A stretch of 64,000 bases of DNA from a virus. Its lineage: Duplodnaviria; Heunggongvirae; Uroviricota; Caudoviricetes. The notes under the pieces were generated by a model that was given only the letters and a program-made list of their open reading frames with translations, was not told where the DNA came from and did no database searches. The first letter of the stretch is position 1. Each line of letters begins with the position of its first letter. The translations under genes and the position numbers were made by a program. Shown one piece after another: positions 1 to 64,000 of the stretch. The DNA lies in the IMG/VR virus record IMGVR_UViG_3300047393_000100. One strand, given 5' to 3'.

Positions 1-156
1 CAATCAATGACGCCTAAGGCTATCCATGGAATGTATAAAGAATTAAAGTCAAAATTAGAAGATGCGGTCGGAGTTGTTCAGGAGAATATTGAAAATTCAG
101 AAGAAATTATGACGTTTGAACAATTCATAAATAAATCTAAATATATAATCTTATAA
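1..156 (+). CDS. 3' end of an ORF truncated by the window edge
   Basis: Frame 1 open from base 1 to TAA 154-156 (QSMTPKAIHGMYKELKSKLE...IMTFEQFINKSKYIIL); not in the ORF track. Confidence 0.7.
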   Translation, partial: QSMTPKAIHGMYKELKSKLEDAVGVVQENIENSEEIMTFEQFINKSKYIIL

Positions 157-172
157 AATAAAATTAAAACAA

Positions 173-3121
173 ATGAGCACATTTGATAAATATCTAAATG
201 AAATTAATAACGTGTTAAATGAGAGATCTATTAACAAAATTCAAACTGAATTCACAGACGTTGTAAACAAAATGTCAGTAATGGCAAAGGAATATTCTGC
301 AGCAGAAGGAGATGAAAAGGCAAATATTCTTGCAGAATTAAAAGGATTAACCTCACAGAAAAATGACTTAATAAAAGAGTTAGATTCTGCTGTTGCAGGA
401 AAAGACAAAGATTTACAATTAGCAATTAAAGAATCTGAAATCAATGAAGCTAGTCGTAAATCTATTAAGAAATATAAAGGTCTAACATATTTAACTTATT
501 TCGAAGCCCCTAAAGGATATTCAGTAAATGGAATAGGAGAACTTAGTGGAGTTGTTGGAACGCCAGATTTCTTTGATACAGAAAAGGAAGCTCAAGAATA
601 TGCTGAAGAACAAATTAAAGATTATTTAGGAGAATCATTAGTTAGTGAGGCTAATCCTCATGCAAAACCAGCAGGACTTTCAAAAGAAGAAACTATGGTT
701 ATAGCTCAAAAATTTGCTGATGCAATGTCAAAGGCAGATGGTTCTAAAGTTACTGTAAATAAAAGAACATTAGAAGAAGATTCATTTGACTTAGATGTTG
801 ATGGATTGGAATTTGATGGAGGTTCATACAATATTTTTCAAAATGGAAATGTTATGAATATGGCTTTAAGAAATAATCCAGTATATGGCAGGAAAAACGA
901 TTCAGTAGATACTATTATTAAGAATATGAAAAAATTCGCAAATGAATCAGTAATTAATGAAGCTGAAACAGTAAAATCAGAAGCAATATCTAGACTTGCA
1001 GGTTTTTTCCGTATAAATCCTTATGCTCTTTCAAAATTTAATTTTGACGGAAAGGATAATATCAAAGAACTTACTAAAGTTTTAAACTCTACGTCAGATC
1101 AAGGTACTGAACTTTATTATAATACAGCCATTAAGGCTGCTAAAAAAGATTTAGGAATTGATGAATCTGTAATTAATGAAGCCGAAAAGTTTAAAAGTAC
1201 CAAAGAATTTGAAGATTTCTTAGAAGAAATCGATGGTATGCCAGAGAATAGAATTAAAAGAATAATGGGTAAAGATTATATTGATACTCCAGGTGGATAC
1301 AGAGATGAAGCTGAAGATTATGATAACGACATTGAAGAATACATGATTTCTAATATGGGTAAATCTGATTTTAATGAACTTAAAAATTATTGGGAAACCA
1401 ACGTTGCCGAATCTATTGTTATCGAATCTAAAAAATTCTATAATACAAAGGAAATAGTTAAAATAGCTAATATAGCAGGAGATTCAGTAATTGACGCAAA
1501 ATCAGCAATTCAAGATCTATCCATCGAGTATGGAGACAAAGTACCATTAGGCGAATTAAATAAAGTTCTAGCAGATTATGACTTAGAATTAGAAGATTTA
1601 ATGGAATCATCAATAATTGAGGGTAAAAAAATTATACTTAAAAGACAATATACTGAAAATCATCCAGCATCTACTGTTGGTAAAAATGCTAACGTTAGAA
1701 ACAAAGTATTAGAATTTATTAAAAATGGTAAAATTACCAAAGAAGCATTTGAAAATTTTGTTGCAGGTCTTTCAAACAATTCTAAAAGATGGACTAAAAG
1801 CAATTCACAATATTTTACAATTTCAGAAGATGGAGTTTCATTATCTAAAGTTGGACAAAAGATTCTTAAAAGTATTACAGTAAATGAAGCAGAGTTTAAA
1901 GAATTTCCAAAAGGTTATAACCCAGAAATATGGGTTCCTGGCAATTTTGATAAAGCTATTTCTAAATATCCAAATTCCAAATTAACCAGAAAAATAGTAT
2001 TGGATGCTGCTAAAAAATGGGATGTTACTCCCGAGGACGCTATTAATTACGTAGAATTCGGATGGCATGTTGATTTATCAGAAAATATAAACACAAATAT
2101 GAAAACAAAATTTATTTACGAATCATTTAGTGAATTCGTTAGTTCTTTAAATGAATCTAATAATTCATTAAATGAAGCGTTTGCTTCAACAAAACTTGCA
2201 AGTATTTTAACAGGTGGAAATAAAATGCCAGCTGATCTTCCTGCAGCATTCTATAACATGTCTAAATTAGCATTAGATAAAATACAAGATATTGATATTT
2301 TAGATATGGATCCTCAGACTGCAAAAAAGGAAAAAAGATCCAAAGCAATTTATATGTATTTTACAACAAATGAAAAAGAAAATCCATATGCTGGAAAAAA
2401 TTCATATAATGCGCATACAATTCCAGCAAATACTTTATTAGCAATCACCGATGGTAGTAATGAATGGATGAATACTGAATGGACAAGAAGCTTTTCTTCA
2501 AAATCATCAAAAACACTAAAGACTACAAAAAGAGATGATTCTGCAGGAATCGATAAATCAAGTGCTAGCGATCAATATGGTTCAGGTATTTCAAGTATGA
2601 AACAAGTGGCTGATTTAGCAGACAGAGCATATTGTTTAGATTTAGATATTCTTAGAGCAAGATATTCTACAGAAGCACAAAGAAGTGAAAGAACTGCTGC
2701 AAGAAAAGGTGCAGTTGCATTTATGAATGATAAAGATTTTAAAGCAGAAAACAAGGCAAGATATAATGATATTTTAGCAACTAAAGCGTCTTCAATGCCG
2801 ATGGATTCCGTAGTTTCAAAAGCTATAGATACTCTTTCTATACAAATTAAAGATGCAATCATTAAAGGTGAAAAAGGAAAATATGGAGATCTTTTAATTG
2901 GATTAGATCCACGTGGAAAAGAAGTTAAAATGTCAGATGCATCTAATTTAATGAGAAATATTTTAGACACATACTCAAGATATGTTGGAGATGTTGCAAA
3001 CGATGAAAAAGAAAAAGCAGCAGGATATACTGGAAATTACTATGCGGGTAGTTTAAAAAATCATGCAAAAGACATACAAGATAATGTTAAAAAAATAGAT
3101 ACATTAAGCTACGCTTGGTAA
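173..3121 (+). CDS. Large putative internal head (poly)protein, 982 aa
   Basis: Starts MSTFDKYLNE; recurring [ILV]-N/S/I-E motifs (EINEA, LVSEA, SVINEAE twice, IVIES, IIEG, TVNEAE, SLNEA); internal MKTKFIYESFSEF at 2099. Confidence 0.6.
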   Translation: MSTFDKYLNEINNVLNERSINKIQTEFTDVVNKMSVMAKEYSAAEGDEKANILAELKGLTSQKNDLIKELDSAVAGKDKDLQLAIKESEINEASRKSIKKYKGLTYLTYFEAPKGYSVNGIGELSGVVGTPDFFDTEKEAQEYAEEQIKDYLGESLVSEANPHAKPAGLSKEETMVIAQKFADAMSKADGSKVTVNKRTLEEDSFDLDVDGLEFDGGSYNIFQNGNVMNMALRNNPVYGRKNDSVDTIIKNMKKFANESVINEAETVKSEAISRLAGFFRINPYALSKFNFDGKDNIKELTKVLNSTSDQGTELYYNTAIKAAKKDLGIDESVINEAEKFKSTKEFEDFLEEIDGMPENRIKRIMGKDYIDTPGGYRDEAEDYDNDIEEYMISNMGKSDFNELKNYWETNVAESIVIESKKFYNTKEIVKIANIAGDSVIDAKSAIQDLSIEYGDKVPLGELNKVLADYDLELEDLMESSIIEGKKIILKRQYTENHPASTVGKNANVRNKVLEFIKNGKITKEAFENFVAGLSNNSKRWTKSNSQYFTISEDGVSLSKVGQKILKSITVNEAEFKEFPKGYNPEIWVPGNFDKAISKYPNSKLTRKIVLDAAKKWDVTPEDAINYVEFGWHVDLSENINTNMKTKFIYESFSEFVSSLNESNNSLNEAFASTKLASILTGGNKMPADLPAAFYNMSKLALDKIQDIDILDMDPQTAKKEKRSKAIYMYFTTNEKENPYAGKNSYNAHTIPANTLLAITDGSNEWMNTEWTRSFSSKSSKTLKTTKRDDSAGIDKSSASDQYGSGISSMKQVADLADRAYCLDLDILRARYSTEAQRSERTAARKGAVAFMNDKDFKAENKARYNDILATKASSMPMDSVVSKAIDTLSIQIKDAIIKGEKGKYGDLLIGLDPRGKEVKMSDASNLMRNILDTYSRYVGDVANDEKEKAAGYTGNYYAGSLKNHAKDIQDNVKKIDTLSYAW

Positions 3122-3135
3122 TAAATAATAAGAAT

Positions 3136-3687
3136 ATGAAACATATTAAATTATACGAAGATTTTTTAGTAACTGAAAAGGCGTATCAATTAACAGGATC
3201 GTATGGTGCTAAAGGAATAGCAGGAAAGGTTGCATTTGCATTTAAAAAACAAGTTGAACGTGTTCAATATGATGGAAATGTTAAATCAACATTAGATGAT
3301 TTGAATACAGTATGGTTAAAATGGGCTAATAATGAAGGTGCAAAAATCATCGAAACTGAAGTAATGAAACAAATTAAAGATAAAGATGCAGTGATATATG
3401 TGACATCTACTTTAGGTAATTATAAATGGATTGCAGATGAAGTAAATGGAGTAAATGGACCTGAAAGAAGCGAATTATTGGCAAGATTTCCTGGAGATTT
3501 TGTAATTAATATTGGGTTTGCGGATGATATTGATGCTAACAAATTTTCTAGGAAACTTGGAGGAATGACAAATACTGCGTTGGTTTCAAGCACAGATACT
3601 GAAATACTAGGAAGTTTTGATGCTTCAGTGGGATATAACAATGTTGAAATTAGAGGATCTTTATTCTTAACAATAGACATAAAATAA
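3136..3687 (+). CDS. Putative internal head protein with capsid-targeting-like N-terminus
   Basis: Likely true start ATG 3136 (MKHIKLYEDFLVTE) after an A-rich leader; the track start 3115 overlaps the upstream gene. Confidence 0.6.
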   Translation: MKHIKLYEDFLVTEKAYQLTGSYGAKGIAGKVAFAFKKQVERVQYDGNVKSTLDDLNTVWLKWANNEGAKIIETEVMKQIKDKDAVIYVTSTLGNYKWIADEVNGVNGPERSELLARFPGDFVINIGFADDIDANKFSRKLGGMTNTALVSSTDTEILGSFDASVGYNNVEIRGSLFLTIDIK

Positions 3688-3701
3688 ATTTAAAATAATA
3701 T

Positions 3702-4097
3702 ATGAAACACATTAAACTATACGAGGAATTCGTAAATGAAGCATTAAATTTAAATTCAGAACAATTTAGAAAATATGTAATAGACACTGTTGCTAAAAAA
3801 TGTCCATGGGCCGAAATTACCGAAGAAACAAGCGCAAAATCTTCAAATTTTGATTCAATAACGTTCGACGACGCAGTATTGATATATTGGACAGAAGGGC
3901 CTGCTAATCAGACTAATTCCATGATTAGAGTACAGTCTTCTGGTAAATGGCAAAAACCTAATCCAAATACTCCAGATAGAAAAAGATTCGGGCAAGAAGT
4001 TAATAAAGCAACAGGATGGGATAAACAAGAAAATGGTGTTAAAAACTTAATAAGTATTTTAAAAACAAATAGTGCAAATTCACCTAAAAATCAATAA
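3702..4097 (+). CDS. Putative internal head protein with capsid-targeting-like N-terminus
   Basis: MKHIKLYEEFVNEA. Confidence 0.6.
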   Translation: MKHIKLYEEFVNEALNLNSEQFRKYVIDTVAKKCPWAEITEETSAKSSNFDSITFDDAVLIYWTEGPANQTNSMIRVQSSGKWQKPNPNTPDRKRFGQEVNKATGWDKQENGVKNLISILKTNSANSPKNQ

Positions 4098-4099
4098 TC

Positions 4100-4765
4100 A
4101 TGCCAAGTACAAGTATAGCACAGCAACAATTAATGGGTATGGCCTACTCTCTTAAAAAAGGAGAAATGGATCCCAAGGACGCAAGTCAAGAGGTTAAAGA
4201 TCTTGCTGATTCTATGACACTACAGCAGTTAAAGGATTTTGCAAGTACAAAACATAAAGGATTACCACAGAGGGCAGATGAAAATGCTTTACCATCAAGT
4301 ATTGGTGGAATGGGAGCAACCTTATTACCGACAGCAACCCAAACAGGTTCCGGGGATATTTTATCAGGAGCTGGCGATGCAGAAGAGGAATATAAGAAAA
4401 ATAAAAAGAAAAGAGAAGCTATGTTAAAAACATTCGAACAATTTCTTAATGAAATGAATGAAAGTGCTCTTAATTTACCTTTAGGATTAGAACAATTCGC
4501 AAATGATGAAAAGGAAGCAGGAAAGCAGGCAGATATTTATTTAGCATCGTTTGACGGTAGAAGTTTTAAAGCGCAATCAACTGATAAAACATGGGAAGAT
4601 GGAGTTCCTGTTACTAAGAACTTCACAAGAAATGGATATAAAAGTGTTTCTGTTAAAGGACAACATTACATTATAGAAGGAAATACTTTTTGGTATTTCA
4701 GAGTAGGAAGGATATGGCATGCGGTTAAACGCGCAGATTATGAAACTCCTCCATTTGAATATTAA
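4100..4765 (+). CDS. DUF3008-like N-terminal domain fused to a second module starting with a capsid-targeting-like motif
   Basis: MPSTSIAQQQLMGMAYSLKKGE...LKDFASTKHKGLP resembles DUF3008; internal MLKTFEQFLNE at 4421. Confidence 0.55.
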   Translation: MPSTSIAQQQLMGMAYSLKKGEMDPKDASQEVKDLADSMTLQQLKDFASTKHKGLPQRADENALPSSIGGMGATLLPTATQTGSGDILSGAGDAEEEYKKNKKKREAMLKTFEQFLNEMNESALNLPLGLEQFANDEKEAGKQADIYLASFDGRSFKAQSTDKTWEDGVPVTKNFTRNGYKSVSVKGQHYIIEGNTFWYFRVGRIWHAVKRADYETPPFEY

Positions 4766-4816
4766 TAATTTGAGTATCATCGAATTAACCACTCCATAAA
4801 GAGTATTTATGGACCG

Positions 4817-4848
4817 AAGACCCTAAGAAATTAGGGTCTTTTATTTTT
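4817..4848 (+). terminator. Rho-independent terminator
   Basis: AAGACCCTAA-GAAA-TTAGGGTCTT then T-rich tail. Confidence 0.85.
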
Positions 4849-4850
4849 TA

Positions 4851-4879
4851 TGAAACTTTTTAGAATACATTTATATAAT
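4851..4879 (+). promoter_or_regulatory. Putative middle promoter TGAAAC-N17-TATAAT
   Basis: Exact 17-nt spacer; motif recurs at 8 intergenic sites. Confidence 0.7.
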
Positions 4880-4901
4880 TATAACATTTAACTTATATAA
4901 T

Positions 4902-5162
4902 ATGACTTATATTTTTAGACCGGAAAACTGGAGTAAATGGTCGGGGTTAGCGATCGATAAAATAAATAAAACAATAGATTCTTGTGCCACACAAGAACAC
5001 CTAGATGTCGCCAAGACCATGGTTAATAATTTTATATTTGTAACTGCTCTTGAGGATAATATTAAAGAGAATGATTTAGAAGAGGTTATAAAATTATTTT
5101 GGTTAAAATTAGATTTACAAAGCCAATTAATTTTTGAAACAAATTCAGTATCATTAGTATAA
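4902..5162 (+). CDS. Hypothetical protein
   Basis: ORF directly after the promoter, A-rich leader. Confidence 0.6.
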   Translation: MTYIFRPENWSKWSGLAIDKINKTIDSCATQEHLDVAKTMVNNFIFVTALEDNIKENDLEEVIKLFWLKLDLQSQLIFETNSVSLV

Positions 5163-5186
5163 TTAAAGAACATAAAAAATAACACA

Positions 5187-6614
5187 ATGAAATTCGTAGA
5201 CGCTTTAAGACAAGAAGACATTTTAACAGAAAATGGAATGGCAACAAATTCAACTTCGTTGAATGCATGTGTCGATTTATTCTTTAATATTGGTGCAATG
5301 AGAGGACAGGATAAACAACGTTTACTTGCAACCTTTTCTAAAGCATTCAACGAAGATCCTAAACGTGCTATGAAACTTTTGTTTTGGGCAAGAGATGTTA
5401 GAGGTGGAGCAGGAGAACGTCAAATATTTAAAGACATTTTAGTTTATCTTGCCGAAAACCATGATTTGGCATTAAAACCAAATTTACATTTAATTCCAGA
5501 ATATGGCCGCTTTGATGATTTACTAGTATTAGTAGGAACATATTTAGAAAATGATGCTTTGCAACTTATTGCAGATGCTCTTAAATCTGAAAATGGTTTA
5601 TGTGCAAAATGGATGCCACGTAAAGGTCAAGTAGCTGAAAAGTTACGTGCATTCATAAAATTTTCACCAAAACAATACCGTAAAACTTTAGTTAATTTAA
5701 CCAACGTTGTTGAAACTAAAATGTGTGCTAAGGATTGGAACTCTATTGATTTTGGCAAATTACCATCGGTTGCTTCTGCGAGATATCAAAAAGCATTTGG
5801 TAAAAATGCATATGAAAGTTACTCAGCGTATATAGAATCTCTAGTAAAAGGAGAAGCTAAAATTAATGCAGGTGCAATTTATCCGTATGATGTTACTAAG
5901 TCTTTGACACATGGTAACGCTAAAGTTGCAAACGAACAATGGAAAGCACTTCCTAATTATTTAGAAGGAGCAAACGATATGATTTTACCAGTGGTAGACG
6001 TTTCAGGTTCTATGTCAAGTCCAGCAGGTGGAAGTAAAACTGTAACTTGTATGGATGTTGCAATTTCATTAGGTCTTTATATTTCTGAAAGAAATGAAGG
6101 TCCTTTCAAAGATGCATTCATCACATTCTCAAGTAAACCACAGTTGCAAGTATTAAGTGGTACATTGAATGATCGCTACGCACAGATGTCAAACTCCGAT
6201 TGGGGAATGTCAACAGATCTCGAGGCTACATTCAAACTGATCTTAGATCAGGCCACTAAACATAATTTGTCCCAAGACGAGATGCCAAATAAAATTTTAA
6301 TCTTGTCGGATATGGAATTTAATCAAGCAACTTCTACTGGATGGAGAAATGAAAGTGGAAACTGGAATCCAACTGCTCAAAAACTGATTGAATCAATGTA
6401 TTCGGATGCAGGCTATAAAATGCCCCAAATCATATACTGGAACATTCAATCTAGAAACGGAGGAGTACCCGTTGAATTTGATGCAGCAGGAACTGCATTA
6501 GTGTCAGGATTCTCTCCATCGATTATGACAAGTTTACTTGGAGGAGATATCGAATCTCCACAACAAATAATGGATAAAACAATTTTAAGTGAGAGATACT
6601 CACCAATTGTTTAA
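5187..6614 (+). CDS. DUF2828-family protein (TROVE-like helical domain plus vWA domain; Ro60-like)
   Basis: LLFWARDVRGGAGER, IPEYGRFDDL, CAKWMPRK, INAGAIYPYDV, MIDAS motif VVDVSGSM, ILSDMEF, IIYWNI, LVSGFSPS. Confidence 0.8.
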   Translation: MKFVDALRQEDILTENGMATNSTSLNACVDLFFNIGAMRGQDKQRLLATFSKAFNEDPKRAMKLLFWARDVRGGAGERQIFKDILVYLAENHDLALKPNLHLIPEYGRFDDLLVLVGTYLENDALQLIADALKSENGLCAKWMPRKGQVAEKLRAFIKFSPKQYRKTLVNLTNVVETKMCAKDWNSIDFGKLPSVASARYQKAFGKNAYESYSAYIESLVKGEAKINAGAIYPYDVTKSLTHGNAKVANEQWKALPNYLEGANDMILPVVDVSGSMSSPAGGSKTVTCMDVAISLGLYISERNEGPFKDAFITFSSKPQLQVLSGTLNDRYAQMSNSDWGMSTDLEATFKLILDQATKHNLSQDEMPNKILILSDMEFNQATSTGWRNESGNWNPTAQKLIESMYSDAGYKMPQIIYWNIQSRNGGVPVEFDAAGTALVSGFSPSIMTSLLGGDIESPQQIMDKTILSERYSPIV

Positions 6615-6623
6615 GATATATAA
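6615..6623 (+). promoter_or_regulatory. Putative late promoter GATATATAA driving the noncoding unit
   Basis: Same motif precedes the protease, capsid, sheath, tube and tape-measure genes. Confidence 0.65.
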
Positions 6624-6629
6624 TAAAAT

Positions 6630-6685
6630 TGGTTCTTTACAGCAAACAATCACAAGCAAACAATCAGCAACTACGATTAGAACCA
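6630..6685 (+). ncRNA. Small RNA with terminal helix and ACAGCAA signature
   Basis: TGGTTCT/AGAACCA helix, then TT-ACAGCAA; loop holds tandem AGCAAACAATC repeats. Confidence 0.55.
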
Positions 6686-6688
6686 GGT

Positions 6689-6933
6689 GGATCGGTACAG
6701 CAAAAAGTACAAACACAGCTATGATAGGTCTGGAATATGAAGCCCCTTATATCATTTGCATATAAGGTGCGGATCAGACAAGTGAAGGCTAACACTAAAA
6801 AATAAGCTACACGTCAAACCACCCCAATAGGTGCAAGTAGGATGAGTTGAAGTTTAGTAGACTCTCGCGAAAGCAAAGCCGAAGACGTAAAAGAGGGTTA
6901 TTCCGCCGGGAAGAAAATCACGAACAACGATCC
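6689..6933 (+). ncRNA. About 245-nt multi-stem RNA with terminal helix and ACAGCAA signature
   Basis: GGATCG/CGATCC closing helix, then GT-ACAGCAA; inner helices GTCTG/CAGAC, CCTTATAT/ATATAAGG, AGTG/CACT, CACC/GGTG, CTCT/AGAG; GC-richer than flanks. Confidence 0.55.
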
Positions 6934-6944
6934 CGTAATAATTC

Positions 6945-6973
6945 AATCCAGGCCAATAAGCCTGGATTTTTTT
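6945..6973 (+). terminator. Rho-independent terminator closing the ncRNA unit
   Basis: AATCCAGGC-CAATAA-GCCTGGATT then T tract. Confidence 0.9.
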
Positions 6974-6994
6974 ATGTAAATATTCCATCTAACT

Positions 6995-7023
6995 CGAAAC
7001 AAATTAGTAATTCGATATATAAT
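6995..7023 (+). promoter_or_regulatory. Putative middle promoter CGAAAC-N17-TATAAT
   Basis: 17-nt spacer; overlaps GATATATAA at 7014. Confidence 0.65.
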
Positions 7024-7038
7024 AACTAAACACAAATT

Positions 7039-7311
7039 ATGAATAATATTTTAGAAGAAGCAAATCAAATTGTTAATCATCGATCTGAAGAAGCTGATCG
7101 TAATTATGGTCCATTTTCAGAAGGAATGGATAGAGCTGCCATGATTTTTCAAGGTATGACTGGGATTGAAGTCACTGGTGAACATATGTTTAAAGCCTTA
7201 GTTGCTCTTAAATTCTCTAGAGAATCTTATAATCATAAGAAAGATAATTTATTAGATGCAGTTGCGTACATCCAAGGATTAGATAACTACATTAACGAAA
7301 AACAAGTTTAA
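7039..7311 (+). CDS. DUF6378-like small phage protein (possible nucleotide pyrophosphatase)
   Basis: ILEEA..IV..R.....YG, LK.SR, D...DA..Y pattern. Confidence 0.55.
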   Translation: MNNILEEANQIVNHRSEEADRNYGPFSEGMDRAAMIFQGMTGIEVTGEHMFKALVALKFSRESYNHKKDNLLDAVAYIQGLDNYINEKQV

Positions 7312-7312
7312 T

Positions 7313-8407
7313 ATGAAGATACTTTTTACAGGTTGTACTGCAAAACAGGTTGATGATGAAGCTTATAAAAGAGCAAGAGTAAAACGAATTGATGATAGTT
7401 CTATTATCTGTAATTCCTTAAGAAAACAAGGATATTCAGTAGATCGTAAACCAGTTAAATGGGGAGAAGATCTCTCAGAATATGGATTAGCAATTGTTGG
7501 AGTTGGACAATTTGGTTCAAACAATTACTCTGGTGAAATATTTAATGTTTTGTATGCCCTTAAAACGGTAAAGAACGTTATTATATTTCATGAAGATTGG
7601 AAAATTGATGGAACTATGAAATCTTGGGCAAGTATGTTAAACCAAGAAACATTTGATAAATCTATTGCAAAGAAATGGAGTGATGGTAGACATTTTTATG
7701 GAGGCGTAGATAATCCAAACTTTAATCCAACCGAAGCAATCGAAGTTATTCGCAAAGTAGTCAATGGTGAATATGAAAATGCACTAATTCCTGCATTTGA
7801 TTGGGGAGATAAAGAAAAGGTTAGAGATATTATTAAAGTAAAAAATATATTTAATATTGATTTAACCCCATACGTCTTAGATATGTGGAATATTAAATTA
7901 GATATAGAACCACAACGGAAGGAGAAAAAGCATATGCTTGCTTCTCTTGTTGACCATCGACCATGGGTTCGTAGAAATAAATTAAAATGGCCAGTAGATT
8001 ATTTTGGAGCAAAAAGTATTAAAGAAGCTAGCCAACTTGCAACTGAAACTGATGTATTTGAAGCATGTGGAAAATACTGGGGAATATTATGTCCAGAATA
8101 TCCACATGCTGGTTCTGGCTGGTTTCGAATTAGATGGATCTATGCTGCAATTCAGAAATCTGTATTATTATCCTCTCCTAAAGATCTAGAGGCACTTGGA
8201 TTACCGCAGAGTAACATTGAGATGTTGAGTGATAATCAACTAGAAGAATACGCAAAGTTACAGTCTGACACTGTATTATCTTATATGTGGACCAAAGATA
8301 CATTTGATAAAAAGGTTTCTGATATGGTAGAAATATTATGCGATACACTATCTAAGGATAATGAAAATAATGTTGCTCCAATCCTTAAACAAAATGCACT
8401 TTTTTAG
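7313..8407 (+). CDS. Putative GT-B glycosyltransferase (BGT-like DNA base-modifying enzyme)
   Basis: MKILFTG start, DLSEYGLAIVG (compare T4 BGT DVNDYDRLIV), C-terminal WGILCPEYPHAGSGWFRIR; lies between pyrophosphatase-like genes and the polymerase. Confidence 0.5.
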   Translation: MKILFTGCTAKQVDDEAYKRARVKRIDDSSIICNSLRKQGYSVDRKPVKWGEDLSEYGLAIVGVGQFGSNNYSGEIFNVLYALKTVKNVIIFHEDWKIDGTMKSWASMLNQETFDKSIAKKWSDGRHFYGGVDNPNFNPTEAIEVIRKVVNGEYENALIPAFDWGDKEKVRDIIKVKNIFNIDLTPYVLDMWNIKLDIEPQRKEKKHMLASLVDHRPWVRRNKLKWPVDYFGAKSIKEASQLATETDVFEACGKYWGILCPEYPHAGSGWFRIRWIYAAIQKSVLLSSPKDLEALGLPQSNIEMLSDNQLEEYAKLQSDTVLSYMWTKDTFDKKVSDMVEILCDTLSKDNENNVAPILKQNALF

Positions 8408-8430
8408 TACAACTATTATAAATAAAAATT

Positions 8431-8898
8431 ATGGCAAATATAGATAATGAATGTAAAGATCTTGAAGTAAAAGACTTCTATGATAAATCAACAACACACT
8501 TAGCGGATATTATGGAAAACCAAAAAAAGATGCAAGAGCAAACTTATGGTTTTAAATTTGAAGACATGACAATTCGCGAAGTAATGAATTTTTGGCATGT
8601 TAATACGCATGCAGTAGTTGATGAAATTCACGAAATGACAGATGCATTAGGCGGTATTAAAGATGGTAGTGGAAACGCAGTATGGAAATATTGGAAAAAA
8701 GACTTTTCTAAATATGAAACATTAAGGGTTTCTGATATGTCAGAAGGTGATAAAAAAGAATTGTATATGGAATGGGTAGATATTCTACACTTCTTTATAA
8801 ATTATGCAGCATCAATTGGATTAGATGCAAAAACCGCTTACAATTACTACTTCGCAAAGGCAGAAGAGAATGTTAATCGTCAGAAAAATAATTATTAA
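8431..8898 (+). CDS. All-alpha dUTPase/dCTPase (T4 gp56 / dUTPase_2-like)
   Basis: DEIHE, WKYWK, EWVDILHF, K..EN..RQKNNY motifs. Confidence 0.8.
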   Translation: MANIDNECKDLEVKDFYDKSTTHLADIMENQKKMQEQTYGFKFEDMTIREVMNFWHVNTHAVVDEIHEMTDALGGIKDGSGNAVWKYWKKDFSKYETLRVSDMSEGDKKELYMEWVDILHFFINYAASIGLDAKTAYNYYFAKAEENVNRQKNNY

Positions 8899-10295
8899 TG
8901 ATATTAGATATCGAGCAAAGAGAAAAGGATATTATCATATCCTATTATAATGACAAAGGTGAAGTAGCATTTAAACAATATCCTGTAGATAAATTCCAAA
9001 ACTGGTATGTATGCGATGATAAAGATAGAGCAGCAAGTACACAATATACTAATTGGGATGGTCGCAAAGTTAAATTAGGATATGGTAGGCAGTTTAATAA
9101 GTTTTCAATCCTTTATTTTTTAGATTCTCTTTCTGAAAAAGATAAAGCAGAATTGACCGCATATAATATGCCAAAGACTTATTTTGTCGATATCGAAACT
9201 GAAATCATTGATGGATTTCCTAAGGCAGAAGAAGCTAAAAGTAGAATTCTTTCCTTTTCAATTATTACACCAGAACGTAAAGCAATTGTATTAGGTCTTG
9301 AAGATATGGATTCAGAAAGTATTAAAAAAATACAAGATGATACCAATGAATATTTCAAAGACTTTGATCAAGATTGGGAATTTAAGTACTATAAATTCAA
9401 ATCTGAATATGATATGGTTTATACGTTTTTGATGAAGTTCTTGCCTAAATTCCCAATGATGACAGGATGGAACTTTATTAACTATGACTGGCAGTATATT
9501 GTAAATCGATGTAAAAGATTACAAATTGATATTGCAGATGTCAGCATGACCAAAGAGGTTGATAAATCAGACAGTAGACCTCTCCATATCGGAATCTTAG
9601 ATTACATGCAATTATATGATAAGTATGATAGAAGTGTAAAGGTAAAAGAATCCAATTCACTTGATTATGTTTCAAGCCAAGTTTTAAAAGTTAACAAGAT
9701 TAAATTTACAGGATCTTTACAAGATCTTTATAGAGATAATTTTACAAAGTATATTTATTACAACGTAGTCGATTCAGTATTGGTTTATTATATTGACCAG
9801 AAACTAAAATCGATGGAGGTACTTTTAACTCTTGCAAACATTACAAACATGCCACTTTATAAGGCAAGTTCTCCAGTGGCAGTTACTGAAGCTATTATGG
9901 CTAGAAAACTTGCAGAGCAAGGAATGAGAATTGGTAGTGAGGAAAAGAAAGATTCTAATAAAGATGGACAATATGCAGGTGCATTTGTAAAAGAACCAAT
10001 ACTTGGATTCTATGAAGGTGTAAGTGCATTCGATTTTGCTTCCCTATACCCTTCAATTATGCGTCAATTTAATATTTCACCAGACGCATATATTGAAAAA
10101 ATAAGTAAAGGTGAAATAGCAGAAAGAAGAAAGGATAAAGATATAATTGTATGCGATAATGGAGTTGTATATAATAATGAAGATTCTATTCTTAGAAAAA
10201 TTCTTAGCGATCTTTACCAACAGCGTAAGGATTATAAAAAAACTTCATATGAGTATTATACTAAAGCAGATCAATATAAAAAAATGCTAAAATAA
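8898..10295 (+). CDS. gp43A: DNA polymerase family B, N-terminal subunit (exonuclease plus first palm half; gp43A-like)
   Basis: ExoI VDIETE, ExoII GWNFINYDW, ExoIII YNVVDS, FDFASLYPS; ends in the fingers helix. Confidence 0.9.
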   Translation: MILDIEQREKDIIISYYNDKGEVAFKQYPVDKFQNWYVCDDKDRAASTQYTNWDGRKVKLGYGRQFNKFSILYFLDSLSEKDKAELTAYNMPKTYFVDIETEIIDGFPKAEEAKSRILSFSIITPERKAIVLGLEDMDSESIKKIQDDTNEYFKDFDQDWEFKYYKFKSEYDMVYTFLMKFLPKFPMMTGWNFINYDWQYIVNRCKRLQIDIADVSMTKEVDKSDSRPLHIGILDYMQLYDKYDRSVKVKESNSLDYVSSQVLKVNKIKFTGSLQDLYRDNFTKYIYYNVVDSVLVYYIDQKLKSMEVLLTLANITNMPLYKASSPVAVTEAIMARKLAEQGMRIGSEEKKDSNKDGQYAGAFVKEPILGFYEGVSAFDFASLYPSIMRQFNISPDAYIEKISKGEIAERRKDKDIIVCDNGVVYNNEDSILRKILSDLYQQRKDYKKTSYEYYTKADQYKKMLK

Positions 10296-10333
10296 AACTT
10301 ATATATAATTAACAAAAAAAAAATGTACAAACA

Positions 10334-11314
10334 ATGAATGGAAATATCTTCGAAAAAAGAGTAAATATTTTACCATATGAATATCCATCACTATTAGCAT
10401 ATAAGGATGCTATTAGACATTCATATTGGATCCACACTGAATTCAATTTTACAACTGACATTGATGATTTTAAAACAAAGATATCAGACGAAGAACGTGA
10501 AGTTATTAAAAGAGCGATGCTTGCGATTGCTCAAATCGAAGTTAACGTTAAAACATTTTGGGCAGATCTTTATAAGAGAATGCCAATCACGGAAATTGGA
10601 GATGTAGGTATGACGTTTGCTGAATCTGAGGTTAGACACAAAGACGCATACGCGCAATTACTTAGAATCCTAGGATTAGAAGAAGAGTTTCAGAATGTAG
10701 TAGAAATTCCGGCAATTAAAGATAGAATTGCATATTTGTCAAAATATCTAGACGGTACAAGAAGTAAGGACAATAAAATGTATACCAAATCGGTATTATT
10801 ATTTTCATTGTTTATAGAACATGTTAGTTTATTTAGTCAATTTTTAATCATGATGTCCTTTAATAAAGAAAGAAACTTATTTAAAGGAATTTCTAATGTA
10901 GTTGAAGCAACATCAAAGGAGGAAGAAATCCATGGTAACTTTGGATCTGAACTTATTAATATTATTAAAGCGGAAAATCCAGAATGGTTTGATGAAGAAT
11001 TTGAACAACTTATCGATTCTGCTTGTAAAAAAGCATACCTATCTGAAGTTAAAATTTTAGATTGGATCTTTGAAAAAGGAGAACTTGATTTTTTATCTAA
11101 AGACACTATTAAGAATTTTATTCAAAATAGATTCAATAACTCATTATCAAGAATCGGTATGAAACCTGTATTCGATGTTGATTTTACTGAAATAGAAAAA
11201 ACATTATGGTTTGATATTGAAATTCTTTCAACTAAAGAGGGAGATTTCTTTTATAAGAAAAGTGTGGACTACAATAAAAAGTCTAAAGCAATCACTGAAG
11301 ACGATTTATTTTAA
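10334..11314 (+). CDS. nrdB: Ribonucleotide reductase class Ia beta subunit
   Basis: QIEVNV, ESEVRH, IEHVSLF, EEEIH diiron motifs. Confidence 0.95.
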   Translation: MNGNIFEKRVNILPYEYPSLLAYKDAIRHSYWIHTEFNFTTDIDDFKTKISDEEREVIKRAMLAIAQIEVNVKTFWADLYKRMPITEIGDVGMTFAESEVRHKDAYAQLLRILGLEEEFQNVVEIPAIKDRIAYLSKYLDGTRSKDNKMYTKSVLLFSLFIEHVSLFSQFLIMMSFNKERNLFKGISNVVEATSKEEEIHGNFGSELINIIKAENPEWFDEEFEQLIDSACKKAYLSEVKILDWIFEKGELDFLSKDTIKNFIQNRFNNSLSRIGMKPVFDVDFTEIEKTLWFDIEILSTKEGDFFYKKSVDYNKKSKAITEDDLF

Positions 11315-11334
11315 AAATAAAAACAAAACAACAA

Positions 11335-12960
11335 ATGGGTTACGAAAAAAATTACTGGCTCAATGAAGACAGTAGAACATTTTTATCAAGGGGATATATT
11401 AAAGAATCCCCAGAACAGCGAATTAAAGATGTATCTAATACTGCTGAAAAATATTTAAAAATCGAAGGATTCGCAAAGAAGTTTGAGGATTATATGGCTA
11501 AAGGTTTTTATAGTTTATCAACTCCAGTTTGGATTAACTTTGGAAAAGACAAAGGACTTCCAGTTAGTTGTTATGGAAGTAATGTAGATGATACATTAGA
11601 CAGTATCTTAAACGCAAGTAGAGAAATTGGAATGATGAGTAAATATGGAGGTGGAACTTCAATTTTCTTAGGAAACATTAGAGAAAGAGGAGCTAAAATT
11701 TCAACAGGTGGAACAGCAGATGGTCCAGTTCACTATGCCAGAATGTATGATACAACAGTAGATGTATGTAAACAATCAGAAGCAAGAAGAGGCGCATGCG
11801 CTGCATGGTTACCTATTGAACATTCGGATATTTTAGAATTTTTAGATATGGGTACTGATGGTAATCCAATTCAAAACTTACAATATGGAGTTACAGTAAC
11901 AGACAAATGGCTGGAAGAAATGAAAGCAGGAGACGCTGATAAACGTAAAGTATGGGCTAAAGTTATTCAAAGACGTAATGAGTTTGGTTTTCCTTACATT
12001 ATGTTTAAAGACAATTCAAATAATAATTCACCATATAAAGAATTAGGATTGGAAATTACGGCAAGTAATTTATGTTCAGAAATACAATTACCAACAGATT
12101 CATTTAATTCGTTTGTATGTTGTTTAGGTTCTATTAATCTATTACACTGGGATGAAATTAAGGAAACAGACGCTATCGAAACATATGTATTATTTTTAAA
12201 TGCAGTAATGGACGAGTTTGTAAAGAAATCTTATAAAATGCCAGGTATGTCAAGAGCACACCGATTTGCAGAACAGCATAGAGCATTAGGCCTAGGGGTT
12301 CTTGGATATCATTCGCTTTTTCAATCTAAATTAATTGAATTTGATTCATTGCATGCAAAGGCACTTAATAATGAAATATTCTCAACACTTAAAGAAAGAA
12401 GTGATGCTGCATCTAAATGGTTACACGATGAAAAGGGGTATAGATGTATTAGAAATGGATTTGCAAATACAACATTAGTCGCAATTGCACCAACAAAATC
12501 TAGTTCATTTATTTTAGGTCAAGTTTCAATGGGAATTGAACCTATTAAATCAAACTATTTTATTAAAGATTTAGCAAAATCAAAAACTATTTATAAGAAT
12601 CCATTTTTAATCAAAGAATTAGAAAAACATGGGTTAAATACTGTAGAAACTTGGGAAGGAATCTTAAAAAGAGATGGAAGTGTTCAACATTTAGATTTTC
12701 CAACTAAGGCAGTTTTCAAATCATTTATTGAAATTAGTCCAAGTGAATTAATTCTACAAGCAGGACAAAGACAACAATATATTGACCAATCACAGTCTCT
12801 AAATTTGATGATTCATCCAAGCGTACCGGCTAAAGATATTAATCAATTATATTTAAAGGCACACGAACAAGGAGTTAAAACTCTGTACTATCAATTTAGT
12901 CAAAGTTCGGCACAATCATTTGCAAGAGACATATTGGATTGCGCGTCTTGTGAGGGGTAA
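11335..12960 (+). CDS. nrdA: Ribonucleotide reductase class I alpha subunit (no ATP cone)
   Basis: STPV, VSCY, SNLCSEI, CCLGS, APTKSSS, KTLYY, C-terminal CASCEG. Confidence 0.95.
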   Translation: MGYEKNYWLNEDSRTFLSRGYIKESPEQRIKDVSNTAEKYLKIEGFAKKFEDYMAKGFYSLSTPVWINFGKDKGLPVSCYGSNVDDTLDSILNASREIGMMSKYGGGTSIFLGNIRERGAKISTGGTADGPVHYARMYDTTVDVCKQSEARRGACAAWLPIEHSDILEFLDMGTDGNPIQNLQYGVTVTDKWLEEMKAGDADKRKVWAKVIQRRNEFGFPYIMFKDNSNNNSPYKELGLEITASNLCSEIQLPTDSFNSFVCCLGSINLLHWDEIKETDAIETYVLFLNAVMDEFVKKSYKMPGMSRAHRFAEQHRALGLGVLGYHSLFQSKLIEFDSLHAKALNNEIFSTLKERSDAASKWLHDEKGYRCIRNGFANTTLVAIAPTKSSSFILGQVSMGIEPIKSNYFIKDLAKSKTIYKNPFLIKELEKHGLNTVETWEGILKRDGSVQHLDFPTKAVFKSFIEISPSELILQAGQRQQYIDQSQSLNLMIHPSVPAKDINQLYLKAHEQGVKTLYYQFSQSSAQSFARDILDCASCEG

Positions 12961-13015
12961 AGATATCCGGTGGTATGAAACAGGACCACATTTTAGGACC
13001 GTTTAGTTACGGAGT

Positions 13016-13052
13016 AAGGCAGGGAAAAGTTCGCTACTATCCCTGCCTTTTT
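13016..13052 (+). terminator. Rho-independent terminator
   Basis: GGCAGGGA...TCCCTGCC then T tract. Confidence 0.85.
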
Positions 13053-13067
13053 ATTTAAACAGTACAG

Positions 13068-13096
13068 TGAAACAAAATCACTATTTTCATTATAAT
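13068..13096 (+). promoter_or_regulatory. Putative middle promoter TGAAAC-N17-TATAAT
   Basis: Exact consensus. Confidence 0.7.
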
Positions 13097-13125
13097 ATCT
13101 AAATAATCAAATTTAAATAAAAAAT

Positions 13126-13887
13126 ATGAAAATTAAAATTGACAAAGTAGATCAAAACAATTTTATTGGTTTTGTGAACAGGCTTAAAGTAATAGATACC
13201 TTTATCTATTTTAAAATTAAAGATGGAGTAGTACAAGCTTCTGCATACTTACCGCAGAGAGATGCCGTTAAACATCACAGAATTCCAGTTTCACATGTAT
13301 TTCAATTAGAAGAAGGAACAATGGAAGTTGCCGGTTCTAAAGAATTAAAAATTGCTTTCTTTGACGCTTCTCGTTTAACAGATGCATTTAAACAATTTGA
13401 ATTTGGTAACGTTCGTGCTGAAATAGAATTCGTAGAAAATGAAGAAGATTTTGTTGCAACTGAATTTAGGGTTTTTAATGAAGAACTTGAAATTAAATTA
13501 TCATGTTCAGAACCATCGTTAGGCTATAAAGATCTTACAGATTCTCAAATTGCTGCAATCTTTAATGTAGAGTCAGCGAACTATGTATTTGACATGGACT
13601 ACACTGCAATTTCTAAAGTACGTTCATTGTTTGGATTGGATAAAGAAGAAACATTCTCAATTACTACAAGCAAAGATGGTGTTAGAATGAAAGGAAAAAC
13701 ATATAACTATTTAGTTACTGATGGATTTGATGGAACTAATGGCGCTGATGTAACTCTTTTCAAAAAATATCTAAACCTTTTAGATAAAGAAGATTACTCT
13801 GCTAATGTAATGGACAATCGTGTCGTTTTACGTTCTAAAGATTCTGAAACACTTTTAACAATTGCTACTTGCCAAACAGCTGAATAA
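13126..13887 (+). CDS. Probable sliding clamp (gp45-like)
   Basis: 253 aa, beta-rich two-domain pattern, adjacent to the polymerase subunit; no diagnostic motif. Confidence 0.55.
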   Translation: MKIKIDKVDQNNFIGFVNRLKVIDTFIYFKIKDGVVQASAYLPQRDAVKHHRIPVSHVFQLEEGTMEVAGSKELKIAFFDASRLTDAFKQFEFGNVRAEIEFVENEEDFVATEFRVFNEELEIKLSCSEPSLGYKDLTDSQIAAIFNVESANYVFDMDYTAISKVRSLFGLDKEETFSITTSKDGVRMKGKTYNYLVTDGFDGTNGADVTLFKKYLNLLDKEDYSANVMDNRVVLRSKDSETLLTIATCQTAE

Positions 13888-13890
13888 CAT

Positions 13891-15087
13891 ATGACAATAG
13901 ATGAATTAATACTAAAGCCAGAGAGCGATCTGACACAGGAAGATATTAAAATTCTGGTAGAGCATTATTCAACATTGTCTGCCAAATATACCGCGTATGA
14001 ACAGGCTGTTAAGGTAATGCTTAACTCAATCTATGGCGCATTCGGTAATAAATGGTTTCACTTTTTTAATATAGACATCGCAGAATCAATTACCCTACAG
14101 GGACAATCTGCGATTCTATATTCTGAAAAGATTCTTAATAAGTATTTCCAAGAATTCTGGCCAAAGGATAAAGCAGTGCATGCACACTTTAATATTACCA
14201 TAAAAAATAAATTAGTAAGGCCTTCTGTAGTATACATCGATACGGATTCGTGTTATGTCCAGTTTGAAGAAATGTATGAATCTATCGAATGGTTAGGTGA
14301 TAAGTTAACCATTGACGATTTTATTATGAAAATATACAACTTTAGACTTAAAGATTATATTTTCAAATGTATGGACAAATATGCGGAAGCAACCAATACG
14401 GAAAACTTCCTTATGTTTGAACTAGAAACAATTGCATACTCCGGAATTTGGTTAGCAAAGAAAAAATATTTACAGAATATTGCATGGGAAGATAAAATAG
14501 GAATCGATGAAAGATATCCATCCCTTAAAAAGATTAAAACAATTGGATATGATACAATTCAAAGTTCTACTCCTGCGATTGCGCGTAAACACTTGACAGA
14601 AGCTCTTAAATTAATCCTATCAGAAAAACCAACAGCATCTTTATTAAAAAGACTTGTTGATTATTTAAAACAATGTAAGAAGGAGTTTCAATTGGCGAGT
14701 GTAGATGAAATCTGTTTTAATAAGAGAACTAATAATATTGAAAAGTATATCGTAGATGATACTATAGAATTTCAGTATGGTCTTAAGTGTCCTCCTAATG
14801 TCAAGGCAGCAGGATTTTATAACTTCTTAATGAATACTAATCCAAAATACAAGAACAAGTACAAGATGATTGGTAATGGAGAGAAGCTAAAATTATATCA
14901 TTGTAAACATACAACATGTGAAATATTTGCATATCAACCAGGAGCTCATCCATACGAAATAGCACCTCCTATCGATTATGAACTACAATTTGAAAAAAGT
15001 GTAATCGATCCATTAAATAGGGTATTAGTGGCAGTTGGATTACATTCACTAAATAGAAATTTAATTTATTCAACATCATTATTTTAA
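13891..15087 (+). CDS. gp43B: DNA polymerase family B, C-terminal subunit (gp43B-like)
   Basis: KVMLNSIYGAFG, YIDTDS, AKKKY, C-terminal clamp-binding-like STSLF. Confidence 0.9.
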   Translation: MTIDELILKPESDLTQEDIKILVEHYSTLSAKYTAYEQAVKVMLNSIYGAFGNKWFHFFNIDIAESITLQGQSAILYSEKILNKYFQEFWPKDKAVHAHFNITIKNKLVRPSVVYIDTDSCYVQFEEMYESIEWLGDKLTIDDFIMKIYNFRLKDYIFKCMDKYAEATNTENFLMFELETIAYSGIWLAKKKYLQNIAWEDKIGIDERYPSLKKIKTIGYDTIQSSTPAIARKHLTEALKLILSEKPTASLLKRLVDYLKQCKKEFQLASVDEICFNKRTNNIEKYIVDDTIEFQYGLKCPPNVKAAGFYNFLMNTNPKYKNKYKMIGNGEKLKLYHCKHTTCEIFAYQPGAHPYEIAPPIDYELQFEKSVIDPLNRVLVAVGLHSLNRNLIYSTSLF

Positions 15088-15088
15088 T

Positions 15089-15280
15089 ATGAAAATAACA
15101 CACGAACAAATCATAAAATTGGCATCAAAATTTCCAAACGATGCAATGCTTGGAAGCGCAATCAGAGAATTGGTAATAAAGGCAAATAATGCAAATGAAA
15201 TTTACGCAGATCCCTGTCAAATTAGTTTATTAGATTCCATTAACGAAGTAACAAATAACGGAGATGGCAATAGATACTAG
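15089..15280 (+). CDS. Hypothetical protein
   Basis: Tightly packed ORF in operon. Confidence 0.55.
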   Translation: MKITHEQIIKLASKFPNDAMLGSAIRELVIKANNANEIYADPCQISLLDSINEVTNNGDGNRY

Positions 15281-15455
15281 CAAATTAACAGAAGAGCAAC
15301 TATCATACGTAGGTGCATATCAAAGAATCAATCAAAGGCTTGAAACTTTACAAAAACAAATGACTATAATTCAATATGAGGCACAGGGTCTTATAGAAGA
15401 ATTAGAGGATTTACGAAAAAAAGAAAATAAAAAAATTAACGATGGCAAAAAATAA
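15264..15455 (+). CDS. Hypothetical coiled-coil protein
   Basis: Overlapping operon-packed ORF, heptad pattern. Confidence 0.55.
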   Translation: MAIDTSKLTEEQLSYVGAYQRINQRLETLQKQMTIIQYEAQGLIEELEDLRKKENKKINDGKK

Positions 15456-16548
15456 CTTTACGTTTGAAGATTTAAATAAAGAATTAGCAAGTTTAAATCC
15501 ATTAGGTTCAGTGATGGACCAATCTAATTTCTCTGAAGTTACCGAATGGATTCATACTGGTAATTATCACCTAAACGCATGTGTTAGTGGTTCACTTTTT
15601 AGAGGATGGCCAAACAATAGATCGTGCTCAGTTGCAGGTCCTTCTGGAACAGGAAAGACCTTCCTTACACTTAACTCCGTTAGAGAAGCGATCAATATGG
15701 GTTATATGGTAATCTATTATGATTCAGAAGCCGCAGTAGATAAAGACCAAATGATTAAATTTGGAATTGATGTTACTAAGGTAAATTACCAACCTGTAAA
15801 TACTGTACAAGATTTTAGAACATCAATTACAACAATTACACAAAAGATGCAAGAAATTAAGCATAAGGGCGGTGAAATTCCAAAACTTATGATTATTTTA
15901 GATTCTGCCGGTAACTTGGCAACTCAAAAGGAAATTGATGATGCTGCTACTGGATCTGATAAAGCGGATATGACTCGTTCTAAGATTCTTAAATCAATCT
16001 TTAGAATTATAATGACACCATTGGCTGATTTAAAGATTCCTTTTATATTTACAAATCATACATATCAGTCGCAATCCTTTATTCCACAGCAAATTGCAGG
16101 TGGTGGAACAGGACCCGAATATGCTGCATCAATTGTACTTATGTTAGGTAAGGCACAATTAAAAGATGGAGCAGATAAAGTTGGTATTATCGTAACTGCA
16201 AAGCCAAGTAAAAATAGGTTTGCAAAACCAACACCAATTAAATTCCATCTTGATTTTAGTAAAGGAATGAATCCATATGTTGGATTAGAATTATATGCAA
16301 CATGGGATATTTGTGGAATTACAAGAGGTTCTATTGAAAAGGGAGTTAAAGTTCCAAAGGCAACCGCAAGAGGTTGGATTTGTGAGCATCTTGATGAAGT
16401 AGTTTCTAATTCGGAATTCTTTACCGAAAAGGTATTTACCAAGGAGGTAATGGAAAGAATTGATGCTTATATTCAACCAATTTTCAATTACAATTCAGAC
16501 GCAGGTGGATTAGATATTGAAGAAATGTTAGAAAATTCAATGGATTAA
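15442..16548 (+). CDS. uvsX: RecA/UvsX-like recombinase
   Basis: Walker A GPSGTGKT, YDSEAA, ILDS, FTNHTY, GGGTGPEY. Confidence 0.9.
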   Translation: MAKNNFTFEDLNKELASLNPLGSVMDQSNFSEVTEWIHTGNYHLNACVSGSLFRGWPNNRSCSVAGPSGTGKTFLTLNSVREAINMGYMVIYYDSEAAVDKDQMIKFGIDVTKVNYQPVNTVQDFRTSITTITQKMQEIKHKGGEIPKLMIILDSAGNLATQKEIDDAATGSDKADMTRSKILKSIFRIIMTPLADLKIPFIFTNHTYQSQSFIPQQIAGGGTGPEYAASIVLMLGKAQLKDGADKVGIIVTAKPSKNRFAKPTPIKFHLDFSKGMNPYVGLELYATWDICGITRGSIEKGVKVPKATARGWICEHLDEVVSNSEFFTEKVFTKEVMERIDAYIQPIFNYNSDAGGLDIEEMLENSMD

Positions 16549-16549
16549 T

Positions 16550-16861
16550 ATGGAGTTAAATCTTTTTAAAATTGATGAAGATAAACTACCTATAAAATAT
16601 GTATTAGGCATCCAGGAGGAACTTGAAAACTTCCCGGATGCTTTTGACATTGTACATATTTATGTTGTTGAAAACATCAATAGACCAAATAGACCACAGA
16701 CTGGATTTTCTAAAGCATCTCTATTAAAATATCATGCAAAGGATAATATTGAAAATACAGAAAAAGGAATAAATCAAGCAATCAATCTAGGTTTAATAGA
16801 ACAAACCAAATTTGAAGAAGGCAAGGAAACCTACACTATAAAAATAAATCCATTCCAATAA
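16550..16861 (+). CDS. Hypothetical protein (possible winged helix)
   Basis: Operon-packed ORF. Confidence 0.55.
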   Translation: MELNLFKIDEDKLPIKYVLGIQEELENFPDAFDIVHIYVVENINRPNRPQTGFSKASLLKYHAKDNIENTEKGINQAINLGLIEQTKFEEGKETYTIKINPFQ

Positions 16862-16887
16862 AACTAATCTATATCTTTTAATATAAT
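16859..16887 (+). promoter_or_regulatory. Putative middle promoter variant TAAAAC-N17-TATAAT
   Basis: 17-nt spacer, upstream of the helicase. Confidence 0.5.
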
Positions 16888-16906
16888 TAGTATAAAAATA
16901 AACTAA

Positions 16907-18220
16907 ATGAAATTCGGACAAGATTTTGAAAAAATATTCTTTAAGTTATCTTTGGCAAAACCAAAGTACTTAGAAAAAATACATAAAGGATTCTATACAT
17001 CTGAGGAAATAGATACAATGCATTTCTTAGCTACTAAGTTTCATGAAAAATTTCATGAATCTCCAAAGGCTGAACAAATGAAAATTCTTGTACAAAGTCC
17101 AAAATTTAAAGGTAAGGTAGAGGAATCAATTATAGAGTTAGTTTATAATACAGATCTGACACAGTATGATGAAGAGTGGTTAGTATCAACCGCAGAGGCT
17201 TGGATTAAATGGAGGACATTTGACACAACCCTGATTGATACAATAGAATACATTAAAACAACTGAGGTTACACCCGATAATGCAGATTCAATTATCTCTA
17301 AGGTTAAATCATTAATCAATGATAGAAACTCCATTGTATTTAATTCAGATATTGGTTTAGATTTCTTTAATGCAGATGACCATTATCAAGAAGGCAGAGT
17401 AAAGATTTCCACAGGATATTCATTTCTTGACCGATTACTTTCAGGAGGTTATGATAAAGATGGTTCATTAGTAGTTTATGTTGGAGAACAAAATATTGGT
17501 AAGTCAATTTATTTGGCAAATGATGCAGCCAATTTTGTTAAGATGGGAGTTAACACCGCATTTGTTTCAGCAGAGATGGCAGCTCATAAGGTTTTAAAAA
17601 GAATTGGCGCAAATATGCTTACAATTCCAATGAGTGAATATGAAACTAAAGCAAAAAACAAGGAGTTAATTAAAAGAAAACTTGAAAATGTTGGTGATGG
17701 ACTAACTCCACCTGGAAATCTTTTTGTAAAACAATTTCCAACATCTCAAGCAACAGTCCCTGATATTGAAGCTTATTTAAAACAAATAGAAGAGGAAAGA
17801 AAAATTAAATTAGGCTGTATTGTAATTGACTATATTAATATTTTAGCAAACTATAGAAATCCAAACTCTGAAAATATGTACCTTAAAATTAAGCAAATAG
17901 CAGAAGATTTAAGAGCGATGGGAGTACGCAATGGATGGTTAATTGTAACAGCAACACAGATTAATAGAAATGGTTATAATTCAAGTGATATTGGAATGGG
18001 TGATGTTGCTGAATCTGCAGGACTTTCACATACTGCCGATTTAATGCTTGGAATTATTCAAGATGATTTAATGAGAGCCTCTAATGAGTATTGGCTTAAA
18101 GTGCTTAAGATTAGAGATGGAGAAGGAAAGGGAGTTAAATGTAAATTAGATATTAATTATAATTATATGAGACTTACAGAAACAGATAACGTATCAAATT
18201 CAAATATACACAATTTATAA
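16907..18220 (+). CDS. gp41: DnaB-like replicative helicase (gp41-like)
   Basis: GEQNIGKS, FVSAEM, VIDY, TATQINR, ESAGLSHTAD. Confidence 0.9.
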   Translation: MKFGQDFEKIFFKLSLAKPKYLEKIHKGFYTSEEIDTMHFLATKFHEKFHESPKAEQMKILVQSPKFKGKVEESIIELVYNTDLTQYDEEWLVSTAEAWIKWRTFDTTLIDTIEYIKTTEVTPDNADSIISKVKSLINDRNSIVFNSDIGLDFFNADDHYQEGRVKISTGYSFLDRLLSGGYDKDGSLVVYVGEQNIGKSIYLANDAANFVKMGVNTAFVSAEMAAHKVLKRIGANMLTIPMSEYETKAKNKELIKRKLENVGDGLTPPGNLFVKQFPTSQATVPDIEAYLKQIEEERKIKLGCIVIDYINILANYRNPNSENMYLKIKQIAEDLRAMGVRNGWLIVTATQINRNGYNSSDIGMGDVAESAGLSHTADLMLGIIQDDLMRASNEYWLKVLKIRDGEGKGVKCKLDINYNYMRLTETDNVSNSNIHNL

Positions 18221-18663
18221 TGAGAACACAAAGAGATAAAATATTCGACAATACATTCGAAGATAGTGAGTTTGAAATGGATCCTACATTCTCATTTGCA
18301 ATTGCACCTAGTTATGCAGATAATAGAGATGAAGAGGATAAAATAGAAACTAGTATTATTGTATCAAAAATCCATGAGCTTATAGAAGCTTCTAGATTTA
18401 AGAAGTTTAATAATATTAATGAATTTGAACAAACTGTAAAATTAAAAAAGATAGAAATTAACGAAATTTATGAATATCTTTCAGATGAACTTAGGCCTAA
18501 TCACTCAATCATTGAAATATTTTCAGAAGTATGTGATTACTTTAACGTAAATCCAACTAAATTCTATCAATCACTTGGAAATAAATTCAAAGAAGAGTTA
18601 ATTGAGACTCTTGATAGAAAAACAAACATTCTTAAGAAAAAGAATATAAATAGATTATTCTAG
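18220..18663 (+). CDS. Hypothetical protein
   Basis: TAATG-coupled to the helicase; TAG stop. Confidence 0.7.
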   Translation: MRTQRDKIFDNTFEDSEFEMDPTFSFAIAPSYADNRDEEDKIETSIIVSKIHELIEASRFKKFNNINEFEQTVKLKKIEINEIYEYLSDELRPNHSIIEIFSEVCDYFNVNPTKFYQSLGNKFKEELIETLDRKTNILKKKNINRLF

Positions 18664-18666
18664 TAT

Positions 18667-19779
18667 ATGATCGATAACGCAATTTTAGATAAACCAGTAA
18701 AAAGAATATGGATTCTCGGAGACATGCATTTAGGTGTAAGGTCTAACTCCTTGGAATGGCTAGAAATGCAAAAAGATTTCTATGATAATCAATTTATTCC
18801 AACACTACTTGAAAATTATAAAAAGGGAGATATCCTAGTACAGGTTGGAGATGCATTCGACAATAGACAAAGTATTAATATTAAGGTGCTTCATTATTCA
18901 GTAGATCTTTTTGAAAGACTTGGTAATATTTTACCAGTACACATTATTTGTGGAAACCATGATATTTGGGCAAAGAAAAGTAATGATGTAAGTTCCATTG
19001 ATGCTTTAAAATGGATTCCAAATGTTCAAATCTATAAGGAACCAAAAACATTTAATTGGGGCGGTAGAGAAATCCTATTAATGCCATGGAGAAGAGATAC
19101 ACCACATGAGGTTGAAACTTTACAAGAATATCCAAAGGCTGAAATTGTATTTTGTCACTCAGAGGTTAGAGGTATTAAATTAAATAGCAAGGTAGATAAC
19201 CATCATGGTACGGATTCTGAATCTTATGATAGATTTACTGCAGTATATTCAGGACATATCCATTATAGACAACGTAGAGGAAAACTTAGAATGGTAGGTA
19301 CTCCATATGAATTAACAAGATCAGATATGGATAATATCAAAGGGTTTGATCTGGTTAATTTAGAGGACATGCAAGAAACTTTCTTTGAAAATAGCATATC
19401 TCCTAAGTTCGTTAGATTTAATTTAACACAGTTGTACAACGTGCCTCTAGGGGAGTTTAAAGAAAAGATTAGAAATAATTATGTAGATCTTTATGTTCCA
19501 TCTAATATTGCAACAACATCTGCACTCTCTAGACTTATAAATAAAATACAAAAAATAAGTAGAAAAATAGATCCAAACATATATGAACAGGATTCGTATA
19601 TCGATGGAGAAATGTATGACATGGAACAAATTGAAGATCTTTATAAGAACTATAATATTTTACATCTCTGTAATATTTATGTTGATAGTTTATCGCATGA
19701 TGAAAATACAAAGACGCAAATAAAAGATAGATTAAAGAAACTTCATGACTTTCATGCATATAATAATCAAACAGATTAA
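18667..19779 (+). CDS. gp47: Mre11/SbcD-like recombination nuclease (gp47-like)
   Basis: GDMH, GDAFD, GNHD, GHIH metal-binding motifs intact. Confidence 0.9.
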   Translation: MIDNAILDKPVKRIWILGDMHLGVRSNSLEWLEMQKDFYDNQFIPTLLENYKKGDILVQVGDAFDNRQSINIKVLHYSVDLFERLGNILPVHIICGNHDIWAKKSNDVSSIDALKWIPNVQIYKEPKTFNWGGREILLMPWRRDTPHEVETLQEYPKAEIVFCHSEVRGIKLNSKVDNHHGTDSESYDRFTAVYSGHIHYRQRRGKLRMVGTPYELTRSDMDNIKGFDLVNLEDMQETFFENSISPKFVRFNLTQLYNVPLGEFKEKIRNNYVDLYVPSNIATTSALSRLINKIQKISRKIDPNIYEQDSYIDGEMYDMEQIEDLYKNYNILHLCNIYVDSLSHDENTKTQIKDRLKKLHDFHAYNNQTD

Positions 19780-19782
19780 TTT

Positions 19783-21456
19783 ATGAAAATACAAAGCATA
19801 GAATTAAAAAACTTTGCTTCTTACGGAAATAAGATTCAAAAGATTGAGTTTGACGAGGATAAATCAGAATTATTCCTAACTCTAGGAAAAAATGGAGAAG
19901 GTAAGACTACTATTGCTAACGCGATAGTTTTTGCCTTATATGGTAAAGTCGAAGGAGTTAAGATGTCAGATTTACCAAATAGAATTAATAAAGAACTTTG
20001 GGTAAGAATTAAACTGCAATGTAAATCAACCAATGTTATTATTGAAAGAGGATTAGCTCCAGGAATTTTTAAAGTTCTATTAAATGGTGTTGAATTTGAT
20101 AAGGCAGGAAAGAAATCAGTACAAGATTATTTAGAAGAGGAAATATTTGGTATACCATACCATGTATTTAAAAATATTATTATTCTATCAGTTAATGATT
20201 TTAAGTCTTTCTTGACAATGAGCAGTAATGATAAAAGACAAATTATTGATAAGATGTTTGGTTTCTCGATTATTAATGAAATGCAAACCGCTATCAAAGA
20301 TGAGAGAAGATCACTAAAAGGAGACATTGATTCATTTACTAGAGAACTTAGTCAAATTAATGAAAATGTAGAATCGGTTAGAGAGAAATTAGAATTATTA
20401 ATGGTTGAAAGTCAAGAAAAGGACAAGCAAAAAATACAAGAACTTAAAGATTCTCTTATTAAATATGATGATAATAAAAAGAAACTTGAAGATGCTCAAT
20501 TAAAAATTACAGAAAATCTTGGAAATTTTGTAACAGATCTACACGTTAAACAATCAAATGAATCTGAATTAAAATATAAACTAGCAGAACTTAAAAAGAA
20601 ACTAGAACTTTATGAAAATAATACATGTCCTACATGTGAAAGTACATTAAGTGGAGATTTTCATATTGAAAGAAAGGGTGAAATTGAAAATGAATTACAT
20701 ACAATTCCTGAGAGATTAATTGATGTTACAAAATCAGTGGAGTTAGTTAAAGACTCTATCATTGATTTAAGAACAAAGGATAGGGCAGTTAGGGATAAAG
20801 TATCTACATTAAATACAAATATAAGAAATTTTAAAAATGAACTATTAAGAATTAAAGATGCAATTCAAGGTACTGCAGATTTTTCACATCTTGAACAAAT
20901 TATAAAAGATTTTGAAATTCAAGAAAAACAAAAGGAAATTTCTAAAGATGAAAAGTCAAATGAATATGTATTTTTAGAAATGATAGAAGAAGTTCTTGGA
21001 GAAGATGGTGTTAAAAACCTCGCTATTAAAACTATTCTACCTGGATTAAACGCAAATATTGCAGCAATGGTTCAAACTATGCACCTTCATTTTCATATCC
21101 GTTTCGATGAGAAATTTAATTGCATTATTAATCACCTAGGAGAGGAAATCAATCCAATGACTCTTTCGACAGGAGAACGTAAGAAGGCAGATTTTATTAT
21201 TATTATTGCAATCATTAAAATTCTTAAACTAAGATTTCCACAATTAAATTTATTATTCTTGGATGAGCTATTAAGTTCAGTTGATGCAGATGGAATCCAT
21301 AACATCTTAAAGATATTGAGCCAGGTTATAAAAGAGAGCAAGATAAATACATTTGTAATTAATCACACACCATTGCCAAGAGAAATCTTCGACGCAGAGG
21401 TACAAATTTACAGAGAGAATGGATTTTCCAAATTTGATGTAATAAAAATAGATTAA
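19783..21456 (+). CDS. gp46: Rad50/SbcC-like ATPase (gp46-like)
   Basis: GKNGEGKT, coiled coil with CPTC hook, LSTGE, FLDE. Confidence 0.92.
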   Translation: MKIQSIELKNFASYGNKIQKIEFDEDKSELFLTLGKNGEGKTTIANAIVFALYGKVEGVKMSDLPNRINKELWVRIKLQCKSTNVIIERGLAPGIFKVLLNGVEFDKAGKKSVQDYLEEEIFGIPYHVFKNIIILSVNDFKSFLTMSSNDKRQIIDKMFGFSIINEMQTAIKDERRSLKGDIDSFTRELSQINENVESVREKLELLMVESQEKDKQKIQELKDSLIKYDDNKKKLEDAQLKITENLGNFVTDLHVKQSNESELKYKLAELKKKLELYENNTCPTCESTLSGDFHIERKGEIENELHTIPERLIDVTKSVELVKDSIIDLRTKDRAVRDKVSTLNTNIRNFKNELLRIKDAIQGTADFSHLEQIIKDFEIQEKQKEISKDEKSNEYVFLEMIEEVLGEDGVKNLAIKTILPGLNANIAAMVQTMHLHFHIRFDEKFNCIINHLGEEINPMTLSTGERKKADFIIIIAIIKILKLRFPQLNLLFLDELLSSVDADGIHNILKILSQVIKESKINTFVINHTPLPREIFDAEVQIYRENGFSKFDVIKID

Positions 21457-21465
21457 GATATATAC
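21457..21465 (+). promoter_or_regulatory. Putative late promoter GATATATAC
   Basis: Variant of GATATATAA; very close to the start codon. Confidence 0.5.
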
Positions 21466-21468
21466 TAA

Positions 21469-22278
21469 ATGGCATCATATAACTTAAAATTTAATTCAGA
21501 TGATAGTGTAATAAGACACTTAATCATTGGATTTCTTGCAGACTTAAATAACAAGGTATATTTCCACAGACAACTTTCAAACAATGAAAGAGTTATAGTG
21601 GATGTTCCTTTTTATTACTCAATATCAGGGGACGATCAATTTCTAAGAGATCAGTTTTTATTTTCTACAGCAAGTGGACCTGATTGTTCACCCGATAAAG
21701 GATTTGCAGATGGAAATTATGATTCAATTCCACGAGGAGTTGCTAATTTAACTTCAATGTCAATCGATTCGGGAAAACTAGTTAATAAAAGAACAACTGG
21801 AAATTATACCAAAATGAATACTGAAGGCGCAATGGAAGGATATACTGCCGAATTCGATATGATTCCAATTACAATGGGATTCGATATTGAAATTTTAGTA
21901 TCTTCTACATTAGATTCATTTAAAATAACGGAATCAATTATTAAAAGACTTTATAAGTCAAATTATTTTAATGTTGAAGTTGGACATTTAAATGAAGGTA
22001 CATATAGAATAGCATCATATTATGCATTTCCGGAGGATTACACTCAAGAAAGACCAATTGATTATACATTCGAAGACAAGGACCAATATAAAATAACATT
22101 TGCAATTGAGGTAAACTCATTTATACCTGCATTTGCATGGGGTAATGAAGCAGGAGTTGGTACTACTGAACGACATGTTGCAAATCGAATGTTTAGTATA
22201 CAAAGTAATGCTATTAATACTAATGCTAATCAATATAATATCAGAAACATTGATGAAACCGATATTGATAATAGATAA
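21469..22278 (+). CDS. gp15: Tail completion / sheath-stabilising protein (gp15-like)
   Basis: R.LII.F..L...V...VPFYY, IPRG, PITMGFDIEIL pattern of the gp15 family. Confidence 0.65.
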   Translation: MASYNLKFNSDDSVIRHLIIGFLADLNNKVYFHRQLSNNERVIVDVPFYYSISGDDQFLRDQFLFSTASGPDCSPDKGFADGNYDSIPRGVANLTSMSIDSGKLVNKRTTGNYTKMNTEGAMEGYTAEFDMIPITMGFDIEILVSSTLDSFKITESIIKRLYKSNYFNVEVGHLNEGTYRIASYYAFPEDYTQERPIDYTFEDKDQYKITFAIEVNSFIPAFAWGNEAGVGTTERHVANRMFSIQSNAINTNANQYNIRNIDETDIDNR

Positions 22279-22294
22279 CGCTATCAAAATAAAG

Positions 22295-22303
22295 GATATA
22301 TAA
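22295..22303 (+). promoter_or_regulatory. Putative late promoter GATATATAA
   Basis: Recurrent motif. Confidence 0.6.
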
Positions 22304-22325
22304 TAAAAGAAATAAATTAAATAAT

Positions 22326-23087
22326 ATGACAACTAACATTCTTGCACCATTCGCGAAAGTAGAAGAGTCTTTTCAATTTTATGTAAATGGAAGAGTCTTT
22401 GAAATGAATAACAATGAAATTAAGGAAGTTGAAGTTTTAACTAACTCAACACTAATCAATGCTATTAAAGCATTTGAATCTTTTGAATTTTCTAATGATT
22501 CTATCAAATGGTTCCATGGACCAAGTAAATTTATTTACAATTTAACAGAAAGTAGATTCCAACATAACAATATGTTAATCGAAGGAAACACATTTTCAAA
22601 TCATGTTCTAGCATCAGGATTAGTAAGATATAATGAAAAAGCAAAAGCTGATTTATTTGAATCTATTCCATCATTACTTGAAAATTTTGTAAATCTAGAT
22701 TTTGCTGCATCATTCAAAGGAAATAATATCAATGTAGATTTATTCAAAATCGAAGAATCTATATTTGTAGCACGTCTTAACAATGAAACAAGAATTTCTA
22801 AATTCTTTAAAGTTGCAAACGCTAATGAAGCATTAGAATATGTAACTAATGAAACTGGAGAATCTGCACACTCTTTCTTAAAATCTTTATTAGAAGGAGA
22901 AGAAGCCGGTATCGCTGAAAAACAAGAAAAAATTGAAACGTATGAATCAATGATTGCTTTCTTAAAAGACCAAAAGGGTTTATTATCTGAATCAGACAGA
23001 AACGACGAGATAATCAAAGAAGCTGAAGGTTTAATTAATACTGAAATCAAAGAATGGGAATCTAAAATTGCAGATTTAAATGCATAA
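22326..23087 (+). CDS. Hypothetical late protein
   Basis: Long ORF with phage-like codon usage, late promoter. Confidence 0.75.
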   Translation: MTTNILAPFAKVEESFQFYVNGRVFEMNNNEIKEVEVLTNSTLINAIKAFESFEFSNDSIKWFHGPSKFIYNLTESRFQHNNMLIEGNTFSNHVLASGLVRYNEKAKADLFESIPSLLENFVNLDFAASFKGNNINVDLFKIEESIFVARLNNETRISKFFKVANANEALEYVTNETGESAHSFLKSLLEGEEAGIAEKQEKIETYESMIAFLKDQKGLLSESDRNDEIIKEAEGLINTEIKEWESKIADLNA

Positions 23088-23107
23088 TATTTTACCAAAT
23101 TAAATTA

Positions 23108-23135
23108 AAAAGGGTCGCATTGCGTCCCTTTTTTT
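23108..23135 (+). terminator. Rho-independent terminator
   Basis: AAAGGG.CGC-ATT-GCG.CCCTTT then T tract. Confidence 0.75.
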
Positions 23136-23163
23136 ATGCCCTATGTCTATCCTGTATTAATAA

Positions 23164-23192
23164 TGAAACAAACCGTTCATTTCTTATATAAT
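23164..23192 (+). promoter_or_regulatory. Putative middle promoter TGAAAC-N17-TATAAT
   Basis: Exact consensus upstream of the gp55-like late sigma. Confidence 0.7.
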
Positions 23193-23216
23193 TTCTAACA
23201 ATTAAACAAATTAAAA

Positions 23217-23591
23217 GTGGCTAAAACTAAAAACTATTTAAACAATAAGGATTTGCATACGGCAATGTCTGAATCTAAGGATTTAGGAGAATTGACCCCT
23301 ATTGCACAGAACATGTTAATATTACTAGCTGAACGTGCCATTAATAAAATGTCATATGTCAATGGCGATGATAGACAAGATTGCTTACAGTTCGCAATAT
23401 TAGATTTATTAAAGTATTGGAGAAATTTTAATCCAGATTATCCAAATGCATTTGCGTATTTTACAGAGATTGCAAAAAGAGGATATGCAAAGGGATGGAA
23501 TAAAATTCATCCATTAAAATATAAAGGAACTATTTCAATTGATAGTACATCTTCGAGCGGAGAAGATGGTAGTGGAATTTATACAATATAA
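23217..23591 (+). CDS. gp55: Late-transcription sigma factor (gp55-like), GTG start
   Basis: NYLNNKDL, NFNPD..NAFAYFTEI typical of gp55. Confidence 0.75.
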   Translation: MAKTKNYLNNKDLHTAMSESKDLGELTPIAQNMLILLAERAINKMSYVNGDDRQDCLQFAILDLLKYWRNFNPDYPNAFAYFTEIAKRGYAKGWNKIHPLKYKGTISIDSTSSSGEDGSGIYTI

Positions 23592-24079
23592 TGTCAATTA
23601 AAAACATCAAACCAACAAAAAACTCAGGATTTAATCAAGGTTATTTTAACCCAAAGAATCCTGAAAAATATGCAGGACCATCTCCTATTATATATAGAAG
23701 CTCCTGGGAATATAAGTTTATGATATGGTGTGATATTAATGACAAGGTTTTAGTGTGGTCAAGTGAACCTGTTGAAATCAAGTATTGGTCTAGACAGGGA
23801 GATAAGCAACGAAAGTATTACCCTGATTTTTATTTTAAAATATTAAAACAGGATGGAAGTACTGAAGAATTTCTAGCTGAAATAAAACCAAAGGCTCAAA
23901 TACAAAAGCCTCAAATTCCAACAAAAATGTCTAAAAAGGCAATTGAATCCTACAAGTTTCTTGCAGAACAATATGTAAAAAATATGGATAAATATAATGC
24001 AGCTAAGCAATATGCGGTTGAAAGGAACTGGAAATTCATAGTTCTTACAGAAGATACTATTAAAAATGGGTTACGTTAA
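23591..24079 (+). CDS. gp4: Head completion nuclease (gp4-like)
   Basis: NPEKY, YRSSWE, WSSEP, YYPDF, EIKP. Confidence 0.85.
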   Translation: MSIKNIKPTKNSGFNQGYFNPKNPEKYAGPSPIIYRSSWEYKFMIWCDINDKVLVWSSEPVEIKYWSRQGDKQRKYYPDFYFKILKQDGSTEEFLAEIKPKAQIQKPQIPTKMSKKAIESYKFLAEQYVKNMDKYNAAKQYAVERNWKFIVLTEDTIKNGLR

Positions 24080-24665
24080 AAAAAGAATAAATGAACTTTC
24101 AAAAGAACATGGAGGAAAGATAAAGGCCTCCAATTTTTGTGAGGAATGGTTTAATGATTCTCTCAAGGATAGAAAGGTAACAGAGGCACAAATTACAAGA
24201 ACCAGATTTCAGGCAGGAAAGATTTATGTATTTGGATATATGCCAAAATATAAAGATGAACTTCCATGGTTTGATCAGAATCCAGTTGTCCTTGCAATAG
24301 AACAGGTTGCCGGAAATGATTTTGGAGTTAATTTAAATTTATTACCAGTTCCAGTGAAAGAACAATTATTAGATGATTTATATGCAAGATTAGGTGGATC
24401 TATGAATGTGACCTCTAACGAAAAATCAAATCCGTTAAAGGAAAGACCTTTAAGAATAACATATCAAGGAATGAAAACTTATTTGGAAAAGCATGGATGT
24501 GATTTTGCGTTAAGACAATATATACCATCTAGAAAAATAAATCAGGCAGTTGTAAGTTATTCTAAATGGCCTGAAATTGCATTATGTAATTTTATGGAAT
24601 TAAATGGCACAAATTATATGCAAATAAGAATTCAATTCAGGGACTATTTTAAAAAGAATATATAA
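24066..24665 (+). CDS. gp2: DNA end protector (gp2-like)
   Basis: G.IY.F.Y.PK.K.ELP.FD..P, FGVNLNLLP. Confidence 0.75.
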   Translation: MGYVKKRINELSKEHGGKIKASNFCEEWFNDSLKDRKVTEAQITRTRFQAGKIYVFGYMPKYKDELPWFDQNPVVLAIEQVAGNDFGVNLNLLPVPVKEQLLDDLYARLGGSMNVTSNEKSNPLKERPLRITYQGMKTYLEKHGCDFALRQYIPSRKINQAVVSYSKWPEIALCNFMELNGTNYMQIRIQFRDYFKKNI

Positions 24666-24687
24666 CTAAAATTAATATTATAATATA

Positions 24688-26286
24688 ATGGCAGGATTCG
24701 TACAAAGAAATGGACCATTGAGTACAAACAAAATACCATTCAAACTTAGTGATACATTAAAGAAGTTATCTTCGTTTGGAATGTACTATGACGATTTGGT
24801 ACTTAGGCAATCACAAGCGATTGGACCAGTCGAGGATCAATTTGGATATGGTGGAATGAATCCACTGGGATTAGACAGCGATGATATGTATGGCGCGTTT
24901 GCGGCTCTTTCAATGGCCGATACTACTATGCGTAAAAACATTCCATTTTTTGACCAAAATTATAAAGGTAAAAGAGAGGAACTTAGAAAATTTTCACAGC
25001 ATGACGAAATCGAAGATATCCTAGATATTCTTTGTGATGAAACAATTGTATTTGATAATAAAAACTTTATAGCCAATCCTGAAATTATCGGAATGGAAGT
25101 TTCAGAAGAGGTACAAAAATATCTTAATAAAGCATATAGAGATATTTATCAATATTTTGGATTTGCAGCAGACCAATCTTCTTGGTATTTCTTTAGAAAA
25201 TGGTTAATTGATGGTTATCTTTCATTTGAGATTATTTATAATCCAGAGATGTCAGAAATTATTGGTTTCAAAGAAATTGATCCAATAACATTAGTTCCAG
25301 GTTATAACCATGAAGATGGTAAAAAAGTATGGATTCAGTTTAAAGACGATCCTATGAAAGAGAGAAAATTATATGATTCTCAAATTATATACATTTCCTA
25401 CTCTTCAATTACTACAGCATCAAGAGTATCATATCTTGAAAGACTTGTAAGATCATTTAACTTAATGAGAATTATGGAACATACCAGAGTTATTTGGGCT
25501 GTTACAAATTCATCTTACAGAATGAAATTTATTATTCCAGTTGGAGGTAAATCAAAAACAAGAGCAAAACAATCTCTTTCTCAATTAATGGGTAACTATA
25601 AAGAGGTCGTAGATTTTGATTGGGACAGTGCATCTCTGACAACTAATGGAAAACCTATGTTACAATTTAACAAGGAATATTGGTTACCTAGCAAAGACGG
25701 AGAGCAACCTGAGATTGAAACATTAGGAGGCGAAGGACCTGAATTAAGCGACACAGAATCTTTAAAATATTTCTCAGATAAACTTAAAGCAGTTTCTAAA
25801 ATTCCATACTCTAGATTTATGTATGAAGATGGAGGTGGTGATTTTGCAATGGAAGCAGACGGAATGATTAGAGACGAAATCAAATTTGCTAAATTCATTA
25901 ATAGATTACGTAGTTCATTCCAGGAAATATTAGTTAAACCATTATGGTTACAAATGTGTCTTAAATATCCTGAATTTAAAGATGACCCAGGATTTAAAAC
26001 TCAAATCGCACTAAGATATAATGAGGAAAACATGTTTGCTGAATTAAAGCAAATGGAAATCATGAGTAAAAGACTTGATTTTATTGGAACCATGAAAGAT
26101 TCTCTTGTTAAGACTGACCCAATTACGATGGAAGAAACACCATACTTTGATATGGAATTCTTAGTCGATAGATATTTAAAACTATCACCAGACGATAAGG
26201 CAGCAAATGAAGCTTATAAATCAAGAACTGCGGCAGCAAAGGCTGCAGAACCTGAAGAAGAGAATCCAATGATGATGGGAATGTAA
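24688..26286 (+). CDS. gp20: Portal protein (gp20-like)
   Basis: FRKWLIDG, SYLER, RVIWA, EYWLP, IETLGG, IPYSR, RDEIKFAKFINRLR; preceded by GAATATATAA at 24656. Confidence 0.92.
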   Translation: MAGFVQRNGPLSTNKIPFKLSDTLKKLSSFGMYYDDLVLRQSQAIGPVEDQFGYGGMNPLGLDSDDMYGAFAALSMADTTMRKNIPFFDQNYKGKREELRKFSQHDEIEDILDILCDETIVFDNKNFIANPEIIGMEVSEEVQKYLNKAYRDIYQYFGFAADQSSWYFFRKWLIDGYLSFEIIYNPEMSEIIGFKEIDPITLVPGYNHEDGKKVWIQFKDDPMKERKLYDSQIIYISYSSITTASRVSYLERLVRSFNLMRIMEHTRVIWAVTNSSYRMKFIIPVGGKSKTRAKQSLSQLMGNYKEVVDFDWDSASLTTNGKPMLQFNKEYWLPSKDGEQPEIETLGGEGPELSDTESLKYFSDKLKAVSKIPYSRFMYEDGGGDFAMEADGMIRDEIKFAKFINRLRSSFQEILVKPLWLQMCLKYPEFKDDPGFKTQIALRYNEENMFAELKQMEIMSKRLDFIGTMKDSLVKTDPITMEETPYFDMEFLVDRYLKLSPDDKAANEAYKSRTAAAKAAEPEEENPMMMGM

Positions 26287-26308
26287 TTAAAAATAAAAAT
26301 AAATTAAT

Positions 26309-26659
26309 ATGAAAATAATTAAAACATTTGAAGAATTTACAAGTTCATTGCAGGAAGATGCTATTGATGCTGGGGAAGATTCAAAGGTAGTAGTTGATGA
26401 TGTATCATTAGATTCAGGTAAAGAAATTAAATCTACTGAAATCTTAGGAGCTATATTATCTTCTAAAACTGAAAAAGAATTTAAAGAATATTTCTATGAT
26501 AATTATGGAAATGGTGCTTTTACTGAAGAAGATCTTTTTACTTTAACTAAATTCTATACCGATTACCAAGAGGAAATCAATACTAAAGAAAAGGAAGAAG
26601 AAAAAGATAAAAAAGAAAAAGAAGGTGGAGAGACAGAAGACCCACTAGCTGGACTATAA
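26309..26659 (+). CDS. Small acidic prohead core / internal protein
   Basis: MKIIKTFEEF...LQE; between portal and protease, where T4 has gp67/68. Confidence 0.6.
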   Translation: MKIIKTFEEFTSSLQEDAIDAGEDSKVVVDDVSLDSGKEIKSTEILGAILSSKTEKEFKEYFYDNYGNGAFTEEDLFTLTKFYTDYQEEINTKEKEEEKDKKEKEGGETEDPLAGL

Positions 26660-26685
26660 CTTTAATTTTTTTACTAAATTAAAGT

Positions 26686-26694
26686 GATATATAA
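26686..26694 (+). promoter_or_regulatory. Putative late promoter GATATATAA
   Basis: Upstream of the prohead protease. Confidence 0.65.
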
Positions 26695-26718
26695 TAGAAA
26701 TATAATAAAATAATAATT

Positions 26719-28671
26719 ATGACTAAAAACTTACTGATCCTAGAAAGATCATCTACGGAGTTAGAGTTTAAGCAAGATGGTGGAACCTATGTTCTAGAAG
26801 GTATCTTTGGAGAAATCGATAAGAAAAATCGTAATAACCGAATTTATACAGAAGATGAGTATCTTCCACAAATTGAAGCTCTACAGGCAAAAATTAAATC
26901 TTCAAAATTATTAGGTGAATTAGATCACCCAAGTAACTTTGATGTTTCGCTTAAAAATGTTTCGCATATCATTGAAGAACTTACTTATGATAAAGAGACT
27001 AAACAAGTTAAAGGACGTATCAGATTATTAGATACAGATGCAGGAAGACAAGCTAAAGCTTTAGTAGACGCTGGAGTTCCATTACAAATTTCAAGTAGAG
27101 CTGCTGGTGCGGTTGAATCTAATGGAACTGTAAAAATCAAACAATTATTTACTTATGATTTAGTAGCGGATCCAGGATTCGAAAATGCTGAATTAAAAAG
27201 AGTTAATGAATCTTATGGATTTATTAATGAAGGAAATGACCTATTTATTTACGAGATAAATAATACAAATGAAAAACAAACAATCGAAAATATAAACGAA
27301 ACAAAAATGGCAGAGTCAAAATTCATTACGACCGAGGATTTTAACAAGTACTCTAAATATCTTTCTGAAGAAATTAAATCTATTAAAGAAGGTATGAATT
27401 CTTTAACAGAATCAGAGTCAAACAGTTCTCAATTAGAATCATTAAAAGAATACACAGATTATTTAGCTAAGAAATTAGATGAATCAATTGCATATTCAGA
27501 ACATGTTGCTGAAAAGACAGACCAAGGTATTGCATATACTGAAAGTCTTGCTGAGAAATTAGATCAGGGTATTCAATATTCAGAACACATTGCAGAAAGC
27601 GTTGAAGCTATTAAAAATTACACAAATTATTTAGCAGAATCATATAATGAAGGTTCAACTTCTTATGATAACTTAATCAAATATACTGAATATTTAAGAG
27701 AGAACTTAGAGAAAGTTACTGAATACGCAGAGTATGTTGCAGAAACAGTTAACTCTAACTTATTATTGGAAGATGAAGCAGGAATTCCAGCTGAAGATAT
27801 TAAAGACGAAACAGAAGATGTTTCTCCTGAAGTAATCGATGCAGATGGTAATAAATATGATGCTGAAGAAGTTGAAGATAAAGAAGGTGACTTAGAACTT
27901 AAAGGTGAAGGTGATGCTGCAGGTGAAGAAATCAAAGAAGCAAATGATGGTACTGAGGCGGGAATTCCAGCTGAAGATATTAAAGACGAAACTAAAGATG
28001 TTTCTCCAGAAGTGGTAGATGCTGATGGTAAAACTTATGATGCAGAAGAAGTTGAAGATAAAGAAGGTGACTTAGAACTTAAAGGTGAAGGTGATGCTGC
28101 AGGTGAAGAAATCAAAGAAGCTGCGATTGAAGAAGTTGATGCAATGGAAGCTTACAAAAATTCAATCACTTCTAAATTAGAAGCATTAGTTGAAAAGGTA
28201 AATGCTAAGAAAAATGAAGGACCAACGTTCTTTAAATTTATTTCTGAAGAGAAAGTAAATGAATTTAATGCATTAACTGCAGAAGAAAAATCATTAGTTG
28301 TAAACGCAGTTGAAGGTAAAGGTTATTTAACAGAAGGACAAATATTAGGATTATGGGCTAACTCATTAATGGGAGCAGTACAGGTTAATAACGCACCTGT
28401 GGTTATTTCAATGATGCCAGCGGAATACCATGGAACTTGGGCTAAATTATCTGAAGCTAAGAAAAATCAAATCATGGCACAATCTAAAATGGTTAAGTTA
28501 GAAACTTCTTACCAAGTTGCAAACTTTTGGCAAACAAGAGATCTTAGAGAAACTGCACCTGTAATGGAAAAAATCACAATGATTAATGAAGCAGCTCCAG
28601 TAGAAGTTAAAACCATTGGGTATGATACAACAGGAATTGCAGCAGAAATTGCAAAAAGATTTAAAAAGTAA
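26719..28671 (+). CDS. gp21: Prohead protease (gp21-like) fused to an acidic scaffold (gp22-like) region
   Basis: NRNNRIY, LGELDHP, VSH, ISSRAAG, YDLVADPG; long acidic C-terminal part with a possible internal start at 27307. Confidence 0.85.
   Translation: MTKNLLILERSSTELEFKQDGGTYVLEGIFGEIDKKNRNNRIYTEDEYLPQIEALQAKIKSSKLLGELDHPSNFDVSLKNVSHIIEELTYDKETKQVKGRIRLLDTDAGRQAKALVDAGVPLQISSRAAGAVESNGTVKIKQLFTYDLVADPGFENAELKRVNESYGFINEGNDLFIYEINNTNEKQTIENINETKMAESKFITTEDFNKYSKYLSEEIKSIKEGMNSLTESESNSSQLESLKEYTDYLAKKLDESIAYSEHVAEKTDQGIAYTESLAEKLDQGIQYSEHIAESVEAIKNYTNYLAESYNEGSTSYDNLIKYTEYLRENLEKVTEYAEYVAETVNSNLLLEDEAGIPAEDIKDETEDVSPEVIDADGNKYDAEEVEDKEGDLELKGEGDAAGEEIKEANDGTEAGIPAEDIKDETKDVSPEVVDADGKTYDAEEVEDKEGDLELKGEGDAAGEEIKEAAIEEVDAMEAYKNSITSKLEALVEKVNAKKNEGPTFFKFISEEKVNEFNALTAEEKSLVVNAVEGKGYLTEGQILGLWANSLMGAVQVNNAPVVISMMPAEYHGTWAKLSEAKKNQIMAQSKMVKLETSYQVANFWQTRDLRETAPVMEKITMINEAAPVEVKTIGYDTTGIAAEIAKRFKK
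27775..28121 (+). repeat. 180-bp (60-aa) tandem duplication in the scaffold region
   Basis: GGAATTCCAGCTGAAGATATTAAAGACGAAAC at 27781 and 27961; 3' halves identical. Confidence 0.95.
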
Positions 28672-28720
28672 TAAAAAATCCTAATTTTTTGATTTTTTAA
28701 AAAAAGTCACAAATAATAAG

Positions 28721-28729
28721 GATATATAA
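28721..28729 (+). promoter_or_regulatory. Putative late promoter GATATATAA
   Basis: Upstream of the major capsid gene. Confidence 0.7.
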
Positions 28730-28841
28730 TAATATTAAAACATATTCGATCTTTAGTTAAGAAGCAAAAAACTGAAATTATATCGAAAACTCGTAAAATA
28801 CGAAAACAATAAAAACCATTAAAAAAATAAATTAAACAAAA

Positions 28842-30239
28842 ATGGCAAATTTAATCAATGAATCAGAAATCAGAGCAACTTGGTCTCCGATTATCGAATC
28901 TGCGACAGGAATCAACGACGCTAGCAAATTAGCTTGGATGTCAGAATACTGTCACAATCACAAATTATACGAAGATGCATCTACAATGTCTTTAGGCGCT
29001 GCAGGAAATATCTTTGGTATGGGTGCAACTGTTTTACCATCGTCAATGGTAAATGGTGTTTCTACCGTAAATGGTTCTGGAGATAAATCTCCTTCATTAT
29101 TACCATTAGCAATGCAAGTTGCTGCTCAAACTGTAGGTTTAGACTTAGTACCTGTAGTTCCTATGGCTGGACCAATGGGATTATTATCTTATTTAGACTT
29201 CGTTTATGAAGGTGGTAAAGTAGCTGGTTCTACTTCTCCAACTTACATCAAAACATCTTTAGCTGTTGATGCTGCTGATACTTTAGTAGGTACTTCAAGA
29301 ATTGATGGTAAAAACATCGTAAAAGTAAGTGCTGCTACTGAAGCTGCTGGTGTTATTACTGACACTTATGCTGATGCAGAATTAGTAAAAGCTTTAGAAG
29401 ATCACATTAAAGGATTTGTAGCTGCTGATAACGCAGGTAACCCATTCTCAAGAGAAGCAGGTGAACAAACTCCAGACAAAGTTATGGGATTATCTTTATT
29501 CTCTAAATCAGTTTCAGCTGAAACTTTCCAAGTTGCTGCTGCTGTAACAAGAGAACAAGTTCAAGATTTAAAACAATTCGGAGTTGATGCTGTTGCTCAA
29601 GTTGAAGCTGTTTTAACTAATGAATTAACTCAATCTATTAACCAATACATCTTAGGAAGATTAAGAACATTAGGTACAACTAATATTACTGCTGCATTCG
29701 GTGCTGCAACTGATTTCGATTTAGAATTAGATGCTGCTGCATCATTAACAGGTGGTGAAACTTTACCATCAGTTCACAGAAGAATTCTTTCTCAAGTATT
29801 AGCGGCTGCTAACTTAATCGCTAACAGAGGTAGAAGAGGTGCTGGTAACTTCGCGGTAGTTGGACCACAAACTGCAACTGTATTACAGTCAATCGCCGGA
29901 TTCATTGCTAACCCAATGGCTAACACATTCGCACAAGCTGCTGGAGCTATCTATCCATTAGGATCGGTTGCAGGTATTAATATCTACACTGACCCAACAA
30001 TGAACTGGGGAGATTATTCAGTAACTGTAGGTAGAAAAGGTGACGGAAACGGACCAGGTGTTGTATTCATGCCTTACTTAATGGCTGAATCAGTTCAAAC
30101 AATTGCGGAAGGAACTATGGCTCCTAAAGTTGCTGTTAAATCTAGATTCGCTTTAGTTGATGCAGGATTCCACCCAGAAACTCAATATGTTACATTCGAA
30201 GTAACTGGTACTTGGACTAACTTATTAACATTAGCTTAA
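28842..30239 (+). CDS. gp23: Major capsid protein (gp23-like)
   Basis: DLVPVVPMAGPMG, NELTQSINQ, IANRGRRGAGNF, VFMPY, PKVAVKSRFAL; highly biased codon usage. Confidence 0.95.
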   Translation: MANLINESEIRATWSPIIESATGINDASKLAWMSEYCHNHKLYEDASTMSLGAAGNIFGMGATVLPSSMVNGVSTVNGSGDKSPSLLPLAMQVAAQTVGLDLVPVVPMAGPMGLLSYLDFVYEGGKVAGSTSPTYIKTSLAVDAADTLVGTSRIDGKNIVKVSAATEAAGVITDTYADAELVKALEDHIKGFVAADNAGNPFSREAGEQTPDKVMGLSLFSKSVSAETFQVAAAVTREQVQDLKQFGVDAVAQVEAVLTNELTQSINQYILGRLRTLGTTNITAAFGAATDFDLELDAAASLTGGETLPSVHRRILSQVLAAANLIANRGRRGAGNFAVVGPQTATVLQSIAGFIANPMANTFAQAAGAIYPLGSVAGINIYTDPTMNWGDYSVTVGRKGDGNGPGVVFMPYLMAESVQTIAEGTMAPKVAVKSRFALVDAGFHPETQYVTFEVTGTWTNLLTLA

Positions 30240-30274
30240 TATTTAGATTTAGAACTAACATTCTAATTATATTT

Positions 30275-30305
30275 AAGGGAACTGAGAAATCAGTTCCCTT
30301 TTTTT
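30275..30305 (+). terminator. Rho-independent terminator after the capsid gene
   Basis: AAGGGAACTGA-GAAA-TCAGTTCCCTT then T tract. Confidence 0.92.
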
Positions 30306-30307
30306 GT

Positions 30308-30316
30308 GATATATAA
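30308..30316 (+). promoter_or_regulatory. Putative late promoter GATATATAA
   Basis: Recurrent motif. Confidence 0.6.
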
Positions 30317-30339
30317 ATATATAAAATAAATAAATAATT

Positions 30340-31437
30340 ATGAAAAAAACACAATCATTTAGCGAATGGAATTCATCATTTAATGAAAATGATGTAATAT
30401 CAATAGATACCACAACCGTGGCTGAACCAACCACTAACGTTGAAATTTCAAAAGACGTGGATACTATTATTAATTCATTAGAAACGCTAGCAAACGAATT
30501 ATCTGAGGATTTAAATTCTATGCAACTTGATGAAGCAGAGGCTATTGATTTTATAAAATCGTGGATTATAAGTATTAAGGCAGCAAATGCACAAAGAAAG
30601 GTTAATAAAATAAAAATGAATTCAGTAGATCTTGAATTTGCAGCAAAAAAAGCAGAAGGAGATAAAAAACAAGCGCTTGAGGACAAGAGTGATTTAGTAA
30701 AGGATCAAGCATCTGAATTACAGAAAATGGTAAATGACAGATTTTCAGGTAAAGGCGCACTAGTAGATAGTAAATTGGCAAAAATAAAAATTGAAGGTCA
30801 AATTGCAATTATTAAAAGAACATCTGGAATGGAAGATGATCCTGCTAGAAAATCCGATCTTAAAACAAAGATGAAAGAGCTTGCAGATAAATATAGAGAA
30901 GAAGAAGCAGCTATTGCCAAATTAGAAGATGATAATAAAGATGCGATAGAAGCTGAAAAGGAAAAAATTAAACAGCAATCACCAAAAGATTCAACTGAAG
31001 AAAAACCAGCTGAAGAAAAACCAGCTGAAGAAAAACCAGCTACAGAAACTCCAACCGATACAGAATCCCCTGAAGTTAAAAAAATCAAAGATACAATTAA
31101 ATCATATCAAGACGGTATTGACGCCCTAGAGTCAAAGGATAAAAAATCAAAGGAAGATTTAGATAAAATAGATATGTTAAAGAACGCTATTGCATCTGAA
31201 CAAAAAAGATTAGAAAAATCTGAAAGTCCTAAAGAATCATTATTTATTAATGCATTTGAAAATAATCTATATGAATTAGCATCAGATATATGGCAAAAAC
31301 AAGATTGGCAATTCGATAATAACTCTGCGTTATATTTGAAATATAGTAACATTATTAAATTAGAAGAATACAATACAAAATTAAATAAAGAATATTCTAA
31401 TCTTTCAATTAAAGAAAGATTTTCTAAATTAGTCTAG
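30340..31437 (+). CDS. Putative internal head protein, coiled coil
   Basis: MKKTQSFSEW...FNE; QLDEAE site; EEKPA x3. Confidence 0.6.
   Translation: MKKTQSFSEWNSSFNENDVISIDTTTVAEPTTNVEISKDVDTIINSLETLANELSEDLNSMQLDEAEAIDFIKSWIISIKAANAQRKVNKIKMNSVDLEFAAKKAEGDKKQALEDKSDLVKDQASELQKMVNDRFSGKGALVDSKLAKIKIEGQIAIIKRTSGMEDDPARKSDLKTKMKELADKYREEEAAIAKLEDDNKDAIEAEKEKIKQQSPKDSTEEKPAEEKPAEEKPATETPTDTESPEVKKIKDTIKSYQDGIDALESKDKKSKEDLDKIDMLKNAIASEQKRLEKSESPKESLFINAFENNLYELASDIWQKQDWQFDNNSALYLKYSNIIKLEEYNTKLNKEYSNLSIKERFSKLV
30997..31041 (+). repeat. 15-bp tandem repeat x3 (EEKPA)
   Basis: GAAGAAAAACCAGCT three times. Confidence 0.95.
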
Positions 31438-31927
31438 AATTTCTTTTAGCTAAATCTAAGAACTCCTTTTGTTGATTCAATAGGAGTTTTTTTATGTGTT
31501 CTTGAAAAGCAATCGATGATTTTATAATCCTGTTATCTACCATATCTCCACTGAGTGTATCATGATACCTTGGATGTACGAAGTTCTCTACATTAAAATT
31601 ATTAATATTAGAACGAATGAGTTCACCTGAGAACGCGCAAGTCCAATCTATTGTATCATAATTTTCATGTAATTCCTCCATTTTCATGAAATCCCCAGTA
31701 GACCAATCATAATAATATCTATTTTTAGATGTTTGATTTTTATATCTACTAACTTCAAATAGAATTTGTAAAAACTGATCATCTTGCGCTCTTTCTTTTA
31801 TTAATGGATTTTCTAATAATAATCTGCGCTGTTGTCGAGAAAGACCTTCGTAACATACACCATATCTATTTCTTGGATTTGGTCCACCTGTTCTCTTAAT
31901 ATTCGGATATTTGTTATTGTATGCCAT
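31424..31927 (-). CDS. Hypothetical protein; the only convincing minus-strand gene
   Basis: Fills an otherwise empty 500-bp gap; convergent with the upstream gene, divergent from the clamp loader. Confidence 0.75.
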   Translation of the reverse strand: MAYNNKYPNIKRTGGPNPRNRYGVCYEGLSRQQRRLLLENPLIKERAQDDQFLQILFEVSRYKNQTSKNRYYYDWSTGDFMKMEELHENYDTIDWTCAFSGELIRSNINNFNVENFVHPRYHDTLSGDMVDNRIIKSSIAFQEHIKKLLLNQQKEFLDLAKRNSRLI

Positions 31928-31939
31928 GTTATATTTATT

Positions 31940-31968
31940 TGAAACTTATTATATGTATTTTATATAAT
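31940..31968 (+). promoter_or_regulatory. Putative middle promoter TGAAAC-N17-TATAAT
   Basis: Exact consensus upstream of the clamp loader. Confidence 0.7.
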
Positions 31969-31993
31969 ATCTATAAAACTAAGCAAAAAATAT

Positions 31994-32944
31994 ATGATTC
32001 ACAAGTTATTTACTGAGAAATACAGACCTAAAAATCTTGAAGATTTAATTTTACCAGAACGTGTAATGTCAAAATTCAAAGATGGACTAACGCAAAACAT
32101 GTTATTGGCAGGAAGTCCTGGAACGGGTAAAACATCAACAGCAAAGGCAATTGTTCAACAATTTGAATTACCATATCTTTATATTAATGCATCGACAGAT
32201 ACTTCGGTTGATGTTATTCGTACGAGAATTACAGACTTTTGTTCTACTATGTCAATTTTGGATGATAGAGGAAAATTCAAAGTAGTTATATTAGATGAGG
32301 TCGATGGTGTATCTGATCAATTTTTCAAAGCACTGCGTGCAACTATGGAAACATTTGCTGCAAACTCAAGATTTATTGCAACCTGTAATTATGTAAATAA
32401 AATTCCAGATCCAATTCTTTCTCGTTTTGAAGTAATTAACTTTGATTTTGATAAAGCCGAAGAAAGTGAATTAACAAAGAAATATATTAGAAGAGTATAC
32501 GATATTTGTGGAAAAGAAGAAATGACAATTGAAAAACCAGCATTGGTAGAATTTGTTAAAAGAAACTTTCCAGATTTAAGAAGTACTCTTAATAAATTGC
32601 AAGGTTATAAAACACAAGGAACTACAAATATTACTGAAGCTGATGTAAAGAAATTTAACTCAGTTTATAAAGATGTATTTGAATTAATCTTTAATGAAAT
32701 GGATCCAATTGCAAATTATAAACATTTGGTAGGTGAATATTCAAATAGAGTTGATGATGTTTTACAAACACTAGGAGAAGAATTTATCGAATACATTCAA
32801 ACTGAAAAACCACAAAATACACGTCATGTTCCGCAGATTGCTATTTGTGTTGCAGAACATCAAGCACAAAGAACTCTTGTGATAGATCCAGTCATCACAT
32901 TATTATCATGTGTTTATAAAATACAGGAAATTGTAAGAGGTTAA
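31994..32944 (+). CDS. gp44: Clamp loader AAA+ subunit (gp44 / RFC-like)
   Basis: EKYRP, GSPGTGKTS, LDEVD, SRF, FPDLR. Confidence 0.92.
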   Translation: MIHKLFTEKYRPKNLEDLILPERVMSKFKDGLTQNMLLAGSPGTGKTSTAKAIVQQFELPYLYINASTDTSVDVIRTRITDFCSTMSILDDRGKFKVVILDEVDGVSDQFFKALRATMETFAANSRFIATCNYVNKIPDPILSRFEVINFDFDKAEESELTKKYIRRVYDICGKEEMTIEKPALVEFVKRNFPDLRSTLNKLQGYKTQGTTNITEADVKKFNSVYKDVFELIFNEMDPIANYKHLVGEYSNRVDDVLQTLGEEFIEYIQTEKPQNTRHVPQIAICVAEHQAQRTLVIDPVITLLSCVYKIQEIVRG

Positions 32945-32979
32945 AAAAATAAATTAATAAATATTTTCACGGGTCACTT

Positions 32980-32999
32980 GAATTGATTATATTTACATA
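32980..32999 (+). promoter_or_regulatory. Putative host-sigma (early) promoter, TAnnTTTG-like
   Basis: GAATTGATTATATTTACATA, identical 20-mer at 49555. Confidence 0.6.
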
Positions 33000-33015
33000 A
33001 ATAAAAAGATACAAT

Positions 33016-34248
33016 ATGAAATTAGGTAAGCATACTTTAATAATTGATGGAAACTACTTTGTACATAGTAGATTATTCGTCTTACCACGTCCTAAAGGCG
33101 AACAATTACTAGGTGATAGAGATGGTCAAGAGCAATTCATGCGAAAGTTATGTATTGATTTTGCAAGTGAAGTTCGTAAGATGACTCCATTTGTCGATCA
33201 AATTGTAGTTGCAGTAGATTCAAAATCATGGCGTAAAGATTTATTTCCGGCAGCAGAATATAAAGGAACCAGAGTAGCTGATAGTTCTGTTAATTGGGAA
33301 AATGTATTTAATGTATATACTGAATTTCAAGATGTTCTTGCAAAATATGGTGTTATAATTCATAAAGTACCAGGAGCTGAAGCCGATGATATTCTGTTTG
33401 GTTGGTCTACTCAATTAAATAATGAAGGTAAGAATTGTATTGTGTGGACAGGTGACCGAGATTTAATTCAATTAGTTAATTATAATAGTGCAACAGATGC
33501 ATATACCCTATGGTACTATAATTCTCAAAGAAAATTATTAGCATTTGAAGGATTTCAAGATCTTTTAGAAGGTACTAACGATGTTTTGATAAGTAATGAT
33601 GATCTATTATTTAATATGTCTTCAAGCGAAGTCATGGGAGATAAACTTAAATCAGATGTTGTATCATGGATTTCTAAGAATATGGTTAAAATTGAAGAAA
33701 TTAATTGTGATGATTTTATTTTTTCTAAAATATTACAAGGTGATAAGAGTGACAATATAAGATCAGTTGTTACATGGACTAAAAGAACATCAACAGGTTC
33801 TATTCGTAACTACTCAATCACTGAAAAGCATGCCACACAAATATTAGAAAAGTACAGAGAAACTGAAGGTAATTTTCATATCGATCATTTCTTTTCATCA
33901 AATCAAGTAGATATTATTGTAAACTTAATTCATGAAGTTGTAGGTAAATCTACGCCTGAGGAAATTCGAGTTGGATTTAATCAAAATTTAGATTTAATGT
34001 TACTGCATTTTAATACAATTCCCGCTGCAATTCAAAAATGTATTTATAAAGAAATAGATAATGATTTTAACGTATGTACACAATTAATTAATCTTGTACA
34101 AATGGAAAGAATTCTAGAAGGAACAACATGGAATACATCAACCAAAAAGGGTAATAGTGCACCAAAATCATACGACGTTTTTTCTACATTAAATCTAGAT
34201 GAAATTACAAAAGAACCTGCAACTAAAAAACTAAACACATTATTTTAA
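33016..34248 (+). CDS. rnh: T4 RNase H-like 5'-3' exonuclease (FEN/PIN fold)
   Basis: IIDGN, EADD, TGDRDL.QL, GDKSDNI. Confidence 0.85.
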   Translation: MKLGKHTLIIDGNYFVHSRLFVLPRPKGEQLLGDRDGQEQFMRKLCIDFASEVRKMTPFVDQIVVAVDSKSWRKDLFPAAEYKGTRVADSSVNWENVFNVYTEFQDVLAKYGVIIHKVPGAEADDILFGWSTQLNNEGKNCIVWTGDRDLIQLVNYNSATDAYTLWYYNSQRKLLAFEGFQDLLEGTNDVLISNDDLLFNMSSSEVMGDKLKSDVVSWISKNMVKIEEINCDDFIFSKILQGDKSDNIRSVVTWTKRTSTGSIRNYSITEKHATQILEKYRETEGNFHIDHFFSSNQVDIIVNLIHEVVGKSTPEEIRVGFNQNLDLMLLHFNTIPAAIQKCIYKEIDNDFNVCTQLINLVQMERILEGTTWNTSTKKGNSAPKSYDVFSTLNLDEITKEPATKKLNTLF

Positions 34249-34280
34249 TAAACAAACATTAAATAATCCATATAATTAAT

Positions 34281-34709
34281 ATGCTAGACGAAACAAAATT
34301 ATTTGACTTTATTAAAATACTATTTACAAAACCAAACGATTACAAAAATATTACAAATCATAATAAGAGAAGACATCATTTTATGATTAACAGATTTTTT
34401 GCAATTAAGTTTCCTGCAAATGCACAATTATTTAATAAGAATGGGATTAATCCTATTGCAGTTATAGATAGTTGGGCTCTTGTTGGATCTAGATTTAAAG
34501 GAGTTCCTGGTTGGATTTATACAAAAACAAAAAAACCAATAGCAACACCTTCTTCGAAAAGCAAATATATACCATCAGAAACCGCAATTCAATTCTTTAT
34601 GGAAAGGAATGAAATCGGTAAGAGAGAATTTAAAGAACTTGAAAAATTTGCTAAAGAAGACTTATACGCCAATTTAAAAAGGCTAGAAGATTCAATGCAA
34701 GTTTACTAA
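34281..34709 (+). CDS. Possible clamp-loader small subunit (gp62-like)
   Basis: LFDF...K, FMINR, W..K pattern reminiscent of gp62; weak. Confidence 0.4.
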   Translation: MLDETKLFDFIKILFTKPNDYKNITNHNKRRHHFMINRFFAIKFPANAQLFNKNGINPIAVIDSWALVGSRFKGVPGWIYTKTKKPIATPSSKSKYIPSETAIQFFMERNEIGKREFKELEKFAKEDLYANLKRLEDSMQVY

Positions 34710-34721
34710 TAACGTAAATTT

Positions 34722-35378
34722 ATGCAAACATACGATTTAAGTCTTGTGCCAACATCTGTCGATGTTACACTATACAAATATAACTATATCGATAATAGAT
34801 TATGGACTCAAATACATAATGAAACTGATTTTATACAAAATCCAGATGGTTCTATAATAACGTCTACTCAACAGATTAGCGCTATATTAGATAGACATTA
34901 CATCGATATTATAAATAAAATCAAAACAGTAGGTTCAGAGGTTATTTATAAGGAAATAAATAGTGTTTATTTTCTTTATCAAATGGTTTTAGAAATGGAG
35001 AATCTCCAATATATTAAGCTTAATCTAAATACAGATAAAAGTTATAATAGACTTATCGAGTTAGATGGAAGTAAAATATTGCAATTCGGATTTAAGGTTC
35101 TTACTGCAACTATACGACTTTCTGATATTTATGACGATGATGAATTAGAATCAGTTAATGCTGTTTTAAATAAAATTGGAATACTTAAGAACAATCAAAA
35201 CTATACAAGAGTATTTGCAAAAGATTTAGCAGAAGCGATAGATTCACACCTTATTCTATTAGAAGAAGATTCAGAAAATGAACTAGATGAAGACGCAATT
35301 ATCACAGATATTTTAGATATTTTAGAAGCCAAATTAGAACCTGAAAATTCATTAATACTTTTGATAACAGACTACTAG
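34722..35378 (+). CDS. Hypothetical protein
   Basis: Long ORF, TAG stop. Confidence 0.7.
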   Translation: MQTYDLSLVPTSVDVTLYKYNYIDNRLWTQIHNETDFIQNPDGSIITSTQQISAILDRHYIDIINKIKTVGSEVIYKEINSVYFLYQMVLEMENLQYIKLNLNTDKSYNRLIELDGSKILQFGFKVLTATIRLSDIYDDDELESVNAVLNKIGILKNNQNYTRVFAKDLAEAIDSHLILLEEDSENELDEDAIITDILDILEAKLEPENSLILLITDY

Positions 35379-35416
35379 ATTTTTCGAATATATAGTATAG
35401 AAAAATAACTATATTA

Positions 35417-35824
35417 ATGAAATTTTTTAGTAACTTTGGAAAAAGAGAAGGTCTAGTATACATCATAGTATTGCTATGGGTTGTAATGGGACTTTTAGGA
35501 GCATATAAAAACGCAAGCTTTTCAGATCTTGCTATTTATTTTGGATCTTTAACCGCATATGCTGCAACGTATATTTGGGCAGAAGCAAAAAGGCCAAGCA
35601 CGAAATCAAGAATATTTGCAAAAGGTCCAAATTCTCGAAGAGAAGTAATGATATATGTTGTCGTTATTATTTGGGCAATTGCAGGTGCCGGTGCCATTTG
35701 GTTTAAAGCAAATATCGGAGAACTTGCACTTTACTTTGTTTCATTAACTGGATTTGTTGCATCTTGGATTGCTGGAGAAGTTTATACTCCACAGGACGAG
35801 GTTAATAAAAATAAAGAGGAGTAA
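35417..35824 (+). CDS. Four-TM membrane protein built from a duplicated two-TM unit (possible holin)
   Basis: RE..Y..V..W...G......A...LA.YF.SLT...A..I..E occurs twice. Confidence 0.65.
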   Translation: MKFFSNFGKREGLVYIIVLLWVVMGLLGAYKNASFSDLAIYFGSLTAYAATYIWAEAKRPSTKSRIFAKGPNSRREVMIYVVVIIWAIAGAGAIWFKANIGELALYFVSLTGFVASWIAGEVYTPQDEVNKNKEE

Positions 35825-37785
35825 TGATAACAGGATATACTGCAAATGCATACGGCGATTACTTAATAGCGTCGTTACAGGAACCAATTCTTAATATACC
35901 AAATATATTAGATTGGGAAATTATAGTAGGTCTTAAAACACCATCAATGACAGGTACAATATCATGTGTGGCTGGAAGCAATTTTATACATGGTAATTTA
36001 ACACAATTTAAGCAATCTTTTAATACAGGAGATTCTATAATTATTGGAAATATCGCATATGAAATTTTTGAAGTTGTTTCATCTAATGAAATAACTCTAA
36101 CTGAACAATTTCCAATAACAGTAAACGCAGTTCAATACTATAAAGAACCTGACACCATTAATTTTTTTGAATATGAATATAGATGGTCTCAGACAAACAC
36201 TATATTTTCTCAATTTAATTCATTAAACCGTGGAATTGCGTATGGTGATTTAAAGGCAATCAACTTCGATATCACAAAACCAGTTTGGATAGATGTAAAA
36301 CTAGAAGTTGCCGGTTTATCGCCAGGAAATTCACTTACACTTCTTTCAGTAGATTATATTTATGATGCAGGAGAAGGTCAAGTTATATCTTGCCCGAATT
36401 TTTGTGTTGAATGTACTGATCCATTTGCAATGAATGGTTGCGCTAATATTCAAGTTTCATGCACTGAAAATACATTTAATCCATACTCTCTTACCAAATC
36501 AGTAAGTATTTATAAACAACTTCAAAATATTGTAACCGGAATCTTTGGACATGAAGTTAATTATTTTAGAACAGAGCCCGACACACGAACTAGCGATGTT
36601 ATCTTAATGGAATATTCACTATATAATGTAGTGGATAATCAAACGGTTAAGGTATTAGTACCCGATAATGATTTTCCAACTGAGGCAAATACATACGATA
36701 TATTTGGAATAGAGCTTGCAGATTTTGAAGTTCATATAACTGCAGCAGAATTCGAATCTAGATTTGGTCTTGGAAAAACTCCAAGAAATAAAGATTATAT
36801 GTTTATTCCAATAATTAATAGAATGTACGAGATTAGTTCAGTTTCTTTGGCTGATGAATTTAATAGATCTCACTCATATTGGAGAGTTAAACTTGTTAAA
36901 TATCAAGATAGAAGTGATGTTATCAAAGGCCAATTCGATATCGCAACCGATGTATTAGTTACCGGAATTGAAGAAATATTTGGAGAAAAGATTCAAGAAG
37001 AATATACTAAAAATTTAAAAGAAGATCAATTCCAAACAATATCTTCCTCATATAGAGATGGTATTAGAGAATTTGTCAATAGAAGATTAAAAATCATAGA
37101 CTATGATCTAAAGAATAGATGGACAGTTATTAGTAAAAATTATTATGACTTTGCAGGAATGACATTAAATGATATCGCATTATTTTATGGCGCACAGTCT
37201 AAGGTTGAATTAAATAAAAATGCAGCGTTTACTGGATGGTTTTCTCCACAATTTGCTTTAACATCAAATACAGATTATTATTTGTTTGGAGACAATGATG
37301 CAATAAACGGATTTAAATTAACATTAAGTAATACTGAATTTAAAGTAAGTGTACATGGTGTAACAAATACATTTACACATGGAATCACATTAAATAAAAA
37401 TAAATGGTATGCATATATTGTAAATATTAATAATGCATTTATGCAATTGGAGATTAATATTTATAGCCTAGATCCTAATAGTAATCTTATTACACAGGTA
37501 GGCGGTTCTAATGTAATGCCTCAATTATCTTCAAACAATCTAGTTCCAGAGTTTCATGAAAATAAATTGATGCCATACCAGATTGCATGGGAATCATCAT
37601 CGAACTATACACTAAGAGCAAATGACATGTTTATGACAAATATTAGGGTATTTAATACTCCAATAGAATTTGAACAACATTCAAATGTATTAAACCAATA
37701 CGTTGTTAGAGATAACCAATTAGCAATCATAATAGATAATGCAATTCCATCACTAGGCTTCCAAAAATATGCCAACGCAAGGTAA
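35824..37785 (+). CDS. gp14: Neck protein (gp14-like core) with N-terminal extension and C-terminal LamG/ConA-like domain
   Basis: FGHEVNYF, D.ILMEY, FEVHI...EF, P.NKDY.F.P, YEI..V, YWRVKL.KY; C-terminal FTGWF, NKWY, TNIRVFN. Confidence 0.6.
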   Translation: MITGYTANAYGDYLIASLQEPILNIPNILDWEIIVGLKTPSMTGTISCVAGSNFIHGNLTQFKQSFNTGDSIIIGNIAYEIFEVVSSNEITLTEQFPITVNAVQYYKEPDTINFFEYEYRWSQTNTIFSQFNSLNRGIAYGDLKAINFDITKPVWIDVKLEVAGLSPGNSLTLLSVDYIYDAGEGQVISCPNFCVECTDPFAMNGCANIQVSCTENTFNPYSLTKSVSIYKQLQNIVTGIFGHEVNYFRTEPDTRTSDVILMEYSLYNVVDNQTVKVLVPDNDFPTEANTYDIFGIELADFEVHITAAEFESRFGLGKTPRNKDYMFIPIINRMYEISSVSLADEFNRSHSYWRVKLVKYQDRSDVIKGQFDIATDVLVTGIEEIFGEKIQEEYTKNLKEDQFQTISSSYRDGIREFVNRRLKIIDYDLKNRWTVISKNYYDFAGMTLNDIALFYGAQSKVELNKNAAFTGWFSPQFALTSNTDYYLFGDNDAINGFKLTLSNTEFKVSVHGVTNTFTHGITLNKNKWYAYIVNINNAFMQLEINIYSLDPNSNLITQVGGSNVMPQLSSNNLVPEFHENKLMPYQIAWESSSNYTLRANDMFMTNIRVFNTPIEFEQHSNVLNQYVVRDNQLAIIIDNAIPSLGFQKYANAR

Positions 37786-37830
37786 CACTAGAAATTTAGA
37801 TAAATATTATATCTAATAAAACTAGTAAAT

Positions 37831-38478
37831 ATGTCAGAAAAGAAAAGTATAAAAGAACAAGCCGAAGATATAAGAAAGGATCTTGATGAATTAATCGGTA
37901 GCGATAATTCAAAGGAAATTTCTGATGTTATTGAAACAGATCCACAACTTCCTGCAAAAAGACAAGCATCTCATATATCTTTTAGTGAACTTAAGTTAAA
38001 TTCAACTAAAAAAGCAAAGAAAACTATTTCAGCCTTAATGAAATTTTATCTTGATGAAGATATTATAGAAAGAGATGAGTATATTCAAGCTAAAAAGAAG
38101 ATGGACGAAATGACAATGAGTTCATTGGTGTATCAATTGCAGGCAGGAGAACGTGCTCTAACGACTTTGTTAGAAGCAATAGAAGATGGCGAAGTTGCTC
38201 CAAGAATGTTTGAAGTTCTTGCAACCCTACAAAAATCAATGTTAGATATTATTAAATCCCAAACAATGTATCTAATGGCAACAGAAGAAAGCGCCAAAAG
38301 AATAGCCAGAGATATTGAAATCTATCGTAAAAAAGATGATATTAGAGAAATAGAATCTTTAGGTGGAGATTCATCTTCTGGAAATATGCAGCGAGGAACC
38401 AAAGACCTAATGCGAATGATCAGAGAAGGAATTGATAGCGCAGAACAAGACATCGAAGATGTAGAAATAACAGAATAA
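37831..38478 (+). CDS. gp16: Terminase small subunit (gp16-like)
   Basis: PRMFEVLATL matches gp16 PR.MEVFATL; position before the large subunit. Confidence 0.6.
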   Translation: MSEKKSIKEQAEDIRKDLDELIGSDNSKEISDVIETDPQLPAKRQASHISFSELKLNSTKKAKKTISALMKFYLDEDIIERDEYIQAKKKMDEMTMSSLVYQLQAGERALTTLLEAIEDGEVAPRMFEVLATLQKSMLDIIKSQTMYLMATEESAKRIARDIEIYRKKDDIREIESLGGDSSSGNMQRGTKDLMRMIREGIDSAEQDIEDVEITE

Positions 38479-38482
38479 TATA

Positions 38483-38947
38483 ATGAAACACATTAAGTTA
38501 TATGAAGAATTTATATTTGAAATAGGGGATTCATCCTCTAAAAAATACAAATATAAAATCAATGGTAAATTAGATGATATGTCCGAGTTCAATAAAAGAC
38601 TTTATGCTACATTTAAAACCGAATCAAAACTAGAATACACATTAACGGTTATAAACATAAACTCTTTTTTAGATGTTGATTTTACAGCAGACGGAGAATA
38701 TGAGGAAACTAATAAAGGAGAAATGTTTAAAATCATGGCAACTATTGTCGAAGTTGTTGAAAATATCATCATCAATAATAAAGATATTAGAGGAATACGA
38801 TATGAACCAAAATCAAAGGGTAAAGATTCCGGAGAAAGTAGAGATAGATTATATCGAATTTTCTTAGAAAAATCTATTAAAAGACTTGGAAAATCTATTA
38901 ATTTTATACAGCAAGGTGGAACGGTTTTTGGAATAATAAAAGAATAA
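38483..38947 (+). CDS. Putative internal head protein inserted between the terminase genes
   Basis: MKHIKLYEEFIFE. Confidence 0.6.
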   Translation: MKHIKLYEEFIFEIGDSSSKKYKYKINGKLDDMSEFNKRLYATFKTESKLEYTLTVININSFLDVDFTADGEYEETNKGEMFKIMATIVEVVENIIINNKDIRGIRYEPKSKGKDSGESRDRLYRIFLEKSIKRLGKSINFIQQGGTVFGIIKE

Positions 38948-38948
38948 T

Positions 38949-40775
38949 ATGGCGGATTACGTAGGAGATAATAAATGGATTCCAACTGGAGAATCAGAAA
39001 AGGACGCACAGAAATTAGTATGGTCTACAAAATCAATTAATGATTTAACAGTAGCGCTTGACAAGGGTTATAGACCTCAGGTAAGTATGCCATTTTATGA
39101 AGGTAAACAATTTCTAAGAAGAGGAAATATTGTATTTGAATATACTAATGCTGAAATATCTGAAATAGCAAAATGTGCAAACGATATTGTATATTTTGCA
39201 GAAAAGTATGCAGTAGTAATGACAGATAATGGTATTCAAAAGGTTATACTTAGGGAATACCAAAAACAATTGCTTAGAGATTTTCAAAATAATAGATTTA
39301 ATATTGTCTTGGCATCTAGGCAAATGGGTAAAACAGTAACAGCATCCATTTTCAATGCATGGTATCTTACATTTAATTATGATAAAACAACATTACTTTT
39401 AGCAAACAAGGCTGAATCAACTAAAGAGATTATTGATAAAGCAAAGGTAGTTATAGAACATCTTCCATTTTTCATGAAGCCAGGAATTCTTAAATATGAC
39501 GTTATGAACGTTAGAGGAGATAATGGATGTCGTTTGGTAGGTCAATCTACTACAGCAAAATCGGGTATTGGTTTTACTATTCATAATTTATATTTAGATG
39601 AGTTTGCACATGTTCATCCTACTATTGTAGATGCATTCTATGAAAACGTTTACCCTACTCTTTCTGCATCAAAAATTTCAAGGATAAATATCACATCTAC
39701 TCCAAATGGATTTAATAAGTTCTATGAAATTTATGCTGATGCTGAAAAAGGAAATAATGAGTATACTCCAACCCGAATTGATTGGTGGCAACACCCTGAT
39801 AGAGATGATGCATGGTATAAAAGAGAACTTGGAAATTTAGGTTCGGAAGATGCATTTAATCGACAATATGGAAATGAATTTACAAGTTCATCTAGTTTAT
39901 TATTAAGTCCAGGTACAATGAAAAATATTAGGAAGAATGCAAAGAAATTTGAATTCTACGATTTAGAAGAATTTGAAAATATACATATTGCTACGGAAGG
40001 ATTTTTATCGTTTGACCCTGATTTTGATGTTGAAAGCGCATCGAATTCTGACAAGTATTACCTATTTTCAGTGGATATTGCCGAAGGTAATGGAGGAGAT
40101 TACTCTGTTATCAATGTATTTGAGGTAGATGCAATGGAAGATATAGATATTGAAAATTCAATAAGTCCAGGCGCAATGTACGATTTTTTTAAATTAGACC
40201 AAGTTGCAGTGTTTAGAAGTAATGAACATCCTATTGAGGATTTTGCAAAGGTACTATATACATTAGCATTAGATATTTTCAATCCTGAGAACGTTAAGAT
40301 GATTATAGAGTACAATACGTATGGAAGTATATTATTACAGTACTTAAGCACTGTGTTTCCAGGGCGTAATGAATTTGAAGATGAGATGGTACTTAGATTT
40401 AAACATAGACATGATTCAAAGGTATTAAAACCAGGAATTAGATTAAAATCAGATAATAAGTCAGTTTTCTGCCAAAACTTTAAAAAACTCATTGAAACAA
40501 ATAGAATTAAAGTAAATGATATAATAACAGTACAAGAGGCAAGTTTATTTGGTACTTTAAGAAATGGAAGTTATGGTGCGCAAATGGGAAATGATGATAC
40601 AATCATGACATGCATTACGGCAACCGAATTTTTAGGAACAAGTGATTATGCTGATTATGTTGAAGAATTATTAGATATTATAGATCCAGAAAAACATTTA
40701 TTAATGGAAAGAATTCTATATAAAGATAATGATATACAAGGTGATCTCCAATATGATATCTACGACCTTTTATAG
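38949..40775 (+). CDS. gp17: Terminase large subunit (gp17-like)
   Basis: SRQMGKT, YLDEFA, TSTPNG, VDIAEG.GGDYS, NDD. Confidence 0.95.
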   Translation: MADYVGDNKWIPTGESEKDAQKLVWSTKSINDLTVALDKGYRPQVSMPFYEGKQFLRRGNIVFEYTNAEISEIAKCANDIVYFAEKYAVVMTDNGIQKVILREYQKQLLRDFQNNRFNIVLASRQMGKTVTASIFNAWYLTFNYDKTTLLLANKAESTKEIIDKAKVVIEHLPFFMKPGILKYDVMNVRGDNGCRLVGQSTTAKSGIGFTIHNLYLDEFAHVHPTIVDAFYENVYPTLSASKISRINITSTPNGFNKFYEIYADAEKGNNEYTPTRIDWWQHPDRDDAWYKRELGNLGSEDAFNRQYGNEFTSSSSLLLSPGTMKNIRKNAKKFEFYDLEEFENIHIATEGFLSFDPDFDVESASNSDKYYLFSVDIAEGNGGDYSVINVFEVDAMEDIDIENSISPGAMYDFFKLDQVAVFRSNEHPIEDFAKVLYTLALDIFNPENVKMIIEYNTYGSILLQYLSTVFPGRNEFEDEMVLRFKHRHDSKVLKPGIRLKSDNKSVFCQNFKKLIETNRIKVNDIITVQEASLFGTLRNGSYGAQMGNDDTIMTCITATEFLGTSDYADYVEELLDIIDPEKHLLMERILYKDNDIQGDLQYDIYDLL

Positions 40776-40806
40776 GTTATTTCTGTAAATAATCACAATT
40801 AAAATA

Positions 40807-40815
40807 GATATATAA
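40807..40815 (+). promoter_or_regulatory. Putative late promoter GATATATAA
   Basis: Upstream of the tail sheath. Confidence 0.7.
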
Positions 40816-40841
40816 TAAAAGAAAAAAATACAATTAAAATT

Positions 40842-43412
40842 ATGGCATTAAGTCCTCAATTATTAAATTTTAAGAGCTCAGGTGTTTATAGACTTGAGTT
40901 TGATAAATCTCAGACTGCTAACATCAATACTGAGACTCTTAGATTAGTTGTAGGTCACTCTAAAAAAGGACCTTACAATACTCCAGTTTTGATTGATTCA
41001 CAAGAGACATTTAACAATGTTTTTGGTTCAATCGATAAAGGATTAGAAAAAAAAGGAATGTTTTTCCACAGATCATGTTTAGAAGCTCTTACTAGAGGTC
41101 CTATATTAGCATTAAATTTAGCTAAATTCACACCAGCGTTAGACTTAGCAAATTATCAATCACTTTCAACAAATGGTTCTATTTCCGGAGCTAATTTATC
41201 AGTAGTAGGTGACGGTGATTATAATAAATTCTTCGATAATGATAAATTTATGACACCTTCTGATTCTGCAACATTGGCAGAAATTGCAAATGGTGACAAT
41301 AACTTATTAAATTTTGTAAATATTAAACAAGATTCAATTACTATTATTGTAAGACAAGCAGCTTCAGTTAAAGAATTTGATTTAACTGCAAGAGAATGGT
41401 ACGGTGAAGGAAATGTTCCTGAATACTTAAACCAATTTGATAAAATGTCAGATTTCATGATCGATGTTTTTGTGTTTAAAGGAGAATTTGACGCTGCTAC
41501 AATGGCAAACGATCCAATCTATTCTGCATATTTTAATGCAAATGGAATTAACAAAAATAAATTAAATGAATTTGCAAACTTAAGACAAGTTAGTTTAATT
41601 GCTCAATATACTGGTTCTATTTTACCAGGATTTAAAGATCTTGAAGGTAGAAACTTATATATTGAATCAATGATTAACGCTGAGGCAAGAAGAACTGGTT
41701 TATTTTGTGCAGTTGATGAAGATGCAGTATTAAATGACAATGGAACTAAAATTGATTTTGTTGGCCATTCGGTTGATTCATATCAAGATTATGAAATTTT
41801 ATCCCATGTTGCTAAACAAAACGCGATATCCTCACAACATGATATTGAATTTGATGGTGGTGAAGAAGTAACAGTTACTGGAAACACTTTAGTAATTACC
41901 GATTTAGATGTATCCCATGCAAATGATATTACTGAAGGAGAAGATTCATTATATGCTACAGCATCTGGAGAATACACAATAGTTACTAATGTTAATTATG
42001 ATTCATTAACTTCTACATTAACAGTAACATGTGCGTCTAATATCAGTACAGCATATAATGGAATTAAAGTAGTAGGAGATACTCTTAACACATTCCACAT
42101 ATCAAACGATAGAGTAACTGCATATATTTTTAATGACCATAATGGTACTTACGCAAATGGACTTAATGGAAGCACAAATTTCACAGTTACTTATTTAAAT
42201 GCAAACGCACCAACAACTTTCCCAATCACAATTGGAGATTATGTAGATGCAGCAGCAAATGACAGAATTGCAAGAGTTAATAGAATCGCAAAAGAAATAG
42301 GAACAACAAATACTATATATACGATAGTAACTGATGTTGAACCAGCATACAACGATAGAATAATTAAATCATTTGCAAATGCATCTGATTATTATAAAAC
42401 ATTTGTTCTAGGAAAAGCTGAAATTACTGTAAAAGAAATAAACCAATATTTATCAGTTCTTTCTTCTGGTAATGGAATTTACAACGCGCTAGTCGACAAA
42501 GATATTATCGATTTTAGATATGTTGTAGATACATTTGCATCATATGATGTGACTGGATTAATTAATAAATCAAATCTTTCGCAATTAGCCAAAGATAGAC
42601 AAAATGCATCTGCTATATTAAATGCACCAACGATCGAAGATTTTAAAAAATCAAATGATCCTTCATTTACTGATGAAAATGGAGCATTCAATACATTATA
42701 TGTAACAACAGGAGGAAATCAAGATAAAAATCCTACTAAAGTTTATTCATTACCTAGTATTGCGCAAGGAGCAAATTACGCATTCTATTATGGGCCAGGA
42801 TTAATCGTATCTGATAATGGAAAAGATATCGTAGTTCCGCCAGCGGCATACATATCTAATAACTTTTTAGATAAATATTCAAATGCATTACCATGGTCAA
42901 TAGTTGCAGGTCCAAGACGTGGAGTTGTTGCAGGTACTAATGTTAAAGGAGTTGAATATTCTTTTGATAAAACAGATAGAGATTACCTAGAACCATTCGG
43001 AATCAATCCTATTGTATTCCAAAGAGGAGTAGGTTTAACTATCCTAGGAAATAAAACAGCACAACAATCTATTAAATCAGCTCTTTCTTCAGCACATGTT
43101 AGAGAAGCACTTATTTATATTCAAGACGGTATGGCTAATATCCTAAAAGATTATGTATTTGAATTTAACAATACACAGACTAGATTAGAAATTAAAACTC
43201 TTGCAGATTCATTCTTACAGGGTGTTAAACAAGATGGTGGTGTTTATGAATTTAAAAATGTAATGGATAGCACAAATAATACAAATGAAGTTATCGATAA
43301 CAACATCGGAATCATCGATACTTATGTTGAGCCTGTTAAAGGTTTAGAAATTGTTGTTCACAGAACTACAATTCTTAACACAGGTGAAATACAATCCGGT
43401 AACCTAGGTTAA
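40842..43412 (+). CDS. gp18: Contractile tail sheath protein (gp18-like)
   Basis: SSGVY..E.D.S, KGPYNTP, PW..VAG.RRG, INPI, HVR, FEFNN..TR. Confidence 0.92.
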   Translation: MALSPQLLNFKSSGVYRLEFDKSQTANINTETLRLVVGHSKKGPYNTPVLIDSQETFNNVFGSIDKGLEKKGMFFHRSCLEALTRGPILALNLAKFTPALDLANYQSLSTNGSISGANLSVVGDGDYNKFFDNDKFMTPSDSATLAEIANGDNNLLNFVNIKQDSITIIVRQAASVKEFDLTAREWYGEGNVPEYLNQFDKMSDFMIDVFVFKGEFDAATMANDPIYSAYFNANGINKNKLNEFANLRQVSLIAQYTGSILPGFKDLEGRNLYIESMINAEARRTGLFCAVDEDAVLNDNGTKIDFVGHSVDSYQDYEILSHVAKQNAISSQHDIEFDGGEEVTVTGNTLVITDLDVSHANDITEGEDSLYATASGEYTIVTNVNYDSLTSTLTVTCASNISTAYNGIKVVGDTLNTFHISNDRVTAYIFNDHNGTYANGLNGSTNFTVTYLNANAPTTFPITIGDYVDAAANDRIARVNRIAKEIGTTNTIYTIVTDVEPAYNDRIIKSFANASDYYKTFVLGKAEITVKEINQYLSVLSSGNGIYNALVDKDIIDFRYVVDTFASYDVTGLINKSNLSQLAKDRQNASAILNAPTIEDFKKSNDPSFTDENGAFNTLYVTTGGNQDKNPTKVYSLPSIAQGANYAFYYGPGLIVSDNGKDIVVPPAAYISNNFLDKYSNALPWSIVAGPRRGVVAGTNVKGVEYSFDKTDRDYLEPFGINPIVFQRGVGLTILGNKTAQQSIKSALSSAHVREALIYIQDGMANILKDYVFEFNNTQTRLEIKTLADSFLQGVKQDGGVYEFKNVMDSTNNTNEVIDNNIGIIDTYVEPVKGLEIVVHRTTILNTGEIQSGNLG

Positions 43413-43415
43413 TAA

Positions 43416-43424
43416 GATATATAA
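43416..43424 (+). promoter_or_regulatory. Putative late promoter GATATATAA
   Basis: Upstream of the tail tube. Confidence 0.65.
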
Positions 43425-43446
43425 AAAAATAAAACATTAATAAAAC

Positions 43447-44001
43447 ATGGCTTTACCACATTATTCACAAGATCAGACATCTAGAAAAGGTAGAAACTTC
43501 GAACCTGTACAAGGTAATTTATTTGAAGTTACAATTTTACCTCCATCTGGAATCTCAGATGCGCCATTGATGCTTCAACATATTAATTCTATAGGAGGAT
43601 TAGAATTATATAAAGGAGTGGAAGCGGTAGCACAAAAATATAAATTCGCAACTCGTTCATTCGCAGGTATGCCTGGTGAAACTTCAGTTGATATTACCCT
43701 TAATTTCTCATTAAACTTAAATGAAGCAAATCAAGCTTACCTTTACAAATCAATGAGACAATGGTATAACAAACAATATGACCCGCAAACAGGGGCAATG
43801 GGACTTAAAAAAGATTATGTAGGTACTATCGTTATCGTTCAGTTTAATAGAGCTGGTGATATTTATAGAACTGTAACTCTTGAAGATTGTCTTATTACTT
43901 CAGGTTTAGGTTTCACAAATGATTTATCTTATGATTCTGCAGATCCTGCAACATTAGAGGTAGGTTTTAGATGTGACGTTTGGAAGGAAGATTTAGCATA
44001 A
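43447..44001 (+). CDS. gp19: Tail tube protein (gp19-like)
   Basis: Follows the sheath; NLFEV, R.FAG, W....YD..TG, L.Y......L.V.F..D.W. Confidence 0.85.
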   Translation: MALPHYSQDQTSRKGRNFEPVQGNLFEVTILPPSGISDAPLMLQHINSIGGLELYKGVEAVAQKYKFATRSFAGMPGETSVDITLNFSLNLNEANQAYLYKSMRQWYNKQYDPQTGAMGLKKDYVGTIVIVQFNRAGDIYRTVTLEDCLITSGLGFTNDLSYDSADPATLEVGFRCDVWKEDLA

Positions 44002-44010
44002 TTATTTCAT

Positions 44011-44046
44011 AAATGGGAGATAGTTTTTAATTATCTCCCATTTTTT
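44011..44046 (+). terminator. Rho-independent terminator
   Basis: AAATGGGAGATA...TATCTCCCATTT then T tract. Confidence 0.9.
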
Positions 44047-44094
44047 ATGAAACAAAAACATAATATAATGATAATATAATATATAGAAAGTTAA

Positions 44095-44310
44095 ATGGAT
44101 AAACTTACCAAAAAACTACAAGTGCTTCTTTCTGAAGACGAAGTATTTTTAATTAACAGAATTATCCTTAATGAAGCAATTGAAAGTGGAGAAAGACCAA
44201 TTTCAATTTCTGCGTTTATAAGGGAAGTAATAAGAAAAGAAATAGAAGAGAAGGTAAAAGATGACAAGCCTTTTGAAAAAATTGACATCAGAAAACTTAA
44301 AGACAAATAA
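44095..44310 (+). CDS. Ribbon-helix-helix DNA-binding protein
   Basis: KLQVLLSEDE...SISAFIREVI pattern. Confidence 0.6.
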   Translation: MDKLTKKLQVLLSEDEVFLINRIILNEAIESGERPISISAFIREVIRKEIEEKVKDDKPFEKIDIRKLKDK

Positions 44311-44312
44311 AT

Positions 44313-45272
44313 ATGAGTAACGAAACAGATTTAAATTTAGAGGATCAATATAAAAATATTGTTCAATTAGATGAAAATGTACAAATGGAAGAAGTTCAAA
44401 ATGAACCAGCTAACTTAGGTAAAGTTAATATGGAACGTTTTGCAAATCAACGTGCTGAAGGTGCGGATTTTCATTTAGGATATCATGCGATTCCGGTTAT
44501 TTCATTACCATCAGGTGGTATGTTTTACCCTGAAGGAACTGAAATTTCAATACGCTCTGCGAAAGTCGCAGAAGTTAGACACTTTTCAACAATTGATGAA
44601 ACAAATGTATTAGATATTGATGAAAAATTAAATCAAGTTGTAGAATCATGCATAAGAATTACATGTGCAACTAAAAGATTATCTTACAAAGATATTTTAG
44701 AAGAAGATAGATTCTTTATTATTTTATCTATTAGAGAATTAACATTTCCTGAGCCAGAATCAAGTTTAAAAATCGAACACACCGATAAAAAAGGAGAAAA
44801 ACACGATATTGAAATTAAAAAAGATTATTTTCAATATTTCAAAATTCCAACTGAGTTAGATAAATATTATGATAATGATGAAAGATCTTTCTTAATTGAA
44901 ACAAGATCATTTGGTACTATTTCAATGAGACCACCTGTTATTGGAGTTATGCAAAAGATTACAGGATATATTAAAGAAAAACAACAAAGGGGTGAAAAGA
45001 TAGATCAATCTGTATTACAAATTATACCATACCTTCACCATGATTGGAGAGGATTTAACGATAAAACATTATTTGATTTTGAAGTTGAATTAAATGGATG
45101 GTCAAGTAAAAAATACAATCTAGTATATACATTGGCAGAAAAAATGAAAATCGGGATTCAACCAAATATGTTAGTACACCTAGGGGACGAGGAGGAAGAG
45201 GTTCCCATTAGTTTTCGTGACGGCATCAAATCTCTTTTCATTGTTCAAGATATCGCTGGAGAACTTCTTTAA
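44313..45272 (+). CDS. Baseplate hub / tail assembly chaperone (gp26-like)
   Basis: LPSGGMFY, SIRS.KV.E, EDR..I.L.IR; between tube and tape measure. Confidence 0.6.
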   Translation: MSNETDLNLEDQYKNIVQLDENVQMEEVQNEPANLGKVNMERFANQRAEGADFHLGYHAIPVISLPSGGMFYPEGTEISIRSAKVAEVRHFSTIDETNVLDIDEKLNQVVESCIRITCATKRLSYKDILEEDRFFIILSIRELTFPEPESSLKIEHTDKKGEKHDIEIKKDYFQYFKIPTELDKYYDNDERSFLIETRSFGTISMRPPVIGVMQKITGYIKEKQQRGEKIDQSVLQIIPYLHHDWRGFNDKTLFDFEVELNGWSSKKYNLVYTLAEKMKIGIQPNMLVHLGDEEEEVPISFRDGIKSLFIVQDIAGELL

Positions 45273-45489
45273 GACTAAATTTCATATTTATCTTAAATTA
45301 CATATTCAACCAAGCGAACTTGAGAATTTGGAATATTACGAATTCCATTACTTAGTGAAAGACTTAATAGAACATATTAAGGCGGAGAATAAACAGAACG
45401 AAGGGCAACAAGACACAACGTCAGGCATGATGAATAACATGAAAATGCCAAACATGAAAATGCCAAACATGAAAATGCCAAAAATGTAA
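45217..45489 (+). CDS. Small tail assembly protein (gp51-like), start uncertain
   Basis: SLENFFKT.F......H.Q.SELENL.Y.E pattern; overlaps the upstream gene in the +1 frame; NMKMP x3 tail. Confidence 0.55.
   Translation: MTASNLFSLFKISLENFFKTKFHIYLKLHIQPSELENLEYYEFHYLVKDLIEHIKAENKQNEGQQDTTSGMMNNMKMPNMKMPNMKMPKM
45436..45480 (+). repeat. 15-bp tandem repeat x3 (NMKMP)
   Basis: AACATGAAAATGCCA three times. Confidence 0.95.
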
Positions 45490-45491
45490 TT

Positions 45492-45517
45492 AAAGGATCC
45501 CAAGTGGATCCTTTTTT
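45492..45517 (+). terminator. Rho-independent terminator
   Basis: AAAGGATCC-CAAGT-GGATCCTTT then T tract. Confidence 0.85.
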
Positions 45518-45522
45518 ATTTA

Positions 45523-45531
45523 GATATATAA
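45523..45531 (+). promoter_or_regulatory. Putative late promoter GATATATAA
   Basis: Upstream of the tape measure. Confidence 0.6.
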
Positions 45532-45569
45532 TGATATAGACATTGTATATAAAAAAAATAAAAACAATA

Positions 45570-48254
45570 GTGACTAATAGTACAAAACAACTTTCAATAT
45601 TATCATCTCCATTGGAGCGAATCGCTACTGCTACGGAAACTTCATCTAATACCCTTTTACAAATTAATCAAGTTGTTGTTAGTATAAACACATATGCCCT
45701 TGAAACAGTGCAAGAACTTAAAAAACAAACATCAGTTTTATTAGATATTAAAGGTTTATTAAAAGGACAAAATAAAACATTAGAACAAGGAGTTGCATCA
45801 AAGGGAGGTCCAACTAATAAAATGTTTAGTCCAATGGATGCCAAGGACGTAGGGCTTACTGCCCTGATGATAATAGGTGTTGCAGGCGCAATTGTTGGAG
45901 CTGCTGCAATATTTTCATTAATTCCAGTAATATCAGTACCTCAATTACTTACAGCTCTTGCAGTTGCAGGAATATTTGCCCTAATTGCACCTCTTTTTGT
46001 TAGAATTTCAGATACTCTTGCAAAAAATGCAAGTTTGATGGCAGGTACTAATAGGGCAGGAAATATAAATCCTGCAAAATCAAGTTCATTATTTGCTCTT
46101 GTCGGTTCAACTGCACTTACACTGATGGCAATAGCAGGTTCTCTTGTATTATCTGCTGCAATATTATCATTAATGCCAGTGATAAATCCTGCGCAACTAT
46201 TAATGGCGTTAGCAGTATCCGTTATTATGATACCTGCTGCCTTTGCATATTCAATGATACTTAAAGCAACAAAAGATATTAAACCAGAGGGATTAGTATT
46301 TGCAGCAATTGCACTTCCACTAATGGCACTTGGAATTGTTGGAGTTGCATACGCATTTATGTTAATGCCAAGTAATCAAGTGGCGCCAGACCCATTATGG
46401 GTTCTTAAGTCCGCATTTGCTATAGGATTATTTGCTGTAGGATTTTATTTCATCATGAAGGCAATCAAAGGCGCCGACATTAAGGAAATAGCATTTGGTG
46501 CTATTGCAATCCCATTAATGGCAATTGCAATTGCAGGGGTTGGTGCTATTTTTAGTATGCTTCCTCAGGTTAATCCAGCAATGGCACCAGATCCAATATG
46601 GGTTCTTAAGTCTGCGTTTGCTATAGGATTATTTGCTGTAGGATTTTACTTTATTATGAAGGCGATTAAAGGCGCAAGTATTCCAGAACTTATATATGGT
46701 GCTATTGCAATCCCATTAATGGCACTTGGAATTCTAGGAGTTGCATTTATTTTTCAAGCGCTTTCAACTATAAGTGAATATGTCGCGCCAGATCCATTAT
46801 GGGTTTTAAAGGCCGGATTCGCAATATTGATTTTTAGCATACCCTTTTATTTAGTATCGAAAGCTATTAAAGGAATGGGACCTGCTGAATTATTATTTAT
46901 GACTCTTGCTATTCCAATAGTTGCATTTGGAGTTCTTGCAACTGCATGGATTTTTCAAAGTCTTGCAGGAATTAAATATTTTGCACCTGATGTATCATGG
47001 ACATTAAAGGCAGGAATATCAGTTGTTATATTTGGAGGAATGTTATATTTATCTAGTAAAACAATTGGTAGATTAAGTCTTAAAGATTTAACAATGGCTC
47101 TTATAGGAGTAGTAGTTACTTCGTTTGCAATAGTTGCAGTCGCATGGTTATTCCAATTATTGCCAAGTAATTTGATTGCACCTCCAATAGATTGGACTAC
47201 TAGTACTGCATTGGCATTAGGTTTAATGGGAGCTGCCATTGTTGTAATGGGAATTGCAGTTGCCGCTTTAACACCAGCGACATTACTGTTAGGGGCACTT
47301 GGAATTATAGTAGCTGCAATTACAATATTAGCAGTTGGATGGATTTTAGCGCAATTAGCACCTGTAATGCCAAATCTTGTCACAGTTGCACAAGGAATAA
47401 CATCAGCGTTATTAACACCAATTAATGGTATTATAGATGTATTTGCAAGATTTAAAAATGAAATAGGTATTGAAAACATGATTGGCCTTGCGACCGGAGT
47501 TGCAGCATTAGGTGGAGCATGGTTAATATTCTCAGCAGCAATGGGTGGCGCAAGTGTAGTCGGCGGAATCGGTACTGCAATTGGAGGTTTATTTGAAGGT
47601 ATTGGAAAATTATTTGGTGGAGATGGACCTTCTCCTATTGAATTATTAGAAAGACTTGCAGTTGCAGGACCTAATATTCAAAACCTATCAAAACCATTAA
47701 TTCAAGTTGGTACTGGATTTTCAATGATAAATGTGGCATCAGGCGGTGTAGTAAAGGCATTAAAGGCAGTTGTCGATTTCAATGATAACATTGATGAAGA
47801 TGATTTTACTAAAAAAGCAAAGGCTACTGAAAAGATTGCTAAGTCATATAAAATAATTGCAGATTCAAGTAGAACAATGAATGTAAAGGCTATTCAAGCA
47901 ACTACTAGTATGTTTGCTTCGCTTACGGATCTTGCAAAAAATAAAGGTGAATCTGCAATGTCGGTTCTTGCTGACAAGTTATTAGATGCGGTTAAACAAT
48001 TGAGTGGAACTGTTGAAAATCTAGAAAAATCGGTAGAGAATCAAGGTAAAGCAACGAGTGGTCTTCCGGACGTTATTTCAGGAGTGATGGATACTGTTAA
48101 AGAAACTGTAATAGGCGTTAAGAAAACTACTGATAAAATGAATAAAGACACAAAAGATGCAGCAATGGACTTACAACCATTAATAGATGCAATTAATGAA
48201 CTTGAAGCTAGATTCGATACGGCAATTAAAGTTATCGATGTTACTGTAGTTTAA
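45570..48254 (+). CDS. Tape measure protein (probable GTG start at 45570)
   Basis: Ala/Gly-rich hydrophobic repeats, follows the tail chaperones; A-rich leader before the GTG. Confidence 0.8.
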   Translation: MTNSTKQLSILSSPLERIATATETSSNTLLQINQVVVSINTYALETVQELKKQTSVLLDIKGLLKGQNKTLEQGVASKGGPTNKMFSPMDAKDVGLTALMIIGVAGAIVGAAAIFSLIPVISVPQLLTALAVAGIFALIAPLFVRISDTLAKNASLMAGTNRAGNINPAKSSSLFALVGSTALTLMAIAGSLVLSAAILSLMPVINPAQLLMALAVSVIMIPAAFAYSMILKATKDIKPEGLVFAAIALPLMALGIVGVAYAFMLMPSNQVAPDPLWVLKSAFAIGLFAVGFYFIMKAIKGADIKEIAFGAIAIPLMAIAIAGVGAIFSMLPQVNPAMAPDPIWVLKSAFAIGLFAVGFYFIMKAIKGASIPELIYGAIAIPLMALGILGVAFIFQALSTISEYVAPDPLWVLKAGFAILIFSIPFYLVSKAIKGMGPAELLFMTLAIPIVAFGVLATAWIFQSLAGIKYFAPDVSWTLKAGISVVIFGGMLYLSSKTIGRLSLKDLTMALIGVVVTSFAIVAVAWLFQLLPSNLIAPPIDWTTSTALALGLMGAAIVVMGIAVAALTPATLLLGALGIIVAAITILAVGWILAQLAPVMPNLVTVAQGITSALLTPINGIIDVFARFKNEIGIENMIGLATGVAALGGAWLIFSAAMGGASVVGGIGTAIGGLFEGIGKLFGGDGPSPIELLERLAVAGPNIQNLSKPLIQVGTGFSMINVASGGVVKALKAVVDFNDNIDEDDFTKKAKATEKIAKSYKIIADSSRTMNVKAIQATTSMFASLTDLAKNKGESAMSVLADKLLDAVKQLSGTVENLEKSVENQGKATSGLPDVISGVMDTVKETVIGVKKTTDKMNKDTKDAAMDLQPLIDAINELEARFDTAIKVIDVTVV
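46386..47300 (+). repeat. About five 65-67 aa repeats in the tape measure
   Basis: APDP.WVLK units begin at 46386, 46587, 46788, 46986, 47181 (period 201/201/198/195 nt); end coordinate approximate. Confidence 0.85.
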
Positions 48255-48272
48255 TATTCATTATTATATTAT

Positions 48273-48301
48273 AAAAAACCCAGACACGTCTGGGTTTTTT
48301 T
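48273..48301. terminator. Bidirectional Rho-independent terminator
   Basis: AAAAAACCCAGA-CACG-TCTGGGTTTTTT. Confidence 0.9.
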
Positions 48302-48302
48302 A

Positions 48303-48331
48303 TGAAACAAATTTAACCCATTTAATATAAC
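48303..48331 (+). promoter_or_regulatory. Putative middle promoter TGAAAC-N17-TATAAC
   Basis: 17-nt spacer, upstream of thioredoxin. Confidence 0.65.
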
Positions 48332-48352
48332 TATAAATTAAAATAATCAATT

Positions 48353-48607
48353 ATGAAATATATTTACTTTAGTGCTCCATGGTGTGGTCCTTGCAAGATG
48401 TTAGCACCTAAAATGGAATTAGTGGCAGAACAGGTTATTGTTGAAAAATACAATGTTGATGAAAATATGGAAATAGCAACACAATATGGAATTAGAAATG
48501 TTCCAACTGTTATTTTAGTAGATTCAGAAAACAAAGAACTTGAAAGATTTGTTGGTGCTAAAGATACAAACTTTTACTTAGATAAAATAAAAGAATATGA
48601 AAAATAA
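48353..48607 (+). CDS. Thioredoxin
   Basis: WCGPC, cis-Pro motif NVPT. Confidence 0.92.
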   Translation: MKYIYFSAPWCGPCKMLAPKMELVAEQVIVEKYNVDENMEIATQYGIRNVPTVILVDSENKELERFVGAKDTNFYLDKIKEYEK

Positions 48608-48929
48608 TATAATAGAAAGACTTCTTAACGAAGGCCATATTACAATAAAAACAGCCGATGCTCTTCTAAATAATGGAACAAATAAGGTAGATTATATCTC
48701 AGATTTAAAGAATGAGGGTATTATTTCCAATATGGAAGCAATTACATTATTAAGAAATGATGAAACTTTATCATTTCCATTTGGAGTACCAAACCAAACC
48801 ATACCTATTATGCCATTGACATATCCAAATCCATGGATTGATTTAAATACGCCATATACAAGTCCACCATGGACAGTTACCTATACTGCAGATCCATTGG
48901 CAATGAATCAAAGCCATAGTGAAAAATAA
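48597..48929 (+). CDS. Hypothetical protein
   Basis: Operon-packed ORF. Confidence 0.6.
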   Translation: MKNNIIERLLNEGHITIKTADALLNNGTNKVDYISDLKNEGIISNMEAITLLRNDETLSFPFGVPNQTIPIMPLTYPNPWIDLNTPYTSPPWTVTYTADPLAMNQSHSEK

Positions 48930-48933
48930 ATCT

Positions 48934-49536
48934 ATGAAAAAGGTTTTAATAGGCATGTTGGCATTATTGTTAGCATGTCTTTTTTTAGCATTTAATAAAA
49001 ACCTGCCTAACCTTGATATTAAAACACCAATATATCATATAGTATATTCGCAGGAATTTGAACAACCTTTGGAAATAGATTATAAAGTTCAATGTAACAA
49101 AAATTCAAAAGGTTATTATAGCAGAGGAGGTATGGATTTTTATATAGAGAAAAATATTCATACATCTGACTATAAAGATTATTATAAAAATGTATGGGAT
49201 AAAGGTCACATGGCACCTGCTGGAGATTTTAATTGTAATCTTCAGAGTTTAAAACAAACATTTTCATATGTCAATTGCGCATTACAGCACCAGGACTTAA
49301 ATAGGGGTGCCTGGAAGGAACTTGAAGCATACGAGAAGGAACTTGCGATAAATAACATAGTAACTATTAGAATATTGGTTGATTTCTCACGTTCAATCAG
49401 AGGAACTGCAGGTGCTATGATTCCAACAGGATTTACTAAAATAATTACACTAAATGGAAAATTATTTAAATCGTATTATTTTCCAAATGAATCAGTTAAA
49501 GAAAACTATGAAAAATATTTAATAAAAAAGTACTAA
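48934..49536 (+). CDS. DNA/RNA non-specific endonuclease (NucA/EndA family) with N-terminal signal or anchor
   Basis: DKGHMAPAGD, N..LQ...LNRG.W..LE; MKKVLIGMLALLLACLFLAF leader; ATG 48934 preferred over the track start. Confidence 0.88.
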   Translation: MKKVLIGMLALLLACLFLAFNKNLPNLDIKTPIYHIVYSQEFEQPLEIDYKVQCNKNSKGYYSRGGMDFYIEKNIHTSDYKDYYKNVWDKGHMAPAGDFNCNLQSLKQTFSYVNCALQHQDLNRGAWKELEAYEKELAINNIVTIRILVDFSRSIRGTAGAMIPTGFTKIITLNGKLFKSYYFPNESVKENYEKYLIKKY

Positions 49537-49554
49537 AAGTTTTTTATCTCACCC

Positions 49555-49574
49555 GAATTGATTATATTTACATA
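49555..49574 (+). promoter_or_regulatory. Putative host-sigma (early) promoter
   Basis: GAATTGATTATATTTACATA, identical to 32980. Confidence 0.6.
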
Positions 49575-49595
49575 TCAAATTTAAACAAATACACC

Positions 49596-49685
49596 ATGGC
49601 AAACGGAACTTATACAGACGAAGAATTAAATCAAATGTATGCATCAGGAGTATTAACAATGGAAATGTTACTTAGAACAATATAA
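49596..49685 (+). CDS. 29-aa small protein
   Basis: MANGTYTDEELNQMYASGVLTMEMLLRTI; first ORF after the promoter, A-rich leader. Confidence 0.5.
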   Translation: MANGTYTDEELNQMYASGVLTMEMLLRTI

Positions 49686-49712
49686 TAATAATACAAAAAA
49701 AGTATAAAGTCG

Positions 49713-50291
49713 ATGAAACATAGAGACGAATTACCCTTATTCTTAAAAAAGAATGGATATAAAATTGGAGTTGAGATTGGTGTTGAGCACGGTGAACATG
49801 CTATTAATATTTTAAAACAATGGGATGGTGATTTAGTATGTGTGGATTATTGGGATAAACAAGACATTCATGTATATAATGAACCATGTAACTTTAAAGA
49901 TTTCAACAGTATATTTTTAGAATTTAAACAAAATATTAAAGAGTTTGAAAACAGAGTTTTAGTAGTAAAAAACAAATCAGAAATTGCTTCAAAATTTTTT
50001 ACTGATGAATATTTTGATTTTATCTATATCGATGGAAATCATTCTTATCTTGAAATTAAAAAAGACCTCGAATGTTAGTGGCCCAAATTAAAAAAAGGTG
50101 GATTATTTTCAGGACATGATTGGTTGGATAATTTTACGCCCGATGATGATAAGAATATCGATGTTTATTATGGAGATTTATATATTGGAAAGTATGGTGT
50201 AAATTCTGCTGTTAGCGAATTTGCAAATGAAAAAGGATATAGAGTTAATATCACGGATGAAAAATTCGCGACATGGTATTTTAAAAAGTAA
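49713..50291 (+). pseudogene. Class I SAM-dependent methyltransferase (Methyltransf_24-like) interrupted by an in-frame TAG
   Basis: VEIGVEHG, FIYIDGNHSY, then DLEC-TAG(50076-78)-WPKLKKGGLFSGHD continuing in frame to TAA 50289-91. Confidence 0.8.
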
Positions 50292-50294
50292 TAT

Positions 50295-50693
50295 ATGGAA
50301 TATATGGAAAACATTTTTAAAGTTGCAAAATATGAAAAAACAGATGAAGGGTTTAAGCATATTGGATATGAAGAGTATTTAATAACATATCTAAAAGGTA
50401 AGAAACCTCATCAAATCAGAATTGTTGTCAATGGAATATTATCAACTAAGATTATTAATCTAGTTCAAGGAAATTCCGGATATAAGTCACAGATTTTAGC
50501 AGCAATTAGTGAAATTAAGAATGAGAAAATCAATTTAACAAATATAGTTTCTAAAAAGAAAAAAGTAACGCTATCATATATTGGTACTTTCTATAGTAAA
50601 CTAATTGTTAAAAATGTTAAGAACTATTTGATAGGAATTAACAAAGAAGAGAGAAGAGATACATTAACTAAATATGAATTAATATGGGAGTAA
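50295..50693 (+). CDS. Hypothetical protein
   Basis: Operon-packed ORF. Confidence 0.6.
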   Translation: MEYMENIFKVAKYEKTDEGFKHIGYEEYLITYLKGKKPHQIRIVVNGILSTKIINLVQGNSGYKSQILAAISEIKNEKINLTNIVSKKKKVTLSYIGTFYSKLIVKNVKNYLIGINKEERRDTLTKYELIWE

Positions 50694-50923
50694 AATTAAA
50701 TAATTTTAAAGAATTTTTATTAACGAAAATAGTTCCATATGTTGTTATATCATTTTTGGGAATTATAATAGTTTCACAATACTTGCATATTACTTCATTA
50801 AAAAATGAAGTTGAATTTTTAAGTAAGAGAACTAGATACGTAGTAATAGACGTAGTTGGTTCTAAAAAAGGCACCGGAATTAGAATTGACACAATACATG
50901 ACACCATTAAAGTAATAAAATAA
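50684..50923 (+). CDS. Small single-TM membrane protein
   Basis: Hydrophobic IVPYVVISFLGIIIV segment. Confidence 0.6.
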   Translation: MGVKLNNFKEFLLTKIVPYVVISFLGIIIVSQYLHITSLKNEVEFLSKRTRYVVIDVVGSKKGTGIRIDTIHDTIKVIK

Positions 50924-50929
50924 AAACAT

Positions 50930-52054
50930 ATGGAAAATCAAAATTCAGTTTGCTATGTAGGGCAAATTACCGAAATTAAAAAAATAGAAGGTGCTGATAA
51001 CATCGAATTAGTAATAGTAGGAGGTTGGAATGCAATCACCAAAAAAGGTGAATTTAATGAAGGATCATTGGTTGCCATTGCAACCACAGATGCTGTTATT
51101 CCAGAGGAACTTTCTGAAAAAATGGGAGTTACTAATTACTTACGCAAAGGCACTAGGGTACGTACTGTAAAGTTAAGAGGAGTATACTCTGAGTGTTTAA
51201 TTATTCCTATAATCTATATCAAATCTTCAAGTATTAGAGAAGGTAGAGATTTAATGGAAGAATTAGGTATTACTAAATTTGAACCACCTGTTAAACAAAT
51301 ACAATTGTCTAATGGTAAAAAGATTCGTTATCAATCTAATCCAAACTTCCATGTTTATTATAAGTTTCCAAACTTAAAAAATGTGACTGGGTTATTTACT
51401 GAAGAAGATAATGTACAAATCACCAGAAAATTACATGGAACTAATGCTAGATTTGGAATTATTCGCAAGAATAAATTATCATTTTTCGACAAGTTAAAGA
51501 AATTCTTTGGATTAACAGATGAGTGGATTAATTATGAATATATTTATGGATCTCATAATGTTGAAAAGGGAAGTGATTCTCAAGGATTTTATTCAACAGA
51601 TGTTTGGAGAACTTCAGCAGATGAATATAATATCAAAGAAAAACTATGGTACGCTGTAAAATCAAAAACAGTTGAAGAAATTGGAGTAGGTTTTGTTCTT
51701 TATGGTGAAATTTATGGTGCTGGAATTCAAAAGAATTATGAATATGGTTTAAAAGACACTCGATTTGCTGCATTTGATTTAACAATAAATGGAAAATATA
51801 TGGACCCTGAAATGACAGAGTGCATTGTTGAAGATGTTCTAGAACTTCCACATGTTACTGTGTTATACGAAGGTTTATGGAATCAAGAAATTCAAGACAA
51901 ACTTACATTTAATAATTTTATTGATGGTACTAAAGTTCCACATGAAGGAATCGTAATTAAGCATGAAACTGGAGAAAGACAAAAGGTTGCAAAGGTAATT
52001 AATCCAGAGTATTTGATATTTGGAGAGAAAAATAATGTTGGAGATTCTCACTAA
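50930..52054 (+). CDS. RNA ligase, DRB0094/Rnl2-like, with N-terminal OB-like domain
   Basis: IEGADNIE N-domain, motif I KLHGTN, YGEIYG.GIQK, FDL, EGIVIK, KVINPEYL. Confidence 0.88.
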   Translation: MENQNSVCYVGQITEIKKIEGADNIELVIVGGWNAITKKGEFNEGSLVAIATTDAVIPEELSEKMGVTNYLRKGTRVRTVKLRGVYSECLIIPIIYIKSSSIREGRDLMEELGITKFEPPVKQIQLSNGKKIRYQSNPNFHVYYKFPNLKNVTGLFTEEDNVQITRKLHGTNARFGIIRKNKLSFFDKLKKFFGLTDEWINYEYIYGSHNVEKGSDSQGFYSTDVWRTSADEYNIKEKLWYAVKSKTVEEIGVGFVLYGEIYGAGIQKNYEYGLKDTRFAAFDLTINGKYMDPEMTECIVEDVLELPHVTVLYEGLWNQEIQDKLTFNNFIDGTKVPHEGIVIKHETGERQKVAKVINPEYLIFGEKNNVGDSH

Positions 52055-52374
52055 TGAAACATGTAATAGCATACAATATAGGATATACCGGGATGGGTAG
52101 TTCTGCAATACTGCATAACCATCCCCAAATATGGGAGTGTGATTTCCCAACCTTTGCAAAAAAAATGAGACAAAAGGGCAATATTAAAGCACTCTTCAAA
52201 TGGGCAAAGGTAAATTATGTTCCACCTTCAACAATAGTCCTGCACGTTACAATATGGTATGAAACCGAATACTGGCAAAGGACAATAAAAATGATTAATG
52301 TTCGACAATATAGAAAACAATGGGAGGAAGTTTATGGAAAAGAATGGAAAAAACCGGAAATTAACAAAAATTAA
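52054..52374 (+). CDS. Hypothetical protein
   Basis: TAATG-coupled to the RNA ligase. Confidence 0.55.
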   Translation: MKHVIAYNIGYTGMGSSAILHNHPQIWECDFPTFAKKMRQKGNIKALFKWAKVNYVPPSTIVLHVTIWYETEYWQRTIKMINVRQYRKQWEEVYGKEWKKPEINKN

Positions 52375-52483
52375 CTTTACATTAGAGGAATGGTTTGATG
52401 CATTAAAGGTACCAGCACCATATCGAAATAAAAAGAAATATTTTAAAAAAGTAAAGCATAAAGGAAGATCTAAGGATTGTTAA
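52334..52483 (+). CDS. Small basic hypothetical protein
   Basis: 3' part of track ORF 52298..52483 from the second ATG; start uncertain. Confidence 0.4.
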   Translation: MEKNGKNRKLTKINFTLEEWFDALKVPAPYRNKKKYFKKVKHKGRSKDC

Positions 52484-52497
52484 TAACTTTATTTTTT

Positions 52498-52537
52498 TAT
52501 ATCAAATATTATAGTTATATTTACATTATAATTAAAA
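52498..52537 (+). promoter_or_regulatory. Putative host-sigma (early) promoter module
   Basis: 40-bp identity with 56937-56976; contains TATATTTA. Confidence 0.7.
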
Positions 52538-52548
52538 ACAAATAAAAT

Positions 52549-52689
52549 ATGAAAGTAATTTACATGGCAGAAACGTTAAATCTATTAGCACATTTAAATG
52601 GAATTGAAAGCGTAAATTCGCTTGTTGCCACTGGAGAAATTAAACAAACTGAAACATTAACATATTTAACAATACAAATAAACGAATAA
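52549..52689 (+). CDS. 46-aa small protein
   Basis: MKVIYMAETLNLLAHLNGIESV...; first ORF after the promoter. Confidence 0.55.
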   Translation: MKVIYMAETLNLLAHLNGIESVNSLVATGEIKQTETLTYLTIQINE

Positions 52690-52691
52690 TT

Positions 52692-52913
52692 ATGGAAAAG
52701 TTAACTACAGGAATCGGATTAATCTTTGCTGGGATAGCATTATTAATAGTGGCTGCAATATTATTTGCATGGCCAGTACAATTATTATGGAATGGATGTT
52801 TAATTGGTGCAGTTGATGGAGTTCACCCAATCACATTTTGGCAAGCGCTAGGATTAAACTTCTTATTTTCAATCCTATTTAAAGGAACTTCAACTTCAAG
52901 TAAAGGTAAATAA
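52692..52913 (+). CDS. Small two-TM membrane protein
   Basis: Two hydrophobic segments; WPVQLLWN, ITFWQALGL. Confidence 0.7.
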   Translation: MEKLTTGIGLIFAGIALLIVAAILFAWPVQLLWNGCLIGAVDGVHPITFWQALGLNFLFSILFKGTSTSSKGK

Positions 52914-53362
52914 TGAAAACAGTAATCTTCGATCTTGATGGAACACTAGCTCTTATTGATGCTAGAAGAACTAAAGCTACAAAGGCAGATGGTAAAATAA
53001 ATTGGAAAACATTCTTTGATCCATTGAATATTCCATTAGATCTTCCAAATGCACCCGTAATTGAATCCTTCAAAGCTCTTAAATCATCTGGCTTTATTGT
53101 TGGAATATTTAGTGGTAGAGATGATATTAGTCGAGATGCCACAAAGATCTGGTTAGATCAACATGGAATTAGACCAGATTTCATGAAAATGAGAAAAAAT
53201 GGTAGTTTTACGCCAGACGATAAATTAAAGAAACTTTGGCTAGATGATTTAATCCAAGATGGGCATGATGTTATGTGTGTTTTTGATGATAGAGATAAGG
53301 TAGTTAAAATGTGGAGAGATAATGGCATTTCTTGTTTTCAAGTAGCTGAAGGCCCATTTTAA
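52913..53362 (+). CDS. HAD phosphatase, T4 PNK (PseT) 3'-phosphatase-like
   Basis: FDLDGTLA, FSGR, MR....PDD.LK, FDDR..VV.MWR..G..C.QVA.G. Confidence 0.85.
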   Translation: MKTVIFDLDGTLALIDARRTKATKADGKINWKTFFDPLNIPLDLPNAPVIESFKALKSSGFIVGIFSGRDDISRDATKIWLDQHGIRPDFMKMRKNGSFTPDDKLKKLWLDDLIQDGHDVMCVFDDRDKVVKMWRDNGISCFQVAEGPF

Positions 53363-53363
53363 T

Positions 53364-53735
53364 ATGACACGAATTAATACAGGAATAAACGCAAAAGAAC
53401 TACCAGATAAATTATTATTGGCTGAGCTTAGAGAAATCAAAAGAATTCCAAATGTAATAAAGTCTGGAAGATATAATATGGATGGCCAACCTAAGGAATT
53501 TACACTAGGAACAGGCCATGTTAAATTCTTTTATGATAAGTTAGAATATTTATTAGAACGATATAATAACCTAAGATGGGAAGCTCTTTATCGTGGGTTT
53601 AACGTGAGTGATTGGGCAGACGCATGGGAAGGTGTTCCTCCTGAATTAATGAATAACTATGTTGAAACACAGAGAGATCGTACCCTTATAATAGAAAGAA
53701 TTAATGAAAAAGGATTTGAATTAATAATTAAATAA
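53364..53735 (+). CDS. denV: Pyrimidine-dimer DNA glycosylase (endonuclease V)
   Basis: MTRIN, L.AE.REI.R, FTLGTGHVKFFYDKL. Confidence 0.92.
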   Translation: MTRINTGINAKELPDKLLLAELREIKRIPNVIKSGRYNMDGQPKEFTLGTGHVKFFYDKLEYLLERYNNLRWEALYRGFNVSDWADAWEGVPPELMNNYVETQRDRTLIIERINEKGFELIIK

Positions 53736-53742
53736 ATTAAAT

Positions 53743-53940
53743 ATGATTACTACTTATATCATAATAGGATTTATATATGGATTTATAGTAACATTAGGTA
53801 CCGAACAATTAATAAGTAATGGTGGAGATAAAAATTTAAGATTTAATTTTATTGAAACATTATTTGTAATTTTATTTTGGCCAATATACTTAGGATTTTT
53901 TATACACCATATAATGACTCAAAATAACGATAATAAATAG
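53743..53940 (+). CDS. Small two-TM membrane protein
   Basis: Hydrophobic segments, LFWPIYL. Confidence 0.65.
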   Translation: MITTYIIIGFIYGFIVTLGTEQLISNGGDKNLRFNFIETLFVILFWPIYLGFFIHHIMTQNNDNK

Positions 53941-53958
53941 ATTATAAAACACAGTCAC

Positions 53959-54816
53959 ATGAAAGTATTAGTTACAGGAGGCGCCGGATTTGTAGGCCAT
54001 AATTTAATTAAACAACTTAAACTTGAAAATCCTACATGGGAAATATTCTCCCTAGATAATTATTTCACAGGATTAAAAAGTAACCACCAAGACGGAGTTA
54101 CTTATTACAACGGAAATACATGGGATGCTGCCAAAATCTTAGAAGGCAGATCTTTTGACATCGTATATCATTTTGGAGAATATTCTAGAATAGTACAATC
54201 ATTTAACGATATTGAAATAGTACAAAAATCAATTTTAGCAGGCACTCCCATTATTTTAGAACTTTGTAGAAAATGGAATGCAAAACTTATTTATTCAGCA
54301 AGTTCAAGTAAATTTGGAAATGGAGGTAAGGATGAGAACTTAAGTCCATATTCTTGGATGAAGTCTAAAATGGTAGAACTAATCAAAAATTACGGAGATT
54401 GGTATAACCTTCAATATGAAATTTGTTACTTCTTTAATGTATATGGCCCAGGTCAAATTATGAAAGGGGATTACGCAACAGTTGTTGGGATATTTGAAAG
54501 ACAATATATAGAAGGTAAAAAATGCACAGTAGTTTCGCCAGGAACCCAAATGCGTGATTTTACACACGTTAACGATATTGTAAGTGGACTTATTAAGGCT
54601 TCACATCGAAATGACAATAACGAATGGCACCTAAGATCTGGCATAAATGTTACAATTATAGATGTTGCAAACATGTTTGGTGAATGGGAATTAATTCCTG
54701 AAAGAAGAGGTGAAAGATTTACCAGTGAAGAGTTTCCATCAGATACCGAGGTGAAACTTAATTGGAAACCCCAATATAATTTAGAAGATTGGATTAACTT
54801 ACGTAAAATTAAATAA
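53959..54816 (+). CDS. NAD-dependent epimerase/dehydratase (extended SDR)
   Basis: TGGAGFVG, SASSS, YSWMK, FNVYGP, RDFTHV.DI. Confidence 0.92.
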   Translation: MKVLVTGGAGFVGHNLIKQLKLENPTWEIFSLDNYFTGLKSNHQDGVTYYNGNTWDAAKILEGRSFDIVYHFGEYSRIVQSFNDIEIVQKSILAGTPIILELCRKWNAKLIYSASSSKFGNGGKDENLSPYSWMKSKMVELIKNYGDWYNLQYEICYFFNVYGPGQIMKGDYATVVGIFERQYIEGKKCTVVSPGTQMRDFTHVNDIVSGLIKASHRNDNNEWHLRSGINVTIIDVANMFGEWELIPERRGERFTSEEFPSDTEVKLNWKPQYNLEDWINLRKIK

Positions 54817-55296
54817 ATGACAGGTAAAATAGCATTAGTAGGTGCCGCAACTTCAGGCAAAGACTATTTAAGAAAACGATTTATGAATCGAGGCTTTGTA
54901 TATGGAGTCTCATGTACTACAAGACCTCCTCGCCCTGGTGAAATCGATGGCCAGGATTATTACTTCTTAACCCAAGAAGAATTTCAACAAAATATAGATA
55001 ATGGTAAATTCGTAGAATGGCAAGCATTTAATGATTGGAAATATGGATTAACAATCAATGAATTTGAACGATGTGATATAATGATATTAAACGCAGAGGC
55101 TGTTGATTTATTAGATGATGTATATCGTGACAGATTATTTGTAATCTATCTAGACATTCCAGAGGAAACCAGAAGGTCAAGATTACTTCAACGAAACGAT
55201 AAAGATGATACTATTGAAAGAAGAATCCAGGCAGATAATGAACAATTCGGAAACTTTATCAATTATGATTGTATAATAAATAATGAAAATTTTTAA
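54817..55296 (+). CDS. Guanylate kinase-like protein
   Basis: GAATSGKD, VSCTTRPPRPGEIDGQDYYF, YG. Confidence 0.85.
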   Translation: MTGKIALVGAATSGKDYLRKRFMNRGFVYGVSCTTRPPRPGEIDGQDYYFLTQEEFQQNIDNGKFVEWQAFNDWKYGLTINEFERCDIMILNAEAVDLLDDVYRDRLFVIYLDIPEETRRSRLLQRNDKDDTIERRIQADNEQFGNFINYDCIINNENF

Positions 55297-55315
55297 CAAT
55301 AAATAAAGACAAACA

Positions 55316-55822
55316 ATGGCAAAAACAAAATCAATTAGCGAATTAAAAGACTTACGTGCTCAATTAGAAGTTGAGGTAAATGACTTACAAACTGAACTTG
55401 CAACAAGAGAATATTCGGTTGACGTTGAAAGCGCAGGTAACTTAAGTGCAATTCTTACTCAAATCGATAAAAGTTATGGATGGAATATTAAGAACGCTGC
55501 ATTTATAATTAATCTTTATGATACGTTAAACGATCAAAAGAAAATTAATACAAACTCTAAGGAAAAAAGTACTGTAGTTTTATTAAACAGCATGCAATTA
55601 AATACATTGTACACTGTGCTAACAAATATCAATGGTGTTGGAATTGAATCAGCTAGAAGATTTACCAGATTATTAACTAATGTAGGTGCACAAATTTCTG
55701 ATGCATTGAAAGAAATGGCAGATAATAATAAAGTTATTCAAGAAAGACATGTTGTTTTGGCAGAACTTGATATTGAAATTGAAAAAGCTTCAAACCCTAT
55801 TGTTGAAGTAGAAGAAGCATAA
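55316..55822 (+). CDS. Hypothetical helical protein
   Basis: Long ORF with abundant-protein codon usage. Confidence 0.75.
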   Translation: MAKTKSISELKDLRAQLEVEVNDLQTELATREYSVDVESAGNLSAILTQIDKSYGWNIKNAAFIINLYDTLNDQKKINTNSKEKSTVVLLNSMQLNTLYTVLTNINGVGIESARRFTRLLTNVGAQISDALKEMADNNKVIQERHVVLAELDIEIEKASNPIVEVEEA

Positions 55823-55837
55823 AAACATAAATAAATC

Positions 55838-56374
55838 ATGAAATTAGCAAGTAAATCTAAAAAACGATTAGATCTATTAGAGGCTATTCAAGAGGGAATT
55901 ACTACCCGAGATGTTTTTGAAACAATTGATTATAAATCACAGAGTGAGGATAAAATAAAGCAATTTATTTATCCTCACCTTCTTAGTCAATTAACTGAAT
56001 ACATTATTGAAAAGAAAGGCTTTAGTAGAGGTCTCGCAAAAGAAAAAGCGAGAACAATGATAAAATGGGAAGGTAATGTAAACACTACCGTAAAGAACAT
56101 TCAATTCATGGGTACCGCGAATAGGCCAGATATGACCATTGAAAGCGAAGGAGTTATTATCGCAATTGAATTTAAAAAAGGCGATAGAGGATCTAGTCTT
56201 CGCGAAGGATTTGGACAATCAATTATTTATTCAACAGCATACGATTTTGTAATGTATATGTTTATTGATACATCTGTGGATAATAGAATAGTAAACGGTT
56301 CTACTGCAGTTAATGAACAAAAATTCTTACAGAATCTATGGGATAATTTTAATGTAAAATTTGCAATAGTATAA
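55838..56374 (+). CDS. PD-(D/E)xK nuclease-fold protein
   Basis: RPD...IAIEFK, Q..IY pattern. Confidence 0.6.
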   Translation: MKLASKSKKRLDLLEAIQEGITTRDVFETIDYKSQSEDKIKQFIYPHLLSQLTEYIIEKKGFSRGLAKEKARTMIKWEGNVNTTVKNIQFMGTANRPDMTIESEGVIIAIEFKKGDRGSSLREGFGQSIIYSTAYDFVMYMFIDTSVDNRIVNGSTAVNEQKFLQNLWDNFNVKFAIV

Positions 56375-56896
56375 ATGAAAGTATTTGTAACATCAAACCA
56401 ACAGTTTGGAAGAAAGGGAGCCATTAGAACTTATAAAAGACCCTTTGATGACGTTAATGAAATGAACCTTCACCTTGTAGAAGCTTGGAATTCTGTCGTT
56501 AATGATGATGATATCGTTTACGTTCTTGGTAATTTTGCATGGGATCCAGAGACGTTGGAAATGATTACAAAAAATCTTAATGGAGATATCATAGTTGTTA
56601 GCGGTGAATACGACAGAGCAGCCAGGGATGTTGCAGAAATAAAAGGTATCGTAGATATTGAATATTTATATAATGCAATAGAAGAACATCCTGAAGTTAA
56701 TGCAGTACTGTCATATTGGCCATTAGCACAGTGGCCTGGTAAAAATAAAGGATCCTATTCTATTATAGGATATCCTGGAAATGACCATAAAACAAATCAC
56801 AAAACACGCGTAATTAATTGTGCATGTGATACTTGGGAATTTAAACCTGTAGAAATATCAAAGTTGATAGAATTACTTGAAGATGTTAACAATTAA
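56375..56896 (+). CDS. Calcineurin-like metallophosphoesterase fold with degenerate active site
   Basis: TSNQQFGR, MN..L...WN.VV..DD.VY.LGNF, SGEYD: family scaffold without the D/H ligands. Confidence 0.7.
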   Translation: MKVFVTSNQQFGRKGAIRTYKRPFDDVNEMNLHLVEAWNSVVNDDDIVYVLGNFAWDPETLEMITKNLNGDIIVVSGEYDRAARDVAEIKGIVDIEYLYNAIEEHPEVNAVLSYWPLAQWPGKNKGSYSIIGYPGNDHKTNHKTRVINCACDTWEFKPVEISKLIELLEDVNN

Positions 56897-56936
56897 TTGT
56901 TAATAAAGTTTGAAAATAAATGCAAAAAAGTTTTAA

Positions 56937-56976
56937 TATATCAAATATTATAGTTATATTTACATTATAATTAAAA
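56937..56976 (+). promoter_or_regulatory. Putative host-sigma (early) promoter module upstream of the ECF sigma
   Basis: 40-bp identity with 52498; upstream part shared with 61694-61762. Confidence 0.7.
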
Positions 56977-56997
56977 CAAACAAATAAAAACAAATTT

Positions 56998-57594
56998 ATG
57001 GCAGGTTACAGAGAATTAACAGAAAACTTTTTAGAAACTCGTTCAGATTCAGATTTTACAGCATTATTTTACAAAGTTAAACCAGGACTAACTTCCTATA
57101 TTAACAAAATTGTAAAAGATCGTGAAATGGCAGAAGACATTGCAATAAATACATTAACAAAGATGTGGACTAAAATTGAGCAATATGACCCACAATATCA
57201 GATCACAACATGGTTATATCGCATCGCATTTAATGATGCATTGGGACATATTAATCAAAGAAATAAGAAAACTTCTCTTAACGCTTTAGAAGAATTTGGC
57301 GTTGAAATAAACGAAGCAGGGGAATTTACAAATGGATTACAAGGAGCGTTTGACGATTATGAAATGAAAACTGAACAAGATTTTCTTGAAGAAGATGACG
57401 AATTAATGGAACAATATGGTAATGCATTAAAGGCTATTGATTCTCTTAAAGAAATGTATAAAGGAATTGTAGTAGATCGTCTTATTAACGATATGAAATA
57501 CGAAGATATTGCAGAAAAGCATAACCTTCCATTACAGACAATTAAAAATAGAATTCGTAGAGGTAAATCTATCATCGAAGAATCTGTATCATAA
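56998..57594 (+). CDS. ECF-type sigma-70 factor
   Basis: Region 2 AEDI....L.K.W..IEQYD....ITTWLYRIA.N; region 4 MKYEDIAE....PLQTIKNRIRRG. Confidence 0.9.
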   Translation: MAGYRELTENFLETRSDSDFTALFYKVKPGLTSYINKIVKDREMAEDIAINTLTKMWTKIEQYDPQYQITTWLYRIAFNDALGHINQRNKKTSLNALEEFGVEINEAGEFTNGLQGAFDDYEMKTEQDFLEEDDELMEQYGNALKAIDSLKEMYKGIVVDRLINDMKYEDIAEKHNLPLQTIKNRIRRGKSIIEESVS

Positions 57595-57806
57595 TGGTAG
57601 TTGTTGTATATAGAAAATCTGAAAGTTCAAAGAAAAAGTACATGACTGTATTTCTATCTGAACAAAATCCAGATAGAATTATAAACGGAAGGGCAAGAAA
57701 GCCATTAATTCCAGATGAGTATATCATTGATGAAATTGGAGTTGGTGAAGTCTTTATTGAAAATTACAAAAAACAACACAAAATTAAAACGCACGAAACA
57801 ATTTAA
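57594..57806 (+). CDS. Hypothetical protein
   Basis: TAATG-coupled to the sigma gene. Confidence 0.6.
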   Translation: MVVVVYRKSESSKKKYMTVFLSEQNPDRIINGRARKPLIPDEYIIDEIGVGEVFIENYKKQHKIKTHETI

Positions 57807-57816
57807 CGTTAAATTT

Positions 57817-57848
57817 AATCCCAAGATTTTTATATCTTGGGATTTTTT
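57817..57848 (+). terminator. Rho-independent terminator
   Basis: AATCCCAAGA...TCTTGGGATT then T tract. Confidence 0.9.
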
Positions 57849-57850
57849 AT

Positions 57851-57858
57851 TATATTTG
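57851..57858 (+). promoter_or_regulatory. Putative host-sigma promoter -7 element TATATTTG
   Basis: Matches Bacteroidota TAnnTTTG. Confidence 0.5.
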
Positions 57859-57905
57859 TACTATAAATATAAAAGATAAATAGATTATAAATAAATGCAA
57901 GTTTT

Positions 57906-58457
57906 ATGAATAAAATAGTAATGACATTTGAGGCTTATCAAACATACAACGATTATGACAAAAACGGAAATAATACTGATAAAGTTAAAAAAGATTTGGA
58001 ATCCGACGTATTAATTAAAGCAAAACACTTAACTCCTACGTTCGACGACAAATGGATATCTTCAATTAATGATGTTTCCGACGATAAAAAAGGTATTAAA
58101 TTCGAAATAAAAACAACCACCGGAGATACTTTACATGCATTTAAAATTGGTAGATTTCTAGGCAGTTGGGAATGGTACCTAAACAAAAAGAAAATGACAG
58201 AATCAGATATTCGTATTATTCTAACCAATAAAGGGTTAACTCCTTTAGAACGATGGGAATTAAATTTTAAAGGGTTTGACGATACATACGTATATTCAGA
58301 TAGTTCTAGAGTATACATCACTGGTTCTAAGCAAGAAAAAGAAATCTTAAAAATGTATAATGATTTATCAAATGCTGATAAAAGAATTGCATATAAAATA
58401 TACACAGAATCAGGTAGACGTGAAATTAAACCATTTATAGAATTTAAAGGTATTTAA
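57906..58457 (+). CDS. Hypothetical protein with capsid-targeting-like N-terminus
   Basis: MNKIVMTFEAY. Confidence 0.6.
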   Translation: MNKIVMTFEAYQTYNDYDKNGNNTDKVKKDLESDVLIKAKHLTPTFDDKWISSINDVSDDKKGIKFEIKTTTGDTLHAFKIGRFLGSWEWYLNKKKMTESDIRIILTNKGLTPLERWELNFKGFDDTYVYSDSSRVYITGSKQEKEILKMYNDLSNADKRIAYKIYTESGRREIKPFIEFKGI

Positions 58458-58472
58458 AATAATATATAATAA

Positions 58473-59417
58473 ATGAAAAGAATTAAATTATTTGAACAGT
58501 TTATTGCTGAAAAGGAGGGTACTTCTGACTTGCATAAAATTTACTTAGCAATAGATCCAGATAGTGGACATAGATGGTGGTCTTATAAGGACTTCGCGTG
58601 TGACAATTTTTTTACACAGGTTACACTTGAAAACTATAAAGATATTAGTATAAATCCAGACCTACCTATCCTTACATACAATTCTAAGGTAACTCAGAAG
58701 CTTTTAGATGAAGGTTTAATTAAAAAGGAAAACATATATAATCTTCCAGAATTTATTAAGCAATCAGGTTCTAAGGCAGAGTTTCATAAATTAGTTGATG
58801 GAGATGAAAACATTCCAAAAACAGTCGATAATAAAGAAAAGGCATTAGAGATAGGATTTCCATTAATTGGAAAACCAGCAGAAGGACATTCAGGACTTGG
58901 GATTCAAATCTTTAAGGACCAAAAATCATGGGATGCAGCAGATCACTCAAAACTTGATGTTTATTCAGAGTATGTTGATAAAGAAAGTGAGCATAGATTA
59001 ATTACGTTTAAAGGCAAACCATTCTTTTGGATGGAAAGACAACCAATGAATGATAAGGCAAAATCAGGAGATGGAGATGGAAAAGAACAAATGGAGTTTA
59101 AATATATTAAAAGAGATATTACTAAAATTCCAGAGAAATTTAATATACTTGTAGAAAAATTTGGTAAAATATTCTCAGACCTTCCATATATTTGTTTTGA
59201 TATAATGGAAGATAAATCAGGTAAATTATATGTGATTGAAAGTAATAGTCAACCGGGTGTTCCGTTTGATTCAACTGTTCAAATCTATAGACAGTTATTT
59301 GCAGATTTTAATGGCCGTACTGTTAATGATGAAACAGATAAAGAACTTACTAAATTAAGTGAGTATCTTGACAAAAAGACGTTGTCGCTTGATAAGGAAA
59401 GATTTGAAATAGAATAA
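58473..59417 (+). CDS. ATP-grasp ligase (RimK-like) with capsid-targeting-like N-terminus
   Basis: MKRIKLFEQFIAE; SKAEFH, IPKT, FPLIGKPAEGHSGLGI, EYV, EHR, FDIM, VIESNSQPG. Confidence 0.8.
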   Translation: MKRIKLFEQFIAEKEGTSDLHKIYLAIDPDSGHRWWSYKDFACDNFFTQVTLENYKDISINPDLPILTYNSKVTQKLLDEGLIKKENIYNLPEFIKQSGSKAEFHKLVDGDENIPKTVDNKEKALEIGFPLIGKPAEGHSGLGIQIFKDQKSWDAADHSKLDVYSEYVDKESEHRLITFKGKPFFWMERQPMNDKAKSGDGDGKEQMEFKYIKRDITKIPEKFNILVEKFGKIFSDLPYICFDIMEDKSGKLYVIESNSQPGVPFDSTVQIYRQLFADFNGRTVNDETDKELTKLSEYLDKKTLSLDKERFEIE

Positions 59418-59442
59418 ATTTTAAATTTTTTTGAAAATAAGT

Positions 59443-59471
59443 AGCCAAACATTTTTTTGTTTGGCTTTTTT
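59443..59471 (+). terminator. Rho-independent terminator
   Basis: AGCCAAAC...GTTTGGCT then T tract. Confidence 0.8.
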
Positions 59472-59474
59472 GTT

Positions 59475-59482
59475 TATATTTG
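59475..59482 (+). promoter_or_regulatory. Putative host-sigma promoter -7 element TATATTTG
   Basis: Matches TAnnTTTG. Confidence 0.55.
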
Positions 59483-59512
59483 TACTATTATTAATCTTAA
59501 TATTAAATAAAA

Positions 59513-59878
59513 ATGGAAACAATTAACACAAAAAATAATCCTAAGTACATATTTAAAGAAGATTCAGGTCAAGGTAAACCTACATGGGTACTTAAGGTTG
59601 AAGATGATAGTTGGCAAAAAATTAAACACCTATTTGCTGCTAGCGGCAGACCTTCATCTGACCTAATTAAAAAAATTCCTTTTGGAAATTATGTATGGGA
59701 TTTGTATTCTCAAGAATATTCAATTTCAGGAGATAGGGTGATGCATAAAATATATGGAGTATGTGGTGATTATACTTTTGGAAATGCACCCACGTTTTAT
59801 AGACAAAAATTAAGAGGTAATAAAAGAGCTGCTAAACATGTTTTTGAGCATTTTATTAAAACCTTTTTAAATGACTAA
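59513..59878 (+). CDS. Hypothetical protein
   Basis: ORF after the promoter. Confidence 0.7.
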   Translation: METINTKNNPKYIFKEDSGQGKPTWVLKVEDDSWQKIKHLFAASGRPSSDLIKKIPFGNYVWDLYSQEYSISGDRVMHKIYGVCGDYTFGNAPTFYRQKLRGNKRAAKHVFEHFIKTFLND

Positions 59879-60224
59879 ATATAAAATACCTAGAGATCGT
59901 GTGTTTAAGGATTTTGGAATTGTAAGAACATTAAATGGTCTATATATCTGTCCAGGATGGATCCCTGTTGATGAAGGAACAACTCGAGATGATATAGAAT
60001 TCAGTGATGATATAACAGTTGACAAATATAAGCAACCCTTAAAATCACCTGAAATATCTCAGAAAGAACTTGAATTTAGGGTACCATCGTCAAATGGCAA
60101 GTCTGAATATTTAGTTACTTATAAAAGAGAGCAGTGGAATTGTAATTGTCCAGCATCTTCATTTAGAAGAGGACACTGTAAACATATTAAGGCTCTTGAA
60201 ACAAATATGGTAACTGATATATAA
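59871..60224 (+). CDS. SWIM zinc-finger protein
   Basis: WNCNCP.......CKHI. Confidence 0.8.
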   Translation: MTKYKIPRDRVFKDFGIVRTLNGLYICPGWIPVDEGTTRDDIEFSDDITVDKYKQPLKSPEISQKELEFRVPSSNGKSEYLVTYKREQWNCNCPASSFRRGHCKHIKALETNMVTDI

Positions 60225-60234
60225 TTAACAATTA

Positions 60235-60308
60235 GGTTCGGTAGCTCAGCTGGATAGAGCAACGGTTTTCTAAACCGTAGGCCACAGGTTCGAATCCTGT
60301 CCGAATCA
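60235..60308 (+). tRNA. tRNA-Arg(UCU)
   Basis: Full cloverleaf; ACGGT-TTTCTAA-ACCGT; GGTTCGAATCC; late promoter at 60216. Confidence 0.93.
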
Positions 60309-60311
60309 CAA

Positions 60312-60599
60312 ATGAAAGTAGTACATATAAATAAAGAACCATACGATGTTTATATTGGAAGACCAAGTATTTGGGGAAATCCATATTCACATAAACAAGG
60401 TACTCTTGCTGAATTTAAGGTAAATACAACAAAGGAAGCAATAAGTGCATACGAAAAATATTTACTTTCGAATAGTGAACTGATGGAAAGTTTACAAGAA
60501 TTAAAAGGAAAGACATTAGGATGTTGGTGTAAACCAGGTCCATGTCATGGTGATATTATCATAAAGATATTAAAAACATATGGGAATGAACTTTTTTGA
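60312..60599 (+). CDS. DUF4326-family protein
   Basis: VYIGRPS.WGNP, LKGK.LGCWCKP..CHGD. Confidence 0.88.
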   Translation: MKVVHINKEPYDVYIGRPSIWGNPYSHKQGTLAEFKVNTTKEAISAYEKYLLSNSELMESLQELKGKTLGCWCKPGPCHGDIIIKILKTYGNELF

Positions 60600-60627
60600 A
60601 AATAATTTAAAAAAAGTATAAATTTGC

Positions 60628-60656
60628 TGAAACAAAAAGATATATAGATATATAAT
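60628..60656 (+). promoter_or_regulatory. Overlapping middle (TGAAAC-N17-TATAAT) and late (GATATATAA) promoters
   Basis: TGAAAC 60628, TATAAT 60651, GATATATA at 60639 and 60647. Confidence 0.7.
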
Positions 60657-60706
60657 TAACACAAGAACATTAACACTCTTGTTTTTATAGAGAATAAAAT
60701 AACAAA

Positions 60707-60835
60707 ATGCAAACGACTCAAAAACATATTATTAGTAATCAACCAACCCTAGGGATGGTTGGCACAATATGTCCCTTTTATAATGGGGAACAGGGTTTTG
60801 GTCTTTTTGAAAAAAGAAATGTTAGTATGAGCTAA
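60707..60835 (+). CDS. 42-aa leader-like ORF upstream of the tRNA array
   Basis: MQTTQKHIISNQPTLGMVGTICPFYNGEQGFGLFEKRNVSMS; A-rich leader; terminator follows. Confidence 0.5.
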   Translation: MQTTQKHIISNQPTLGMVGTICPFYNGEQGFGLFEKRNVSMS

Positions 60836-60859
60836 TCACTATTAACATATACAATATTC

Positions 60860-60893
60860 AAAAGGACCTTTCAGAAATGATTGGTCCTTTTTT
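60860..60893 (+). terminator. Rho-independent terminator just before the tRNA array
   Basis: AAAAGGACC...GGTCCTTTT then T tract. Confidence 0.8.
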
Positions 60894-60903
60894 GATTTTA
60901 CAG

Positions 60904-60974
60904 GTTCAGTTGGCCGATTGGTTAGGCGCAGGATTGCAAACTCTGAGAGATTGGTTCGATTCCAATACTGAACT
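60904..60974 (+). tRNA. tRNA-Cys(GCA)
   Basis: Cloverleaf, loop TTGCAAA, U73. Confidence 0.9.
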
Positions 60975-60980
60975 CAAACA

Positions 60981-60999
60981 AACGTTATTTGACATATTG
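60981..60999 (+). repeat. 19-bp direct repeat (boxA-like), second copy 61780-61798
   Basis: AACGTTATTTGACATATTG twice. Confidence 0.85.
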
Positions 61000-61011
61000 G
61001 TAATAATAGAT

Positions 61012-61084
61012 GGATCTTTGGTATAGCTGGTGCGTACGCTAGTCTGAAGAACTAGAGGAGTAGGTTCGATTCCTACAGGATCCA
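61012..61084 (+). tRNA. tRNA-Phe(GAA)
   Basis: CTAGT-CTGAAGA-ACTAG; canonical T arm. Confidence 0.9.
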
Positions 61085-61092
61085 CAATATCT

Positions 61093-61163
61093 TGCCTATT
61101 CGTATAAAGGTGGTACAATGCTCTTTGACAGCATCGGAGGAAGGTCAGTACTTCCATAGGCAA
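61093..61163 (+). tRNA. tRNA-Gln(UUG) with noncanonical T loop
   Basis: ATGCT-CTTTGAC-AGCAT; T arm GGAAG-GTCAGTA-CTTCC; perfect acceptor stem with U1-A72. Confidence 0.75.
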
Positions 61164-61175
61164 CAAATTAAATTT

Positions 61176-61251
61176 CGGGTAGTAGAGGAGTCAGGTTTAT
61201 CTCGCTGGCCTTGGACGCTAGAGCACGCAGGTTCGAATCCTGCCTACCCGA
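61176..61251 (+). tRNA. tRNA-Pro(UGG)
   Basis: Loop CTTGGAC; canonical T arm; CGGGTAG/CTACCCG. Confidence 0.93.
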
Positions 61252-61315
61252 CTAGGAGACTGTTACTAATACATAGGGTCGTTTGTGGAAAAACGGCTGC
61301 ATAGAATTAGATTTT

Positions 61316-61389
61316 GCCTCCATAGCTCAGTTGGCTAGAGCAGCTGATTTGTAATCAGCAGGTCGTTGGTTCGAGTCCGACTGGAGGCT
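61316..61389 (+). tRNA. tRNA-Thr(UGU)
   Basis: GCTGA-TTTGTAA-TCAGC; canonical arms. Confidence 0.95.
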
Positions 61390-61399
61390 CAAAATATAA

Positions 61400-61526
61400 A
61401 GGATGGTTACAGCAAAAAATACTGAATAGACTGTTAATCTCGTGGTCGTCGGTTCGAATCCGGCTTTGTGTATCGTAAGAAAAGCAAATAGCTCAGTTGG
61501 TAGAGCACGTATCAAAAAGCAATCCT
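61400..61526 (+). ncRNA. Circularly permuted tRNA-like RNA (YrlA-type Y-RNA architecture) with ACAGCAA signature
   Basis: Order: AGGAT..TTACAGCAA, Asn-like loop CTGTTAA, T arm GTCGG-TTCGAAT-CCGGC, capped acceptor TTTG/CAAA, D arm TAGCTCAGTTGGTAGAGC, closing ATCCT. Confidence 0.8.
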
Positions 61527-61618
61527 GTTATTTTAATTTAAAAAGTGTCTCGGTCCGCTCTGCTGTTGTGGCAACGACGAGGTCTCGGTAGGCAGAAGGC
61601 CTCTGACCTACCCCAAAT

Positions 61619-61690
61619 GCGACTATCGTATAATGGTTATTACTTTAGACTTCCAATCTGAAGATGACAGTTCGATTCTGTCTAGTCGCT
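61619..61690 (+). tRNA. tRNA-Gly(UCC)
   Basis: TTAGA-CTTCCAA-TCTGA; GCGACTA/TAGTCGC; U73. Confidence 0.92.
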
Positions 61691-61693
61691 CAA

Positions 61694-61762
61694 AATTGTT
61701 AATAATTTTTGAAAATAAATGCAAAAAAAGTTTTCATGGTTCAAATATTATAGTTATATTTG
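61694..61762 (+). promoter_or_regulatory. Putative host-sigma (early) promoter module inside the tRNA array
   Basis: TTGTTAATAA...GAAAATAAATGCAAAAAA...TCAAATATTATAGTTATATTTG, shared with the 56.9 kb module. Confidence 0.7.
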
Positions 61763-61812
61763 TATAAGAAATTAAAACTAACGTTATTTGACATATTGAT
61801 AATAATTTAAAT

Positions 61813-61884
61813 GCTGCCATCGTCTAACGGTTAGGACCTATGGTTTTCATCCATAAAATTGGAGTTCGATTCTCCATGGCAGTA
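61813..61884 (+). tRNA. tRNA-Glu(UUC)
   Basis: TATGG-TTTTCAT-CCATA; canonical T arm. Confidence 0.9.
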
Positions 61885-61983
61885 CAATTTAATAATTATT
61901 CCAAAGTATGATTTTGGTAAGCATCTGAAAGTAACATCAGATTAGCAATTATAATTATTAAGAGGTAAGGAAAAGACTAAGTT

Positions 61984-62057
61984 TATTATGTGGCTGAGAG
62001 GTGATAGCACTACCAATTCTGGGTAGATGGATGAAGGTTCGAGTCCTTCCATAATAT
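61984..62057 (+). ncRNA. tRNA-like element with intact cloverleaf but aberrant anticodon loop
   Basis: TATTATG/CATAATA; CTACC-AATTCTG-GGTAG (no U33, no purine 37); GAAGG-TTCGAGT-CCTTC. Confidence 0.65.
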
Positions 62058-62305
62058 CGAAAACAAGCAAGGGCAGGTTAAACCCTAGGATTGCAATGGT
62101 CTTAGCTTAATTTTCACAAGTACTTTAAGACGTTGGAGATGGGCTCGCTACCTAATCAAAAATGAGCTTCGAAACCTTAGCAATAAGGCAGCTTAAAGTA
62201 AAGGCATAGGTAACTGAATAATGTGGTTCAAATCCACATCCGTAATAGTCAAAGGGAAAGCATTTGGAGGTTGATGTATGATGTTATAACGGATCTGCAG
62301 GTCCA

Positions 62306-62364
62306 GGATAGGTCTGGTTAAAGTAGGCAGTGCCAATACAAAAGGTTCGAATCCTTTCTATCCA
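62306..62364 (+). ncRNA. Mini tRNA-like element lacking an anticodon arm
   Basis: GGATAG/CTATCC acceptor, AAAGG-TTCGAAT-CCTTT T arm, only 29 nt between them. Confidence 0.6.
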
Positions 62365-62462
62365 CAAAGAAGATGCCTGATCAGCAATGTCTTCCTAACG
62401 ATTAAGATTGCATATAGCTTAAAGAAATTTGTCGACACTAATTTCTGTAATTTTAATTGATT

Positions 62463-62537
62463 GCTTTGTTTAGTTTATCTGGCGGAGAACGCGGGCGACC
62501 AGCCCGAAGACAATGGGTTCGAATCCCATACAAAGAC
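62463..62537 (+). ncRNA. tRNA-like element with aberrant anticodon loop (nominal ACC)
   Basis: CGGG-CGACCAG-CCCG (G33); ATGGG-TTCGAAT-CCCAT; CTTTGT/ACAAAG. Confidence 0.6.
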
Positions 62538-62543
62538 ACTAAA

Positions 62544-62621
62544 TGCGATGTTGGTCAGAGACGGTCTCATGAGCCGTATCGGTAGATATACCCTCCAGAG
62601 GTTCAAATCCTCTAATCGCAA
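62544..62621 (+). ncRNA. tRNA-Met(CAU)-like element with deleted D arm and long variable arm
   Basis: ACGGT-CTCATGA-GCCGT; GGTA-GATA-TACC variable hairpin; AGAGG-TTCAAAT-CCTCT. Confidence 0.6.
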
Positions 62622-62674
62622 CAAATCTTAAGAAGTAATTAATCCTAAGACGGATGGGTTCGAAACCATCGGAA

Positions 62675-62767
62675 TGATTATGGTGTATGGTGCACAGTAG
62701 AAGTTAGTAGGTACGGAAGTGACCGAGGGCGGACACGGGATTAAGGTTCAAATCCTTATTAGTCAGC
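62675..62767 (+). ncRNA. Expanded tRNA-like element
   Basis: TGATTA/TAGTCA acceptor, GTG-TATGGTG-CAC D-like arm, TAAGG-TTCAAAT-CCTTA T arm, about 45-nt insert with no anticodon arm. Confidence 0.5.
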
Positions 62768-62860
62768 AAAATCAATTAAAGTAAAAAGCTCGTACTGACT
62801 CTTAACTGAGAGGTACCAGTATATAGAAGGCGGGTGAAGCTCCCGAAAATTGATTTAAAT

Positions 62861-62932
62861 TGGCCTGTCGTATAAGGGTTATTACGGATGACTGTTAATC
62901 ATCTTATGCAGGTTCGATTCCTGCCGGGCCAG
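62861..62932 (+). tRNA. tRNA-Asn(GUU)
   Basis: GATGA-CTGTTAA-TCATC; G73. Confidence 0.92.
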
Positions 62933-62978
62933 CGAACAGGGTTTCACACTTAGACAGCCAACTATGGAAAGTGTAATT

Positions 62979-63059
62979 GGGATGCTTCAGTCACTGGTGT
63001 GATAGACGGTCTGTAAAATCGTTCTGTAAGAGGGTATGGTTCGATTCCATAGTGTCCCA
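62979..63059 (+). tRNA. tRNA-Tyr(GUA)
   Basis: ACGGT-CTGTAAA-ATCGT; long variable arm; TATGG-TTCGATT-CCATA. Confidence 0.88.
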
Positions 63060-63253
63060 CTATAATAAGTTGATGTACTGTGAAAGTTAATATAGGCATA
63101 TATTAATTAGGTAGGTTCGAATCCTGTTCAATAATTCCTATGTGGTGGAGCCAAGTAACAGATAATACATCATAGCCGATTTGGGTTGTGCACCTCGTCC
63201 GAGAAGCCCTAATAGTTCCTAATAGTTCGGTCTGGAACAACTTATTATTTAAT

Positions 63254-63329
63254 GGTCTTTTAGCTCAGTTGGTAGAGCAGATCGCTCATAACGATAAGGT
63301 CTCAGGTTCGAATCCTGAATGGACCACCA
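63254..63329 (+). tRNA. tRNA-CAU (elongator Met or Ile2), CCA encoded
   Basis: Loop CTCATAA; canonical D and T arms; ends ACCA. Confidence 0.92.
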
Positions 63330-63331
63330 TT

Positions 63332-63403
63332 AGTCGATTAGTTCAATGGATAGAACAACGGGCTTCGAACCCGGAAATAAGGGTTCGAATCCTTTATTGA
63401 CTA
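63332..63403 (+). tRNA. tRNA-Arg(UCG)
   Basis: CGGG-CTTCGAA-CCCG; canonical T arm. Confidence 0.88.
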
Positions 63404-63413
63404 CAAGATATAC

Positions 63414-63485
63414 TGCGGTTTAGTGTAAATGGTTAGCATTCTGGGCTCATAACCCAGAGGCGAGGTTCGAGTCCTTAATCCGCTA
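63414..63485 (+). tRNA. Initiator tRNA-fMet(CAU)
   Basis: Three G-C pairs CTGGG-CTCATAA-CCCAG; 1-72 mismatch. Confidence 0.88.
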
Positions 63486-63490
63486 CTAAA

Positions 63491-63623
63491 TGATTGTACT
63501 TGTGCAGGGAAGCACAGCCCACCGGTAAACTGGGTGCCTTTAATACGGCTAGGTTAATTTAAGGAAATGATGAAAGTGTCGCGAGTTAGTATTCATTTTA
63601 GGTTCGAATCCCCTTACAGTCAC
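63491..63623 (+). ncRNA. Expanded (133-nt) tRNA-like element
   Basis: TGATTGTA/TACAGTCA helix, TGTGC-AGGGAA-GCACA D-like arm, GGTTCGAATCC T loop, long insert. Confidence 0.5.
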
Positions 63624-63684
63624 TGTGAATAGTTTATAGGTCGTTCTGTCCTTGAGTTCTATTTAAAAACTCTAAAAAAGGCAA

Positions 63685-63755
63685 GCCCCTTAGGCTTTAA
63701 AGTGAAGCACGATACTTTTAATATCGGGAAGTAGGAGCATTACCTACAAGGGGTA
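63685..63755 (+). tRNA. tRNA-Lys(UUU) with noncanonical T loop
   Basis: CGATA-CTTTTAA-TATCG; GTAGG-AGCATTA-CCTAC; GCCCCTT/AAGGGGT; A at position 8. Confidence 0.75.
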
Positions 63756-63800
63756 CAACAGTTTACTTCGACAACGTTCTGTAAAAATCGGAGTCGACCA

Positions 63801-63871
63801 GCCTCGTTGGCGTAATGGAAGCGTATTTCTTTTACATGGAAATGGCAGTGGTTCGATTCCACTACGAGGTA
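63801..63871 (+). tRNA. tRNA-Val(UAC)
   Basis: TTTCT-TTTACAT-GGAAA; AGTGG-TTCGATT-CCACT. Confidence 0.88.
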
Positions 63872-64000
63872 CAAAAATGGGGATGATAGTTTATACAGTA
63901 CGGCAATTCTGTATATGAGTTCATAGCCATACTACGAAAATGGTTCTGTTGCCGCAGGAAAGAAGTAGTAGTTTTGTTCTTAGTGGAATGGAGACCACGC

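What the first reader, a model, noticed from the sequence alone, without database searches (positions are those of the whole stretch)
61400..61526. Circularly permuted tRNA-Asn-like RNA with Y-RNA (YrlA) architecture
Seen: the tRNA modules occur in permuted order. An Asn-type anticodon loop (AGA-CTGTTAA-TCT) comes first, then the variable loop TGGTC and a perfect T arm (61448-61464). Next is an acceptor-like stem closed by a loop (TTTG 61465-68 / CAAA 61485-88), then a perfect D arm (61489-61506). The ends pair (AGGAT/ATCCT) and carry TT-ACAGCAA. Established: bacterial YrlA RNAs mimic tRNA in this T-AS-D order with the Ro-binding stem in place of the anticodon arm. Inference: a Y-like RNA derived from tRNA-Asn that still keeps the ancestral anticodon loop. 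It cannot be aminoacylated unless it is circularised and recut, as permuted tRNAs are in red algae and archaea.
Basis: partly seen in the sequence, partly recalled or inferred. Interest (0 to 1): 0.85.

Follow-up and report, generated by a model that had tools for sequence, protein, structure and literature searches.

The report
Sealed tRNA mimic with Ro-type handle
This is a real, conserved 129-nt phage RNA: a back-to-front tRNA with a sealed tip, joined to a short "handle" that also sits on two RNAs next to the phage's Ro60-like protein gene, so it is most likely a Y-RNA-type partner of that protein and not a working tRNA.

Summary
Window 61399-61527 (+) lies in the tRNA array of an uncultured T4-like phage. 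It encodes a structured RNA with a 7-position terminal helix, a UUACAGCAA motif, a 3-bp hairpin with an Asn-type 7-nt loop, a T arm, a closed acceptor-like hairpin and a D arm. Nineteen homologues from viral contigs keep 97.8% of pairs, and 16 of 29 pairs show compensatory changes. In relatives the acceptor hairpin is rebuilt with UUCG or GAAA loops, which argues against a processed tRNA or gene debris.

The same helix+ACAGCAA handle heads two further RNAs directly 3' of the window's DUF2828 gene. The predicted fold of that protein matches Ro60. Tandem handle RNAs flank DUF2828 genes in 8 of 9 cultured phage lineages checked.

Best reading (about 0.7): a Y-RNA-like partner of a Ro60-like protein, with a whole tRNA mimic as cargo. 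It works like YrlA but is not a member: Rfam YrlA scores 34 bits against a cut-off of 69, and the protein-binding module differs.

I found no paper or Rfam family for this RNA class. This scan has noted the same family before on other DNA, and a similar permuted tRNA-like element elsewhere in this genome.

The parts
61399..61527 (+). Whole RNA as defined by conservation, from AAGGAT to ATCCTG: handle plus sealed, permuted tRNA mimic
   Evidence: The covariance model R1 scores 134.8 bits, E 8.5e-31. Homologues align end to end. In four relatives the element sits 0-3 nt after tRNA-Pro and 5 nt before tRNA-Leu.
61400..61406 (+). Terminal helix P1, 5' strand (AGGATGG)
   Evidence: Pairs with 61520-61526. 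In the wider alignment 6 of 7 pairs covary, for example AGGATCG/CGATCCT, TGGACTC/GAGTCCA and AGGTTTC/GAAACCT.
61407..61415 (+). Handle motif TTACAGCAA: two nt, then ACAGCAA
   Evidence: Near-invariant in 19 homologues. The same motif follows the helix in RNA-1 and RNA-2 beside the DUF2828 gene and in cultured phages.
61416..61427 (+). A-rich single-stranded linker
   Evidence: Alignment A3: conserved A-rich character with no pairing partner.
61428..61440 (+). Anticodon-arm mimic: 3-bp stem AGA/TCT with 7-nt loop CTGTTAA
   Evidence: All 3 pairs covary (AGG/CCT, GCT/AGC, GCA/TGC, ACA/TGT, TCC/GGA). The loop is CTGTTAA in most copies, including mycobacteriophage Faith1.
61441..61443 (+). Junction helix, 5' strand (CGT). 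Stacked on the hairpin it completes a nicked anticodon stem.
   Evidence: Pairs with ACG 61507-09. It covaries to AGT/ACT in L016 and to CC/GG in L025.
61444..61447 (+). Variable-loop equivalent GGTC, including the C48 partner of G15
   Evidence: Invariant in A3. The assignment of tRNA positions rests on general tRNA knowledge.
61448..61464 (+). T arm: GTCGG, TTCGAAT, CCGGC
   Evidence: 3 of 5 pairs covary. It matches the T arm of the Rfam YrlA and tRNA models.
61465..61488 (+). Closed acceptor-like hairpin: TTTGT, 14-nt loop, GCAAA
   Evidence: All 7 modelled pairs covary. Relatives have 7-8-bp stems capped by TTCG or GAAA loops, or long extensions.
61489..61506 (+). U8-A9 equivalent plus D arm: GCTC, AGTTGGTA, GAGC
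   Evidence: Invariant in the close family and covaries in distant members. G18, G19, A14 and G15 are present.
61507..61509 (+). Junction helix, 3' strand (ACG)
   Evidence: Pairs with 61441-43.
61510..61519 (+). A-rich 3' linker
   Evidence: Alignment A3.
61520..61527 (+). P1 3' strand (CAATCCT) plus the conserved trailing G
   Evidence: A G follows the helix in nearly all handle RNAs.
5187..6614 (+). DUF2828 + DUF7788 protein (475 aa): a Ro60-like ring protein, the proposed partner
   Evidence: Pfam PF11443 at 8.7e-34 and PF25043 at 1.9e-54. PHROG 850 'RNA-binding protein'. AlphaFold model with pLDDT 87.5. The top 13 PDB matches are all Ro60/TROVE, TM up to 0.64. The top five Swiss-Prot matches are all Ro60.
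6629..6687 (+). RNA-1: minimal handle RNA (TTGGTTCT, TTACAGCAA ... AGAACCAG)
   Evidence: The helix covaries (GGTTCT/AGAACC to GGTTCC/GGAACC) in four relatives. The orthologue in G001 is the best Rfam Class I RNA match, 28.9 bits.
6689..6936 (+). RNA-2: handle RNA (GGATCG, GTACAGCAAAAAGTAC ... CGATCC) enclosing a roughly 200-nt structured domain
   Evidence: fold z -2.7. The helix covaries (GGATCG/CGATCC to GGATAG/CTATCC). No Rfam family matches.
6945..6975 (+). Intrinsic terminator closing the DUF2828 / RNA-1 / RNA-2 unit
   Evidence: A 9-bp GC-rich stem followed by a T run.
60196..60225 (+). Promoter-like site (TTGAAA, 18 nt, TATAAT) just upstream of the first tRNA of the array
   Evidence: 11 of 12 matches. 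This is a consensus match only. No terminator-like site lies between it and the RNA apart from tRNA arms.

Best explanation
The RNA is a phage non-coding RNA of the Y-RNA type with two modules.

Module 1 is a handle. It is a 7-bp helix formed by the two ends of the RNA, followed on the 5' side by two nucleotides and ACAGCAA. I infer that it docks onto the phage's Ro60-like ring protein (DUF2828, window 5187-6614).

Module 2 is the cargo, an almost complete tRNA mimic. It has a T arm, a D arm, all the usual elbow nucleotides, an acceptor stem sealed by a loop, and an Asn-type anticodon stem-loop. The chain enters and leaves through the 5' strand of the anticodon stem, so the gene order is permuted.

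The RNA is probably made as part of the tRNA-array transcript and set free when the neighbouring tRNAs are processed (inferred). By analogy with Rsr-YrlA, the tRNA-shaped part would bring the ring protein together with tRNA-handling factors or tRNA-directed nucleases. That could serve surveillance or repair of tRNAs during infection, or the RNA could act as a decoy. The phage also encodes an RNA ligase and a PNKP-type phosphatase.

Shown: the structure and its conservation, the shared handle, the genomic linkage to DUF2828, and the Ro60 fold. Inferred: binding, processing and biological role.
For: 1. Structure. 19 homologues keep 97.8% of pairs, 16 of 29 pairs change on both sides, and 0 of 500 shuffles reach this. 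RNAalifold agrees. In a wider set of 38 sequences 95.8% of cells are paired and 26 of 29 pairs covary (an alignment fitted to the model).
2. The acceptor is a selected hairpin. It is rebuilt as CACTGCTC-TTCG-GAGTAGTG, as 7 bp plus TTCG, as 6-7 bp plus GAAA, or as long extended stems.
3. The handle is a separate unit. The same helix+ACAGCAA sits on RNA-1 and RNA-2 directly 3' of the DUF2828 stop codon, with covarying helices in four relatives. It also occurs on mini RNAs that lack the tRNA body.
4. Linkage to DUF2828 across unrelated phages. A full homologue (58.6 bits, loop CTGTTAA) lies 100 nt 3' of Faith1 gp55. Another lies in the tRNA array that begins about 170 nt 3' of the SUSP1 gene, about 1 kb from the gene end. 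Two to four tandem handle RNAs abut the gene in Listeria, Staphylococcus, Campylobacter, Bacillus, Enterococcus, Mycobacterium, Escherichia and Cronobacter phages, against 0.2-2.7 expected in shuffles.
5. Co-occurrence. 7 of 9 contigs that carry a full element also carry DUF2828, and the other two are only 32-42% complete.
6. Protein fold. Ro60/TROVE structures are the top 13 PDB hits (E 1e-7, TM 0.42-0.64) and the top 5 Swiss-Prot hits.
7. Precedent. Rsr binds adjacent YrlA tRNA mimics (PMC4201824). A phage TROVE-type Ro60 binds two adjacent Y-like RNAs in vitro (PMC12135203).
Against: - No binding, expression or end-mapping data exist.
- This copy lies 55 kb from the DUF2828 gene.
- Relatives G004-G006 carry DUF2828, RNA-1 and RNA-2 but not the tRNA-type element, so this member is dispensable.
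- DUF2828 resembles Ro60 in fold, but sequence similarity is marginal (best profile E 0.008).
- The handle is unlike the known Ro-binding helix of Y RNAs.
- Many homologous contigs are related to each other, so co-occurrence counts are not independent.
Confidence: 0.7

Rival explanations
1. The RNA is a real sealed tRNA mimic, but the handle serves something other than DUF2828. It could be a processing or stability signal, or a docking site for another factor such as an RNA ligase, a nucleotidyltransferase or a host protein. The adjacency to DUF2828 would then reflect shared regulation only.
For: Only genomic association supports the DUF2828 link. Dictyostelid Class I RNAs, which have the same layout (GTTGRCCTTACAGCAA ... 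GTCAACTG, PMC5054030), are reported to bind an RRM protein, Rnp1A (PMC7919456). This copy sits far from the DUF2828 gene.
Against: Handle RNAs abut DUF2828 genes in 8 of 9 lineages with otherwise unrelated neighbours. That pattern is hard to explain without a functional tie. The protein's Ro60 fold predicts exactly this kind of partner RNA.
Confidence: 0.17
2. It is a permuted or split tRNA gene that is matured into a chargeable tRNA. One route is circularisation and recutting, as in red algae and archaea. Another is RNase P opening of the acceptor loop followed by CCA addition, which would leave a two-piece tRNA held together by the handle helix.
For: All tRNA elements are present, including a 7-nt anticodon loop with U33 and A37. 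M. smegmatis YrlA, which has a 7-bp acceptor stem, is cut by RNase P and receives CCA in vivo (PMC4201824). Cronobacter phage S13 has unpermuted relatives with open 7-bp acceptor stems and encoded CCA. The phage encodes an RNA ligase.
Against: This copy's acceptor stem has only 5 bp. Relatives cap the stem with UUCG or GAAA tetraloops and have no discriminator or CCA. Position 34 varies (G, A, U) on an otherwise constant body. No bulge-helix-bulge motif is apparent at the termini. The phage already has a normal tRNA-Asn at 62861-62933. The handle also occurs without any tRNA body.
Confidence: 0.05
3. It is an ordinary YrlA bound by a canonical Rsr (TROVE) protein of the phage or its host.
For: Rfam YrlA is the only non-tRNA family that matches full length (34.1 bits).
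Against: The score is half the gathering cut-off, and it comes from the T, acceptor and D part. The YrlA stem that carries the Ro site aligns poorly. Junctions of adjacent tRNAs also score 24 bits. Rfam YrlA does not detect the Faith1, SUSP1 or S13 homologues at E 0.1. None of the roughly 40 window ORFs scanned against Pfam, which include nearly all of 200 aa or more, matched TROVE (PF05731); the only Ro60-like one is the DUF2828 protein.
Confidence: 0.03
4. It is debris: the 3' part of a dead tRNA-Asn followed by the 5' part of a dead neighbouring tRNA.
For: blastn aligns positions 31-109 with tRNA-Asn/next-tRNA junctions in two cultured phages. That is a plausible origin.
Against: There is compensatory change in every variable helix. 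The acceptor hairpin has been rebuilt. The handle is conserved. Homologues occur from mycobacteriophages to T4-like phages.
Confidence: 0.01

Closest known systems
YrlA-type bacterial and phage Y RNAs bound by Rsr/Ro60 (Rfam RF02553; Chen et al. 2014, PMC4201824)
   Same: The two ends pair in a stem. The body mimics a tRNA in the order T arm, closed acceptor-like stem, D arm, and keeps the elbow nucleotides. The partner protein (proposed here) has the Ro60 fold. Sister RNAs lie next to that protein's gene.
   Different: The protein-binding module is a different handle (7-bp helix, NN, ACAGCAA). The protein family is DUF2828/DUF7788 and not TROVE. A complete anticodon stem-loop is retained. This copy sits inside the tRNA array, 55 kb from the protein gene. 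It scores below the Rfam cut-off (34 against 69 bits).
Thermus phage phiLo Ro60 with Yrl1 and Yrl2 (PMC12135203; PDB 9KOP, 9L5Y)
   Same: A phage-encoded ring protein of Ro60 fold with two small RNAs encoded beside its gene. Binding in vitro was shown there. 9KOP is the top structural match to the window's DUF2828 model.
   Different: The phiLo protein is a TROVE-domain protein. Its RNAs were picked by a CGAA motif and a stem-bulge-stem shape, with no ACAGCAA handle or tRNA body reported. Sequence similarity to DUF2828 is marginal (E 0.06).
Class I RNAs of dictyostelid social amoebae (Rfam RF01414; PMC7919456; search pattern in PMC5054030)
   Same: The handle layout is the same: a short stem joining the 5' and 3' ends, then CUUACAGCAA on the 5' side, a variable interior, and the 3' strand followed by UG. 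RF01414's best hits in the related phage contigs fall on handle RNAs (up to 28.9 bits).
   Different: All scores are below the gathering cut-off (41.5). Class I RNAs are 42-65 nt, eukaryotic and transcribed from their own DUSE promoter. They are reported to bind an RRM protein. No tRNA body is described. Homology is not shown.
Circularly permuted tRNA genes of Cyanidioschyzon merolae and some archaea
   Same: The 3' half of the tRNA lies upstream of the 5' half, and the termini pair with each other.
   Different: Those genes are matured through a bulge-helix-bulge cut, a circular intermediate, and RNase P and tRNase Z cuts to give working tRNAs. Here the acceptor tip is a conserved sealed hairpin, no bulge-helix-bulge is apparent, and the junction carries a conserved protein-handle motif.

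Membership tests
YrlA (Rfam RF02553) | Score at or above the Rfam gathering cut-off (69 bits) | tested here: not met
   34.1 bits at 61423-61537, E 4e-6 to 9e-5. Distant homologues are not detected at E 0.1.
YrlA (Rfam RF02553) | tRNA-like domain in the order T arm, closed acceptor-like stem, D arm, with elbow nucleotides | tested here: met
   G18, G19, T54, T55, C56, U8, A14, G15 and C48 equivalents are present and invariant in A3.
YrlA (Rfam RF02553) | Long 5'/3' stem carrying the conserved Ro60 (Rsr) binding sequence | tested here: not met
   The stem part of the model aligns with deletions and mismatches. The conserved module is instead helix+ACAGCAA.
YrlA (Rfam RF02553) | Encoded next to a TROVE-domain Ro60 orthologue | tested here: not met
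   The only Ro60-like gene found is DUF2828, 55 kb away. Sister RNAs with the same handle do abut it.
YrlA (Rfam RF02553) | Bound by Ro60 and modified by TruB and DusA in vivo | not testable with these tools
   Needs RIP or CLIP and modification mapping.
Handle RNAs beside DUF2828 genes (unnamed family, defined here) | 6-7-bp terminal helix, two nt, ACAGCAA, variable interior, complementary strand followed by G | tested here: met
   61400-61415 with 61520-61527. This copy has one G-A mismatch. It matches the pattern seen.
Handle RNAs beside DUF2828 genes (unnamed family, defined here) | Same genome encodes a DUF2828 protein | tested here: met
   Window 5187-6614. 7 of 9 element-bearing contigs carry the gene.
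Permuted tRNA genes (processed to functional tRNA) | 3' half upstream of 5' half | tested here: met
Permuted tRNA genes (processed to functional tRNA) | Acceptor ends separated by a removable linker, with a discriminator base and a 7-bp acceptor stem | tested here: not met
   This copy has a 5-bp stem. Relatives close the stem with 4-nt UUCG or GAAA loops.
Permuted tRNA genes (processed to functional tRNA) | Bulge-helix-bulge at the paired termini and a circular intermediate | tested here: inconclusive
   No 3-nt/4-bp/3-nt motif is visible around P1 by inspection. A circular RNA cannot be tested here.
Permuted tRNA genes (processed to functional tRNA) | Anticodon conserved among orthologues | tested here: not met
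   Loops CTGTTAA, CTATTAA, CTTTTAA and CTTATAA occur on near-identical bodies.
Dictyostelid Class I RNA (Rfam RF01414) | Score at or above the gathering cut-off (41.5 bits) | tested here: not met
   The best hit on handle RNAs is 28.9 bits. There was no hit at E 10 in window 59500-64000 or 6600-7000.
Dictyostelid Class I RNA (Rfam RF01414) | Short terminal stem plus an adjacent 11-nt motif (..CCTTACAGCAA) | tested here: met
   GGTTACAGCAA here, against the published pattern GTTGRCCTTACAGCAA ... GTCAACTG (PMC5054030).

The most novel reading that the evidence does not exclude
DUF2828 proteins and ACAGCAA-handle RNAs form a second, widespread Ro/Y-type ribonucleoprotein system of phages that has not been described. 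Its handle has the same layout as the unexplained Class I RNAs of social amoebae. In this RNA the ring is loaded with a complete, sealed tRNA-Asn mimic. That mimic would act as bait or sensor for host enzymes that attack or modify anticodon loops, and would work alongside the phage's RNA ligase and PNKP-type repair genes.
Probability: 0.25. Interest if true: 0.85.

Novelty: new variant of a known kind. Interest (0 to 1): 0.72.

Why it matters
Ro60 and Y RNAs are a conserved but poorly understood RNA-surveillance system, and the role of the tRNA-like domain of bacterial Y RNAs is still open. This RNA belongs to an apparently uncatalogued family that pairs a different Ro60-fold protein (DUF2828, present in 711 cultured phage records) with modular RNAs. 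The cargo ranges from nothing, to a bare anticodon hairpin, to a whole tRNA mimic.

Several carriers are easy laboratory phages, including Felix O1-type coliphages, cluster L mycobacteriophages, and Listeria and Staphylococcus phages. The question of what a Ro ring does with a tRNA mimic therefore becomes directly testable.

The family also contains both circular permutations of the same RNA, which is a rare natural example. Many copies are currently mis-annotated as odd tRNAs or not annotated at all.

Tried and rejected
- Single-sequence folding gave z -0.17 and was uninformative.
- Rfam at gathering thresholds found only tRNAs.
- Megablast against cultured phages found no close relative.
- No whole genome is held for the window.
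- A loose regex census of handles was swamped by noise. A strict version finds RNA-1 plus one hit inside ORF 34722-35378, which is probably chance (0.45 expected). The strict version misses the candidate (G-A mismatch) and RNA-2 (C before the trailing G).
- I considered a pseudoknot between the loop CUGU and the ACAG of the motif. I rejected it because the motif changes to GCUG or ACUG while the loop stays CUGUUAA.
- I considered the motif as a palindromic DNA operator (TTGCTGCAA). I rejected it because most copies are not palindromic.
- I tested whether the tRNA-type element tracks DUF2828 strictly. It does not: G004-G006 have the gene, RNA-1, RNA-2 and a mini handle RNA, but no full element.
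- A single-sequence PDB search did not find Ro60, and the profile search was only marginal. The Ro60 assignment therefore rests on the predicted fold.
- The supplements of Chen et al. 2014 and two Wolin reviews are not held. I could not check whether cluster L phage RNAs were listed there.
Full report
**Setting**

The window is part of an uncultured, low-GC (about 30%) T4-like phage. It encodes a gp20-type portal, the gp23 capsid protein, a T4-type terminase, a tail sheath and a DnaB-like helicase. Its 3' end holds an array of 15 tRNA genes, all on the + strand (60235-63872). A strong sigma-70-like site precedes the array at 60196-60225. The finding lies between tRNA-Thr (61316-61390) and tRNA-Gly (61619-61691). 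ARAGORN and the Rfam gathering thresholds call nothing there.

**Observation**

The order 5' to 3' is:
- AGGATGG (61400-06)
- TTACAGCAA (61407-15)
- an A-rich linker
- a 3-bp hairpin, AGA / CTGTTAA / TCT (61428-40)
- CGT (61441-43)
- GGTC
- the T arm (61448-64)
- an acceptor-like stem, TTTGT with GCAAA, closed by a 14-nt loop (61465-88)
- TA plus the D arm (61489-61506)
- ACG (61507-09)
- an A-rich linker
- CAATCCT-G (61520-27)

In tRNA numbering the chain ends lie between positions 28 and 29. CG (27-28) comes from the 3' segment and AGA (29-31) from the 5' segment. Together they pair with TCTCG (39-43). The result is an anticodon stem that is complete but nicked, and the terminal helix branches off at the nick. 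Folding the single sequence is not informative (z -0.17).

**Is it real?**

A neighbouring protein brought in 15 related viral loci, and a DNA pattern brought in over a hundred more. blastn and nhmmer then found homologues of the element at 79-99% identity.

In an alignment of 19 distinct copies (A3) my structure is kept in 97.8% of cells. Column shuffles give 83%, and sliding the partners gives 25-43%. Sixteen of 29 pairs change on both sides, and 0 of 500 shuffles reach any measure. RNAalifold, given no structure, returns the same terminal helix, hairpin, T arm, acceptor hairpin and D arm.

The most telling changes are these:
- The acceptor hairpin goes from TTTGT/GCAAA to CTTGT/GCAAG. In other copies it is replaced outright by CACTGCTC-TTCG-GAGTAGTG, by 7 bp with a TTCG loop, by 6-7 bp with a GAAA loop, or by long extended stems.
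- The small hairpin goes AGA/TCT, AGG/CCT, GCT/AGC, GCA/TGC, ACA/TGT, TCC/GGA.
- The junction helix goes CGT/ACG to AGT/ACT.
- The terminal helix goes AGGATGG/CCATCCT to AGGATCG/CGATCCT.

In four relatives the element fills the gap between tRNA-Pro and tRNA-Leu almost exactly, 0-3 nt after one and 5 nt before the other. This fits release of the RNA by ordinary tRNA processing, which is an inference. The "two tRNA remnants" idea is excluded.

**The handle**

A covariance model (R1) finds the window copy at 134.8 bits. Junctions of adjacent tRNAs score only 32-35 bits.

R1 also found short RNAs that keep the terminal helix and the NN-ACAGCAA motif but lack the whole tRNA body. One of them lay just 3' of the DUF2828 gene of a sister contig.

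In the window itself, the 330 nt after the DUF2828 stop codon (6614) hold two such RNAs:
- RNA-1 (6629-6687): TTGGTTCT-TTACAGCAA ... AGAACCAG.
- RNA-2 (6689-6936): GGATCG-GTACAGCAAAAAGTAC ... CGATCC, enclosing a roughly 200-nt structured domain.

An intrinsic terminator follows them. Both RNAs are conserved in four relatives, and their helices covary. The first 26 nt of RNA-2 are nearly the same as those of the candidate. The candidate's ends are therefore a module that this phage uses at least three times.

**The protein**

ORF 5187-6614 matches DUF2828 plus DUF7788 and PHROG 850, "RNA-binding protein". An AlphaFold model built on 41 diverse homologues (pLDDT 87.5, pTM 0.86) finds only Ro60/TROVE structures at the top of the PDB. 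These are Xenopus, human and Deinococcus Ro60 and the Thermus phage phiLo Ro60, at E about 1e-7 and TM up to 0.64. Ro60 entries also fill the top five places in Swiss-Prot models. Sequence similarity to Ro60 is marginal (profile E 0.008). I therefore call it a Ro60-fold protein of a separate family.

**Linkage beyond this phage**

tblastn finds the protein in 711 cultured phage records. I looked at nine lineages.
- R1 finds a full homologue (58.6 bits, same architecture, same CTGTTAA loop) 100 nt after the gene in mycobacteriophage Faith1.
- R1 finds another full homologue in the tRNA array that begins about 170 nt after the gene in E. coli phage SUSP1, about 1 kb from the gene end.
- A simple helix+NN+ACAGCAA scan finds two to four tandem handle RNAs abutting the gene in Listeria LP-083-2, Staphylococcus S-CoN_Ph11, Campylobacter F368, Bacillus Tsamsa, Enterococcus EfV12, Faith1, SUSP1 and Cronobacter S13. 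Shuffles give 0.2-2.7 per locus.
- Only Vibrio PC-Liy1 was unclear.

Seven of nine contigs that carry a full element also carry DUF2828. The two that lack it are 32-42% complete. The tRNA-type member is optional, however. Three 234-kb relatives have the gene, RNA-1, RNA-2 and a mini handle RNA but no full element.

**Two topologies**

In Cronobacter phage S13, two features annotated as tRNAs are 121 and 113 nt long. They are ordinary open-acceptor tRNAs with 7-bp acceptor stems and encoded CCA. In them the same handle is a hairpin (CAAACT-loop-AGTTTG-TATTCAGCA) inserted just 5' of the anticodon arm or loop. The window RNA is the circular permutation of that design: the handle is open and the acceptor is sealed. 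It does not mean that this RNA is re-permuted during maturation.

**What kind of tRNA does it mimic?**

The segment from the anticodon loop through the T arm resembles tRNA-Asn genes more than any other isotype among 234 phage tRNAs. blastn aligns positions 31-109 with tRNA-Asn/next-tRNA junctions of two cultured phages, which suggests the origin. The D-arm half is generic.

The loop is CTGTTAA in most copies, including Faith1 and a mini RNA that carries only handle plus hairpin. Close relatives also show CTATTAA, CTTTTAA and CTTATAA, and distant copies carry other anticodon-like loops. The loop is kept as an anticodon-loop mimic, not as a decoding anticodon.

**Comparison with known systems**

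- YrlA. The nearest described thing is YrlA (Chen et al. 2014, PMC4201824). It has the same T, closed-acceptor, D mimicry, a 5'/3' stem bound by Ro60, and genes beside rsr. Rfam YrlA matches full length, but at 34 bits against a cut-off of 69. The score comes from the tRNA-like part, and the model does not see the Faith1, SUSP1 or S13 relatives. The RNA works like a YrlA but is not a member.
- Thermus phage phiLo. Its TROVE-type Ro60 binds two adjacent Y-like RNAs in vitro (PMC12135203), which is a useful precedent. Those RNAs were picked by a CGAA motif.
- LeBron gp53. This DUF2828 homologue is annotated "Ro-like RNA-binding protein" and is toxic when overexpressed (PMC13148394). No partner RNA is mentioned there.
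- Dictyostelid Class I RNAs. The handle has the same layout. The published search pattern is GTTGRCCTTACAGCAA ... GTCAACTG (PMC5054030). Rfam RF01414's best hits in related phage contigs fall on handle RNAs, at up to 28.9 bits against a cut-off of 41.5. This is a resemblance; homology is not shown.
- Literature. Full-text searches for DUF2828, for the motif, and for Ro60 with phage and tRNA-like found no description of these RNAs.
- Earlier notes of this scan. They describe the same protein-handle pairing on other genomes and another sealed tRNA mimic about 40 kb beyond this window. I re-tested their main claims here independently.

**Mechanism and odds**

- Most likely (0.7): the handle docks on the Ro60-like ring and the sealed tRNA mimic is cargo. 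The cargo would connect the ring to tRNA-handling enzymes or to tRNA-directed nucleases. The phage also encodes an RNA ligase (50930-52054) and a PNKP-type phosphatase (52913-53362), the classic tRNA-repair pair. This makes a role in tRNA surveillance, repair or decoying plausible but unproven.
- Rivals: the handle serves another factor (0.17); a processed or split working tRNA (0.05); a canonical YrlA (0.03); debris (0.01).

**Limits**

Many contigs are related to each other. The wider covariation count uses an alignment fitted to the model.

Noticed in passing
window 61541-61615: A GC-rich stretch of about 75 nt lies between the RNA and tRNA-Gly (GTGTCTCGG ... GGTCTCGGTAGGCAGAAGGCCTCTGACCTACCC). 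It is conserved in L001 and L016. It has no Rfam match and no handle, and its fold z-score is only -0.68. It may be another small RNA of the array.
   Followed up: partly
window 6689-6936: RNA-2 beside the DUF2828 gene encloses a roughly 200-nt domain with long invariant blocks in four relatives. No Rfam family matches it at E 10. Its cargo is not tRNA-like and is unexplained.
   Followed up: partly
L150:3856-3976 and 3986-4098 (Cronobacter phage S13, KC954775.1): Two annotated tRNAs of 121 and 113 nt are canonical open-acceptor tRNAs with encoded CCA. Each carries the handle as a hairpin inserted 5' of the anticodon arm or loop. This is the unpermuted form of the same design, and these RNAs might be chargeable. 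A third, sealed copy follows at 4114-4250.
   Followed up: partly
L036:4221-4284; L144:1501-1559 (G004:44244-44302): Mini handle RNAs whose only cargo is an anticodon-arm-like hairpin (GGA-CTGTTAA-TCC and TGA-CTGTAAT-TCA). They suggest that the anticodon-loop mimic is itself a selected cargo.
   Followed up: partly
L049:11894-12047: One homologue carries a tandem duplication of about 26 nt covering the variable region and T arm.
   Followed up: no
L063:2563-2949; L025:6492-7114; L106:8851-10200: Some contigs carry two or three tRNA-type handle RNAs in tandem, with different helices and different anticodon-like loops.
   Followed up: no
window 35095-35343: A handle-like signature (AGGTTC-TTACTGCAA ... 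GAACCT-G) lies inside ORF 34722-35378. It is probably chance (0.45 expected per shuffled window).
   Followed up: no
window 50930-52054 and 52913-53362: An RNA ligase (PF09414 with an N-terminal OB domain) and a stand-alone PNKP-type phosphatase lie 8-10 kb upstream of the tRNA array. No kinase domain was found next to the phosphatase; the following ORF is a pyrimidine-dimer glycosylase.
   Followed up: partly
window 8898-10295 and 13891-15087: Two separate ORFs match the N-terminal (exonuclease plus start of polymerase) and later parts of family B DNA polymerase. A ribonucleotide reductase gene and other ORFs lie between them, so the polymerase appears to be split.
   Followed up: no
L007-L013, e.g. 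L007:8415-8504: ARAGORN calls a 90-nt tRNA with a four-base anticodon (ttga) in several related contigs.
   Followed up: no
L001:2141-2250: The near-identical sister contig has about 100 extra nt right after the element. The insert begins like a tRNA (GTGTAGCTCAG...) but is not called by ARAGORN.
   Followed up: no
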